A stretch of DNA of 64,000 bases from positions 67,828,001-67,892,000 of the forward strand of contig OZ287754.1 in the NCBI GenBank assembly GCA_965649765.1. Reading direction: 5' to 3'. Below are positions 1-64,000 of the stretch, piece after piece; position 1 is the first letter of the stretch, and each line of letters begins with the position of its first letter. This stretch comes from Bispira polyomma. Taxonomy: Eukaryota. A program made the position numbers and the translations under genes. The notes beneath the pieces are model-generated. The model was not told the origin of the DNA. It saw only the letters and a program-made list of their open reading frames with translations, and ran no database searches.

Positions 1-1656
1 TGAATAACATTTGCAATGCTGTCATTTTGTTCCTGAATTTATCCAGCCGAATTTTAAAAAACAGTTTTGTTAACAGTGTATGTTTATTACTAGCTACAAA
101 GTTTGATTTTTGTTAGCAATTCGGTAAAATGAGTCAGCCTTTGTAAGCTGTATGCTATGTTTTACATATAATAAACTACAACATAATTAGCAGACTGATA
201 TATTACATGCTAGCAACACTTAAACTTGTTTTATGACAAAACAATCTCATTGACTTTGTGCGTAAGCTATATATACCAACTAAAATATCAACTGTAACAG
301 TTTTTCTTGATGGACCTAAAGTAAAGTATACCGGGGATGTTGCCATACTGATATAGTTGTGTAGTTTGAATGACTCTTCATAGGCACTTCAGGTGGTCTG
401 GTGCAATAATGTATGTGGTACATGCAGATAAACAGAAGGCTCTTAATTTAATTAACAAGACATTTATCAACCTACACAATGTACAAGTACAAACAGGATT
501 GATGGTTTATGAGGTATTTTTTCAGGAGGTTAAATATTATTTAATTGCGTCATTTCTTACCTGTTTAAGCATATGATATTTGTATCCTTACTAAGATTAA
601 ACTGTTAAACTGAATGAAAAAATAACTGAGAATGTTTTTAAGACATAATTATTTAAACTATAAACAGATTAATATACGAATATCATGACGGTATAATGAT
701 GTTTTGTCTGCTGATAGTAAATCGAACTATGTATACAATAAGTTCTTTGCCAAATACCCTCCAAAACAATCATTTTATTTACTTTAAAAGCAGCATAATC
801 TTCATTCCATAAAGTGTCACATCAATGTGAATCTGTTCTCTTATTTACACATTGCCAGCGGTCTCCATAACACATGCTCCAAAGAACTCAATTAATTATG
901 TTGAATAAATACCTTTGTAGGTATGGAATTAATAGGGATATCAGAAAGGTTGAAAAAGCCATTTTGTTTATGAACTTAAAGCAATAGATCTGAAAAATTG
1001 TCATCATAAAAATAAGGTTTATATCTACTTTCAAGCACTTCTCAGAAAACCCCTTGAGCTTCTCTGGTATAGAAATGTACGTGGTACGAAGAGATAAGTT
1101 GAGGGCACTTCATCTTCTCATTTCTCAAAAGGCAGTAGTATTTTCATTATTTAAAATTTACCATCCCTATCATTAGTCGTGTTGTTTAAACCTGTAAATT
1201 GTAGTGATTAATTAGAAACATGTTATGTGTGTAACTCATTGTAGTCATTTCAACAAACTTAGTCTGAAGTAGAAGTTAATAAACAGTGTCAACTTTTGTG
1301 AACATCCAGCAGAAAAAAGTTTATCTGTACGGACTGATTTGGAATGTATGATTAGAAACTAAATGAGACGTGCTTATTGCCATTATGGGAACTTCAAAAT
1401 GCTAAATGTGCAAAGCATACAAGGTCATGTTAATTGAAGTTGGATGACAGATGTGAAAATTAGTAAGATGACATTCAAATATAGTTATGTCTTGTCCTCA
1501 AATATATAAGGTTATCAGTACAAACCTTAAATCTACCATATTGCAGAGCAAAACATTATGTTCCAATGACACATGAGCTATTGTTTTAAATATATTTAGG
1601 AGGTTTGCTCATTAGGCCATATTGACGAGGTTACCGTCCTTCCTAGTTTGGGTATG

Positions 1657-3068
1657 GGTATTATTAAAGCAATACTATATATCACTAATTATTTTATACA
1701 TTTTTACATATTACTAACTTTTTCGCCAACCTACGACTGATCAGCTAGAATTTAAACTTTTTTTACACTTAAACTTAGTTAAAGGTAACCTTAGCGTGAA
1801 TAGTGGTTAAGACTTTAAGTTAACCATAACTTAAGTTAACAATTTTAACCTAACAGTAAACTTAATTTAAGTTCACCTTAACTCAGTAAGGTGGCCTTAA
1901 ACTCAGTTTGTAAAGAAGCTTGCTAGTGATAACATAGTCATCAAACTAAGGTACTCAAATTGTGTAATTTTACTGTGTCCAAGGTCAAATAAGCAAGGTC
2001 ATGGGAGATGCACTGTGTAAGGTATCCCCCACGGTCATCGCAAGGTCAGTGCAGTCGCTTTAGAAGTTTTTCTTGTTAAAACTGACCCACATTGGGATTG
2101 GTTGACACTTGGGTCAAGCAAATTGATTTTACTGCCACAAGTCATTAAAACATCATATCAAACTATATGTTGAAGGGCTAAGACCCCATTTTAAAAAAAT
2201 CAACCCACCTCCTTCCCCTTTGGATTGATACTACCATATCAGCTGTCCTCTGGTGCCATCTGGGAGTAATAACCAGGGGTAAGGATTCATGAAGTTGTAA
2301 TTAACACTATTGTGCAGCGGGTGAGGCCTTGAACCTCTTCCGGGGTTCTTCACCCTAGTCTCCACCTCTATGGCACTCCTAACCTCCAAGTGCGGGCTAG
2401 TGAGGTGTGGATAATAGCATCATGTGCATTGTTGTTGGGTACCATTGATGTGGTGTATGAATACATACCCAAGCTACACTGAGTTCTGTAGTTCCAGATA
2501 ATCCACTGGAGAAGCCACATTACTCTTCGGTCTCAGCAGCTCAGCCATTATCATCCCACAGGATGCATGAACTGCTGGCTGCCTACTTAATTTTCATGAT
2601 ATGTCTGTATGCATGTTAATAGTTGCTGGTAACCTTGTGATATGTTTAAGGTTTTATGGTTTTCAGTTGAATGCATGGACTTTAAAATAGGCACTCTTTA
2701 ATTTTATTTAGCTAGGAGGTTATTTGCGGGTTTTTTGGTGGTATTTTTTATAGCAATCCCATGTATCTTTTATTATTTTATACATTTTTACATAGTACTA
2801 ACTTTTTCGGCCACCTTACTTCTAATAAGCTAGAACTCAAGCTTAATGTATACACTTAAACTTAGTTAAAGGTAGCCTTAAAGTGAATAGTGTTTTCGAG
2901 TTTAAGTTAACCATAACTTTAGTTAACCGTGTCAAACAGTAAACTTAATTTAAGTTCACATTAACTCAGTAAGGTGGCCATACACTCAGTTTGTAAACAG
3001 CTTTCTAGTGATAACATAGTTTTTGAACTGATATACTCCAACTAAGCAAGGTCATGGGATAGGCACTG
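1657..3068. mobile_element. Insertion bounded by ~330-360 bp diverged direct repeats (1657-2015 and 2740-3068)
   Basis: Both repeats share 'ttattttatacatttttacata', 'cacttaaacttagttaaaggta', 'aactcagtaaggtggcc' and 'aagcaaggtcatggga'; absent from duplicated unit B. Confidence 0.65.
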
Positions 3069-3232
3069 CCAATAATAGGTTCTACACGTCATGCCCAGTC
3101 TTACTAAAGTCTCTGATACAAAAGTAAGTTGAATTGGAACAAATTATAAATATTTACACATTCCATAATCATAGGATACTCCTATCAATAAAAGATCCTT
3201 GTTTACTGAAAGTAGATATTTACTTGGTCAGC

Positions 3233-4033
3233 ACCACAGAGCGTGCTGGAGGACAATTGAGATTAAGGTGGGTATTCTTTCGTGTACAAGTGGGTTTTAA
3301 GCTGCTTTCTAAAACAGGTTAGTGAGGGAGAAGCACAAATCACATCAGGAAGAGCATTCCAAACAATGGGAGCATCGAAAGAAAAGATGTGACCAAACTG
3401 TTTAACCGACTTTTGAATAGATTTGTGGAACTTTGGAATGACAAGGAAATTACTACCATTCTGACTACGTCTGGTGTTTTGGAAACTATTTTTGGTTTAC
3501 TTTGGAAACCCAGTGTGAAGAAACTTATAAACAAGTGTAGCTGTTTTAAACACTTAACGCTGTTCACCAGGGAGCCAGTGCAATTTCTTAAGAACAGGAA
3601 CTGGTGTATCGACTGGTGTTTGACACAATTCTAGCTGTACTATTTTGAATGCATTGTAATTTACATAAATTAAACTTTGAGAGACTCCTGAAAAGCGAAT
3701 TGCAGTTATCCAGTCTACTACTGACAAAAGCATTGGCCACAAGTATAGAAGCATCATAAATGAGAAACCATCTAACATGCCTAAAGTTCCGGAGTTGCAC
3801 AAAACAACTTTTGCAGACACTATGAACGTGTTTAGAGAAAGAAAAGTCAAACCATACAGCCAGGTTCTTGACAGAATCTGCTGAGCCTAAAGGTCTACCC
3901 AGGATGTCAACTGGAAACAATGCTTTTAACTTATCCCTCTGTTGTTTTGAACCAAAGATTATAAACTCAGTCTTGTCAGAATTAAGTTTGAGTTTACCAG
4001 TTGACATCCACTCTTTCACATAGTCAAGGCAAC
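3233..4033 (-). mobile_element. L2/CR1-clade LINE, 3' ORF2 fragment
   Basis: ORF 3588-4019 (LKLNSDKTEFIIFG, AFVSSRLDNCNSL); near-identical to 27360-28200. Confidence 0.9.
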
Positions 4034-4499
4034 ATCAGTAAAAAAAATAATATAATTTTACTAAATTTCACCTGTCTCATAAATCTCTAGTCAATAACAA
4101 TGTGTAGGCAGCTGTTCAGATTGGTATTTTACCTATGATGACCCAGCAGTATCCACATCTGGAGACAAACCAGGTACATACTAGTTTGGCCCGGATTTAA
4201 TAACAGACTTGAGGCTTGATGCCATATATTCTGCTGCCTTCTAGTACGTACATTACTGTCAATGAGAAATGATTAAGAACAGATATTTGTGTACTGAATA
4301 CAAGACAAAGTTTAGCAACAATATCTAAATACGGTTAATGTTTGCTAGGTTGTCATTATTGCATGACAAACAATGCAAAAACTGGAGTTATGATTGTTGA
4401 GGGGCTTGACAAGACAGGTTTGTGTATATCCGCTTACAGATTCTGTACACCAGTCCATGTGCAACATCTACACAGAATTTATTAGGGTTTTGATGTGTC

Positions 4500-5288
4500 A
4501 AAACCTCGTTTTTAAACGCTTAAGTTCTTATTGGGTGCCTTCCCTGATGTGCTTAAGAAGGCGGTAGTGACACCTCTTATTAAGAAGCCATCACTGCAAC
4601 TCAAGCACTATAGGCCAGTGTCTAGAGTGAGCTTCGTCTCTAACCTGACAGAAAGAACAAATAACAGAGCACCTAAATTCCAATGAACTGGGAAATTGAA
4701 ATCTATCAACAAGTGTGGAACAGCTTTATTGTCTATAAAACCAATTTACACATTTCTTTATCTAAAGTTGAACCCATGGAATTAGTGCTGCGTGATCTGT
4801 CGGCTACTTTTAATACAATTGAACACAGCACACTTCTTGACTCTGATTTCTCATTTGCTAAACATGTCGAACTCAGTTTGGCTCATATAGAAATGAGGAT
4901 GTCTATTTTTACTCACATTACTTCTGCTTTAAAACCCCTTCACTGGCTGCATATTGAGTATAGAGCAATATTCAAAATGCTACCTTAGTCTATAAAACTC
5001 TCAATTCAGATTTCCCTCTGTACTAAGCTGTGGAATAATCTGCCTCAAGATATTCACATTGTATCCTAACTTGCTTGTTTTAGGAAAAAAGCTCAAAACC
5101 TACTGATTCAACAACTCTTTTCCACATTTGCCTCCTTACCTTTTTCTGGCTTCTCCAAGGTCACGATCCCTGTAGGACCAATAATTATATGAAATTGTCA
5201 AAATGACTTTTTTTATCTCATGTGCCTTAGAATCCGATAGCACAGAGATAAGCACTATAAAAGTTACATTAGATTTTGATTTATTAGG
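4500..5288 (+). mobile_element. Internally deleted L2-clade LINE with 3' tail
   Basis: Degenerate AVVTPLIKKPSL, DLSATFNTIEH and LKPLHWL motifs; 3' UTR ending in attag-like repeats; same 3' UTR antisense at 39610-39810. Confidence 0.8.
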
Positions 5289-5329
5289 TTGGTCAGATTC
5301 AAGGGTGGAAGAAATTTATTCGTAAGTAG

Positions 5330-5390
5330 CAGAGCAGCTTCAAACCACGACTGCATAGGTGGAAGGCAAGTGTGTTACCACTGGGGCCCT
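5330..5390 (-). mobile_element. tRNA-derived SINE head fragment
   Basis: Reverse complement 'gggccccagtggtaacacacttgccttccacc...ggtttgaagc' has A/B-box-like motifs; resembles 40195-40235. Confidence 0.5.
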
Positions 5391-5459
5391 AAACTTGTCT
5401 ACAAATCACGAAAATACACACCTGTGTACATATGTAGGAGGCAAATGTCTTAATTACAA

Positions 5460-8095
5460 CTGCAGACTGATATCCCACATTTGGCAACAATGAAACTTGT
5501 TCTATGGCAAAATCACTGACTTTGTGTGTAAGCTATAAATACTACACCAAGTTTTCATTGGTAAGGAACCTGAAGTAAAATATACCAGGGGTGTTACAAT
5601 AATGATATTAATTAGTTTTGAGAACTTCTTTATAAGCACTTCAGTTAATCTGGTGCAATAAGGTATCGGCTACATGCAGATAAACTGAAGATACTTATCA
5701 ACTACACAAAACACATTAACAAAAGGGATTGATGGGGATGTTAATCGGTATTTATTCTAGAGGTTAACAATCATTACACTCTCATATTCTAATCAGTCAT
5801 GTGCTGTGCAAATATATATATTGCACCATGTCTTACCTGTTTAACAATGTGGTATATTGCGTTGTGCTGAGATTAAACTAAATGCCAAAAAAAATACTTT
5901 TTTAAGACATAAATATTTAAACAATTGAAAACAAAAACGAATGTAATTTATAGTTAAAGCAGCATAATCTTGAGTGAAAAAATAGCAATCTAATTCTAGA
6001 ATATGTCCTCGCATGAATACATTGTCAGCAGTCTCCAAAACAAGGGCTATAAACACTTATCATTAAGTATTTTAAAGAAATACCTTGGTAGAGATGGAAT
6101 TGATAGGGGGCATTAAGAAGATGTGTAAAACTACTTTATTCATGCAGATAAATAGATCTGAAGCATTGTCATCATAAAACATAAGATTCATATCTACTTT
6201 TCAAGAGCTTCAAAAAGAAACGTTGAGCTTTTCTGGTACAATAACTTACCAATTTATCAACGAAGTAAATAGACTACTTCATTCAATAGTTTGACAGACC
6301 ATCCCTATCATTGGGGGTGTGATTTATAACTGTAAAATTGTATGAATTAGATACATGTTGTGTGTGTAACTCATGTTAATTAAAGTGTGATGACACATGT
6401 GAAATTAGTAAGATCACATTATCTTTGATACTGATGTTTTAAAACAACTAATATAGTTTTGTCTTGTCATCAAATATATTAACTTAACAAACACTACAAG
6501 TATTGAGTGCAGTATATTGCAGAGCAAAAGATTGTGCCCTTGTTTGAAATATATTTAGGAAGCTTAAAACTCTGCTCATTTAGGCCATATTGACAAGATT
6601 ACTGTCTAAAGTTAGATAGGTATCATTGTTCACAGTACATACAAAGAAAACTTCATCATTTTCTGCACGTCTATATATGCCTAGCCTGACTGAACTCTCT
6701 AGTATAGAAGTAATTGAATTTGACTTGGAACAAATTATAAATATTTACACATTCAATTATCATGGGACACCTTTAAATATAAACTAATACAGCACTGAAA
6801 AATCAAGTTTTATATGCAATAACTTTGCATATTTTGTTGTCAAAAATTGTAAACAGTTTAAGGATTCATAAATTTATTATAATAATATTAAAACCACCAA
6901 GAACATTTAAATATTTCCTATTAAAATTTTTGAAACTGTTCATTACATCACACATAAATCATGTCACAGCAGTAGTGTAATCAATGAAGTTCAAACTTGC
7001 TACAGTAAAAGCATAAGCTTTAACATTACATAGAGTTTTATCTACGAGAATGTTGTCTCAGTTTGATTAACATTGGTGATGATTATGTTATATTATATAT
7101 ACTTCACAACAAATCTTTCTCTGACATAATAATTAAAATTGACACCAAACACCTTTCAGTAACTATTATATTTTTCATATACATTATCATGAATACTAAT
7201 CTAATATCCTCTGTTCTGTATTCTTCACTGTTTGCTGTATATACTGACTCTGGGGTATGTTCTCTTATCCACGACTATAATGAGTGGTATGACATGGAGT
7301 CCTAGGAAAGGCTACTCCTTTAACACAATGATCATTTGTTTTTATCACTCAATTATTGACTACTTATTTGAATGCTATCCAGTTTGTAAAGAACTGCCCT
7401 ACCAAAGATGTACATGTTATACTGTAGTCTTCAATCTCTCCATGGTATTCACATTGTACTGTGACCAGATTTTAGCCAGTGTAAGCTGCTGATGAATAGA
7501 TATCAGCTCTAGTAGGTGACAAAGTTTAGGCAGCTGTTCCGATTGGTATTTTACCTATGCTAACCTAACAGTAGCCAGCTCTGCAGAAGATCCAGGTACA
7601 TGGTGTCGTATAAGTTTGGCCCATATTTAATAAAAGTGGCCCAATGCCATATATTTCGCTAGCTCTTAGAACCACCTACTCTACCATCAATGTGTGACCA
7701 GAGTGTTACCATGATATGATTGAGAAATTACCAAGAACAGACACTTGTGTACTGAATACAGGACCGAGTTTCAATACAGTGTAAATACAGAACACAATCA
7801 TGTCAACAAATTCATGTGATTGTTGATATCAATAGATGCAACATTAAAAGGCTTTAAACATGCGTTTGTACATGTTATAATTCAAATGTATTTAGTAACA
7901 CAAACTAAATGAGGTTAACGTTTGCTAGGTTGTTAGTATTGCATGACTAACAATGCAAAAACCAGAGTGTGTGATTGTTGACTGGCATGACAAGAGGGAA
8001 GATTTGTGTATACCCCCTTTATTTACAGATCTTGTACATTATTCCAGTTACAACATCTACACACAACATAAAACCTGAATTTATTTGGGTTTTAC
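5460..8095. repeat. Segmental tandem duplication, unit B
   Basis: Same block order as 190-4490; lacks the 1657-3068 insertion and the L2 at 3233-4033. Confidence 0.85.
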
Positions 8096-9465
8096 ATTGT
8101 TTTAGGGTTTAGTGACGTAAACACAAAAAGACAACGGCGATAAAGTATGATGCTCTACGAATGCCCACTTCTACTCTGTGTCACAAATATGATGGCTTCA
8201 AAAGTATACTTTAGTGAGGTTTTTAACTATTTTTATATGTCCAGACAAATTAAAAGGTTAATACTTTGCTATAAAACTATAAAAATACCCATATAATGAT
8301 TCTTGTATTGTGACGTCACACAATTTGAAATCACGCAGAGAGCCCTTTCTATTGTGACATAATACGAGTATTGATCCAGCATATATCAGTACAAAATATA
8401 TACTACACAACTTTATAAAACATGTATATTATTTCTAGTGATTTACATTTTTCAATATGTTTCCTTATTTTATAAAAACGAAGAATATAAAGCATCTTTC
8501 TGTTTGAATAGTGTAACTTTAATGTTTTTCTAAAATAAGCCCACTTTTTGTGCTTTTATTGAAAAAGGAATTCATTCAAAATAATGCTCATGTTTCTTTT
8601 TTTCTAGTCATGCAGAATACTTCAGTATTGATTCTTTCTTGGATCAATGATTCTGCAGTTGCTCTTTGGAAGATGCCTAGCATCAATAAAGCACTTTAAA
8701 AATTCATAATAACAATAATATTACAATCAAGGACGTCAGATTATATATATACATGTAGATATATATATATATATAGGTTTTTACCAAGAAATTGGATGTC
8801 TATTTATGAGACTTAAATATAGTGATTTTCTGTTTTTCTGTTCATAAGATTTACTGTCTGGATCTGGCTTAAGAGTCAAGTTAAAGTCTATAAAGTATGG
8901 CTAGAAACATATTTTATACTTATTTTTTTGACAGGATGATTGTCTTATTTCGGGGCATGCACACTTATTAATTTGTGTATCATATTCGGCCCTATGAATT
9001 GCTAAGAAATGGTCTGCGACCTATATGCCGCTATATTAAACTCTTTTAGGGGGAATACCTGTGATGGAAAATTATCTATTGTCTGAAAAACTGCCTGGGA
9101 TTGAGTTGAACACACCAATCACCTTTCTAACCCACTCTCAGCCTATATGCTATATACCAAACATGCTGTCTGATCCTTATACATCAGTAAACATCTAACT
9201 AGCGAAACGATTAGTTATGGATATTGTAATGACTAAAATTGAAAAATAATGTAATAAAAAGTAATGGCTCACATAAAGACATACTTGCAACATCATTATA
9301 TAAGGACTAGATGAATTATCACCCTTAAGCCTTTCACATTTGTCATGCTCTAATAAAACGTATAATTGTCATTATTAATCATTCATTGTATGTACATTAC
9401 AGTGAATTTGATTATTGTCATGGAATATGGCTGTGTTCACACTGGGTGCTGCATATCTCTGACAG

Positions 9466-9504
9466 GTTTACTGTGACATGGTCACCGATGGTGGGGGCTG
9501 GCTA
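9466..9504 (+). pseudogene. Orphan FReD exon remnant (VYCDMVTDGGGWL)
   Basis: Hallmark fibrinogen-domain motif followed by a GTGAGT donor at the same position as exon 2 of the 18294-25865 gene; in-frame TGA just upstream; no other FReD exons found nearby. Confidence 0.8.
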
Positions 9505-10544
9505 GTGAGTATTACATTCAATATTACAATGCAATTGGTTCTAATATATATTTGTATCTCAGGTACTTCACAATACAGCTGACAAGAAACATAAAGTTTC
9601 AATAATGTATTGTCACTTTGCAATTATTCTTCATATTTCAATTTTTTATAACTGATAAATATTCAACAATATTTATTTCTTTATTTAGAAATTTTGTTGG
9701 TACTACAGTGACGCGGGAATGAGTTGTACTGTACTTTCTGATAAGTGTATCACTATTGGTCATATGAATACTCTCCACGTGACCTACATGATTCATGTGA
9801 TTGGACATATCTTATGAAACATGTTTAGCTTGCACAGAGTGAAGAGTCAATACTACTAATTTGTTATCCATTATTAAACCTCACAATTACATTACTATGA
9901 TTCAACATACTGGCACTGGTATACCGAGGAGTGAACACCATCTATTAAATGATATAAAAGGAAATACAATATTTCCCTCATAAAATCAGCAGCACTAAAC
10001 TTTCCACCTGTGTTTCCACAGAATGTGTTTCCTTATTATATGCATTTCTTCCTTATTTAAACTGACGAAATTCAACAGGCGATATGAGACATGTGTCTGT
10101 GTCCTATATCTCAAAATGTAGAGCAAACTGTTTATTTTCTCCATGGTAACATGTACTGTAAATACTTGCCCATGTGCGTCTTGTAATTGTCTAACTCAAT
10201 TAAATCACTCAGATCCATTGGGATTCATTATCATTGGTTGAAAGAAAAAAGGGTGACTATATGAGATAATTATTCTCAATAGGACTACTGAGCAAAGATA
10301 TACTACCTTCTATTAATGTTATATTAATGCACCTTGCTGTTACTATAACGTTTATTGCTTTCTCGTTGATGAGCAACATTTGTTGTGCCTGTTACGATCA
10401 CATTTGTGATATCAAAAGAATCAGAACTCACTTATCATAGAATTCTGCTATCACCGTGGCTAGCTCCTTGCCAGTAGCAACCTGGATAACTGTACTTCCC
10501 TTCTATTAGGGATAAAATGTCTCTTATAAAGAAGTTACAGTTTA

Positions 10545-10905
10545 TCCCACTACCCAGTTTCCCAAATAAGTGCACTGAAAATACCTAACCAGCCCCACTG
10601 CCTAGTTAGCCCCATGATCTAGTACAGCGATGAGACAAAATCAGCCCGATTACAAAATTAGTCTCATATTTTGGTACACTGAATAGAATAAATCAGCTGC
10701 ACCACCCAGTTAGCCCCAGCATGTAGTACAGTGAAATGACCTAACCAACCCCACTACCCAGTCAGTCTCATAATCTAGTACAGTGATGATACCTTACCAG
10801 CCCCACTACCCAGTTAACCTGTTATCTAATTAACTAGAAAGATCTACCCCCTGATCTAGGGAAGTGATAAGACTTAGCCAGCCCCAATACCCAGTCCTCA
10901 TAAGT
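10545..10905. repeat. Degenerate ~52 bp minisatellite, 6-7 copies
   Basis: Recurrent 'cctaaccagccccactacccagttagccccat.atctagtacagtga'. Confidence 0.75.
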
Positions 10906-11461
10906 GTGGTCATAACCCATTGTAAACCTTTTTGTAGATTTATGCATCATTTATGTTACCTTTCTTTCTGTGTTTGCACACATTGGGCTGTGTGTATGCC
11001 TTATCCTGTAATGGCGTTATCATTGTGAGGTTTACTTTTTATTTTATGGCTAGTCCTTTTATGCAGGTTTCCTGTTTAGTGTGTATACTGCCTGAATGTT
11101 GCGTAAAAAAATTCATTACACTTTAACTGGTCTTAGTGGTACTAAAAACTGTACATACATACTGACATGTAAAATAATAAAATCTCAATTTACATATTTT
11201 ACTGTGTTACATATTCAAGTAACTTTGCTTCAAGCTCACATCTTATGACCTTGATATGAACTTTGAACTTTTTTGGTGGCTTTTACATTGCATTTACCTA
11301 AAGATAATAAAAATCAAAACTACACATTTTCAACTTTAAAAGTTGAAGAGCATGTACTTAGTTAAAAAGGGTATCCAATTGGTTAACTGTGTATACATGC
11401 TGACATATTGGACATTCATGTAGGTGCAGTTCGTATCAATAAGTGTTAACATACATTACAT

Positions 11462-12090
11462 TAGTATAGGAATAAAATATACAAACGAGTGCTTTATGCG
11501 CATTTTAAACGATCGATGGGGTAGATTTAATGCACGAAGCCCGAAGGGCTGAGTGTATTAAAACTACCCCATCGATCGTTTAAAATGCGCATAAAGCACG
11601 AGCTTACGTATTTTATTCCTATTCTAAAATGGTATACCAATATTTTTATAAACTATCAGAGATTTCTTACCTAAAATGTACAAGCCAAGGTCCCATGTTA
11701 TGGCTGTTCCATCATATAATCACACATGAAAACTGAGTCGCAAAACAAAACCCCTTCAAAATTTTGTGAGAAAACATACCTATAAGGTAGGACATAATAT
11801 TCATGAAAAATAAACCTCAAGTACATAAAAACACCAAAACAGTAAGAAAACACTTTATTTGTAGATATACAGCATAAAGATAAACATTATTATACAGAAC
11901 TTAACATTTACCGGTGTCCGAAATCATACACATTTACAAAAATTTGGTTACCAGCCGAAATTTTTGTATGGCTAGGGACTAACTCACGAGGATGGAACAG
12001 CCACACTTTATCTACGGTGTTTTATACAGAATTTATACATTGCGCAAAAGACATCCTTACGGGCGTTGCGCAGCCTACCATTTTAGAATA
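11462..12090. mobile_element. Non-autonomous hairpin DNA element (possibly Crypton/tyrosine-recombinase type)
   Basis: ~165 bp palindrome 11462-11626 centred on 'agcccgaagggct'; 'attctaaaatggta' (11621-11634) is inverted at the far end (12076-12089); terminal TAGWATA direct repeats. Confidence 0.7.
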
Positions 12091-12335
12091 ATTTATAAGG
12101 ACTGCTTGTAATGTCACAGGAGCCAAGGTAAAGCAGTGGTGATCAACGAAAGCCCGAATTCGCTTTAATAAAATCTCAATTTATGGCCACAAACATTTTT
12201 ATTAAATTCTACTGCTCTATTCCAACAGAGAATAATACCCTTTGTTTTTTAATTTCCTTGAAGGAGAAATATTCTTCATTAGCACTTTGATGATATTGCC
12301 CTTAAACAACCTGCATTATATTGATATACTTTCAG

Positions 12336-12460
12336 GAATATCCGACACTAGCAGAATATGTTGAAAGTAATCAGAGAAAGGAATGGAGCATGCCATCACA
12401 ATGTTGTGGAAATAGAAACTGCACTTTTAAATATTAAGATGCCGATAAAGCTTTAAAAAG
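12336..12460 (+). pseudogene. Exon-like segment of an unidentified gene with one in-frame stop
   Basis: 'ctttcag|' acceptor and 'aaaag|gtttgt' donor; EYPTLAEYVESNQRKEWSMPSQCCGNRNCTFKY*DADKALKR. Confidence 0.35.
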
Positions 12461-12476
12461 GTTTGTTACTATTCTG

Positions 12477-14180
12477 GGGCTGGTTTCACCAAACCTCTTT
12501 AATTTTCTTCTCCTTTAACTACAGGAAGGGGTTTTTTCTTCCTTTGGTAAGGCCTCCCTTAAATCCGGTTTCACTAAGCCTCCTTTAATTCTACTTACCA
12601 AAGGCTTTTCCCTAAAACTAAAGGAGGGAGATTATCACTGTTATCCAATGAAAATCCTTGTTTCATTGGTAAACAAACGAAAATTATTAGCATTTGTATG
12701 TTGTCAAAATTATGTCAAAACATAAGGGAATTCTTTGGTAATATAACACATGAAATTTCGAAGTAGCAAAAATTATTCACTGACACTTTTACTTTACAGT
12801 GGCCACAAACATATCCAACTGAAAGTTCCATGTGCTAAATTATCCAAAAAAACAACATATGTATCACTGAAGAAATAGTCTGAAATGCATCTGTATACAA
12901 TTGCATAGATTCGACAGGTAAATTTGTATCATTCGTTTGATTATTTTACAACACATGATACAAATTTTCCACAGAATTTTTTCGGTTTGTTTTAATTTGG
13001 TTCTATTTTAAACATAAATATCCCAAGTATGTGTGTATCCAAGTGACAATACATATATTACCCCCCCTCATAAATACTGGTAGTTTGTAGTTTAAAAGAA
13101 AGAAAACATTCACAGAATATATTTTTATAACATTAACATTTAAAACACTATTTTAGTTAATATATATCATAATGTATTATGTCCTGACACTACAGTATAT
13201 ACAACAGAAATAAATAAACAGGTTTTAATTACAAAAACAAGATTACATAATGGCACATGTTTGACCTAAATAGTAAAGCACTTAAATTTTGCTGTGGCTT
13301 GTAACATCTACAGTATTTATAGAATTGGCCATAATAATGCATTTTATCTCACTTTTATTATAAAATTTTAAAACTACCGGTATTTTAATGTTATATGTAA
13401 TCATTGTCATTATTGAAAAGTATACTTATTTTGTAATTCTAATATTGAAATGGCAAATATTATAATGGGGAGAATTTTGTTTGCTTCACTAGACATGGCA
13501 CATGTTTAACCTGATTATTTCAATACTGAGAAAATCCCAGGGAGTGTGGTTGTGTTTCCAAATAAATGCTTAATTAACTTATAGCAGGGAAGACTTAAAT
13601 ATTTAAAGACACTGACTTTGTAAACTTAAATAAAATCCCTATATTTAGAGATTCTAAGTGAGTTTAAGTATAAGCTTATTTTAGAATAGGTATTTAATTT
13701 TGATTTGAGCATAAGCTTAAATTTAGGTTTTATAACCTACATATAGGGATATTGTTTGAGTTTAAGACTTTTTTATGAATATTTAGAATGATCTGTTTAA
13801 GTACTACATGAAAAACTAAAGTTATGGTTGGTACAATGTACAGTATGAATAATTAGGATAAAGATAATTACTGTCAGATAAAAACTTCGCTAACTATTTC
13901 TTTCTCAGATGTTTGCATCACACTCTAATTAATTAACAGGCAAAAAACAGCTGAAAATGTATGCACATATTAAGAAAACACTTGATTATTTATGTAAAGG
14001 AGGAAACTAAGGTACCTTCTGAGTTTCCTTAAGATTTAAGAAATAAACCTTAAATTTCAAGGTCGCCTTTAATTTAAGGAGGTTTGGTGAAACACACCTT
14101 ACTACAGGAAGGAGGAAATCTGAGGAAAACCTTAGATTTAAGGAGCTCCTTTATTAAAGGAGGTTTGGTGAAACTGGCCC
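12477..14180. mobile_element. PIF/Harbinger-type MITE, 1704 bp
   Basis: TIRs 'gggctggtttcaccaaacctc' / 'gaggtttggtgaaactggccc'; 3-bp CTG TSD at 12474-12476 and 14181-14183; subterminal repeats of the TIR motif. Confidence 0.88.
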
Positions 14181-14846
14181 CTGTACCGCTAATGTAACTT
14201 GCCTCTCAGTCAATAATTACTTTCTGGCTGAGGAGATATGGGAAAATATGATTTATTTATTGATTCAAATTCGTACACAAAGTACACATTGTTACAATAT
14301 ATATATTTGAAAAAAGTATACCATTAACGAACTAAAGAAAATGATGAACTGAGTACAGATTTTATAAGATAAACATGTAAATATATACAAATAACACTTA
14401 TTTTACACTACTTCATACTAAAAAAATCTAGCATGAATAGGATCTCATTACTGAGATCAACATGGTCTTGTATAGAAATTGTGTGGTTACCCTAACCCTT
14501 CTCGACTTGTCTGCCACACTAACACAGTCAATCACTATGAATTATTGGTTTTGTCTATCAAACTCAGTCCTTTGATAGATTGAATATTATCTAGTAAATC
14601 GTAATCAAGTTATCTGGGTCAGCAGATCCAAGTCATCTTCCATTCGGTGTCCCACAGGGTTCTGTATGACCATGGGTTCCTTCTTGAGCTTGATTTGTGA
14701 CATCATCAATACAGGAAATTGCACCCAGAAAGGTGTTACCAATACAACATCCAAATGTCAGTTCTCTAATTTGCATAGCATAACATACATACACATTACA
14801 AGCAAAATTGGAAAAAAATACTCTTTAACGTCTTTGATTTTTTTAG

Positions 14847-16700
14847 AAATCGTCTGGTACAACTCAGAACACCAACCTATTCATTAAAGAGTCAGACATC
14901 CAACAGGAAATTGAGAAAAGGTGTGAAGAAATTGAATGGCATGTCAAAAGGATTCAGAGTTTACAACACATGCAACAAAATCCAGGTAATACATTGCAAA
15001 TTTAGTGCCTATATTCACCTGAATAATAATATAAGACTGTCAGCAATGATGAAAAGGAATATTGAAAGGTGTCCATGTCTCTCTTAATGATTAATCATTT
15101 GGAAACTGATACAGTAGAAAATCTAGTTTTTTCCTAGCACTAGGTAAAGTTTGGACAGCTAAAAGCTTCACAAAATATAGGTGTTTTAGTATGAAACAAT
15201 AGGAATAAATTCCAAAACTTAAATTAAAAAAATTTAAAATTTAAACAATATATAGAGGTTTGAGTAACAGTATCTGTATTGAGTTTAAAATGTGACAGTT
15301 AATTGATAACCAATCATCCTTTAGGGGATTAATATCCACGGCAACTGATTCTGAGATACTACCAACCAAAACACATTTTTTTGTAAATATATAGCCAATA
15401 AACAACAAACAGGGTCATTAATCATGTCGATCCAGTGAAATAATACTGTGTTTTTAAGTTTTTGTTTCTTCTAAAGATAATGTTGATGAATACAAACTTC
15501 CTGAGGTAGCATGTTACAATGTTAATTGGGGTATAGTTTATCAATTTAGGCCAAAAAAATGGGTCAACCTAAGAATAACTGAAACATAAATAATTGTTGC
15601 TGCATATAATAGACATATGTCCCATATTACATACTAAATATGTAGAAAAATATAATGAATGGAACTTGTCCAACAAGATGTTCGTGCCCAGTAAGGCTGC
15701 AAACCTGGTTTGCTTTCAAACAGTATCGTCATTTGGTTTATTCATTTTAGTTAAATATATATTTATAAAATTCCATAGACGGCCGAGTTGCCCATGAAGC
15801 TCATACGTCACATTGACTCAGTCAGCTTCAATTAATACTTTTGCATACATTTTTCTGTATTCAGACAATACAGATCAGTTATGTAGATCATCTCGTGAAC
15901 AGCCCATAACAAACCCAGAGGAAGAACAAGAAAGTAATACATCAAAAGACGATCACTCATTGGAGAATTTCTACAGATTGTTTTTGTCAGACTTGAAAAG
16001 GTATCACTTCACTTTATCATGTTATTCCTCCCTTATCTTTAGTTTGCCCTTTGATGTAGTTGCTAGGGCTACAGTGGCCTAGCTGTAACAATTGCAATTG
16101 CTTCATAATCACTGGCCTCTCACAAATGTGGCAGTTATCATAGTTTGGTGGTTTACAGTGTTTCTTCCAACATTTAATTTTGGCATTAAGATATAAAGTT
16201 GAAGGAGATTAATTTTATTAGATAACATTAGTATCACCATATGGGCATTCTGCTATTTACGGATTTATACATTACTGCCCATGCATGACAGCTAATAGTC
16301 TGACTGTTGGATTGTGAACATAATGACTATATATGTTACTCATCAGTAGTACAACCACTTTCGTTCACCAGGCACAGCCTGATATTGTTTCCATTCTGAA
16401 AAGGTTGCCGCCATCTTAGAAAATATGGAAAGACTCTGTGAATTGAGAAGCAGATATAAATTAACATAATAATATTCTACAAATGTTAAGATGTTGCTAC
16501 TGATAATATTACATTTTGATATGGTCTATATACCTAAAGTTGAATCTATATTAAACTGCCGGATGAAGGATATGAAAGAGAACCAGCTGGACATTTTCAC
16601 CACACACTAATAAAACCTGAATACAAATTATTTTAGATTTGCAAATTTCATGAACATTTCCGACATTACTTCCGCCTTGAGAGTGATCAAAGAAGATTAA
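14847..16700 (+). CDS. Three phase-compatible terminal exons of an unidentified gene (14847-14985, 15865-16000, 16637-16700)
   Basis: Canonical AG/GT with pyrimidine tracts; phases 0-1, 1-2, 2-stop; spliced frame open: KSSGTTQ...EIEKRCEEIEWHVKRIQSLQ...ENFYRLFLSDLKRFANFMNISDITSALRVIKED*. Confidence 0.55.
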
Positions 16701-17169
16701 AATATGTGTAGTTCTAATATAATTCTAAAATATACTACTTCCTGGTAAAAAGAAAATACATTAAAACTAAACCTGATCAATCAATTTGTTTTCCATATCA
16801 TTTAGTGGGCACCACTGTATAGGAAGTACATGTCATGAAGTATATAAAAGACATATTTACAAAAGAGTGTGTAAATACACTAGAATATAACAGGAAGGGA
16901 CTTTTAAAAAAGAGTGTGTAAATACACAGAATTATAGCAGGGAAGGGGTTTTACAAAAACTCTACACAAACCTAGATGAACTTGCTAACCATTAGGATAT
17001 CACTTGAGCTAACCAGCTAAAGTTGGCGTTCTACACAATCGACACAATATACAACAATGTTGGACTATTGGCCTGAAAAAAACCCTCATAATGACATTCG
17101 TGATACACACATCAGTCAGCCATTAGACCATTTTTGAGACAAGGATAATAAAATAAAATGCGACAAACA

Positions 17170-17545
17170 GACTTGTTTAGTTGTCACACAACAGTGATTA
17201 GGTCATTAATATCAACTGGAAAACAGCTGGACAGTATTTCCCGTTGCGACTTGGTGCCAAACAAAATAAACTCAGTCTTATCAGAGTTCAGCTTGCTTTT
17301 ATTTGCTGCCATGCAGTGCTGTACATTGACAAAGCAGTTCTGTAGGGAGGTGAAAGCTGCCTGAGCAGAATAAGATGTAAGGTGGATGGACAATTGGGTA
17401 TTATCAGCATAGAAGTGAAAGTTTGTGTTTTTATGCAGAATGAGACGTAAGGTGGATGGACAATTGGGTATCATCAGCATAGAAGTGAAAGTTTATGTTT
17501 TTATGCAGCAATGATCTTGCTGAGTGGAGTGGATTATAGATTAAT
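17170..17545 (-). mobile_element. L2-clade RT fragment with internal 70 bp tandem duplication
   Basis: ORF 17184-17480 with FHFYADNTQL and KLNSDKTEFILFG; 17365-17434 repeated at 17435-17504. Confidence 0.85.
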
Positions 17546-18719
17546 GGTATATTAGGGATTCAAAAAGCCCTATATTTAACTGCCTGAGATAAATGAAATG
17601 ATATCTTGTCACTCTACCAAATATTAATAATGTTTAGTCTTAATATGTTTTTTTGTGTTTCCCCATTCTTTTCTGTTTCATGTATACTAGAATAAGGATT
17701 ATATCCATTTTTCCCCAAGTTAAGATAGTTTATTCCCCCTATTTTATCAATCAGACACCCTGTGCAGCGGGAAGGGGTTGCAACCCACTCACAGGGAGTA
17801 TACAATAATTACAAATTTAACAGTGCAACAAAATGTGAAGCATAGAAAATGATATGTATACTGTTGATTATACCTCTAGATTATGTATTAATATATGCTA
17901 AATAAATACGTATAAAATTTATGCCATGTTTAATCTGTCCACAAAACAGTCAGAGACCAAAGAAATGATAGTAATCCCCCAATGCATTGTATAAATATTT
18001 GAACAGCGCTGAGAGCAAATTGTTTCCTTTTATGTTCTGAAAGAGTGACTTCTCCAGTACACAAAAAAACATATTCTCATAAGCATTGAATGGGTTGGCC
18101 AAATGAAAACAGGTGAAAAGTGCAGAGTCCAAAATACATTCAACACGTACAACAAGTATCTATTGCATATGCATATATGTGCAAGCAGGACAAATATATG
18201 TCTGGTGGTTTAACAGCAAAATTAATCATAACAGGAATATTCATTAGGATATTTAACGTCAATAAATATCATCTTCATTTGTGAGTTATTAGTATGACTT
18301 TGAAAATTATTGTTATTGTATTTTTGGCTGGTTCAGGCCAAGTCATATCTCAACCAACATCTGGTGCGGAATATAACCAGAAATGCGGAGACAGTTCCTC
18401 CAAAAACAGAATATTGGGGAACAAGCTTGAGGCGTTAGAAATCAAGATTAAAAAGTATGGTAAGTCAGAATACCCTGATTGTCTTCTTTGCACATGATAA
18501 TATATACAAAAGGATCTTAAATTCCAAATACAGTCATGCCATAACCGTTTTTACACATTAAACAGTCACTGGCAATAATAGTGGCATGTCCCCTCAATCA
18601 GAAAAATTTAAGAGTTTATGGTAAACAACCCAACCACACGTGTTTATTTACAGTACCCAATGATTGTTTTTTGGGAAATAGCTGCCAATGTTTATTATTG
18701 AACTGAATGGCAAACAGAC

Positions 18720-19445
18720 CAAAAGTAAAATTCTCAGACTGTCATAGCTGCAACATGTTTTCAACACAATCTTCTTCAATGGGGCATACTTGTCAAGGAG
18801 ATTATTCAGGGTTGCAAATATTGATGGCTGAGAAGACTAGCGGTTTTGTTGAGACATTTAATTAGATCAGAACAAAGGATGTCTGACCTAAAGTCTGAGC
18901 ATTTATTATATGAATTCTCCAAAAGTTGAACTGTCGGAAATTACAGAACTCTTTAACTGAAATAGCAACAGCAAAGGTGATTGCCAGGTGATCTGATAAA
19001 CCACCTACAGCTTTTGAGCAAACGGCTGACAAAAAGGGATTCCCTTACACACAGAACATCCAGGGTGTGGGCGTGAATATGTGTAGGGGAATTAATCACT
19101 TGAACAAAACTGTATTGTTTAAGGCTATCGTTTAATTCAGTTGTTATCTGAACGGATGTGCTTTCAAAAGTTTCAGAGCAGGAGAGCAACAGTGGCTTAC
19201 AGCACAAATCATCACAAATAAAGAAACCAACCCCACCACCCTTCTTGGTGGTATGGAGTACATGAGTGAATTTGTAGCCGGGAGGAGTGACACTGGCGAT
19301 CAAGCTGTCTGTGTCCTCAGGTTTGAACCATGTCTTGGTGACTGCGATAAGATCAGCCTTACTCTCCTTTACAAAATCAAGGAAAGCAGCAGACTTGTTC
19401 CTATTGGATCTAACGTTGAGCAGACACCCAGAGAAAAAGTCTAGG
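18720..19445 (-). mobile_element. L2/CR1-clade LINE endonuclease (APE) fragment in FReD intron 1
   Basis: CLLNVRS...DLIAVTKTW...PPGYKF...KKGGGVGFF...PTHIHAHTLDV. Confidence 0.85.
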
Positions 19446-22427
19446 ATCGGGGCCAGGATTTAGACTAACATCACCTGAAAGGATCAGTAGAAATGACACA
19501 TGTGTTTTGATAACACACATTTGTTGACATGTTTCAAAAGCTATGTTAGTTATTTAATTTAATGTTTATATTTTTATCTGTGTTTAGTAATTCCAGATGA
19601 CTGTGTAGATGTCCAAATGGCGAGCCCACATGCAACCAATGGTATCTACACTATTAGGCCATCCGGTGGGCCTAACCGTGACGTGTATTGTGACATGTCA
19701 ACTGATGGTGGTGGATGGCTGGTGAGTTGATTGCTCTATTAGCACCCAAAGAAAAACAGAAACGAATTGATCTTTGTGCTCAAACAAGCTTTTCTAACTA
19801 TGTTATACCAGTCAACAGAATTGTTGTTACTCATCATTTAGATTCATCAAAATGCAATGGTAGTTTTTTAAGGTCATTTTTAAAATAAACTTTTCTCTTG
19901 CTTTATGTGTAGTACATCTAAAAACATATACACCATTGCTGTATGATGAGCATTTTAGAAGGTGAAAAATGTATAATGAAAACATGCCTGCCCATTAAAA
20001 TTAAAGAATTCTTGATCTTGTAATAATGTAATCGATTCATTATTATTCCTGCATATATCGTAAGCATAATATCAGACTAACCCGGACAAACTGACATAGT
20101 TTATGAAACAAAAAGGTAATTTTCAAACCAGCTTAGAAGAGCCCAGTTGTGGTATGCATTGAAACATTTCAGCATATATAAAATGTTATGTTGATGTTGT
20201 TAATCAAAAAAAGTGAAATGTGGTATGACAGTTTATTATGATAAAACTGTAAGTAGTCATTTTTACGTTTTTTTGATATAATAAAACGCCAATAAGGTTA
20301 TTCTGTACTGCCAAACTGTATTTAGGTCTTTGTTTATTCTTTACTGGTCCATTCCTCCAACAAATTTGATGTAGTTCAGTAGTATAACTTGTATTACTGA
20401 TACATAAAATATCTATGCCAGTACACATAAGAAATCATGTGGCAGGTGTTTCAGAGAAGACAGGATTGTAGTGAAAACTTCTACAGGAACTGGAAAAATT
20501 ATCAGAATGGATTTGGGAGACTGGATGGAGAATTGTGGCTTGGTAAGTTAAATATTGAATGTTATTAGTGGTGCCTTTTCATTTTGTCCATTTAGAAATA
20601 AACCACATTATTTACATAAACTGTAATAGTTATCTTTGGGGTTTTTTAGGCAATGATGATTTAGTCCTGATAACAAACCAAAAATCTTATGAACTGAGGG
20701 TGGACCTTGAAGACTTTGAGGGCAACAGCGTGTATGCAGTGTATTCACACTTTTCTGTTAATGGCTCTGATAATACAGGCTGGCATTGGAGGACTACTCA
20801 GGCAATGCAGGTCTGATCATTTTTTTTTTTTTTTCAATTTTTCAAATTATATAATATGATATACAGATAAAAATCAGGAAACATCACATTATATTGCTAC
20901 TATACACACACAGATTAAGCTTTTTTAGAAATACAATGTATTCTCATTCAAGTAGTCGTGGGAATACTTTGTTTTTAATTATAGAAAATAATTAATTACT
21001 GTATTGTGCACCAGCTATTTTTCTTAAATTGTAAACATGATTAACATGTTTTTCTACTTAATGATATTCACAAAAACAAAATATTCATTAAACACTTAAA
21101 CACTGTGAATCTTAATTGGCTCTCCAAATCATGACGTGACTAAAGAAAGTGGATACAGATGGAGGGGACACGCCTGAAAAGGCAGTATTTTAATTGACTT
21201 ATATACCAGTTTGTGCACCATGCAATCAAACATGTTGTCAGAGTTTATTCTGCTTATTCCATGGGTAATGCAACACTTACCAATCCACTATCTTGGATAG
21301 GACAATTAAAATGCTAACCTTTTTGCAAAGTGCGATGTTGGTTGTAACAGAGTTTACTTAGCAATGGCTTCATTGAGATTGATTGATTGCTGGTCAGTCA
21401 AATAGTTCTCCAACTACAACTTTGATTTAATGCATGTATATGTTCAACATATATTTAGCAATGTAGCCATATGAATAATAAAGGCAGAACTAACTTTAGT
21501 TGCTGAAAGTAATGTTCTGTGAAATACAGTATCCTTCACGATAGTTTACTGAAGTCATTGCATTCTCCGGATGTTTTACTGGGATGTAGTTGATGCAAGA
21601 TGACCATGATTTTAAGTTGTCCATCTGAGCCACCATTTACTTGGTTGCACTTTGGGTGTATACAACATACATGCAACTGTGTAAGTGAACCAGCTCAACA
21701 TCATATGGTATAGCATGTAATAGTCAGTCATTCACAAAATATAACCACACCAATGAAAGTCAGTAATCAAGTCTAAAGAATCAAGAGCAACATGTACACC
21801 TGGTGCTGCCAAACTTGGCTTATTAGCAATCTGCCAAAGGCTCTGCTTTAGTGTAAATAAACCAGAAAATTATTGGACCCATTACACATCACATGGGTAA
21901 TCTGTTACAGTTTATTATTGCAGTGGAATTGTTGTTGATAACAGTACATATACTACCCTGTCCTCGCAGTAGAGGTAATTATTTAACAGTGTTAAGATGA
22001 ATGGTTAACCCATGTAGTATTGGGCTGGGGAATCACATATTAAAGAGTAAAATGTTTCATGCCCAGTCAAATTACTTCAAGTGTGCTTTTTAGTGTGATA
22101 ATTAACCGACGAGCGAAAACAATTGGATTGATGTTTTAAAATATCATATATGGAGTAATTTACAGTTACTTTATCTTTTGGTGCTAGACAAGATTTATTT
22201 TCCCATATTCATAAACAAAAAATATTACAGGTTACATATCGTACATAACAACTGATATTTACACTGAAGAACGAACCTACTTTTTTGTTACGGAGGAGAG
22301 CTGTTATAGTAATAAGGACAAAAACACACAATGTGTGTCACAAATGATGATAATGTAGAATTAATTGACTTTAGCTGCTTGTTTCTATAAACAATACTAC
22401 ATATATTTTAAATTTTAATGCCCAAAT

Positions 22428-22709
22428 TATTATTAAAAGATATATTTATGTTATTAAATGTAAAGAAGAAGTTCTTAGTGTAACTGCTGCTATTAACTAC
22501 ATTATATTTTAGTATAATATTGAAAAGTAATCATGTTTCAAAAATGTTGCCAATGGTTTCCATTTATCCTCTAAAATTTCTTCACTGCCACCCTTTTTAA
22601 AAGTGATTACTTTTCAATATTATACTAAAATTTAATGTAGTTAATAGCAGCAGTTACACTAAGAACTTTTTCTTTACATTTAATAACATAAATATATCTT
22701 TTAATAATA
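22428..22709. repeat. Near-perfect inverted repeat, 106 bp arms (22428-22533 / 22604-22709)
   Basis: Arms are reverse complements with about 2 mismatches; 70 bp spacer. Confidence 0.9.
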
Positions 22710-24445
22710 TTCAATACATGATTTACAAGTCTGTTATTGCTATGCCCTGTAAATCCCAGTATAATGTTTTCGGACTTTAGTATGTTGTGTGTATCGAAAG
22801 CAGACTTTAGCTTTTCTGCTATTAAGTACCAAAAGGAATTAATCTTCGAGTAGTACTAAAACAAATGTTCTATGGTTTCAACTTCACTATTACAGAAATA
22901 ACAGCTGTCTGTATCTTTAATTTGCAAAGCTTCAAATACCTATTCGTTGTAAGAATTCTTCGAATAACTTTATACTGAAAATCCCTCGTTCTAGTTTCCA
23001 TCGTGCATTTGTAATTTGTATTATAAAAACACATGCTTTGAGGGTCAAATGTTTCATTAAGGACAGTGGACCATTTTAAAATTTGTGACCTTTCCACTTT
23101 AATGTTTCCAAAGATTTTCCAATGTACACTGTTGCAAACTTTTGACATTTTTAATACATTTTCTAAAAATTTATGTTTAACATGACCTAACTTTGTAATA
23201 CAACTTAATTTCCATTCTTTTGGGTTTGAATGCATAAGGCTTTTGATGTTGACAAAATTGATATTTATGTTAAATTTGGTACAAAAATCATTGTAACCCA
23301 AAAAGCCTTCATTTTTATGCATCAGGTCATTAATATAGCTTAGACCTTTACTTTGAAAATACTGTTGCTTAAAAATTAAGTTTTTGTTTTGAATAAAATT
23401 TGTGTTCCACAAGGAAAAGCATCTACAATCTAAATCTGTTTAAAAATTTAGTTTCCATTCAAACCAATATTTCGTAACTTCATACCAGAATTTGTTTCCA
23501 GTTAAATCCAATTTTTTTGTTAATTGATGCTGTGTCTAATTCTCAGTAGTTTTTTTTTTTTTTTTGTCATACTACCAATAGTGTGTTCAAATAAGTGTTG
23601 CCATGTGCCATCAGACTCTATTAATCTCTTTATCCATGATAGTTTTAATGCACAATGAAAACCCTAACATTAGGTAATTTTAACCCACCTTGTAACACTG
23701 TTTTCTTTAGTTGCGATGCTGGTATGCAGATATTATCCTTCCAAATAAAATTTTTAATAATTTTTTCTGAGATTTGAAATATATCTTCGGAGGGAGCTGG
23801 AGATCAGTCAGTGGGTAATCTAATTTGGGAAGAACAAGTGTTTTGATAACAGTGACTTTTCCAATGAGGGATAAATGATATTTCTTATACTGAAATAAAA
23901 GTTTTTCAATCTTAGTGATAGCATCTTAAAATTAATTTCAACCATATTATTCAAATGCTATCAAACTTAATTCTAAAAAGATTAAAATGTTCTGTCCACG
24001 CTAAGTTATAATCCCTACTTATTGTTGTTGAAGCTGTGTTATTACCAAGACACATACATTGTGTTTTGTCAACATTTATTTTTAGATCTGAGCACAGATA
24101 AAATCTCTGAAAAGTTTGAATAGCTTCCTGTAATGAGGATGCACTTTTGTCAAACAGAAAGAAGGTGTCATCTGCATAGTGACCTATCTTGCTTATTATA
24201 TTGCCCACCTTATCACCTTTAATGGAGTTGTTTTGCTTAATGTCTAAAGAGAGTGGTTCTATAGCTAGTATGAACAAATAAGGGCTAAGCGGATCCCCTT
24301 GTCGACATCTTCTATTTAGATTAAAAAATTTAGAGAAGAAGCCATTATGAACAACACAGCTACTGGAATTTTTATAGAGAAGGTTATACCATTTTATGAA
24401 ATGTTGTCCAAACTTATATGCATACAGAACTTTTCTGATGTAATT
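22540..24445 (-). mobile_element. L1/Tx1-clade LINE ORF2, RT to C-terminus, in FReD intron 4
   Basis: CRQGDPLSPYLFILAIEPL, YADDT, LKINVDKT; C-terminal RDFQYKVIRRILTTN; stops and frameshifts present. Confidence 0.9.
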
Positions 24446-26699
24446 GCTGGACAATCTTTGATATTTGTAATATAAAATAGCATGTATGTAAAATAGTCCA
24501 GTGGATATGATGAATACTATACTCTTCATAACCACTAAATCTTTAATATGTTTTTAGGAAATTCACTGAGTAGTCATAATGGGCATCATTTCTCAACCTT
24601 TGACAATGACAATGACAATAACACAGTTAGCTGTGCTAAGAGTTATAAAGGTTTGTAGATAAATAACTTTACAGATATGTACCACAAAGACTATTGATAT
24701 ATCATCCTTTAAGGTGCTGATTCTAGAAAAGGTACAGTCCTCCAGCTTAGACTTGGTCATTCTCAAGGAAACTGAATAATTTAAGATGCTTCTCAAACAA
24801 AGGATTCAGTTCCATTGTTGTGAATTGGTCTTCTCTGTTCGGTCAAAAGAAGATTATTATAAATTCAAAGGTTACCGCAGATGTTACCTGATGTTAAATA
24901 AGTTTATGACATTACTGAATATGTTAAGCACTTTTACATGTGGTGACTGCTTGGTCAGATACACCTGTTGTATTGATGAAATATTTCTACCAGGAGATTT
25001 CCCTATTCGAATCACTGCTAATGTGTGTTTTCTTAGCTAATGATTTATTTTACACTTGTTCATGTAATTCTATATACCTTCGCTGAAACAGAATTTTTGT
25101 CCCTGTGGATCCATACATACATAGGTATTAGGATTTCAGTCTTTAACTCTTTTAATCAATTTTACATATAAATCAGCATATTCCAAATTTTAGTATAGTC
25201 AATTGTTTAACTTTAAACTATCTGCACCACACCAGTATGTGTTTGTGTATTACTTTTATTTTAATGTCCATTATTTATGTTAACTGTAAAGTAAATGTCA
25301 GAAATTTTACGAAAGAATTTAATTACCCCTTTATCATGAAAATGTCCGATGTAATGCCGCTAAAAGATTGATTGTTGCAATCAAATGACTGGTTTGGGAA
25401 AACATACCAGTATCCAAACCATGCTGTTTTTGTAACAATATTTAGGATATGACAATCTAGTTCTAATTCACCCTTTATTATAACTGACCAAGAAATTTTC
25501 TGATCAACTAAACATCCGTCCAAAAATAAAAGTCTGAATCTGAACATGGTTTACAGAAGGGTTTATATGTAAATATTTTGCAGTTTCTAGAAATGTATTA
25601 TGTTAATATAAATGCTGATGAAATTGTTATGGAAGCATTGTAACAAGGTAACATAATATTACTCTCTGATATTGATATGACTATAGAAATTTACATAATT
25701 TTTAAAGGAGGTTGGTGGTATCATTCCTGTCATGATGTCAACATTAATGGACTGTACCTTAAAGGGCCATACACATCCTATGCGAATGGAGTCAACTGGT
25801 ACACATATAAAGGATTTCACTACTCTCTGAAGTTTAGTGAGATGAAAATTAGACCAGCTGCCTAGGAATGTTAAACTTAAACTGGTCTGAGAAACATTCA
25901 CACATACCGTTGAATTGTATTGTATTGTGTAAATTACATTTATACTGAGAATGTTTATTTACTTTTATCTCGTATTCAAGGCACAATTTACATTTTCTTG
26001 ACTGCACATGCTACAGCCAAACAGTACCAAATCATTTACCTGACTCAAGTGGCATGCATTAAAGAATGTCCCAAAGGGTTATTCATCGACCATTTTAAGT
26101 GATTATCTATCTGGCTATAACTGATCACCCAGGCTTGGATAAAACCGAGGTCATGTCTGTTTCTAAATGACTGTGTTACACATTAGGCCACAGAGATAGA
26201 TGCATTTTAATATGAACAAAATTTACTCTTTCACATTACATTTACCTTAACATGACAAACAATATTAACCAACAAGTCACACATGTGAAAATTCTGTCAT
26301 CAAAAACATTCTGATCAAAAGACACAGTGAATGAATTGCACCAACAAGAAGAACACGCAGAAGAGTATATAAGCAAGATGATGCATTGTCAAAAACTGTA
26401 AAAGCAAATATTCCTTGGTCCAAATTATATGTGTATCTGTTTGGTTGTTCTTGTATAATTCTGATGACAAAAATATTATCTGAAATGTCTAAAAACATAA
26501 CTTATGTTACTTGCTTATTTGTATTTTTTCTATAACAATTTTTGTTCGAAGTTCAATTAAAAAAAAAGAAAACATCTATTCTAGTAGAAAATAGTATAGC
26601 TAGTAGATCTGAATAAAATAGTTTTATCCCACTGTGTTTATCATTCGTGTCTTGTATAATTTTACCTGAGGTAATGGGACTGTAATCAAAATTGCAACT

Positions 26700-28311
26700 A
26701 TTAGCTCACTTACTGAGGGACATGTACCTGATGGTTTTAAACAGCTGTGGTTACTCCTCTTATTAAGAAGGCTTCTCTTCCAGTTGATGACCTAAAGAAT
26801 TATCGCCCTGTATCTGGTCTTAGTTTCATATCAAAACTGGTTGAACGTGTGGTTGCTAGGCAACTGTTAGATCACATCTTTGTCCACAACTTAGACAACC
26901 CATACCAGTCTGCATATAAAACAGGTCATTTGACTGAGACAGCTCTTCTGTTCATACAAAATGAAGTTCACCTATCTTTATCAAGAGGGGAACCTACTGC
27001 CCTGGTATTGCTTGACCTCTCTGCTGCCTTTGACACCATTGATCATTCCACGCTTCTCAGTTGTCTTCAGACTGGGTTTGGAGTTAGAGGCTCTGTTCTT
27101 AAATGGTTCACTTCCTACTTAACTGATCGTTATCAGTCGATAAAATTTGGCTCTACTTTGTCCAATCTTTGTAAACTCTTGTTTGGTGTTCCTCAAGGTT
27201 CTGTTTTGGGCCCTCTGTTGTTCTCATTATGCACTGCCCCTCTCAGATTGGTTATTGGCAAATACACAGGAATTAAGTTTCATTTTTATGCAGATGATAC
27301 CCAAATTTATGTGCACCTATTCCATAAGAACACATATACTGCCTTTGAACAGTTGAACAGGTGCCTTGACGATGTGAAAGAGTGGATGTCAACTGGTGAA
27401 CTCAAACTTAATCCCGACAAGACTGAGTTCATAATCATTGGCTCAAAAGAACAGAAGGATAAGTTGAAAGCATTGTTTCCAGTTGACATCCTGGGTAGCC
27501 CTTTCAGTCCAGCTGATTCTGTCAAGAACCTGGGTGTATGGTTTGACTGACTTTTCTTTCTCTAAACATGTTCAGAGTGTCTGCAAAAGCTGTTTTGTGC
27601 AACTCCGGGACTTTAGATGTGTCAGACGGTTTCTCACTTATGATGCTTCTATACTTGTGGCCAATGCTTTTGTCAGTAGTAGACTGGATTACTGCAATTC
27701 GCTTTTCAGGAGTCTCTCAAAGTTTAATTTACACAAATTACAATGCATTCAAAATATTGCAGCTAGAATTGTGTCAAACACCAGTCGATACACCAATATA
27801 ACTCCTGTTCTTAAGAAATTGCATTGGCTCCCTGTTGAACAGCGTTCAGTGTGTAAGACAGCTACACTTATTTATAAGTTTCTCCACACTGGGTTTCCAA
27901 AGTATTTTGCCCCATATCTTTCCACTTATAGTAGTTCCTACAATAACAGACGTAGTCGGAGTGGTAGTAATTTTCTTATTGTTCCGAAGTTCCACCCATC
28001 TACTCAAAAGTCGGTTAAACAGTTTGGTCACAGCTTTGCTTTTGATGCTCCCATTGTTTGGAATGCTCTTCCTGATGTGATTCGTGCTTCCCCCTCACTA
28101 ACCTGTTTTAGAAAGAAGCTTAAAACCCATTTGTACACGAAAGCATATCCACCTCAGTCTCAATCATCCCCCGGCATGCTCTATGTTGCTGACCCTTTTT
28201 CTGTCCCTTGATTTTGGAAATTGGATAAATGTCTTTTGTCCTGGTACGCCTTAGAGTCCCCTTTGTTAAGGGGAGATTAAGCACAATAAAAGTCTAATTA
28301 CAATTACAATT
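26700..28311 (+). mobile_element. 5'-truncated L2-clade LINE, best-preserved copy of its family here
   Basis: ORFs 26747-27550 and 27483-28211: NYRPVSGLSFISKLVER, LLDLSAAFDTIDH, GVPQGSVLGPLLF, YADDTQ, SRLDYCNS, LHWLPV; frameshift near 27548; (ttacaa)n tail. Confidence 0.95.
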
Positions 28312-29179
28312 ATTTGCATATTCCAAAGAATTTAGGATTGCCTTTATTGGTGTTAAAATTGCAAACAATTGCTGTATTTTTAATTTGTCAGTAAGTGCAA
28401 ACATTTACTATTTTTATCTTTACTATTTCTGTAACTTAGTGTTTAGTTATTATTTCAGAGAATAGCAACATCACAAAAATTGTTTTGACCACTATGTATA
28501 TAACAGTTTGGCCAATTTTGTTTCAGTGAAATGTGTGTCATTTTGAGTAAGATGTGTATCTATACAATAAAATCCCATGTTTGCACCTGTATTCTTTAAA
28601 AGGAAATTACATGTACTCTTTTGTAATTAGTACAAATCTCTTGGGCACCTACATATTGTTAGATATGTCTGTGTAATCGTGTTATATATCCCCAATAGCT
28701 GATGGTAAAAAGGGATTCTTGTTAAACTCTAATATAACATTTTTATATCAAAATGCTGGTCACCTTTCTGTCACGTTCTGTCACTAAAACATCACATAGA
28801 CGTCACTAACTTGAACAAATGTGCACTTATGGCCAATGATATGTCCAAATCAACACTTATTGTCACTTATCCTGGCAAATACATGAAAAATCCATGTTTT
28901 CCCCATATATTTATTTTTGTTTGGTTTGACTTTGGTTACATTATTTGGAGACAACATGCAGTACAGGGGCCTGAAATATTTAAGACTGTTTACTGTCAGT
29001 CTCAGTGTTTTGAGCACACTTAACACTAAGCAAAGATCTGTTCTTACTGTCACTGGCGTAAAGACCAAAATCTTTTCAGCATAAAACCAACACCAAAATC
29101 ATAAGCTTAAAACTTGGATAAGACTGGGACCTTTTTTTTTGTGTCTACGGGCCTCAAGTGTCGAACATGTACGTAAGAC

Positions 29180-31090
29180 GTAATTCTATTCTTAAATACT
29201 TGGGCGCCATAATGCACTCCTGTAGGACTGCTAGTGGTCTGAATGTCGGATTATGAACATAATATCTATGTGTGTTACTCATCAGGAGTATAACCACTTG
29301 GATGTTTTATCAGGCGGCAGATCATTCCACAGCTTAGGAGCATTATATGAGAAACTATTGTTAAAATGTCTTTTTGACTTGTGAACTGATTGTACAAGGT
29401 AGGGACACTTAAGGAAGCATTCTCAGGCCTACTAAGTCTTGTATTGTATTGACATTATAGGGAGACGAGTAAGGACTGAAATATGGGGGGAAACCTGAAT
29501 TGAGTTATTTACAGACTAAGGCAGCAGTTATGAATCTAAACTCTATGTAAGTAAACGTAGACTTCCTCATTACTATCCAAGCCAAACTGTGTTGGACACA
29601 CTGCAATTTGCGCAGGTCAATCCCTGCAAAAGAGAGTTACAATAATCAAGGCGACTGCTGACCAGGGCATTTGCCATCATGGTTGCAGTGCAGACAGGTC
29701 TCACTTGTCTCAGGTCTCTCAACTGGATAAAATAAGTCCTACAAACAGACTGAACATGTTTGTCAAATGATAAAACCGGATTAAAGGTGACACCAAGCTT
29801 TCTGGCAGTACCAGCCAAACCCTCACATTGTGATCTAGCTCCAAAAAGAATGAATTCTGTTTTATCCTGATTGAGTTTCACCTTATTTTTCAAACATCCA
29901 CTTGTGAACCTCGTCAAGGCAGCTTTTAAATTTAAATGTAGAAGTTGCATTTCTATTTGATAAATAAACATAAAGTTGTGTATCGTTCGCATAGAAAATT
30001 TAATTGGACCCAAAACTGAGCCCTGAGGTACACCAAACTCTAACTTAGGCACGTCTGGCAGAGAAAACCCTATTTTAACTGCTTGGTATCGATTTGAGAG
30101 ATATGAAGTGAACCATTTCAAGACAGTGCCTTGGAAACCAAACCATTATGACAAACAGTCAAGAAGTGTGCTGTGATCAATTGTATCAAAGGCAGCCAAC
30201 AGATCAATCAACACTAATGCTGTGGGTTCGGATTTGGATAAAGAAATGTGTATATCGTTCTTTATAGAAATAAAGCTGTTTCTGTCGATTGACTACACTT
30301 TTAGGCTGATTGATTTGAATTTCCCAGTCCATTGGCATTTAGGTGCTCTGTTATTTATTTGGTGACAGCTTTTTCTATCAGCGTAGAGACAAACTTAATG
30401 CAGACACAGGCCTATAGTTCTTGAGTTTCTCCTTTTTCAGAGATGGTGTTTTAATGAGAGATGTCGCTAGCACCTTATTAAACACATCAGGGAAGGCACC
30501 ATTAACCAATGCTATGTTGACAAGCTTAGTAATTGAGGGAAGAAGGATGACAATGCACTCCTTAACAAGTGACGTAGTCCAAGTATCCAGTTGACAAGAT
30601 TTGGTGGGTGAATCTTTTAAAACTTCTTTGTCAGTCAATTTTTTTAATGTCAAAAGAGATGGAGGGGCAGTATTTTCTTTAGTGACAGACTTGTAATGAT
30701 CACTTATGATTTTGTTTTTCTGTGGCACCAATCTATCTGTTTCCTTAAGCGAGTTAAGCTATTTGCAACAGATTTATCCCTACGCCATACCCTTTTATAC
30801 TGACACCGGAGAGACTTAGCAATGTGGTATGATTCTGTAAGGCACTTGGGAGCAGGTTTTTTAAGGATCTGTTTGTTTCGGGTGCACGTCAATCTAATAA
30901 CATGGTGAGGTTTGAAATATACTATTCGCGTAGAGTTAAGACATTGCCGGCTGGATTTATAACAAAGGAAGTGCATACAAGGTCAGCTCTGAGCTGAGAC
31001 ATCTTAATTTTGTGAAATTGTCGGAAAGTTTTTGTGTTACTTTTACAATCATTTGAAGACTTTTGATTGATCTGGCATGTAATTATTGCA
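29180..31090 (-). mobile_element. Degraded L2-clade LINE (different subfamily)
   Basis: ORFs 29573-30121 (GVPQGSVLGP, SRLDYCNS) and 30378-30731 (PTKSCQLD, NYRPVS). Confidence 0.9.
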
Positions 31091-31389
31091 TGATCGGATA
31101 TACAGGTTAAGCACTTTTATGATCCACTGTAATAATAAAATGTATAAAAGTTTCTTGAACTAAAACTCTGCCTACTTAGATGAAGATAGATGCAGATAAA
31201 TTTTATCGATGAATATATCAAAAGATATGGGATGGGAAAATTAACTTTGCGCATGGTACTGATCAAAGTAAAGGTGTAGCTATATTGATACCCAAAAAAT
31301 CTGGGAGAAAAGATAAACATTGTTGAAACTGAAAGAGATCAACTAGGTAGGGTTATTATTACAGATTGTGAAATCCAAAGAAACCATTT

Positions 31390-31642
31390 GGGGGCCGCGG
31401 TGGCCTAGTGGTTAGCAAGCATTGCACTTCACAATCACTGGTCTCTCATCTATGGGTGGCATCAGTTTGACTCCCGTTGACGCCTATGTGGAAAACGTGG
31501 TAGTTCCTCACTGTGGGCCGATGGTTTTTTTACAGAATCTTGATCAACTGTATGCAGTGTTTCCTCCAGCGTTTCCAACTAACCGTCCCAATATAACCTA
31601 AACAGGTACTAGAGTGGACGTTAAATATCCAAATTCAAATCA
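31390..31642 (+). mobile_element. Full-length tRNA-derived SINE with 13 bp TSD
   Basis: Head 'gggggccgcggtggcctagtggttagc' (A box), 'agtttgactccc' (B box); TSD 'aaagaaaccattt' at 31377-31389 and 31643-31655. Confidence 0.9.
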
Positions 31643-32434
31643 AAAGAAACCATTTAACGCTTGTAAATGTACATGCACCTACGAAAGATAAATCCGGCTT
31701 GCAACTTGAATTTTTACACAAATCAAGGGAAATGCTTGAGAAGAGTGACAGAAATATTATTATCTGGGGAGATCTTAATACCTAGCTAAACTATAATTTA
31801 GATAAAAGAGAAGGTCAAACAAAAACTGAATCAAAATCTTCTAAACAATTGTCTATGTTTGCAGAAGAACTGAGTTTAATTGACATCCGGATAATTAGAA
31901 ACCCAGATGAATTAAAATTCACAAGAAATATTTTATCAGATTTGTGATTGCTCTATTAAATCTGGTTTTAAATCACATCATAGTCTTGTCAAACTAAAGC
32001 TACAGCTTACTCATACTCAGTCGAGAGGTAAAAGTTACTGGAAGTTAACAATAGTTTATTATGTGATAGCACCTATGTAAGCTTGGTAGACAAGAATTGC
32101 AAGATATATCTAGTAATGAATATTTAAAAAATAAAAACACTCTGTGGGATTTTTGCAAAATGCCAAATACACACTGTTACTTTATCTTACTGTAAATCAC
32201 TTTTACAAAAAATAGAGAAGAGAAAAACAGCTTGTTAAAAACATATAGAAATACTGGAAAGGAAAACTTTAGAAGAAAAACTCCAGGAATATTAAAGTAA
32301 AAGGGAAATGGGAAAAACTTTATACTACTAAAGCTGAAGGTGTAATGTTAAATATATAAAGAAATTATTAACAAGTAACTCAACTGAGTTAACAAGACCA
32401 GAAGACATTTTAGCAGAAGAAAAATCCTATTATT

Positions 32435-33302
32435 ATTGGTGATTGGCAAATACAAAGGTATTAAGTTTCATTTTTTATGCAGATGATACCCAAATTTATG
32501 TGCACTTATCCCATAAGAATACATCTACTACCTTTGAACAGTTGAACAGGTGCCTTCACGATGTTAAAGAGTGGGTGTTAACTGGTGTATTGTTTGACTC
32601 TGACTTTTCCTTTTCTAAACACGTTCAGAGTGTCTGCAAAAGTTGTTTTGTGCAACTCCGGGACTTTAGACAGTGTCAGGCGGTTTCTCACTTATGATGC
32701 TTCCATACTGGTAAACTGGATTACTGCAATTCACTTTTCAGGAGTCTTTCAAAGTTTAATTTACGTAAATTACAATGCATTCAAAATAGTGCAGCTAGAA
32801 TTGTGTCAAATACTAGTCGATACACCAGTATAACTCCTGTCCTCCTGGCGTTCAGTGTTTAAGACAGTTACACTTATTAATAAGTTTCTCCACACTGGGT
32901 TCCAAAGTATTTTCCCCATATCTTTCCACTTACAGTAGTTCCTACAATACCAGACATAGTCAGAGTAATAGTAATCCGAAGTTCCACCCCTCTACTCAAA
33001 AGTCGGTTAAACAATTTGGTCACAGCGTTGCTTTTGATGCTCCCATTGTTTGGAATGCTCTTCCTGATGTGATTCGTGCTTCCCCCTCACTAGCCTGTTT
33101 TAGAAAGAAGCTTAAAACCCACTTGTACACCAAAGCATACCTATCTTAGACTCAATCATCCCCTGGTGTGCTCTATAGTGCTCGACCCTTTTCTGTCCCT
33201 GGATATTGAAATTAAATTACTGTCTTTTGCGCTGTTGCACCTTAGAGTTCCTTTCGTTAAGAAGAGATTAAGCGCTACAAAAGTCTAATTACAATTACAA
33301 TT
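32435..33302 (+). mobile_element. 5'-truncated L2 copy nested in the L1/Tx1 element
   Basis: Same family as 26700-28311 (FYADDTQIY, identical (ttacaa)n tail); L1 sequence resumes on both sides. Confidence 0.9.
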
Positions 33303-36300
33303 ATTATGACCTTTACTAAACTCGGGTCCATGATGAAATAGGACTATACATAAAAATTTTAGAAAATGACAGTATACCAAGGTTAAATGATATTGATAAA
33401 CAGATTTGTGATGGTTCTTTAAAGCTTGAAGAAATTTTAAAGGCCCTAAAGCAATTAAAAAAATAATAAAACTCCAGGTAGCAATGGCTTTACTACAAAC
33501 TTTTAGTATTTTTTTTCTCCTGATATTAAAGTCTTTATTTGACAGCTTCAGGTATTCTTTTGAACACAAATTCTTATGAAATAATTAGAGAGGAGGCATA
33601 CTTACTCTAACACTCAAAGCTAATAAAGATCTGCGCTATTTGCGAAATTAAAGACCTGTAAGCATTTTAAACACAGATTATAAGATATTATAATATATAT
33701 TACCTAGATTAGTTCAAAATAACCAAGTAGGTTGTATCAAAGACAGATATATTGGTGATAATGTAAGAATTATTGACAATAATATGGCATATACAAATCT
33801 GAGACATATTCTAGGATATATTGTACTAATTGATTTGAAAAAGCTTTTGGCAGTGTGGAATAGTCAATTTTGTTTAAGACACTGAATGCATTAGATTTTG
33901 GAACAAGTTTTCTCCATTGGGTTAAAATATTTTACACAAAGATTCAATCTTGTGTCACAAATAATCTGTTGACTACTTTGAACTGAGCAAAAGCAAGGAT
34001 GCCCTTAGTCCGCACTTTTTTATTTTGGTAGTTATGGCATTCAAGATAAGAAAGAATAAAAACATTAATTACCATCGAGAAAAAGGAAAACAAAATTTGT
34101 CAATTAGCAGACGATACTACTTTATTAACTCTCTTGTTCAATTGATATTACTGCTTGTGAAATTTCAAAATTGCTTAGGTTTAAATATAAATCTAGGGAA
34201 ATCTTAAGTAATTCCAATTGGAATATGCAAATTTAAAGATATTAAGTTACCTAAGGCAATAAGTATAATGCACATAAATAAAAATGCTTTGGAAACATTG
34301 GGTATTTTTTTATATAATTTAAATGAATCAACCTATTTGAATTATGAGAATAAATTAAAAACTATGGAATCTATATTAAATATTTGGCACAGCAGAAACC
34401 TTTCTTCGAAGGGGTAAATATTAATCAAGAAGTCCTAAATCCTGCCACAAGTCAATTCTGTTTTATTTGTGACTTATTGTTCCCTAAATATATTACAGAA
34501 AATAGACAAATTTGCATTAACTTTTTTTGTGGGAAATAAACCCCCAAAGATAAGAAGTGTCATAATAGGAAATTACTCTGAGGGTTGGCTTAAAATCCTT
34601 AATACATTTACTATACATACAATATCAAAAATAAAATGGGTAAATAAATTGATAACTGAAAAACAGAAAGAAATTGGCAACCTTTATTTGAGTATCTTTT
34701 AAATATAAAAACGAATAGACTTAAAAAGAAATTACTTCATGATCTAAGAAATAAATGCCTTACCAGCTTTCACAAACAGAATTAGATCAAGGGTAAATGT
34801 ACTACAATATTCACTAAGATTGCAAGTGTCAATGAGCAAAAGAAAGGTTTGTCTACATAAATGTCACAAATCGCCACAAATAACAAAGGAGGAGATAGAT
34901 AACAGATAACCAACAAAAACAAGGAACTTATCCAGAAATCTAAATATATATGAACCTGGAGGTCAGTAAATGCATGAAAAAACCTAGTCTGTTTACCGGA
35001 ACCGACTGATATAAGAATATTTATAAAAGTAATGTAGTCAAGAGTAGAACTAGTTTTTTAATCAATTTTCTTTTGACTTAAAACCCCACACCAACACTTT
35101 TCCTTGACAGACAAGGTTCATGTATCAGCTGGAAGCTAGAGGGAGTGAGTGAAGGAAGGGCTATCATTTGGTCTTTTATGTGTTTCAGTCACTGCTAAAA
35201 TATCATATCCATCCGATGTCAGAATATAACTTATGATGGGCTCTTTATTTTGAACCTAGCGACAATTGGCCAGCCGAAATTTTGTTGGGCCTGGATTACT
35301 GGTAATGTTGGCAGATAGGAGTAGCAGTAGACATAGTTGAGATGATTTGATTGCCAGTGGAAAGAATGTTATTTTTTTTTTTTTTTTTTTGAGATCTCTG
35401 GATAATATGTGTAATTTGAGGAAATGACGTAATTATCATTTTCCAGATGTTATTCAGAATTTTTGATGTTGGTAATAGCACTTTGCCGTTTTTGAAGCAG
35501 CCACGAACAGCAAAACAAAAACGAGGTATGTGACAAAATACAAATTAGATAAGTGAAGAGAAACACTACCAATCCGCCTTAAAATATATAGGAGTAGTGC
35601 AGCACTCAAACAATGTTCTTTCCTTAAACTTAAAGTTTGTCCGGGGGGTGACTCCCAGACTCCCTTTGCTCTGCCAAAAATAGCTAGAAAAATTATGCAA
35701 TCAAGAAATAAACACCATGCGATAACACAAGAAACGATTAAAAAGAGGGGGCCTGATAGGTTATGGAGTGTGGTTAAATACAAGCCAAAAGACAGTGTCC
35801 GATTTAAGTGATAGACATGAAATAACACACTACCACACTACTGCTACACACTACCAACTTTTGTATTTTACAAAAACCTTAAATTTGACAAAACCATACT
35901 GCCGATATTACCCGTTCAGTGGGCGATAATACCCAATATACAGAAAACAGTTAAACAGGGACTAATGAAGTAAAATCAAATATTGCATGTTATAAAACGA
36001 TACACAATATAATAGAAAAACATTTAAAATCCTGAAAAACACAATATGAATAGTTAAATCTTTAAAACCAATTTCAAATTAAAGGGAACAGCATCCAGGG
36101 ACATACTAAAATGACAACGTTAATATCTATCTGAATGACATCTATTTGGTGATGCAAACAATATCATTTTAACTGAATTAACATGACAATTGTTTGTGTG
36201 TCCTCTGTTTTACAGCTATATCTTCAGTCATTTAGAATAATCTTATAAAAACATGTGTGAAGATTTATATTTACTTGGTTTATTACAATGACATGTACAT

Positions 36301-37811
36301 TACATGATAGGTAATGTTTATTGCATAACAGTATCACATTGCAGGATAAATTGCAAAACAACCAGATTACATATGTATTAATGTACCCGCCCTATGTATA
36401 TAACATATTTTGTATGGAAATGTATTATATATATTGTTGATCTGCTTCATTGAGGTAAGGCATGTTCTAAAGCACAATCAATCTATCGTGCCCTACACTA
36501 CAGCCTGGGTTGTCAACATCATGGATGTGAAGGATGCTATCCCACAAATAAACTTAGTGGAAAGCAGCAGGAGACAAACCCGGGAAACTTATGATCACCA
36601 TACCAACTCCTTAACCAGTAGGCACATAATAGATAACATACATTAATTGACAAACATAAATATAACCAGGCATACAATACAATTTAGCATTTCTTTCAGA
36701 CCAAAAAAAAAACGTGAACAAAATTGATCCTCTTTATTTACTTTTTGATTGATTTAAAACACACTGACAAAACAATCAATAATGGATGACGGTGAATCTA
36801 CATTTAGTTCGGTACAATATTTAGAACAGATTTTTTTTCCAGCAATTTTTTTTTTTTTTTTAGATTGCCAACACTGGTGCTGTAACTTGTTGTTATTGAC
36901 ATCTGTTTTAAGTCAAGTATTAAAGCTAGATTTCCAAATGTGCAATCAAAATACCAGTTTAGCTTGTATGATTTAATGTGTGTGTCAATACTGTGAAAAT
37001 TCGTTTGACCTGCAAACTGGGGCCGCCGTGAGCATGCGTGCTTATGTAATGACCCCATGGTAGACTACATATACATGGTTTTGTTTACACAACACTTATA
37101 GTTGTTATCTTAATTATTATCTTTTGTAATATTCCAAATTCATGACATCACTACGCATGTCTGCTCTGAATTCTGGGGAAAAGGTTACCCACTAATTGAT
37201 TCAGTCAATACAAACAAATGACTGGAATCTTTTTTTTTTTTCATTTTTTAGTCATTTCTGAAGATTCAGATGTCAATATTTAAAGACATATGTGACCTGT
37301 TCTTAGAATGAAGTAACTAATAAATATATATGTACTGTATTTTGCAAAGAATACACATTTATATTAATTGTATGTATGCAAAATAAGGCTGTGCACTGTA
37401 CTATTAATGCAAAATAAGCACCATCGTTCTGGTGACATCGTTTGGAGGTACACAGGTGTTCATCACACCGGTCGAGTCAAAATACCATCCACTGTGGTCT
37501 TTAAGTACTAATGACAAACCAAAGATTTTTTGCTTAAGTATATCAATTAAACTTACAGAAAAATTCAACGTTTATCAATGATAGCATCATCTTATGTCTA
37601 TAAATATTGCGTGAAGAAGTATTATGACCAAAGCAGAATTATGAATTATCTGTGTACCGCTTATAGGCAGTTACATCAATTGCAAACATTATCACATCCA
37701 GCTTATCTGAAATATGTCCCAACAGAAAATAAAATGAAGTAGTATTTCTTCAATCATTATGTCTTGAGTGTCATTCATACAAGTATGTTTGCTAACATCC
37801 ACATAGATCAT

Positions 37812-37814
<3 letters not shown>

Positions 37815-37865
<51 letters not shown>

Positions 37866-37871
37866 TATATA
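37815..37871. repeat. (TA)n microsatellite
   Basis: Direct reading; shorter runs at ~8740-8775 and ~45463-45570. Confidence 0.95.
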
Positions 37872-38280
37872 CTGCCTCTTGACAGTGGCTGTAGTATGCT
37901 TGAATGCTTGAGAACAAACCAGGAAGATATATATGTCTAGCTTAATATCTGTGTTAATGTTATTCATCAAGAGATAGAGAAAGATTGAAAATCGGTAGTT
38001 TGGATGTGTGTTGTATAAATAGCCAAGTAAAACAGGATAATAAAAGGACACAGAAATATAAAAACAACAAAACATATCGGGTGCTCTGAAAAAATTTGCT
38101 TGTCCAACTATAACTGTACAATAAAGTGTTTGTGTATATTGGTGAAATGTAAATGTTGCTTTTATAGTGTGTACCAGTTCAATATTACATTAACATATAC
38201 ATAATCAGTTAGGATGATATTTTCAATTCAGCTGTAAAATAGGAGGAGTAAAAAATCACAATTATTTTTTCAAATAAGAG

Positions 38281-41200
38281 ATGGAACGACTAATGACAAC
38301 AGCATCTTCCGGTTCAGTGCAGGATTTACAGAAGTATTTACAGGAATTAGGTCAACCGAGGTCACGTGACCATTTGAACAATAAATACGGGACAGAAAAG
38401 GGCAGCATCATTCACATGGTAATTAATAGGCATTTGCAGCAGAAAGCCGACATTGCCTTTGGTAAACTTGAACTATTGCTGAAACATGGGGCCAGCTTAG
38501 AACAAAGGGATATATACGGCAACAACGCACTGATGCACAGTGCAAAACTGGGTAAGCACACATTAACCGATTGCATGATTCAAAAGAGCAAGGTACCAAT
38601 GTTAATGGAAAGTAATCACTATGGCATGAACTTACTGCATATTGCTTCACTGCGCGGGCACTGGCATGTCCTTGACCTAGTTCTGCAGAAAGTAGGTCAG
38701 GAGAAGTTGCAGAGTTTGCTGAATCAGCAAACCTCCAAACCATTTACCAGATACATCCCTTCTGTAGGCAAGACCCTGAGTATCAAAGCATGGACGCCTC
38801 TGCATTTCGCTGCCATTTGCTGCCATCTGGATTGCCTCAAGTGGCTAGTAAAGCATGGTGCCGACAAGAAAATGGGCAATGCCGAGAGACTGACACCTGG
38901 AGAGATGTTACAAAGTTTCAACATTGTGGAGGAATCAACAGCCATTGCAAAGCAGTGCTATGGGTATATAGTGGCCAGAAAGAAGAATACGAAAGCTGAA
39001 GAGGAGTATCTAAGCACAAAACAACCAGGTAATGCTGCTGAGAGTTCCAAGACCGAGTTTTCTGTCTCTGTTTCATGGCTTTTGTAGTCACCAACGACAC
39101 AGAGGTTACCATTTGCAAAACTTGACAAACCTGACAGGTCGCCCATCACATGAAAGGTGTTATCTTTCTATTTATTCTGTGGTTGTATATTAATTAATCT
39201 AATAGCCATACACATTATTATTACCTATCAACCTACATATTTACTTAAACCGATTTATTTAGTTTTGATGTTAGTAACCATTCCGTCCCTCGTGGTGTGT
39301 ACCATCAGTAAAAGTCAAAGCATCATCAAGGACAAAAAAATCGTTCTGGGAAAAGTTCCATACACTGTTTGCGAATATAGAAGATATTTAGTTCTTCAGT
39401 ACACCCCATGTGAATGGATAAAGTATTTCATATCCCATAAACAAAAGTGTTCATTTTACAAACTAGAAGTGTTGATACGAAGTAAGTTTCTGCCAGGGCC
39501 AAGATAATTCAAAATAGATGAACAATATTTTATCATGTGACTAAATCTCTCATAGAAGTTTTAAAACCAGCATGATCAAATGTGATCCAAAAAACAAATG
39601 TGCTCAGGAATTAATCTAATCTAACTTTTATAGCTCTTATCTCTGTGCTAGCAGATGCTAAAGTGCATGAGATAGGAATTCATTTTGACAATTCCATATA
39701 GCCATTGGGTACACAAGGGTCGTAACCATGGAGACGCTGGAAAAAAGTAAGAAGGATAAGGTGGAAAACCTTTACTAAATAGATATGTTTTGAGCTTTTT
39801 CCTTACACAGGCAAGTGAGGAGGCAGTGTAAATATCATGAGCAGACTAGTCTACAGCTTATGAGCATCATATCAGAAAGCATTGACGATATACAGTGTTT
39901 CAGCTAAATTAATAAATACCATTGTAGGATATGCTTATCACAGACAAACAGAAGTGTTGATCATTTTATCTGCAGTATTTATATAATGAATCAGGCACGT
40001 GTTTTCTTTGAGAAAGGTAAGTCCTTTAAAATACCCTTGTTCAACATTAAAAAGGCATGTTCACATGTTGCCCAAGGATAATATCCAACAGTAACCTATA
40101 TGCCATTACCTGGAGTCAAAGTGAGGAACTGCTGATTATCGAACAAACACCTTAAATCAACGGTAACCTTAGAAAGCACCTTAAACTGATGACCTCAGAG
40201 GTGGGAGGCAAGTGTGTTAACTACTATGCCACCGAGACACCTGGCGTGTATGCAGGAAGTTAGTGGTATAATTGTTGAAGGTATGTGGTTTTCACAGCAA
40301 GAAACCATGATCATCTGTCCTGTTCTGATTTTTTTGTGCATTGCATTGCCTTTTAACTGATACAAGACAAAATGTATTTGCAGTGACGTTATATCCAAAC
40401 TACACCTAACCACTCAGCCAAGGAATGGTACTAAACTAATTATAATTTTTTATTTCAGCACAAGTTGTGAACACAAGGGCAGACACTAAATCCACTATCA
40501 GCAGGAATCAGTCCGTGGAGAAAAACCAGCTCCATAGCGGGAAATCACCAGTGACCAAGTCCAAAATCATAGTTGATTTAGACGAGTATTTGTCGAACTA
40601 TGGAATGCAGTTCAAGGACATCGCCAATAAGCTGATTGAGAGGGAAATTTCAAATGTATCTCAGTCAGCTACAGGTAGTAGTATCACAAAATCTCAATCC
40701 TTAAAATGTCTTACCAAATCAGACCTTCCACTATCATTGACGGTGTAAACTTATAAAGAGTCTTGGTTCTACTGGGATTCAATTCGAGGACCTGACAGGA
40801 TCTTGAGATTAATAGTCTAGTATACTAACAGTTGAGCTAAAGGGGCAACTATGTAAGCAACAGTCTTTAATGTGCTGATATACACGAATATGACAATGGT
40901 TATAGTTTCGAAATAATGCACCTTTTTCCATTCCGACTGTATTGATATGGTAATCTAGTTTTACATAGTATAGAGTTAGGGCAGTGTTATACCAAAAAAC
41001 CAAACGTTTCAATTACAATATAACATTATTATATTTTGTACAGTATCTGAAAAGGTGCCTAATGATCAGGAACCAAAGTATTTACCAAATAAAGCAGAGA
41101 CTGGAAAACCAACATTCGAGAGGTTTGCTACAACATCAACAGATCGAGGCACAGTTCGTGAAATACAAGACAAGGACCTGGCCTTTGTTAGAAATGTATT

Positions 41201-43346
41201 GGGTGACTACCTCAATGACCATAATGTAGACTATGAATATCTAGTTTCTGCAATTAAAGCAAGGTGTGTCTTTTTCTTTCTTTCTTTTAAAAAGTATAAT
41301 ATGTTTGGGATATTTCTTTCTATTGCAGTTCAAACAATTTATTCAAGACATTTTTGGACCTTGTTATTTATAGGAAGATAAACATTTAGTCCAGTTTGCA
41401 TTTTCATACAGTTGCTTCTCTTGTATAGCACCACAATCGATGACCAGGCATCCTCTGTGGTGCACATCCAATTCATATGAAAAAAAAAATAATATTCTGA
41501 TGGTGGAAAATGTTTGAGATCAGACTGCAGTTGCAACCTTCACAATGTTAATGCAGAAAAGCATTGATGTGGTTAGAGTTTTTCTGAAGCGTGTAATACT
41601 TTGCTGCAACAAGTCTGAACCTGCTAGTTTTTTCGATAAGAAGTCAGAGGTGGAGAGTCAATTTCCTCTGGTACGATTGCCAAGGTATAACATAGAAGAA
41701 GTTGGCTGTCTGCTGCATATAAACAGCCTTAAAAATGTTTTATACATAAGTCAACCTGTAGCCAGTGCACTTTTTAAAGCAAAGGAGTTGTGCGTGAATG
41801 TGGTGGTTTTGAATTTTCTGTACTTTGTTTATTTGCCTCTGTCCGATGATGCCATTCAGTAGTGAGTTGCAGTAATTGATGAATCGATTTTTTACCAGGA
41901 CATTTGCAACTGCAAATTGTTCATATATATTGCGAATATCATTTTCACAGTAAAATGTAAATACTAAAACGTATTGTCAATAATATATATCACATTTTTG
42001 ACATGATATTAATGATCACTACTCGATATGAAAGTACCATGATTGATTAGCAATGATTGTTGTCAGGATATGATGTATCCCACACAGAATTACTTTAAAG
42101 GCAGGTTTATCTTTATGTACATGGTTCCCATACTATCCTATGCTTTCTCTGTTTCAGCACCTACCCTTTGGAATAATTTACGAACCAATATACAATCCCA
42201 GAAAACCTGCACTGGCTTTAGAAGTAACCTTAATACCTATCTCTTCACTCCTGCTTACCCTACATAGACATCTACGTCGCCCTTGATACCTGTTACCTAA
42301 TTTGCTTTGAAAACGGAAAACGGATGATTTTTACAACTTTGTCAATGATGTTGCACTTTAGAAGATGCCTGGCATCAATTAGGCGCATTAAAAATCTAGC
42401 TTATCATATACTAGTTATTGACATCTTCAGATTTGTGGTAGCAGTACACTCCGATTCCGATACAGATGACTCTGATAGCTACGGTTCCTATGATTCTGAT
42501 GAGTTTGAAGATTCCTCGTCAGATGAAGAAGAAGAGTATGTGCATCACAAGGCCTCTGCCTCAAAGGTACGACAAACCAACTTCAGAAGGTATGATGACT
42601 CAAACGAGGATGACTCGCCAGTGGAAGAATTTGATATATCTGAGTCTGTAGAAGAATGCACTGCACCAGTGCTGAATTTTGGTCAGAAGCAAAGGAAGTC
42701 AGCGGAGATAATGATGACACCCGAGACAAAGAAAGCCATGGCAGGTATTGATTACTAGTGACCTTAATTACCATATTCTTCTATCCAAACCAAAACTTAC
42801 AGACCCGAGTACCCAAAATGTAACTATATTTATCGCCCATACAATGCATTTGCTGCATAACATAAATGCAATGTCAAGAGAATTGCAACTTGCACCTATT
42901 ATATTCTATTATAGTTGATAAAACAAAAATTATATTCACCTTATTGACATGAACTCTCTGATGACATTTAGAAGAGTACTCTATATGTTTAAAGAAATGG
43001 AGTCACAATAATATTACTCTGACTTTTTTTAAGAATGCACTACATCATCAAAACTTTCTATCTTTTCTTGTATCTAATATCAGTCTACCCTTCTGATGCC
43101 ACAATCAAAGATATCGCCATGGAGATTCCGTCCTCCCAATTAACGAAGTTTGGCAAAAGTCTGGGGTTTGAAGCCAACGTAGTTGCATGTGTAGAACAAG
43201 GGAGAGAAACTTCAACCAAAGCCAAGGCGCTACTGATAAAATGGCGGGACAAACAGATTGAAAAACGAATTGAAGTGACCCGGATTAGGGATCGGTTGGA
43301 TGAGACACTGAAAAAGTTAGACATTGATTATCGATTTGAAAATTAA
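38281..43346 (+). CDS. Ankyrin-repeat and Death-domain protein, ~586 aa; exons 38281-39028, 40459-40674, 41044-41263, 42431-42744, 43084-43346
   Basis: ANK motifs (LLLKHGASLEQRDIYGNNALMHSA, GMNLLHIASLRGH, WTPLHFAAICCHLDCLKWLVKHGAD); acidic Ser/Asp tract; last exon fits the Death-fold pattern (IKDIAMEI..TKFGKSLGF..AKALLIKWRDK..LDETLKKL); intron phases 1,1,2,1 all match; 1761 nt with no internal stop. Confidence 0.88.
39610..39870 (-). mobile_element. L2 3' end fragment in ANK-DD intron 1
   Basis: Reverse-complement match to 5030-5285 including the attag tail. Confidence 0.75.
40010..40235 (-). mobile_element. tRNA-derived SINE
   Basis: Reverse complement starts 'ggtggcatagtagttaacacacttgcctcccacc'; 3' boundary approximate. 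Confidence 0.55.
42135..42410 (+). mobile_element. L2 3' fragment in ANK-DD intron 3
   Basis: AFSVSAPTLWNNL...FRSNLNTYLF, a typical L2 ORF2 C-terminus, followed by 3' UTR. Confidence 0.75.
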
Positions 43347-44949
43347 CTGTGTGAGGAAGTGGAAAAAGTGATTGGACATTTACGGAAACTCTCCAAATTG
43401 TTTTTGTCATTTCAAAAACAACCATCAAATATGATTATATGATACATATAACTGTAAACATAGATGTGTTCTCCCATGGCCCAGCCCTTTTGGCGGCTGT
43501 ATTTTCATCTGGCAATCAAAATTGTTTTCGAACTCTGTCTGACAGCAATTGGTTAAGATTCCCCCCAAAAAGTAAATAAATAAGGGGTCTATCCCTACTT
43601 AAACAATGGACGGGTTCACCTATTTTTCACTTTATTTATAGAAATGAAATGACATATATCATACTGATACACTAAGACTCTATATTTATTTACAAAAGCA
43701 AATTGTAACTAAAGTGAACATTAAGCAAAACATTGTTAGTCATACATTATCCGTAATACGGTGACAGCAATTGTTGGATCAATCATATACTTATTTATAA
43801 TCCTTGTCATTGGCATCCTTATTGGTAAATCAATGAGGTCCAAGTGGAAAAGTTATCCTGTATATGTGAACTGGAGTAAAATGAACAAAAATAGGGTATA
43901 ATGGCCCATATTAATTATGCTTGCCCTTAAAAATCAGTGAGCAATAGTTAACTTTGGAAGATACTACTATATATATATGTAGGAAAAAGCACCATTCTTA
44001 AAAATTTGAAAATAATAATGTAAAGCAACATCCAGCAAATATGTAGCTCAGTTGAGATTAAGATTGACAGATAATTTTAACGTCATATTAATAAAAGGAT
44101 ATTTTGTACATGGAAAAAACTGATCTAATTAACCCTTTCAACCCCTTTGTGGTCGACAAGCAGACACTGACTTTTGACCCTATGTCTAACAACAAGTAGT
44201 AAACCCCAAAATAATCTTTTATTTTTTTGGGGGAGATTCTTTGTAATAGGATATTGCTAGTACAGCAGACTCCTTTGTATATAAATGTATACCTGTGGCC
44301 ATTGAATACCAAAAGTAGTCTGTGGTGTGTGTTTTAGTGTTTCCAGTTATCATTAACCACCCCCCCCCCCCCCTTCCCCCCCCTTCCCCCCCAAACAAAA
44401 AAAAAACAAAAAACTTTAGCTGCCGGCCATAATTTTCTTTTAAGGTCGAAAGACTTAGTTATTAATCTGAGCTATAATTTCCTGATACAAGTTATATGAA
44501 AGGCTAACATTGTACCAAGTGGTTTACATCATTTGTAATAGTTTATACACATTTATTGTAAACCTTATTATTAATGTCAGTATGTTATTGTTACACTAGA
44601 GGACATGAAAAAAAATTGTATTGATATAAGTATTCACTGATCAGTGCACTTTGACATACTCAAGATTAGTTAGTGGGCTTGAAAAGAAGATAAACATGTA
44701 ATCTACATTGTTCTACAATGTGTTTCATTCAATTGCTATTACTCCCAGCAAGATGAAATCCTTGGAAATTTTAGGGAATTAACCCAAACATTGACTGGAT
44801 TAGGGATTTCATGAATAATTTACACAAATTCACTGTAACCTTTACACCAATAATAAAACTAAATGCGCTGAAAACCTTGAGAATCATACACTATTAATGC
44901 ATGGCCAATAAATCACCTATAAATATAAATTCTGCCTGGTTCAGATTAA

Positions 44950-45490
44950 ATTTGACTTTTGATAGTTTTACAGATCGTGGAGAGTTGCTCTGAGACAAAT
45001 ATTAAATGTAAATAAAAGGGCACATGGGGCATATTTACCCACGTCAGTGGATGACATTCCAGTTGAAGCTCAACTTCACAAGAAGTTTCTAAAATTTACA
45101 AATTCATTGTTATAATATGATAATCCTGTTACAAAGTTATGCATGCAGTTAGCACTATGACGAAATAGGTATAATGGATGTAAGAGTGTAAACTATGTAT
45201 GGAGTAAATATAAATTATGTCTAGATAAAAACAAACCTGTATTATTGCACGAATTTCTGAAATAGTAAATCATAAATTTGCAGTATATCGATGAAGATGT
45301 CTTAAATATTGAGAACTGTATGTGTATAACTGAAATGCGAGATTCAATGAATAATGGACAAAAGCAGTACTGAGAAAGACTACACCTTCATGTTAGAACT
45401 TTTTTCTGTAAAGTTAAAGTCATAATTGTAGCCTAAGCCCATATATGTGCACCTTAAAAATTTATATATATATATATATATATATGTACT
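44950..45490 (+). mobile_element. Degraded non-LTR retrotransposon C-terminal fragment (clade uncertain)
   Basis: FYRSWRVALRQILNVNKRAHGAYLP...LHKKFLKFTNSLL resembles LINE ORF2 tails; ends at (TA)n. Confidence 0.4.
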
Positions 45491-46451
45491 ACTTGATTCG
45501 TCTTTCTTTTCTCCTACGGATGTATGTTAATTGTACTAATGGTACAAAATAAATATATATATATATATCTACATGTGTGTTATGGAACATAAATCACTTG
45601 AAATACTTTCTGAATTAAGGAAAAAACTTAGAACTGATCTCTTCAAACTCGCTTAAATCACCTTTCCTCCCTGTACACCACCACATCCTTACAACCTTGG
45701 TATATGTTTTGGGGGTTTGTCAATTGGCTAACTCATTCTGTTGTTGTGCTTTAGAAAATACCTTGCATCAATAAAGTGTGTTGAAAATATATTATATAAT
45801 ACAATACAATACAAATAAGGGGGATATTGTAAAGTGTGAACAGTAAAATGCACTAGCATCGATACCTGAGAAACTCCAGGTTATTTATGTACTTGACGGT
45901 AACATTACAGAGGGGGTGAATCCAATGAGTATCTGTATAATATCTGTGTATATCATCGCTTTAAACGATCAGGCTTCTGGGGATTCCCCTTTAGTTCAAC
46001 TGTGTACTGGACTATTAATCTTCAGAGCTCCGATTATAATTAGCATTTTTATACATTATGCAAAATATGGGCATTTTGTTTAACTCTTGTGAAAGCAGGA
46101 GCCCAAAAGGACCAAGTCTAGACGATGTCCTAAATTTAGCACAAATTTTATTTGGGTTGTAGGGATTTCTAAGCACTGAGCCACCATTTGCCTAAGTACA
46201 GTGAGATATTATAAGCAAACTGTTAAATAAAGAGAGACAGGTGTTGTTGTTAGTTTTACATATAGAAATGAAACTCAAGACTCCCATAGCACATGGTTAA
46301 ACTGGAGGCATTGGCTTTCGTTGATACCGCTAGAACAGAGGCTGCTTCAAGAAAAGGTATTGTTTAAATCAAAAGTTAAAGGAGTATCTGGAAAGACCTT
46401 GTGGTGGAAAACAAAAGACACCTCAAGGTGCAGGCAGGAAACCAAGGATCA

Positions 46452-46600
46452 TTTTTTGAATTGGGATATTTAACGTCCACTCTAGTACCTGTTTAGGTTA
46501 TATTGGGACGGGTAGTTGGAAACGCTGGAGAAAACACTGCATACAGTTGATCAAGGTGCTGCACTGAAACCAGCGGCCCACAATAAGGAAACCAAGGATC
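46452..46600 (-). mobile_element. 5'-truncated copy of the 31390 SINE
   Basis: Reverse complement matches 31500-31640; flanked by direct repeat 'aggaaaccaaggatca'. Confidence 0.8.
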
Positions 46601-48779
46601 AGAATTGAAACGAATACCTTCTAATTGCATAGCTGAATATATGGGGATTTAGAGCCCTCCAACATGATCATACACCCGCAAAAAAATATTCAGCACAATT
46701 CCATAATACACTTAAAATGTCCCCACTGAGTATAAACAAAGACACAGACAGACTACTTACAACTAGTTTCCCTCCAACTACCCCTCCCCATTCTCCCAGC
46801 AAAGTTAGAAAATAGTCAGTTTTAAACCACACCCACAGCCGTCCATTGGCAAAGCCTAATTACAATAATAATAAAAATATACCAGATTTATATGACACCA
46901 TATCCATTCATAGAAATGTTCTAAAGCGCTTTACAATATAAGATTGAGTAAAAATAATTATATAATACAGTACAATATAAATATATAATGTTTGATAAAG
47001 CAGTACTTAATTATTTTTTTTAATATGATCTTTATTTACCCTTTTTTAACAAGGGTAGGCACCCTCCATCAGGGGTAAACAATACCATCACCCAGAGCAT
47101 GACACATTTGACAAACAAAAAGGGTACCAATCATGATTTTCTTGATTCAATGCTTGGGAGCAAACACTATCACTTGGGTTTTATCTTGATTTAGTTTTAA
47201 CATGTTTCCACACATCCACAAACTTGTATCTGTAACACATGCTTCCATTTTTTATGCAACATCACTCCAGTCATTACCTGGTTTTATGGTCATGTATACC
47301 TGTGTATAATCAGCATAACAACGATATATGAGGTTTTGCTTCTGTACAATTTCCCCAGGTCTGGTATATATGCAGTAATTTTTTGGACCAAGTACAGATC
47401 TTTGAGGGACCTGTCATTATTGAGTATTTATCTGTCCAACTTACATATTGTTATCATAATTAAAATTTTATTAAATTAAACTACCCACAATATGTCAGTT
47501 CTTACATTACATTGATAACAGTAATATAGCAGCACTCCTACTTTGTATGGCTGAGCCACAGTTTCACTATTTGCAGTCAGACTACCTGACAAAATCACTT
47601 AAATGTTATTAATTCTAGCCTACTGTCACTACTCTGACAGGTCACTATATAAACTGAGATCTCCAGCTGTGTATAAGTGGAGAGACAAGCAAAGAAGTGA
47701 AATGGGAGTTACTCCCGGGGTTTTCCTATTACACCTGGAACAATTGTGCTACAAACATGTGATATGACGAAATAATAAAGGTATAATCATTTATAAATGG
47801 TATAATCATTTGAGGAGCAATCTTATTTTTGCTAGTAATTAAAAAGGCAGTGCATGAAGTATCTAATAGAACATACCAGGCTTGACAGATGTGAATCTCT
47901 TTTGTGTCAGTTTAACTATGCTGAGTGTTGTTAAACTGTATGAATAATAAACTCATATGATTCCTTAAATAAATGAGAAGATGCCCAGCAACCCTGTCTG
48001 TAATTAACGGCTTGTCAATCAATCTTCAAGACAACCTGCAGCACCTGCTGCCCTTCTCCAATACCAGGCAAGTGAAATTAACAATTAAACTGGATACACA
48101 TTTGTATCAAGCCTCTAAGCATAGCCAGAAAGGCAGGGTGGAGAATTTAATACAGCTTCAGGCATCAATGGAGCATACCTGATCCAAACTCACCTATTTC
48201 ATTATTCATGTAATGCCGGCACATATATTTCAAGTTACAACCCCCATCAAGGCCATCAGCGCCTGACTCTTAGCCCAGGTGTACTTGTTGGAGATGCCAG
48301 GGTTTTAACAGCAGAATAGTATCTACAATTCAAGGGATGTGTGCACGTCAAATCCACTCATGTCATGAAGTTATAGAGAGAAACAAAGGTCAGACTCGCC
48401 AGTTAAAGAATACAACACCGATAGATTCAGCTGATGATGACAAAGTTTATGAACTGGCAGATGACACACTAGACCAATAACTGCTCCAGTGATCCAGTGA
48501 ATCTGATGATCAGACAGATGGTGTTTTTGGCACATCTTTCAGCATCCAGGTGTAGAAACCAGGGGTTCCCAGATGTAACAGTGGGAGATTTGAACCTATC
48601 ACCAGGATGACCAGGCAACATAGATGACGGGGACGCACTTGCCATATTAACAAAAGTTCCAGACCCACCACCAGGATCAGCAGATGGCCTACCTGCAGGC
48701 GGAGATCCAGACCCAACAGTCAGTGCAGCCCCCTATTTCACCCCCACCTGCCACACAAATGTCACAGCCACCTCACGCT

Positions 48780-51700
48780 CTGGCACCAGAGATGATTCCA
48801 TACAAATTTAACCCCTTCTCTGGCACGTCTTCAGAAAGCACACAAGAATTTGCAAATAAGCCCGATTATACAACCTCACATTCTAAGGGGGAGGCTCTAT
48901 TTTTCTGTCATGAAATTGGTATGTCTGTGCTTACTGGCTTCTACACAAGCTACGCCCTGCCTTATAAGGCAATGTTATCTAAATATTATCACATAACTGG
49001 TCGTTTCACCATCAATAATTCCTTCTTCCTAGTCCTATGACTATCAATATGTCTGATACGCAGCAAATCACATGACCCTTACCAATACTATATTAGGCAA
49101 TGTTTGGATCACATGACCAAGCAATGCATCAACATTTACTAAATGAACAATTCAATTAACAACAAAAAAAGGAGAAAGATGGTACCAAAAACAAATCCAA
49201 GTAGAAGCAACCCTGTGCAGAATGATGGTGCGTATAACAGTGTACAGGGAAATTGTGAGCAACCTCAGGCAAATGAGGACAGACCAGCACCCAGACACTA
49301 TAGTACAGCAAGGTATAATATGCCATGTCCCAGTAAGTTGACTGGCAAGGTAATGTGCAAGCCTGTGTTCAACACTTCGAATCATATTGCAGTGTTGCTC
49401 ACATTGACCCTAATGGTCAAGGCCTACTGATGTACTATAACTTCAGAGGCCTTGCACAAGCCTGGGCCAAAAATGAAGCCATCAATATCGAAGAACATGC
49501 AACCTTTCACTAAGCCTTGTCGGGGAAGTTTGACACCAGAAACAGCAGAGAAGGAGACACTATGAAATGCAATCCATGAAGCAGGGACCCTGGGAGACTG
49601 TCTTCCAATACATGCAGTAACTTTTCTCAATTGTTCAACAGACTGAAAATGAAAGAATTCAGACTTTTACTGACGATTTAAGACCAGATGTGAGGCAGTT
49701 CATTTATGGACAAAACATCAACACTCTGGACGAGGCCGAAGAAGCTGCTTTACTAGGGGAGAGTTTATTCCCACAGGGAGGACATCAATGAGCTGAAGCA
49801 GTTCTTTGAGAGGCTGGCGATGGTTAATTCATTTGAACACTACTCCCAACAAAATCTGAGAAATCATTCACTAACCGGTCAAACAGACCCACTGGTGGCT
49901 GTCCAGTATGCTACAACTGTGTTTTCCAAGAGAGAGCAGAGTGCCAAACAGAGCCCAGGAACCCCGACATCAGCAACAGCAGAGATTTAACCAGTAGCCA
50001 TTCTGCAGTTTCTGTCAGCAGCCAGGACACAACACAGAAGGGTGCCTGAAGAAAAAAGGTGTGTACTTTCTGCTAGAAGTTGGGCCACTATGAACGCTGG
50101 TGCAGGAATAAAACAGATTGGTAACTAAAGAATCAGGGAAAAAGAAGCTAGAGGACGCCCTATCTCACTCAAGCAACAAGATAGGGCAGTACATTAAACA
50201 GACAATAGGACAAAAGACAATACAAATGACAAAACAGAACACAGGACACAGAACCAAAGCCAGGACAACAGAGACAGCAGGAGGCAGGAACAACAAAGCC
50301 TGTGAGTAAAAATGTACTCTTTATACCATTTTTAAGTTCACACAGTAACATTGTTATTATTACTATTATTATAGTATTTGATAAAGACTTCAGATTTCTT
50401 TGCGATACTGGTGCAACTATTTCTTTCTTAAATGAGGTTACATATAGGGAGTTATGCAAAGAATACAAGTTAAATCTAAGCACTGATTCTGATAGATAAG
50501 TTGCAAAAAAAGTATATGGCCAAAATATTCAGATTCATGGCAAGATTATGTTGAACTGAAAGTTAGGTGACAAAATTGTTCAACATATATTTCATGTCAC
50601 CAAAAACAGAACATCTTGCTGTCTTAGGTTTTGACTTCCTAACAAAACGCCAAGCAAGTTAGACTGTGCCCCAAGAATTGTACATGTTAAGGGTCAAGAT
50701 GTATAAATAGAAGCAGAAGAGGTTTTAGCCAAAGTTAGAAGTACCAAAGTACCATTCCTTATAGTTAATACAGGAGACAGAGAAGTCAAAATTCATAAAA
50801 ATACCAAAATTGGGCAAATAACAATGAGGCATATATTTATATTTGCAGTAAAGCAAGTTAAATCAATAAAATGTACTAGTATAAATTTGAACATTAAGTT
50901 GGACAACATAAATTTAAACCCTGTGGCGAAGGAAAGGCTGAAAACTTAACTACATCAATTTTCTGACATATTTGCTAAAGATGCTAGCCATGTGGGAAGG
51001 ATATCAATGGTTAAACACCACATAGACACTTGAGAGCACCACCCAGTTAGACAAAAGCCATACAGGGTTTAACCTTGTAAAAATAATTATCACTGAACAT
51101 GTAAAGGACATGGCCATGAACAATATCATCAGGCCAAGTAGCTTTCTCTGGAGCTCTTCAATAGTATTAGTTTGTGAAAGAAATGATGGTCGCGAAGTTA
51201 AATTCAACCTTGAGAATACAGAAAGCATAAAACCATCAGGAGTTCATTGACAATATAGGAAATGCATAGATTATCGAATGTCAAATTTTCTGACAAAAAA
51301 AAAATAGTTACAGAATTCCAAGAGTAGATGACACTTTAGATGCTCTTTCACAAAATAATGGCAGCAGACCAGGTATTTTTACCACTTTAGACATGTTTTC
51401 AGGCTATTTTCAAATAGAATTAGATGAGTCCAAAGAAAATACAGCATTTTCAACAACTGTGGACAGTGGGACTTTAATGTGATGCCCTTTGGTATGACTA
51501 ATGCACCATCCACTTACCAAAGTCTAATGGAAAGTCTATTCAGAGAGTTAGTACCATCAGTTTGCATTCTCTATATTGATGATATCATTTGTCATTCCAA
51601 AAACTTTGATGGACATATCAACCATTTAAAGAAAGGTATTTGAAATCTTGCGTGCTGCCAACTTAAAACTGAAACTCCAAAAATGCAACTTTGCCCAGGC

Positions 51701-51850
51701 ATCAGTCAATTTTTCATATTGTTTTTTAAGGATAGAATAAAACTACATCCCAACAATATTTAAGCCGTCAGATATTTTAAAGTGCCTTCTAGAGTCAGAG
51801 ATGTTCAATGTTTTTTTGGCACTCGGAACATATTAGAGGAAATTTTTAAA
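48780..51850 (+). mobile_element. Degraded Ty3/Gypsy element 1 (gag, protease, RT)
   Basis: Two CCHC knuckles near 50003-50103 (CSFCQQPGHNTEGC; CTFC*KLGHYERWC); FLCDTGATISF; YFTTLDMFSGYFQI, MPFGMTNAPSTYQ, LYIDDII. Confidence 0.85.
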
Positions 51851-51859
51851 AATTGTCTG

Positions 51860-53830
51860 TATAAGGGATGGAACCAGAAGTGACCCTCTCCAAAGCAAAA
51901 AAAAACCCTCAATACAGCGCTATAGGTGTTTTAATTGTGGCAATAATTCAATTTTAGTAAGTAATGCAGGTCTGGACATCTATCCCAGGAAGGTTATAAT
52001 AACACCAGAGCTCACACACAAACTTTGAACCCAGGGCCTGACCTAAGAGATTTGAGCCGAGGCACTTCCTGTCATACATGTACCAATACTACCTCCAACC
52101 ATCTAAAGATGACAATAGATCCCAGCACACTACCTGGAATATGAGGTACAGACCTGTAAACTATAGGCAGGATGTTTATATGATAGGTTTTACATAAGTG
52201 GTTGTTATTTTGGCGAGCAACGAAAGCTGGTAAATAAACAGGGTGTAATGACCATGTGAGCCTATTTCACCATCGCCAAAACAGTCATAGTTATTATATA
52301 CAAGACAGCAGAAATGCCATGAAATCAAGGCATGCAGTAAGAAATACATAGTGGACTCTTTTAACAACCAGGAACTGCCCTCCAAAAATACAGTGTGTGA
52401 CGAAAATGCTAGCCATCAGTATAGAAACAAGCCAAATAGGGCCTCACCTAAAAAGGTAACATTTAAGAAAGGACACTCAAATGAAGAACTACTTAAGACG
52501 AACCAGTTAGGTAAATGTCATAACATAAAGGTTTAAATGTATAACAAAAGATCAGAGATATGGAATGGTTCCTATTTTTACTAAATACTAAACAGAGCTG
52601 TATAGCTGCAAAGGTGGGAGGAATTTCAATTGAGGCCTTGTTAGATACAGGGACACCTGTAAACTATATTTTTAGTTATAGAGCAAATACATAAGCAAAC
52701 TCGCCATGACCCAAAGTGACATTATTTCAGCAGGCAGAGCTGCTTCTAAAGGAACTGTACATTTGACCAAAATTATCCACCCTAGAATTTTTGTCCTACT
52801 TGTAACGCACATCCCCCAATTGTATGTCACTAGTCAGTTAGTGCGTGGTATGATTTTGGGTAAACCATTTTTAAAACAAGCTAGAATACATATCTGTTAT
52901 GACGGGAATGAAGTGTGTGTTTCTGTAAATAGCCAAGTGAGACTGAAAGAAAGGCTAGTAATACCACCACTATCGGAATCAACCGCCTTGGCAGAATTTA
53001 TGGGTCATTTATCCCCAGGCAACACTTCTTTGCTTTAAAGGTAACTCTCCAAGGTATTTCAGTGCAAAAATAGTGGGAGACCGTGTTCTGTTCCAAACTG
53101 AGGTAAATCACAACCTGTCACACTAAATAAAAAAACAAGATAGTGGGATATGCAATGCCAGTGAGACATGCAGATATTCTGACAGTAGACATTTCCCTAC
53201 ACACAACAAACACAAAACCACGCCCAGCAGTACTTAAGAATGCAGACTTTAAAAACTCATTTGAAGCCATTGACCAGGAAATAAAGGCGAAACATAAGAA
53301 CAGTACTGTAGTTATGACCGGCACAACACATCTCTTATGCACACTGTACATGACTTACCCCAATGTACACTTGATGAGACACACAAGGAAAAACAAAAAC
53401 AAATATTGCTGAAATATTTGTGCAAATGAAAACGAATACCAGCTTGTACAGTTTACACTCACCGGATAAGAATCAAATCTGATACTATACCTTGGAGAAG
53501 TCCCAGATACAGATATAACCTAATCAGACTAAGGCCATTTTATATAAGGTTAAGGAACTTGTGGACGCTGTATGGCAGAAAGATCTAACACAGAGTACTT
53601 GAATCCGATTGTTTTAGTTAGCATGCCTGGCAGAGGTACCCTTCTATACCTATATATGAGATTGGCTAGCCTGCATACTTTGAAAGATCTCTTACCACTT
53701 TTGGCGCTGCACCAAGTGTTGGACAACCTGCCTTATCAGCCCAGATATACAACAAAAATAGATTTTAAAAGTACTTTTTATCAGATCAATGTACATGATC
53801 AAGAGATAATATTTTATTTCCAGATTAATT
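51860..53830 (+). mobile_element. Heavily degraded Ty3/Gypsy element 2
   Basis: Protease-like ALLDTGTPVNYI (~52634) and ILGKPFL; RT N-terminus-like PIVLV...KDLLPL...KIDFKSTFYQI. Confidence 0.6.
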
Positions 53831-53989
53831 AATTTCTTGTTGCAATATGAATCCTTATATTTTCAAAGATAAAAATTCAGCAGCTTATAATATTAGTGTC
53901 CGAGAATCCATCACTGTATCATATTACATCCAAGGAGTACAGCGACAAGCCTAAAAGTGACAACATTTGGCAGAAAATAACCGACAACC

Positions 53990-56622
53990 CTAATATTCTT
54001 CCTCCATCTGTACTGTAACTTCTGCAGGTGTGCTGGCCACCTGCAATAAATTGTGTAACACAAGTGTTGCTTTGACCACAACTTTTGACCTTTCTGGTGC
54101 AATGGCAATTTTTGTGTGGTAAATGCGCCATCTTGCAGCCAAAATTTCAAATGTGCACTCAATGATTCTGCGAGCTCTAGAGAGGCGGTAATTGAACGCT
54201 CTTTCTGCTCTGCCACTTGATTTGCCTAGGTATGGTTTTAGCATGTGGTAGGTAAGTGGGAAAGCCTCATCTGCAACTATGGTATATGGCAATCCCCCAA
54301 ATTCAGGTACTTCTGGTAAGGCCGTGTCAGGTGGAATTCTTAGTCTGTTTGATGTCAGTCCTTTTCCAAGATTTGATTCAGCAAATCTTCCTCCATCACT
54401 GTTCCTGCCAAATTCCCCAATATCTACGTAAATGAATTTCAAATTGGCATCTGCCACGGCCATCAACACCATTGGCATGGTGCCTTTGTAGTTAAAGTAA
54501 AGGGAACCACTGTTTCTTGGAGCTTTTATAACTACATGTTTGCCATCCAATGCGCCAATGCAATTTGGAAACTGCCATTTATATTTGAAAGTTTCTGCAA
54601 TTAACCTTCAGTCATCTTCATTTTGTGGCATTTTGATGTACAAATTGCTAATAATATTCCATATTGCCTTGCATACCTCTGGTATTAAAGTAGATAGGGT
54701 TGAAACTCCAATGCGGTAGCTAAAGGCCAGTGATTTATATGATTCTCCAGTTGCAAGGTACCTGTAAAAGCTCAAACAAACTAGGAAGAATAAAAATATA
54801 TTGATACTACCTCTGTATGTACTATATTAAAAGGTCCAAATGGTAAAATAAGTATATATTGTGTATTTATTTCTTAGAGATTCCATTGAAAGTAATGGCG
54901 AGGCAAACAACACAATATTAAGTCAAATTAATGCCACACAGCCTTGTGATGGCACTACACCCAAAAGGATACTCTCAAAGAGGAAAACAAGTACTCCGAG
55001 TGAAGGGAAGGCCCCAAAAATACAAAATAAAGCAGGTGCATCAAAGCAGGTGATGGACGAAGCGTTTGCAGATCTATTACAGCTCCAAAAAGAGAGGGGA
55101 CACAAAATTGATCAAGCTTTGTGTGAAGAAAAGAGCGAAACAGAACTTCTGTTCCTTAGTTATGCCAAGAGAATGGACAAGTTGCCCCCAAGGAAAGCCT
55201 CACATTTGAAATTCAAAATTTCAGAACTTTTTTACAAGGCAGAAACGGAAGTGCTCGAAATACAACAGATGGGCAAGAACTATGTCGGGGCATTCAATTT
55301 TCAGATGCCTCAAACAGTACAATTGCCATTTTCAGGCACTACTGCTCTTTTCTCTACAGCAAGCAACCTTCCATTTACTGAAAGCAACAATCTGCAAGCT
55401 CCAACCAGTAACATGGCCATTTCTTCTGGAACAAATCTCTCAGTATTCCCCAGCTTTGGTGACTAAAGCATATCTGTTTCTCCCACACACCCCACAAGTA
55501 TAAGTTTAGGTAAGACAGGATCTTTGTCCATCAATATCATAACATCCTGACAATAAAAAACTTGGTTACCACAAGTCGAATATCCTATATCCATAGTATT
55601 TGTTACCTAATATTGAAGTAATATTTTGAAGTACTGGACTAACAAAATTGGTTCTTGAAAGGTGTAATTCAACTTTGCACCGACCTGATCTGCTAATTGG
55701 AAGAGTCATACAAAAAACAATTCAAAGAAATCATTCTGTAAAGATTTATCTGGATTTTTTTAGTGTTTTTTTTTTTTTCATTTGTGCCTGTTTAATTATT
55801 TTTTAACATATTCTTTGCAATAAAATAAAGGTTCAATTAAAGTAATTTTCAAACATAAAAACCATTTAGAAGGCTGCAATCATACATTTTATTATTAATA
55901 TAAAAACTATTTATTGGTATCCATTATTATTTGTCCAAAATTGCACTTTATTTCTTGGTAGATTTTTAAAACACTATATTTAGAACAGCATAAACCAAGA
56001 CCTGCTCATATGTATGAATGTATAGTGAGATTGTAAAGTAAAACAGGTAAAAGTTTAATTCCTACTGAAGATAGATTTTGTGTGTTCTTTGAAGAATTTA
56101 TTTGTTGATAGGCTCAATTACCCTGAACTACAAAGGCTGACAGCTCTCCTGTACATGTGTATGCAGTATTTTAACAGAAGCTACATTGAAGTAAAAGGCT
56201 CAGTGCATCGGTAAATCTTGTGACTTTAGTCATAACCATAAGTGTTTGGAGATTATTCGGTGTTTTATTACTTGTTTTATAGTACATCAACCACGTAGTT
56301 GCTAGATGAAATGATCACCGGTGATATGAATTGTTTACTGTATTTGTTATATACCACAACATTTTATACAAAAAAAAAATGAAATGCAGTTAATATTTAC
56401 CTAAAATATGCTTTGAATTGAACTTCATCCAGTCTGAGCTCACTTACAAGATGATGGTAGGCTCCAAATTGCTTTTTTTCTTTAATAATATCGTGTACCC
56501 AGAATCTATGTTGCTTGGACTGCTTTTTCTTATGTTTGCATTTAATATAAAGCATCATCAATGCAAGCCTTCCGTTAATTTCCTCATTAGCACGTAATAA
56601 GGCCTTGCTTTTTTACCGCCAT
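53990..56622 (-). pseudogene. Harbinger (HARBI1-like) DDE transposase; exons ~56401-56622 and 53990-54761
   Basis: Exon 1 RFWVHDIIKEKKQFGAYHHLVSELRLDEVQFKAYFR; last exon YLATGESY, FPNCIGALDGKHV, GRNSDGG, VADEAFPL, FNYRLSRARRIIECTF; premature TGA at 54608-54610. Confidence 0.9.
54878..55466 (+). CDS. Terminal exon of Harbinger DNA-binding (MADF/Myb-BESS type) gene
   Basis: Acceptor 'ttcttag|'; basic NLS-like SKRK; BESS-like ELLFLSYAKRMDKLPPRKASHLKFKISELFYKAE. Confidence 0.7.
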
Positions 56623-57515
56623 TTTTTCTTCAATATGTATTGCTCTATACATATTGCTGTGATCTGGATCTAAATGTACCACCCTGTGTCGCTCACATGA
56701 GAATACCCACGTCGGATGTCGCAATCGCAAATCGTGCATCGGATGTTGCAAGCCACATATATGAAAATGAACACTTAAGAGTTAGTTAATAGAAAAGTGT
56801 TGGACTGGGACAGTGGTGAATATAGTGAACAGCAAAAGAACAGTTTTTACTTTTAACGTTAATCAGTATAGTGAACAGTATAGTGATAGTTTCCACTTCG
56901 ACCCCCCAAAAGTTCAAATAGTGTGGATCAGACTTTATTGTATATGAATAATATATTAATTTAAATGCTTTAATATAGTGAAAAAGTTAAATCCAGTGTT
57001 TTGTTTTATTATAATCTTTTTGTTGGGGACTACCTCTGCAGTTAAAATAAAACCAGCACGCTTTCACAAACAATCAAAAAATCACCAACATTAAAAACTG
57101 GTAGCAGAGTGTGGTTTATAATAAATATAAAAAATATCTTTAGAACACAGAGAAGGGAATATAGAATCAGAACATAGTGAAAATATGACAAAATCAGATT
57201 AATGAAAATCTTGCGGGAAGGCAACTTTGACAAGACAAAATAATAGCTTTGTGAAACTTATAGACACTAAGGCGCATACAGAGGATATATGTGAGGGGCA
57301 AAAGGCTGGATAAGCTACAGTTATAGATGTTCTGTGTAAACTAAGCAAAGAACTGGAAAAGATGAACAAAGACCAAGCTGGCAACATTATAGAGGAGCTG
57401 GATATATTTGAAAAGAAATACACTAGAGTCACATAGAAAATAGAAGAACACACAAGTAGCTTGGGGGCCGCAAAGAAGAATCTAGAGGCAAGCCCAGAGA
57501 TGTCAGTGGCACCAA

Positions 57516-58110
57516 TTGAAACGAAAACAGGATAAAGATTTATGCCTTGAAAACTGTACTAAACTGATTGTGTCAGAATATAACAAAGTTATGAAAGATA
57601 TGTTACAGCCAGGGTTGGTCACCTGTGATCGCCAATTTCAGTACATTCAGATGGGGATCACCAAACTTGCTTGTGCTATCACTACTTTTGGGAATGCATT
57701 GCTCAATCATAAAGCTCAGCCATCCACAAAGGAGGTAGTGACACCATTTACTGATGCTTTGGCACTCCTTGAGAACTGCACACCCAACTGTTATACAGGA
57801 GGGGTCATTCTATAAGGCCTTTCTTGCAGAGGTCATATGCTGGTTGGGTATCAACTGACATTCTAGTTACCAGCGTCCTGTTTCGAGATGATGTTGTCAA
57901 AACAATATCGGGCTTGAAAAGCACTTAAAGGTTGGCTTGATGTTACATACAATAACGGTTCTACACAGAACAGGTACTCTTGTGGTCAGAATAGACCCCG
58001 ATATGAGCCAAAACCAACTACAAGGTCAAATTTAACTACAAGGACAAGGGGTCTAACCAGTGGAAGAAAGGCCAAAAGTACAGAAACCCATTAACGTCTC
58101 ATGTGGCTGA
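57516..58110 (+). mobile_element. DIRS-like retrotransposon ORF1 (gag-like) remnant
   Basis: DRQFQYIQMGITK...DALALL, then after a frameshift RRGHSIRPFL...SVLFRDDVVKTI, similar to the DA-LLG/RR/LFGDD pattern of DIRS ORF1. Confidence 0.55.
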
Positions 58111-58124
58111 GTAATGTGGAAGAC

Positions 58125-58923
58125 TGTGACGAGCGCCGATTGTAGCCCCTTTTAGAATTACCGAAATTTGCGTCATTTTCGGGAGCTCCGAGTTTTAGTA
58201 CCCGCCGGCCATGCTTTTAGATGTAAACAAACGTACGGGAATTAGCGAAACAGAACGAGTAGGTGGTGTGGTGTTCCAATGAGGATAGGGGGTGGTTCTG
58301 GAGTTAATTAGGTGATCAAGTCATGCTGGATCTGGGCTCTCTTTCATATTAGTGACAAAGGGAATAGGATGTGTTTTTGGTGGTTCTGGATTTTAAAATA
58401 TCTATAGCTTGATAAAGCTAGGGTTGATACTTATGATGTCTTAGTAAGTGTTATTAACATAGTTGATGGGGATAGGGGGATTGGGGACAGTTTTCATTAT
58501 ATTTAAACATCATTATAACAAATTTTTGACCAAATAGTAAGCATGGGGATAAAGCGTCAGTTTGATTTGGCCTATCATGGTGATCAGTGGCTCCCCTATT
58601 CATTTCCATTACTGTTATTTTATAATATTGTTGTGAAGTCGTCGTCCTCCTAGCTGTGGATTTGCCGCGAATGAGACTGGTTGTAAAGTCGTCGTTCGCC
58701 TAGCCGTGAAACTGCCGCGAACAAGACCAGAAGTGATATCCCGAGAGCGACAGTTATCGCAGACATTTTGAATAGACAGTTACATATACTGGGACAACAA
58801 ATAAACATTGTTGACCTGTGACATACAGTGGCACAGACTTGTGTGTAGTTTGTGGGACATACCGTGGCACGAACACTGTGGATTATAGCTGTCTTAAGGA
58901 GACAGTCACCACAGACAGTTACA
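58125..58923 (+). repeat. Probable 5' LTR of Gypsy element 3
   Basis: Starts TGTGAC, candidate end GTTACA, AATAAA near 58800, higher GC/CpG, directly upstream of gag; second LTR not in the window, so boundaries are unverified. Confidence 0.45.
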
Positions 58924-59049
58924 GGTAGGCAGCAATTCTCAATATTGGTACCAGTTGTTTGTGAAAGTACCCACGTGAGTACAGTACCCGTATAGGCTGT
59001 CATTTTTTGCAATTGCAAGTATTAAAAATCAAAATGAAACAAACTTGAC

Positions 59050-59244
59050 ATGTCCGAAGCTGGGTGGAACATCGATACAGCGACTATGGCAGAGTTGATG
59101 GAGATTAACGATGTTGGTTCACGTAGAGCTGAAATGATTCTTGAACATAGAGCAAAGTTCATGGGATTCATGTCCCTGGAAGATTTTCAGACAGTGGAGC
59201 TCCCAGAGCATGTCAAGGATATGCAAGATTTCAAAGGGGTATGA
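59050..59244 (+). CDS. ComEA-like helix-hairpin-helix module at the Gag N-terminus
   Basis: NIDTATMAELMEINDVGSRRAEMILEHRAKFMGFMSLEDF matches the HHH_3 consensus INxAxxxELxxLpGIGxxxAxxIxxYRxxxGxFxSxEDL. Confidence 0.75.
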   Translation: MSEAGWNIDTATMAELMEINDVGSRRAEMILEHRAKFMGFMSLEDFQTVELPEHVKDMQDFKGV

Positions 59245-59424
59245 AATCTGTGAAAGGAGAGATCAAGGATCTGAAAGAACAAGGGTGCCAGGTCTGGAAT
59301 TCCTCAAGGGAGATGTGGGCCAGTTGAGCAAAGAGGTCCAAGAAGTCATGGAGGATGTCGGTGTGTGGAAGCTTAAAGTTGCAGAGATTGAAAAACGGGT
59401 ACAGGAACAGGAAAAGAATATATC

Positions 59425-59765
59425 TTCATTTCCTGTTGAATCAAAGGCAGGTGCTTCAGAAGGGGTTAATACTCTTTTTGTTGAGAAATCATCAAAGGAA
59501 AAGCAGAGAGATAGTATGTTTTCATTTCCTGCTGGGGCAACAAAACCTGCCGCGGAAGGAGTTAATCCTCTTTAAGGGCGAAACCATTGCAAGGGAAACC
59601 GGTAGGACAAATGTTTAAATTTCCAGTCGGGGCAACTAAATATGCTTCAGAGGGAGTGAATTCATTTAGAGGTGCCAAACCATTGCAGGAAAAACAGGGA
59701 GAAGGAGTGTTTGCATTTCCTGCTGGAGCAACTGAACATGCTTCAAAGGGAGTTAATCCTCTTTT
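59425..59765 (+). repeat. Four coding tandem repeats (~93-99 bp) in Gag
   Basis: FPVESKAGASEGVNT / FPAGATKPAAEGVNP / FPVGATKYASEGVNS / FPAGATEHASKGVNP. Confidence 0.85.
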
Positions 59766-61549
59766 GAAGTATACTCTGGGATGAGCCATTACTTTTTCTG
59801 AGGAGAAATCTTTGCCAAAAGAAGAGCTGTTGAAGGTGAAACAGGCGTAGAGGAATCCTATCGAAACTTTAATGAAATCAATCGGCAAAAGAACATCGCA
59901 CAACTTCATCGTCAGAATCAGGAGTTGGTAAATGAGTATCAAGTTTTCCATAACAGGAGTAGATTGGAATGGGGAGGTTAAAATAGCAAAGATCAGGGGG
60001 TTACCAAAATGAAACAACAGTTTGATGTGGGCTACCCATTGCCAGTACAGTATCCTGACGACAAGGATTTGGACTGGACCGGTCTTGATCTTAATCTTTC
60101 ACGAGTCGTAGGGGGATTCCATATCATCACAGTTAGTGGGGCCCCAGTCTGGGCATGCAGTAAAAGTAGTTTCAGGTGAGCCTGTAAGATCAAGTGAGAA
60201 GCCTGTTGAGGAAAAAGCACCTGAGAGTTCAATAATTCCCAAGGATCCTGAAGACAGTGATATCAACCGCATTGTGACCTGCATTGAGAATAAAACAGAT
60301 TCCCGAAAATATACCGGTGGAGGCCAATCAGGTCATAACAGAAATATCACTGGTAATGAGAGCAGGAAGACAGCCAGACATTGGAAGTTGCCATCGAAAC
60401 CAACTCCTAAGTATAATCTGGATAGTTCTTGTGATGGGTCTTTACAATTTTCTCCCTCAGAAGGTGAATCTATTGCAGCTGAGCCAACCAGAGTGAGTAG
60501 AAGTTCCCGTATCACAAGTACTCCTGTATCAGTAAAGAACAAGATACAGATTCCTAAAATGTCTTTTTCTGGGGAATATTGGAGAGGTTTTATCGCGCAG
60601 TTTTAAGCTGTAGCTCACAAATTCAATTGGTCAGAAGTTAATAAGCTAGATACCTTTCCGATGGTTCTGAAGAAAGAAGCTTTGGAGTATTACAGCATAC
60701 TGCCCAAGGAGAAGTTGAAATGCTTTAGTTGGTTGAAAACAAAGTTTGAGCACAACTTCAACAAAGTTGAATCACCAACAACAGTCAGATGGGCATTATT
60801 CTCCACAGAGCAATGTGAAGATGAAACACAGTCAGAAGTATTTCACATGACTTCAGAAGATGATCCTGGACGTGTATCCAAATATTCGGGACCAAGGATT
60901 CAATAACTCTATGTTTGTGGAATTGTTTCTAAAAAGATGTAAGGACAGTTTTAGCAGTTTGTGACAAAAATCCACGGAATTTGGAGGAGGCTTATACTCT
61001 TGTCAAATCTGCATCTACCTATTGAAGGACTATATTGGGGAAGAAGGGTCGAGGCAGTGTGAACTTGAAATGCTATTGCAGACAAGTTCTGATAGTGACA
61101 GTTCAGGGACTTGTTCTACAAGCAATGCTAAAGTGAGAAACTTGCAGTTTAAGAACAAGTCGGGTACCAAACCATCAGTGCCACATACAGAGTGTCTGGA
61201 TACTGTGGAGATTGGTCTAAAGGAAATGAAGAATTCAATAGCTGAAGTGTTAGCCTTCAAATTCTTCAAATCCAAAAGGCATGGCCTGCTTTGAACGTGG
61301 CAACACATAACATTTAGTGAGGGATTGTCCCAAAAGAAGGAATTAATCTCCTTGCCGTAGCCCTAGCAGAAGTGATGACAAAAACTGGTGCAACAATACA
61401 AACACAGAGACCAATGTAGACCTTAGACCATCTTACCAGAAGGCGAATCAGGGGTTGAGATCTTATTCACCTCAGCCACAGCAGAGAAGTAGTTCTCCCA
61501 GAGGTGTGCAAAACAGTAATTCCACAAGTCCAAGAGGAAGATTTGATTC

Positions 61550-61586
61550 TTTAAATAAATAGATCAGGCCGGGTTGAATCACCTGA
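61550..61586 (+). promoter_or_regulatory. Candidate gag-pol -1 ribosomal frameshift signal
   Basis: T TTA AAT heptamer in gag phase just before TAG, then a 7 nt spacer and a tcagg...cctga stem. Confidence 0.55.
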
Positions 61587-63862
61587 CTTTATCTAATAAG
61601 ACTGTACAGAGAGCATATTAAGGATTATTCCAAGTTAACATCTGTGTTGTATAAACTGACAGGCTCCAAAGCTAGTTTCTTGTGGCAGAAAGAACATCAG
61701 TTAGCTTTTGAGACTATAAAGCAGCTGTTGACATCAGCTCCTTTATTAGCCTATCCAAATTCAGAAGATTCATTTGTACTATATACAGATACCTCTGAGT
61801 TTGCTATCGGAGCAGTATTGTCACAAGTGCAGGAGGGAGTGGAGAAAGTGATCTGTTATGGTAGTTATGTGTTATCTCCTGAGCAGAGGGGGTACTGCGT
61901 CACCAGGAAAGAGTTGTTGGCTGTTGTCAGATTTACCAGGCAATATAGACATTATCTGCTTGGCAGAAATTTTCTTGTCAGATCTGATCATAACAGTTTA
62001 ACATGGTTATTGCACTTCAAGCACATAGAAGGTCAGTTACCTCATTGGTTGGAGGAGTTAAATCAATTCAGTATGACCGTGATCCATCGACCAGGGGTAA
62101 ATATTGCAGCGGAGCACATAAACAGTGGTCCAGATTCTGTGAGGATGTTGATGATGTAGTGCCTTTAACAGTCAAGTCTATAACAGCAAAGGTATCGTTG
62201 AAAGATCTGTTCCTTGTTCCTATCTGATTGTTCTCTGGGAACGATCAGTTGGTTCCGGGAAAGAGTTAGAACAGAAGGAGTTATTTTTATGCAGTCTTGA
62301 AGGTAATCATTTTTATGTCTGTAGAAAGCAGTTGGTGTACCAGGACGGATTGTTGTTTTACAGGTGGAGAGAAGAATTTGGAGACAGACTGTTATTAATG
62401 GTTCCAGAAAAACTGAAACAGGAAGTTATTTCTTACAATCATGATTTACCATTTACTGGACATATGGGGGTGACGAAAACCACAATTAGGGTTAAGCAAT
62501 CATTTATGTCGTATGGGATCACCAAGGATATTGAAATATATGTGAAATCTTGTCCAGTATATAACAAGAACAAAAGTCTAACATAGAGGCCAAAGCAGCT
62601 TTAGGATGGTACCATGCTGGATTTCCATTGGACAGGGTACATCTGGATATTTTAGGACCATTTACTGAGTGCAAATGGTAATCAGTATGTTTTAATGTTA
62701 GTGGATCAGTTATCCAAGTGGCTTGAGTGTTATCCTTTGCCGAATCAAACAGCTGAGAGTGTTGCAAAATGTGTTGTTGATGGTATTATCTCAAGATTCG
62801 GGTGTCCAGGGGAGGAATTTTGACAGGAAATTATTTACTTCTGTCTGTGAACTACTGCAAATATCTAAAACTAGAACTACTCTATATCATCCTTGCTCTA
62901 ATGGTCAGGTAAAGAGATATAATTGGACGCTACTGCAATTGATTTGGTATTTTCTGCAGGATGGTCATCAGTCATGGGATCAGTATTTACAGCAATAAGC
63001 TGGGGCAATCCGGCCTACTGTGAATCGACAGACAGGGTTTACACCGAAACTAATGATGCTTGGTCGTGAAGTTCTGGCGCCCGTTGATTTAATGCTGGGA
63101 GAATTTGACAGGCTACAGGAGTCAACTCCAGCTGAATATGTGCATAAATTACAAACTATTCTGCAAAAAGTGCATATGTTGGCTAGGCAAAAGTTGAAAT
63201 TAACTCAGGAAAGACAGAAACGGGATTATGACTTGCGTTTGAAGGTGAACACTTACGAACCAGGTGATGTGGTTTATCAGTTGGACTCAGCTAAAAAGAT
63301 TGAACAAATTAGTAAGCTACAACAGATTTGGAAGGGACCATTCCTCGGTGTTATCTCCAATCTTATTCAGGGTGGTCAATCCTAAGAAAACCTTTGTAAT
63401 ACACCATGACAGGTTAAAACCTTGTCGGGATAGGGTCATACCTCTGTGGTTAAGCCGAAAAAGAAGCAAACTGCTAGAAAATGGAAATCCTGATACAGAA
63501 TCCGGTGAGGATATGAATAATCTAAATATTGATTGGCTGTACTCAAATGAAACTCACAGTGATACTGGGCACAATTCACAACTACTGGAGAATAGTGAAC
63601 CGTCTGTACCTCTTACCTGAGAAACAACTAATTCGGAAGTAACAACCTCGCCCGTGCTACCACCTCCTGCATCTGAAGATTTATCTTGAGCTACTAGGAC
63701 AGGAAGGGAGACAAGTAGACCAAATTATCTGTCTTAGTTTACTACTTAAGATAGCTAAAGTTGGTTTGTTATCTTGCATGAACAGTCAAGGTTTGTTTAC
63801 GGAACTTACTAACTTTGGAGCCTGTCCCTATGAATAGTCAATAATGTTTTTTATTTCTTTAG

Positions 63863-64000
63863 ATGCAGAGACATTGTAGCTATCAACGTGAAAAATCCAG
63901 AGGTGGTAGTCATCCGGGGAGTCGTCCTCAGGATTCCTCACCTGAAAGCCAAGAGGTTTCTACTGACAGACAGGATGCAAGGAGTCGCCATTCGGATTCC
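63863..64000 (+). CDS. Start of an extra ORF downstream of Gypsy pol (partial)
   Basis: Strong acceptor 'ttttttatttctttag' immediately before ATG; 46 open codons to the window end (MQRHCSYQREKSRGGSHPGSRPQDSSPESQ...). Confidence 0.5.
   Translation, partial: MQRHCSYQREKSRGGSHPGSRPQDSSPESQEVSTDRQDARSRHSDS

What the first reader, a model, noticed from the sequence alone, without database searches (positions are those of the whole stretch)
59050..59244. Gypsy Gag begins with a ComEA-like helix-hairpin-helix DNA-binding module
Seen: the first ORF after the putative LTR reads NIDTATMAELMEINDVGSRRAEMILEHRAKFMGFMSLEDF. Across frameshifts it continues into a coiled coil, repeats, a capsid-like region and a CCHC knuckle. 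Known: this pattern matches the HHH_3 motif of bacterial competence protein ComEA and of animal EEPD1/KIF22, a non-specific dsDNA binder; canonical Ty3/Gypsy Gag is CA-NC without it. Inference: a Gypsy lineage captured a dsDNA-binding module that could tether particles or cDNA to chromatin, or shield cDNA. I do not know of a description of this architecture, but could not search for one.
Basis: partly seen in the sequence, partly recalled or inferred. Interest (0 to 1): 0.8.

Follow-up and report, generated by a model that had tools for sequence, protein, structure and literature searches.

The report
Gypsy retrotransposon Gag with DNA-binding head
A dead copy of a Gypsy-type retrotransposon starts its capsid gene with a ComEA-like helix-hairpin-helix DNA-binding domain, and intact relatives show this is the normal, apparently undescribed, design of a clade that also carries a TatD nuclease gene.

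Summary
The 64-aa ORF at 59050-59244 scores above Pfam's threshold for HHH_3 (33.3 bits against 27). A profile of the family matches EEPD1 (E 1e-13) and ComEA (E 7e-12), and the predicted fold is closest to ComEA.

The window copy is dead. Its gag has many frameshifts and stops, PR-RT is deleted, and the 3' end lies beyond the window.

In five elements from three independent assemblies the HhH lies within the first 75 residues of one intact Gag ORF of 555-1091 aa. The order is HhH, then usually a coiled coil of about 400 aa, then capsid, then a CCHC knuckle. Four further copies keep the HhH at the same place; in three of them one in-frame stop follows it. Several elements have 99.5-100% identical LTRs, so they are young. 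A more distant Gypsy outgroup lacks the domain.

Unexpectedly, every element with enough sequence also carries a third ORF inside the LTRs. It encodes a TatD-family nuclease with its catalytic motifs intact.

Function is untested. My preferred reading is a non-specific dsDNA tether displayed on the outside of the particle. I found no prior description, and I class it as a new variant of a known kind.

The parts
58628..58944 (+). Probable 5' LTR. The end is well supported; the start is inferred.
   Evidence: The LTR end, one spacer base and the PBS match the pattern in five relatives whose LTR pairs are defined. The start is placed after an ATAT, which is the usual target duplication of the clade, at TGTTGTGAAG (relatives start TGTGGTGA or TGAAGTGA). 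No 3' LTR lies in the window to confirm it. A 48-nt tandem duplication sits inside, at 58630-58727.
58946..58954 (+). Primer-binding site TGGTACCAG.
   Evidence: The same 9-mer lies one base after the 5' LTR in L002, L003, L004, L005 and L008, and is also present in L001 and L007. The flanking sequence aligns with L001.
59050..59244 (+). First piece of gag (frame 1): start codon plus the ComEA-like (HhH)2 domain. The Pfam match covers nt 59062-59196.
   Evidence: HHH_3 33.3 bits against a gathering score of 27. PDB and fold matches to ComEA, EEPD1 and KIF22. Homologous to the first ~57 residues of the gag ORFs of L001 (E 4e-14) and L002 (E 2e-11).
59285..59476 (+). gag coiled-coil segment 1 (frame 2).
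   Evidence: 45% identical to L001 gag aa 118-188. Between 59221 and 59285 the window has about 21 codons where L001 has 60, and the frame changes.
59428..59764 (+). Four tandem ~32-aa units (F-x-F-P-x-G-A-T...E-G-V-N-x-L), in frames 2 then 1.
   Evidence: Direct repeat D1 and the translation. L001 has about one such unit here.
59802..60110 (+). gag coiled-coil segment 2 and the conserved DLDWTGLDL block (frame 3, with one in-frame stop at 59977).
   Evidence: tblastn to L001 gag aa 202-268 and to the next L001 ORF. The same block is present in the L002 gag.
60136..60560 (+). Ser/Pro/Glu-rich linker before the capsid region (frame 1).
   Evidence: Translation. It corresponds to a segment with pLDDT below 50 in the full-length model of the L002 gag.
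60560..61022 (+). Capsid (Retrotrans_gag-like) region, broken over frames 1, 2 and 3, with stops at 60604 and 60904.
   Evidence: 67-92% identical to the L001 capsid ORF, which hits PF03732 at 30.6 bits.
61287..61328 (+). Remnant of the CCHC zinc knuckle (frame 3). The second Cys position reads Arg, and there is a stop at 61308.
   Evidence: Translation. Intact knuckles in relatives score above Pfam's threshold.
61559..61587 (+). Junction of an internal deletion that removed protease and reverse transcriptase.
   Evidence: The L001 ORF 4628-6217 (PR+RT) has no match in the window. Its neighbours on both sides match up to these coordinates.
61587..62159 (+). RNase H domain of pol.
   Evidence: PF17919 108.7 bits and PF17917 102.9 bits. 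72-85% identical to L001, L002 and L003.
62332..63746 (+). Integrase (zinc-binding, core and C-terminal parts), with frameshifts and stops.
   Evidence: PF17921 58.4 bits. tblastn to the L001 integrase ORFs at 44-75% identity.
63863..64000 (+). Start of a further ORF that runs off the window. Probably the Arg/Ser-rich N-terminus of the clade's ORF3.
   Evidence: Its position and composition resemble the ORF3 starts of L001 8813, L004 17374 and L002 12291. There was no significant alignment, so this part is tentative.

Best explanation
SHOWN. The segment is the N-terminal domain of the Gag protein of a distinct clade of Ty3/Gypsy LTR retrotransposons. In this clade Gag is built as ComEA-like (HhH)2 domain, then a disordered linker, then (in most lineages) a coiled coil of about 400 residues, then a second linker, then capsid, then a CCHC nucleocapsid. 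The clade also has pol (PR-RT-RNase H-IN) and a third ORF ending in a TatD-family nuclease. The window holds a dead, internally deleted copy. I put this architectural part at about 0.95.

INFERRED mechanism (my estimate about 0.45, which is the confidence given for this explanation as a whole). In retroviral and Ty3 lattices, everything N-terminal to capsid faces outward. By that topology the HhH heads would sit on coiled-coil stalks on the outside of the particle. (HhH)2 domains of this type bind the dsDNA backbone without sequence preference. The heads would then act as many weak DNA hooks that hold the particle or pre-integration complex on host chromatin, for example on mitotic chromosomes. 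That would bring integrase to its target. In effect this resembles KIF22's stalk-plus-HhH chromosome binding, and the chromatin tethers in MLV p12 and foamy-virus Gag.
For: Identity of the domain:
- Pfam HHH_3 above threshold.
- Family profile against PDB: EEPD1 1e-13, ComEA 7e-12, KIF22 7e-4.
- Fold search: top hit ComEA, probability 0.99.
- pLDDT about 80 for the domain in the full-length model.

Part of Gag:
- Intact single ORFs of 555-1091 aa begin with the HhH and contain Retrotrans_gag and zf-CCHC, in L002, L004, L005, L006 and L023.
- An HMM built from 7 sequences finds the domain at the head of gag in four loci not used to build it: L003, L007, L008 and L023, E 8e-12 to 3e-8.

Kept by selection:
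- L16, G23 (the hairpin glycine), I30 and R34 are invariant across the seven aligned sequences; in four distinct lineages capsid identity is only 30-61% and the coil 12-23%.
- Elements with 99.5-100% identical LTRs and 4-bp target duplications carry it.
- Clusters hold 64-115 near-identical members.

Outward-facing stalk: the full-length model shows helices 109-248, 256-394 and 413-506 between the HhH and capsid.

Gag topology and DNA binding by ComEA and KIF22 HhH domains come from established knowledge, not from tests here.
Against: - No binding data of any kind exist.
- Only the first hairpin keeps the G-h-G signature. The second (I-P-D-S-V-K) is degenerate.
- Some HHH_3-like domains, such as TEFM and Tex, work in RNA or protein contexts.
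- L023 has the HhH but no long stalk, and carries a PHD finger on integrase that could already do the chromatin targeting.
- Nothing shows whether the protease cleaves the HhH from capsid.
- Most sequences other than the window's score below Pfam's HHH_3 threshold individually, at 15.5-22.5 bits.
Confidence: 0.45

Rival explanations
1. The HhH binds the element's own reverse-transcribed dsDNA. After protease cleavage or capsid opening, it would compact the DNA and shield it from autointegration, host sensors or nucleases, possibly including the element's own TatD. This would be a built-in counterpart of host BAF, which is itself an HhH protein.
For: - The domain identity is the same as in the best explanation.
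- The HhH strictly co-occurs with an element-encoded TatD nuclease whose catalytic motifs are intact, in all 7 elements with enough sequence.
- An outgroup has neither.
- This suggests a shared DNA-handling role.
Against: By the usual Gag topology (established knowledge), the N-terminus lies outside the shell, away from the cDNA. The long coiled-coil stalk is hard to explain for a cDNA coat. No cleavage sites are known.
Confidence: 0.25
2. The domain has the HhH fold but does not bind dsDNA. It would bind RNA or a host protein, or help Gag multimerise, as in TEFM-like or Tex-like contexts.
For: TEFM and Tex are among the sequence and fold matches. The second hairpin is degenerate. Most family members are below Pfam's threshold individually.
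Against: The strongest matches by far are the dsDNA binders ComEA and EEPD1. The hairpin glycine and the following basic helix are conserved.
Confidence: 0.2
3. The HhH ORF is not part of Gag. It would be a separate upstream ORF, or a host exon or insertion peculiar to this copy.
For: In the window the HhH ORF ends in a stop, and the next gag piece is in another frame. In L001, L007 and L008 a stop also follows the HhH or HhH-coil part.
Against: Five intact ORFs from three independent datasets contain both the HhH and capsid-CCHC. In L001, L007 and L008 the stop is in frame, and the same reading frame continues into gag. The domain is at the same place in all ten loci.
Confidence: 0.02
4. The match is a chance resemblance in a short ORF of a decayed element.
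For: The ORF is only 64 aa. Foldseek E-values are weak, 0.15 at best.
Against: The Pfam E-value is 5e-8 and above the curated cut-off. The family profile reaches E 1e-13 against PDB. The domain is conserved in lineages whose coil regions no longer align well.
Confidence: 0.01

Closest known systems
ComEA-type (HhH)2 domain (Pfam HHH_3, PF12836), as in bacterial ComEA
   Same: Same domain family by profile (33.3 bits against 27; family profile 47 bits against ComEA 8dfk). Same predicted fold (best Foldseek hit ComEA 8dss). Shared signature: first hairpin h-G, then a basic helix, a conserved Arg, and G-x-F/M-x-x-x-E-D-F.
   Different: It is the N-terminus of a retrotransposon Gag, not the C-terminal domain of a membrane-anchored DNA-uptake receptor. 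It has no SLBB or oligomerisation domain. The second hairpin is degenerate. DNA binding is untested.
Animal EEPD1 and the KIF22 (Kid) HhH domains
   Same: EEPD1 is the best PDB sequence match (E 1e-13, both of its HhH units). KIF22 also matches (E 7e-4; Foldseek TMq 0.57). Like KIF22, the protein combines a long coiled coil with an HhH DNA-binding end.
   Different: It has no EEP nuclease domain and no kinesin motor. It has a single (HhH)2 unit. The domain order is reversed relative to KIF22. No orthology is implied. Per-domain scores are higher to bacterial ComEA (47 bits) than to EEPD1 (30 and 21 bits).
Canonical Ty3/Gypsy (Metaviridae) LTR retrotransposons
   Same: LTRs with TG..A ends and 4-bp target duplications, a tRNA-type PBS, a Gag with Retrotrans_gag capsid and CCHC knuckle, and pol in the order PR-RT-RNase H-IN.
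   Different: Gag is two to three times the usual length. It starts with an HhH domain and usually a ~400-aa coiled coil. The env position is occupied by a 600-1000-aa ORF ending in a TatD nuclease. No chromodomain was found.
Chromatin tethers in retroviral Gag (MLV p12, foamy-virus Gag chromatin-binding sequence) and integrase chromodomains of chromoviruses
   Same: The proposed role is the same: a structural or integrase-linked module that holds the complex on host chromatin. This comparison comes from established knowledge, not from a test here.
   Different: Those are short peptide motifs that bind nucleosomes, or chromodomains that read histone marks. This is a folded, DNA-backbone-binding domain of a different family.

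Membership tests
Pfam HHH_3 / ComEA-like (HhH)2 domain | Profile score at or above the curated gathering score (27 bits) | tested here: met
   The window ORF scores 33.3 bits, E 5e-8. Relatives score 15.5-22.5 bits individually, below the cut-off, but are homologous to the window domain. L023 passes PF00633 HHH (29 against 24).
Pfam HHH_3 / ComEA-like (HhH)2 domain | Two consecutive helix-hairpin-helix motifs with glycine-containing hairpins | tested here: inconclusive
   The first hairpin is conserved (G23 invariant; G-I-G in L002 and L004). The second motif has the helices (AF2 H43-47, H53-57), but its hairpin reads P-D/E-S/H without glycine.
Pfam HHH_3 / ComEA-like (HhH)2 domain | Four- to five-helix (HhH)2 fold | tested here: met
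   The AF2 model has helices 13-17, 24-36, 43-47 and 53-57. pLDDT is 67 alone and about 80 in the full-length relative. Foldseek's top hit is ComEA 8dss (probability 0.99, TMq 0.67, rmsd 2.9), though its E-value is only 0.15.
Pfam HHH_3 / ComEA-like (HhH)2 domain | Sequence-independent dsDNA binding | not testable with these tools
   Needs EMSA or anisotropy with recombinant protein.
ComEA competence proteins (whole protein) | Membrane anchor or signal, plus SLBB or oligomerisation domain N-terminal to the HhH | tested here: not met
   The HhH lies within the first 75 residues of the ORF, and no SLBB hit was found. The rest of the protein is coiled coil, capsid and a zinc knuckle.
EEPD1 | Tandem HhH units followed by an endonuclease/exonuclease/phosphatase domain | tested here: not met
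   A single (HhH)2 unit and no EEP domain in any Gag.
Ty3/Gypsy LTR retrotransposon (Metaviridae) | Paired LTRs, target-site duplication, and a PBS next to the 5' LTR | tested here: met
   Relatives: LTR pairs 95-100% identical, 4-bp duplications, PBS TGGTACCAG. In the window only the 5' LTR end and the PBS are visible; the 3' end lies outside the window.
Ty3/Gypsy LTR retrotransposon (Metaviridae) | Gag with capsid and CCHC; pol order PR-RT-RNase H-IN | tested here: met
   L004 pol has Asp protease, RVT_1, RNase H, Integrase_H2C2 and rve in that order. The gags have PF03732 and PF00098. The window copy lacks PR and RT through a deletion.
Env-bearing Gypsy elements (errantivirus-like three-ORF elements) | Third ORF encodes an envelope glycoprotein | tested here: not met
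   The only Pfam hit in ORF3 is TatD_DNase, at 89-131 bits. Signal peptides and transmembrane segments were not specifically analysed.
Chromoviruses | Chromodomain at the C-terminus of integrase | tested here: not met
   No chromodomain hit in any pol. Only Integrase_p58_C was found, and a PHD finger in L023.

The most novel reading that the evidence does not exclude
The HhH head of Gag and the TatD nuclease of ORF3 are two halves of one acquired DNA-handling system, and this system defines a new three-ORF clade of Ty3/Gypsy elements. One part would bind dsDNA at the particle surface. The other, a metal-dependent nuclease fused to a zinc-finger-like domain, would process or destroy DNA. Possible roles are trimming or clearing cDNA by-products to avoid host DNA sensing, or acting on target chromatin. 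That step has no counterpart in known retroelements.
Probability: 0.3. Interest if true: 0.8.

Novelty: new variant of a known kind. Interest (0 to 1): 0.62.

Why it matters
Gag of Ty3/Gypsy elements is normally a minimal capsid-nucleocapsid protein. Known chromatin targeting in this group sits on integrase (chromodomains) or depends on host factors.

A folded, ComEA-type DNA-binding domain at the head of Gag would be a different solution to the problem of reaching and holding host DNA. Here it sits on a long coiled-coil stalk, is conserved across diverged lineages, and is present in young, apparently active elements.

Its strict co-occurrence with an element-encoded TatD nuclease suggests a wider repertoire of DNA-handling functions in retroelements than is currently catalogued.

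Practically, it gives annotators two new marker domains for a Gypsy clade. It also offers a small, easily expressed domain whose DNA binding can be tested directly. I found no description of either feature in about 8.4 million searchable papers. Subscription literature and Repbase could not be searched.

Tried and rejected
- **Exhaustive HMMER search with the 64-aa peptide.** The best 150 hits all had at least two matched stretches. Those I inspected were mostly multi-HhH proteins, bacterial where a source gave a name; one (P0011) was an LRR-Roc-COR protein with no HhH hit. No retroelement relative appeared, because single-domain relatives score below the list's cut-off.
- **Exact look-up of the window ORF.** It is not on record.
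- **Search for other copies in the window and for a 3' LTR in the window.** Neither was found.
- **IMG/VR scan with the Gag alignment.** Nothing was found. The JGI metagenome scan gave only fragments and more distant Gypsy gags without an HhH.
- **Named TatD hits, Watersipora and Coilia.** These are spliced host genes with no gag, pol or HhH nearby, so they give no host range for the clade.
- **Host identity.** The accessions ERZ22147071 and 3300034972 are not in the searchable literature. Only RNase H fragments from Mytilus (56-57% identical) carry names, so the host taxon stays unknown.
- **tRNA genes in the window, to assign the PBS.** There are none.
- **dN/dS on the HhH.** Not attempted. 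The available pairs are either saturated (about 40% amino-acid identity) or lack DNA.
- **Phylogeny against EEPD1 and KIF22.** Not done. Those sequences were available only as PDB matches, not as referable records, and I did not type them.
- **Joined read-through of the window's broken gag.** Left out. The tools take no protein read through a stop by reference, so the pieces were searched apart.
- **Placement of the RT among named Gypsy clades.** Not done, because no reference set was at hand.

Full report
**1. The observation**

The window is AT-rich (35% G+C). It is full of transposon remains: LINE reverse transcriptases, a Harbinger-type transposase and an ankyrin ORF. It contains no N.

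- It scores 33.3 bits against Pfam HHH_3, whose gathering score is 27. The E-value is 5e-8, with residues 5-49 on profile positions 5-49 of 65. Weaker hits to other HhH families follow.
- Against PDB sequences the peptide alone finds EEPD1 (E 9e-6), ComEA (E 1.7e-3) and TEFM.

**2. The surroundings in the window**

Three-frame translation and comparison with the closest relative, L001, show a decayed Ty3/Gypsy element.
- The LTR ends at 58944. After one spacer base comes the primer-binding site TGGTACCAG at 58946. This exact 9-mer sits one base after the 5' LTR in five relatives with defined LTR pairs.
- The LTR start is probably 58628, just after an ATAT. It cannot be confirmed, because the element's 3' end lies beyond the window.
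- Gag runs from 59050 to about 61560 in pieces:
  - HhH (frame 1)
  - coiled coil (frame 2)
  - four tandem ~32-aa units, 59428-59764
  - a second coil and a conserved DLDWTGLDL block (frame 3)
  - a Ser/Pro-rich linker (frame 1)
  - capsid spread over three frames
  - a CCHC remnant at 61287-61328, in which the second Cys position reads Arg and a stop follows
- Between the HhH and the first coil the window has about 21 codons where L001 has 60, and the frame changes there.
- Protease and reverse transcriptase are missing. The L001 PR-RT ORF has no match, and its neighbours abut at 61559/61587.
- RNase H (PF17919, 109 bits) and integrase (PF17921, 58 bits) follow, with more breaks.
- A short Arg/Ser-rich ORF starts at 63863 and runs off the window.

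This copy is dead and cannot show by itself that the HhH belongs to Gag.

**3. Natural relatives**

That is barred here for a provirus-like element of an animal, so I looked for natural intact copies.

The exhaustive search with the 64-aa peptide was uninformative. Every one of the best 150 hits had at least two matched stretches, and those I inspected were mostly multi-HhH proteins, bacterial where a source gave a name.

A search with the intact RNase H piece led to contigs of ENA assembly ERZ22147071. On these contigs the window's HhH peptide aligns to the very first codons of the gag ORFs.

L002 5091-8183 is a single uninterrupted ORF of 1030 codons. It contains:
- the HhH at residues 6-51
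- a long helical region
- Retrotrans_gag at 680-776 (28.4 bits against a threshold of 24.1)
- zf-CCHC at 896-911 (21.3 bits against 20.8)

A search with its capsid-knuckle region found six more Gag clusters of 705-1091 aa, holding 1 to 104 near-identical members each.
- Four of the six start with the same domain.
- In the other two (L007, L008) the called ORF merely starts after an in-frame stop. The HhH lies in the same frame just upstream.

An HMM built from seven N-termini finds the domain in four loci not used to build it: L003, L007, L008 and L023 (E 8e-12 to 3e-8). It finds nothing in more distant Gypsy elements.

Two relatives come from other datasets. L006 is from JGI metagenome 3300034972 (873-aa Gag). 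L023 is from a sediment metagenome, ERZ935880, and has 55% G+C. Its Gag has 555 aa, with HHH at 29 bits (threshold 24), capsid and CCHC, but no long coil.

HhH-(coil)-capsid-knuckle is one ORF in five intact natural copies from three independent assemblies.

**4. The elements are young and complete**

| Locus | LTR pair | Identity |
|---|---|---|
| L004 | 8026-8346 and 20527-20847 | 100% |
| L008 | 6016-6422 and 19410-19816 | 99.75% |
| L005 | 8208-8409 and 20440-20641 | 99.5% |
| L002 | 3321-3590 and 15537-15806 | 97.8% |
| L003 | 3824-4102 and 13189-13465 | 95% |

The pairs are flanked by 4-bp duplications, ATAT in four of five elements. L004 and L005 have intact gag, pol and ORF3.

**5. What the domain is**

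- The family profile matches EEPD1 (E 1.3e-13, both of its HhH units), ComEA (E 7e-12, 47 bits over profile positions 6-64, which is the whole (HhH)2 unit) and KIF22 (E 7e-4).
- AlphaFold2 gives helices 13-17, 24-36, 43-47 and 53-57. pLDDT is 67 for the window peptide with seven sequences, and about 80 for the same domain within the full-length L002 Gag.
- Foldseek's best PDB hits are ComEA 8dss (probability 0.99, TMq 0.67), Tex, TEFM, a ComEA-related protein and KIF22. The E-values are weak, as expected for 60 residues.
- In the viral structure library only giant-virus ComEA-like proteins match. No retroelement protein does.
- Across the seven aligned sequences L16, the hairpin glycine G23, I30 and R34 are invariant.
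- Among four distinct lineages the domain is 20-39% identical. The coil is 12-23% identical and capsid 30-61%.
- The second hairpin has lost its glycine.

**6. The rest of Gag**

The full-length model of the L002 Gag has low overall confidence (pTM 0.23), so only the secondary structure is used here:
- HhH domain, residues 14-63
- a disordered linker, 71-108
- three very long helices, 109-248, 256-394 and 413-506
- a disordered region, 521-643
- a helical capsid, 656-810, with pLDDT up to 88
- the zinc knuckle

**7. An unexpected companion**

In every element with enough sequence, a third ORF lies between integrase and the 3' LTR and ends in a TatD_DNase domain.

| Locus | ORF3 length | TatD score |
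|---|---|---|
| L004 | 1017 aa | 126 bits |
| L005 | 868 aa | 131 bits |
| L008 | 613 aa | 89 bits |
| L002 | split | not listed |
| L003 | remnant | not listed |
| L006 | 436 aa | 125 bits |
| L023 | 705 aa | 107 bits |

- Alignment to YcfH shows the H-x-H, Glu, His, His and Asp metal-binding motifs in place.
- ORF3 also has an Arg/Ser-rich N-terminus. Its conserved middle block has a Cys...Cys...His-x3-His pattern.
- ORF3 clusters hold up to 115 members.
- The only named relatives, from Watersipora and Coilia, are spliced host genes without gag, pol or HhH nearby.
- The outgroup L010 has neither HhH nor TatD.
- The window's ORF at 63863 resembles the ORF3 starts in composition only.

**8. 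Mechanism**

Shown: the domain family, its position at the head of Gag, its conservation, and its presence in young elements.

Inferred: by the known topology of retroviral and Ty3 lattices, sequence N-terminal to capsid faces outward. The HhH heads would then sit on coiled-coil stalks at the particle surface. By analogy with ComEA, EEPD1 and KIF22, they would bind the dsDNA backbone without sequence preference.

- I favour a chromatin tether (about 0.45).
- A coat for the element's own cDNA comes second (about 0.25). The TatD linkage supports it, but the topology and the stalk argue against it.
- A role that does not involve DNA comes third (about 0.2).
- The short, stalk-less Gag of L023 and its integrase PHD finger show that the stalk is not obligatory. 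They also show that the clade experiments with chromatin readers.

**9. Comparison with known systems, and novelty**

The domain is a member of HHH_3 at domain level. The protein is not a ComEA, an EEPD1 or a KIF22.

The element is a Ty3/Gypsy retrotransposon by every structural criterion. It is not an env-bearing or chromodomain-bearing type.

Full-text searches found no description of an HhH in a retroelement Gag or of a TatD gene in an LTR retrotransposon. One hit, on C. elegans Cer1 CERV, uses 'helix-hairpin-helix' for a leucine-zipper hairpin, which is a different thing.

I class this as a new variant of a known kind. Domain capture by retroelements is common, which tempers the surprise. 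Both captured functions are unusual, though, and the pairing is consistent.

**10. Limits**

- The hosts of the window and of all related contigs are unknown. The only named neighbours are Mytilus RNase H fragments at 56-57% identity.
- Most relatives come from one assembly.
- No binding, expression or selection statistics were obtained.
The window's broken gag was searched piece by piece.

Noticed in passing
L004 17374-20427; L005 17374-19980; L008 17122-18963; L002 14158-15134; L003 12738-13097; L006 569-1879; L023 2399-4516: A third ORF inside the LTR pair, 3' of integrase, ends in a TatD-family nuclease domain (89-131 bits where scored as one ORF). The H-x-H, Glu, His, His and Asp motifs are kept. 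It is present in all 7 HhH-Gag elements with enough sequence and absent from the outgroup L010. I found no description in the searchable literature.
   Followed up: partly
Alignment A5 columns ~380-520 (e.g. L004 ORF3 residues ~375-510): ORF3 has a conserved middle block that begins with a Cys-x-Met-Lys-x-Cys ... His-x3-His pattern, which looks like a zinc finger. It has no Pfam hit. An Arg/Ser-rich N-terminus precedes it.
   Followed up: no
L023 2-2377 (pol fragment), residues 747-791: In the distant lineage from a sediment metagenome, integrase carries a C-terminal PHD finger (37 bits), which is a chromatin reader. Its Gag has the HhH but no long coiled coil.
   Followed up: no
L002 3317-3320 and 15807-15810; L004, L005, L003, L008 LTR flanks; window 58624-58627: Target-site duplications are 4 bp. 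They read ATAT in four of five elements with paired LTRs and GTAC in the fifth. Both are palindromes, which suggests a target preference.
   Followed up: partly
L001 3009-3011; L007 9911-9913; L008 9989-9991: A single in-frame stop separates the HhH (or HhH-coil) part from the rest of gag in three lineages, with the reading frame unchanged. The downstream ORFs of L007 and L008 belong to clusters of 18 and 61 members. Decay of a master copy or programmed readthrough could not be told apart.
   Followed up: no
window 59428-59764: There are four tandem ~32-aa units in the window's gag where the closest relative, L001, has about one. This is an expansion inside the coiled-coil region.
   Followed up: partly
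window 58946-59050: The PBS-to-start-codon distance is only about 100 nt in the window, against 1.2-2.7 kb in L001, L002, L004, L005 and L008. The window copy or its family has lost a long leader.
   Followed up: no
L006 1-297 and 8286-8582; L023 both ends (RNase H): Both metagenome contigs are circular permutations (ORF3, then LTR region, then gag), and their ends overlap. They may come from tandem copies, from one-LTR circles, or from assembly of repeats. L006 shows no pol between gag and the repeat.
   Followed up: no
L007 13863-16226 (-): A LINE-type reverse transcriptase (RVT_1, zf-RVT) is inserted in the opposite orientation just after the protease of this HhH-Gag element and truncates it.
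   Followed up: no
window 26747-28211 (+), 23951-24535 (-), 53990-54550 (-), 38281-39087 (+): Other content of the window: two non-LTR reverse transcriptase remnants, a Harbinger-type DDE_Tnp_4 transposase fragment, and an ankyrin-repeat ORF.
   Followed up: partly
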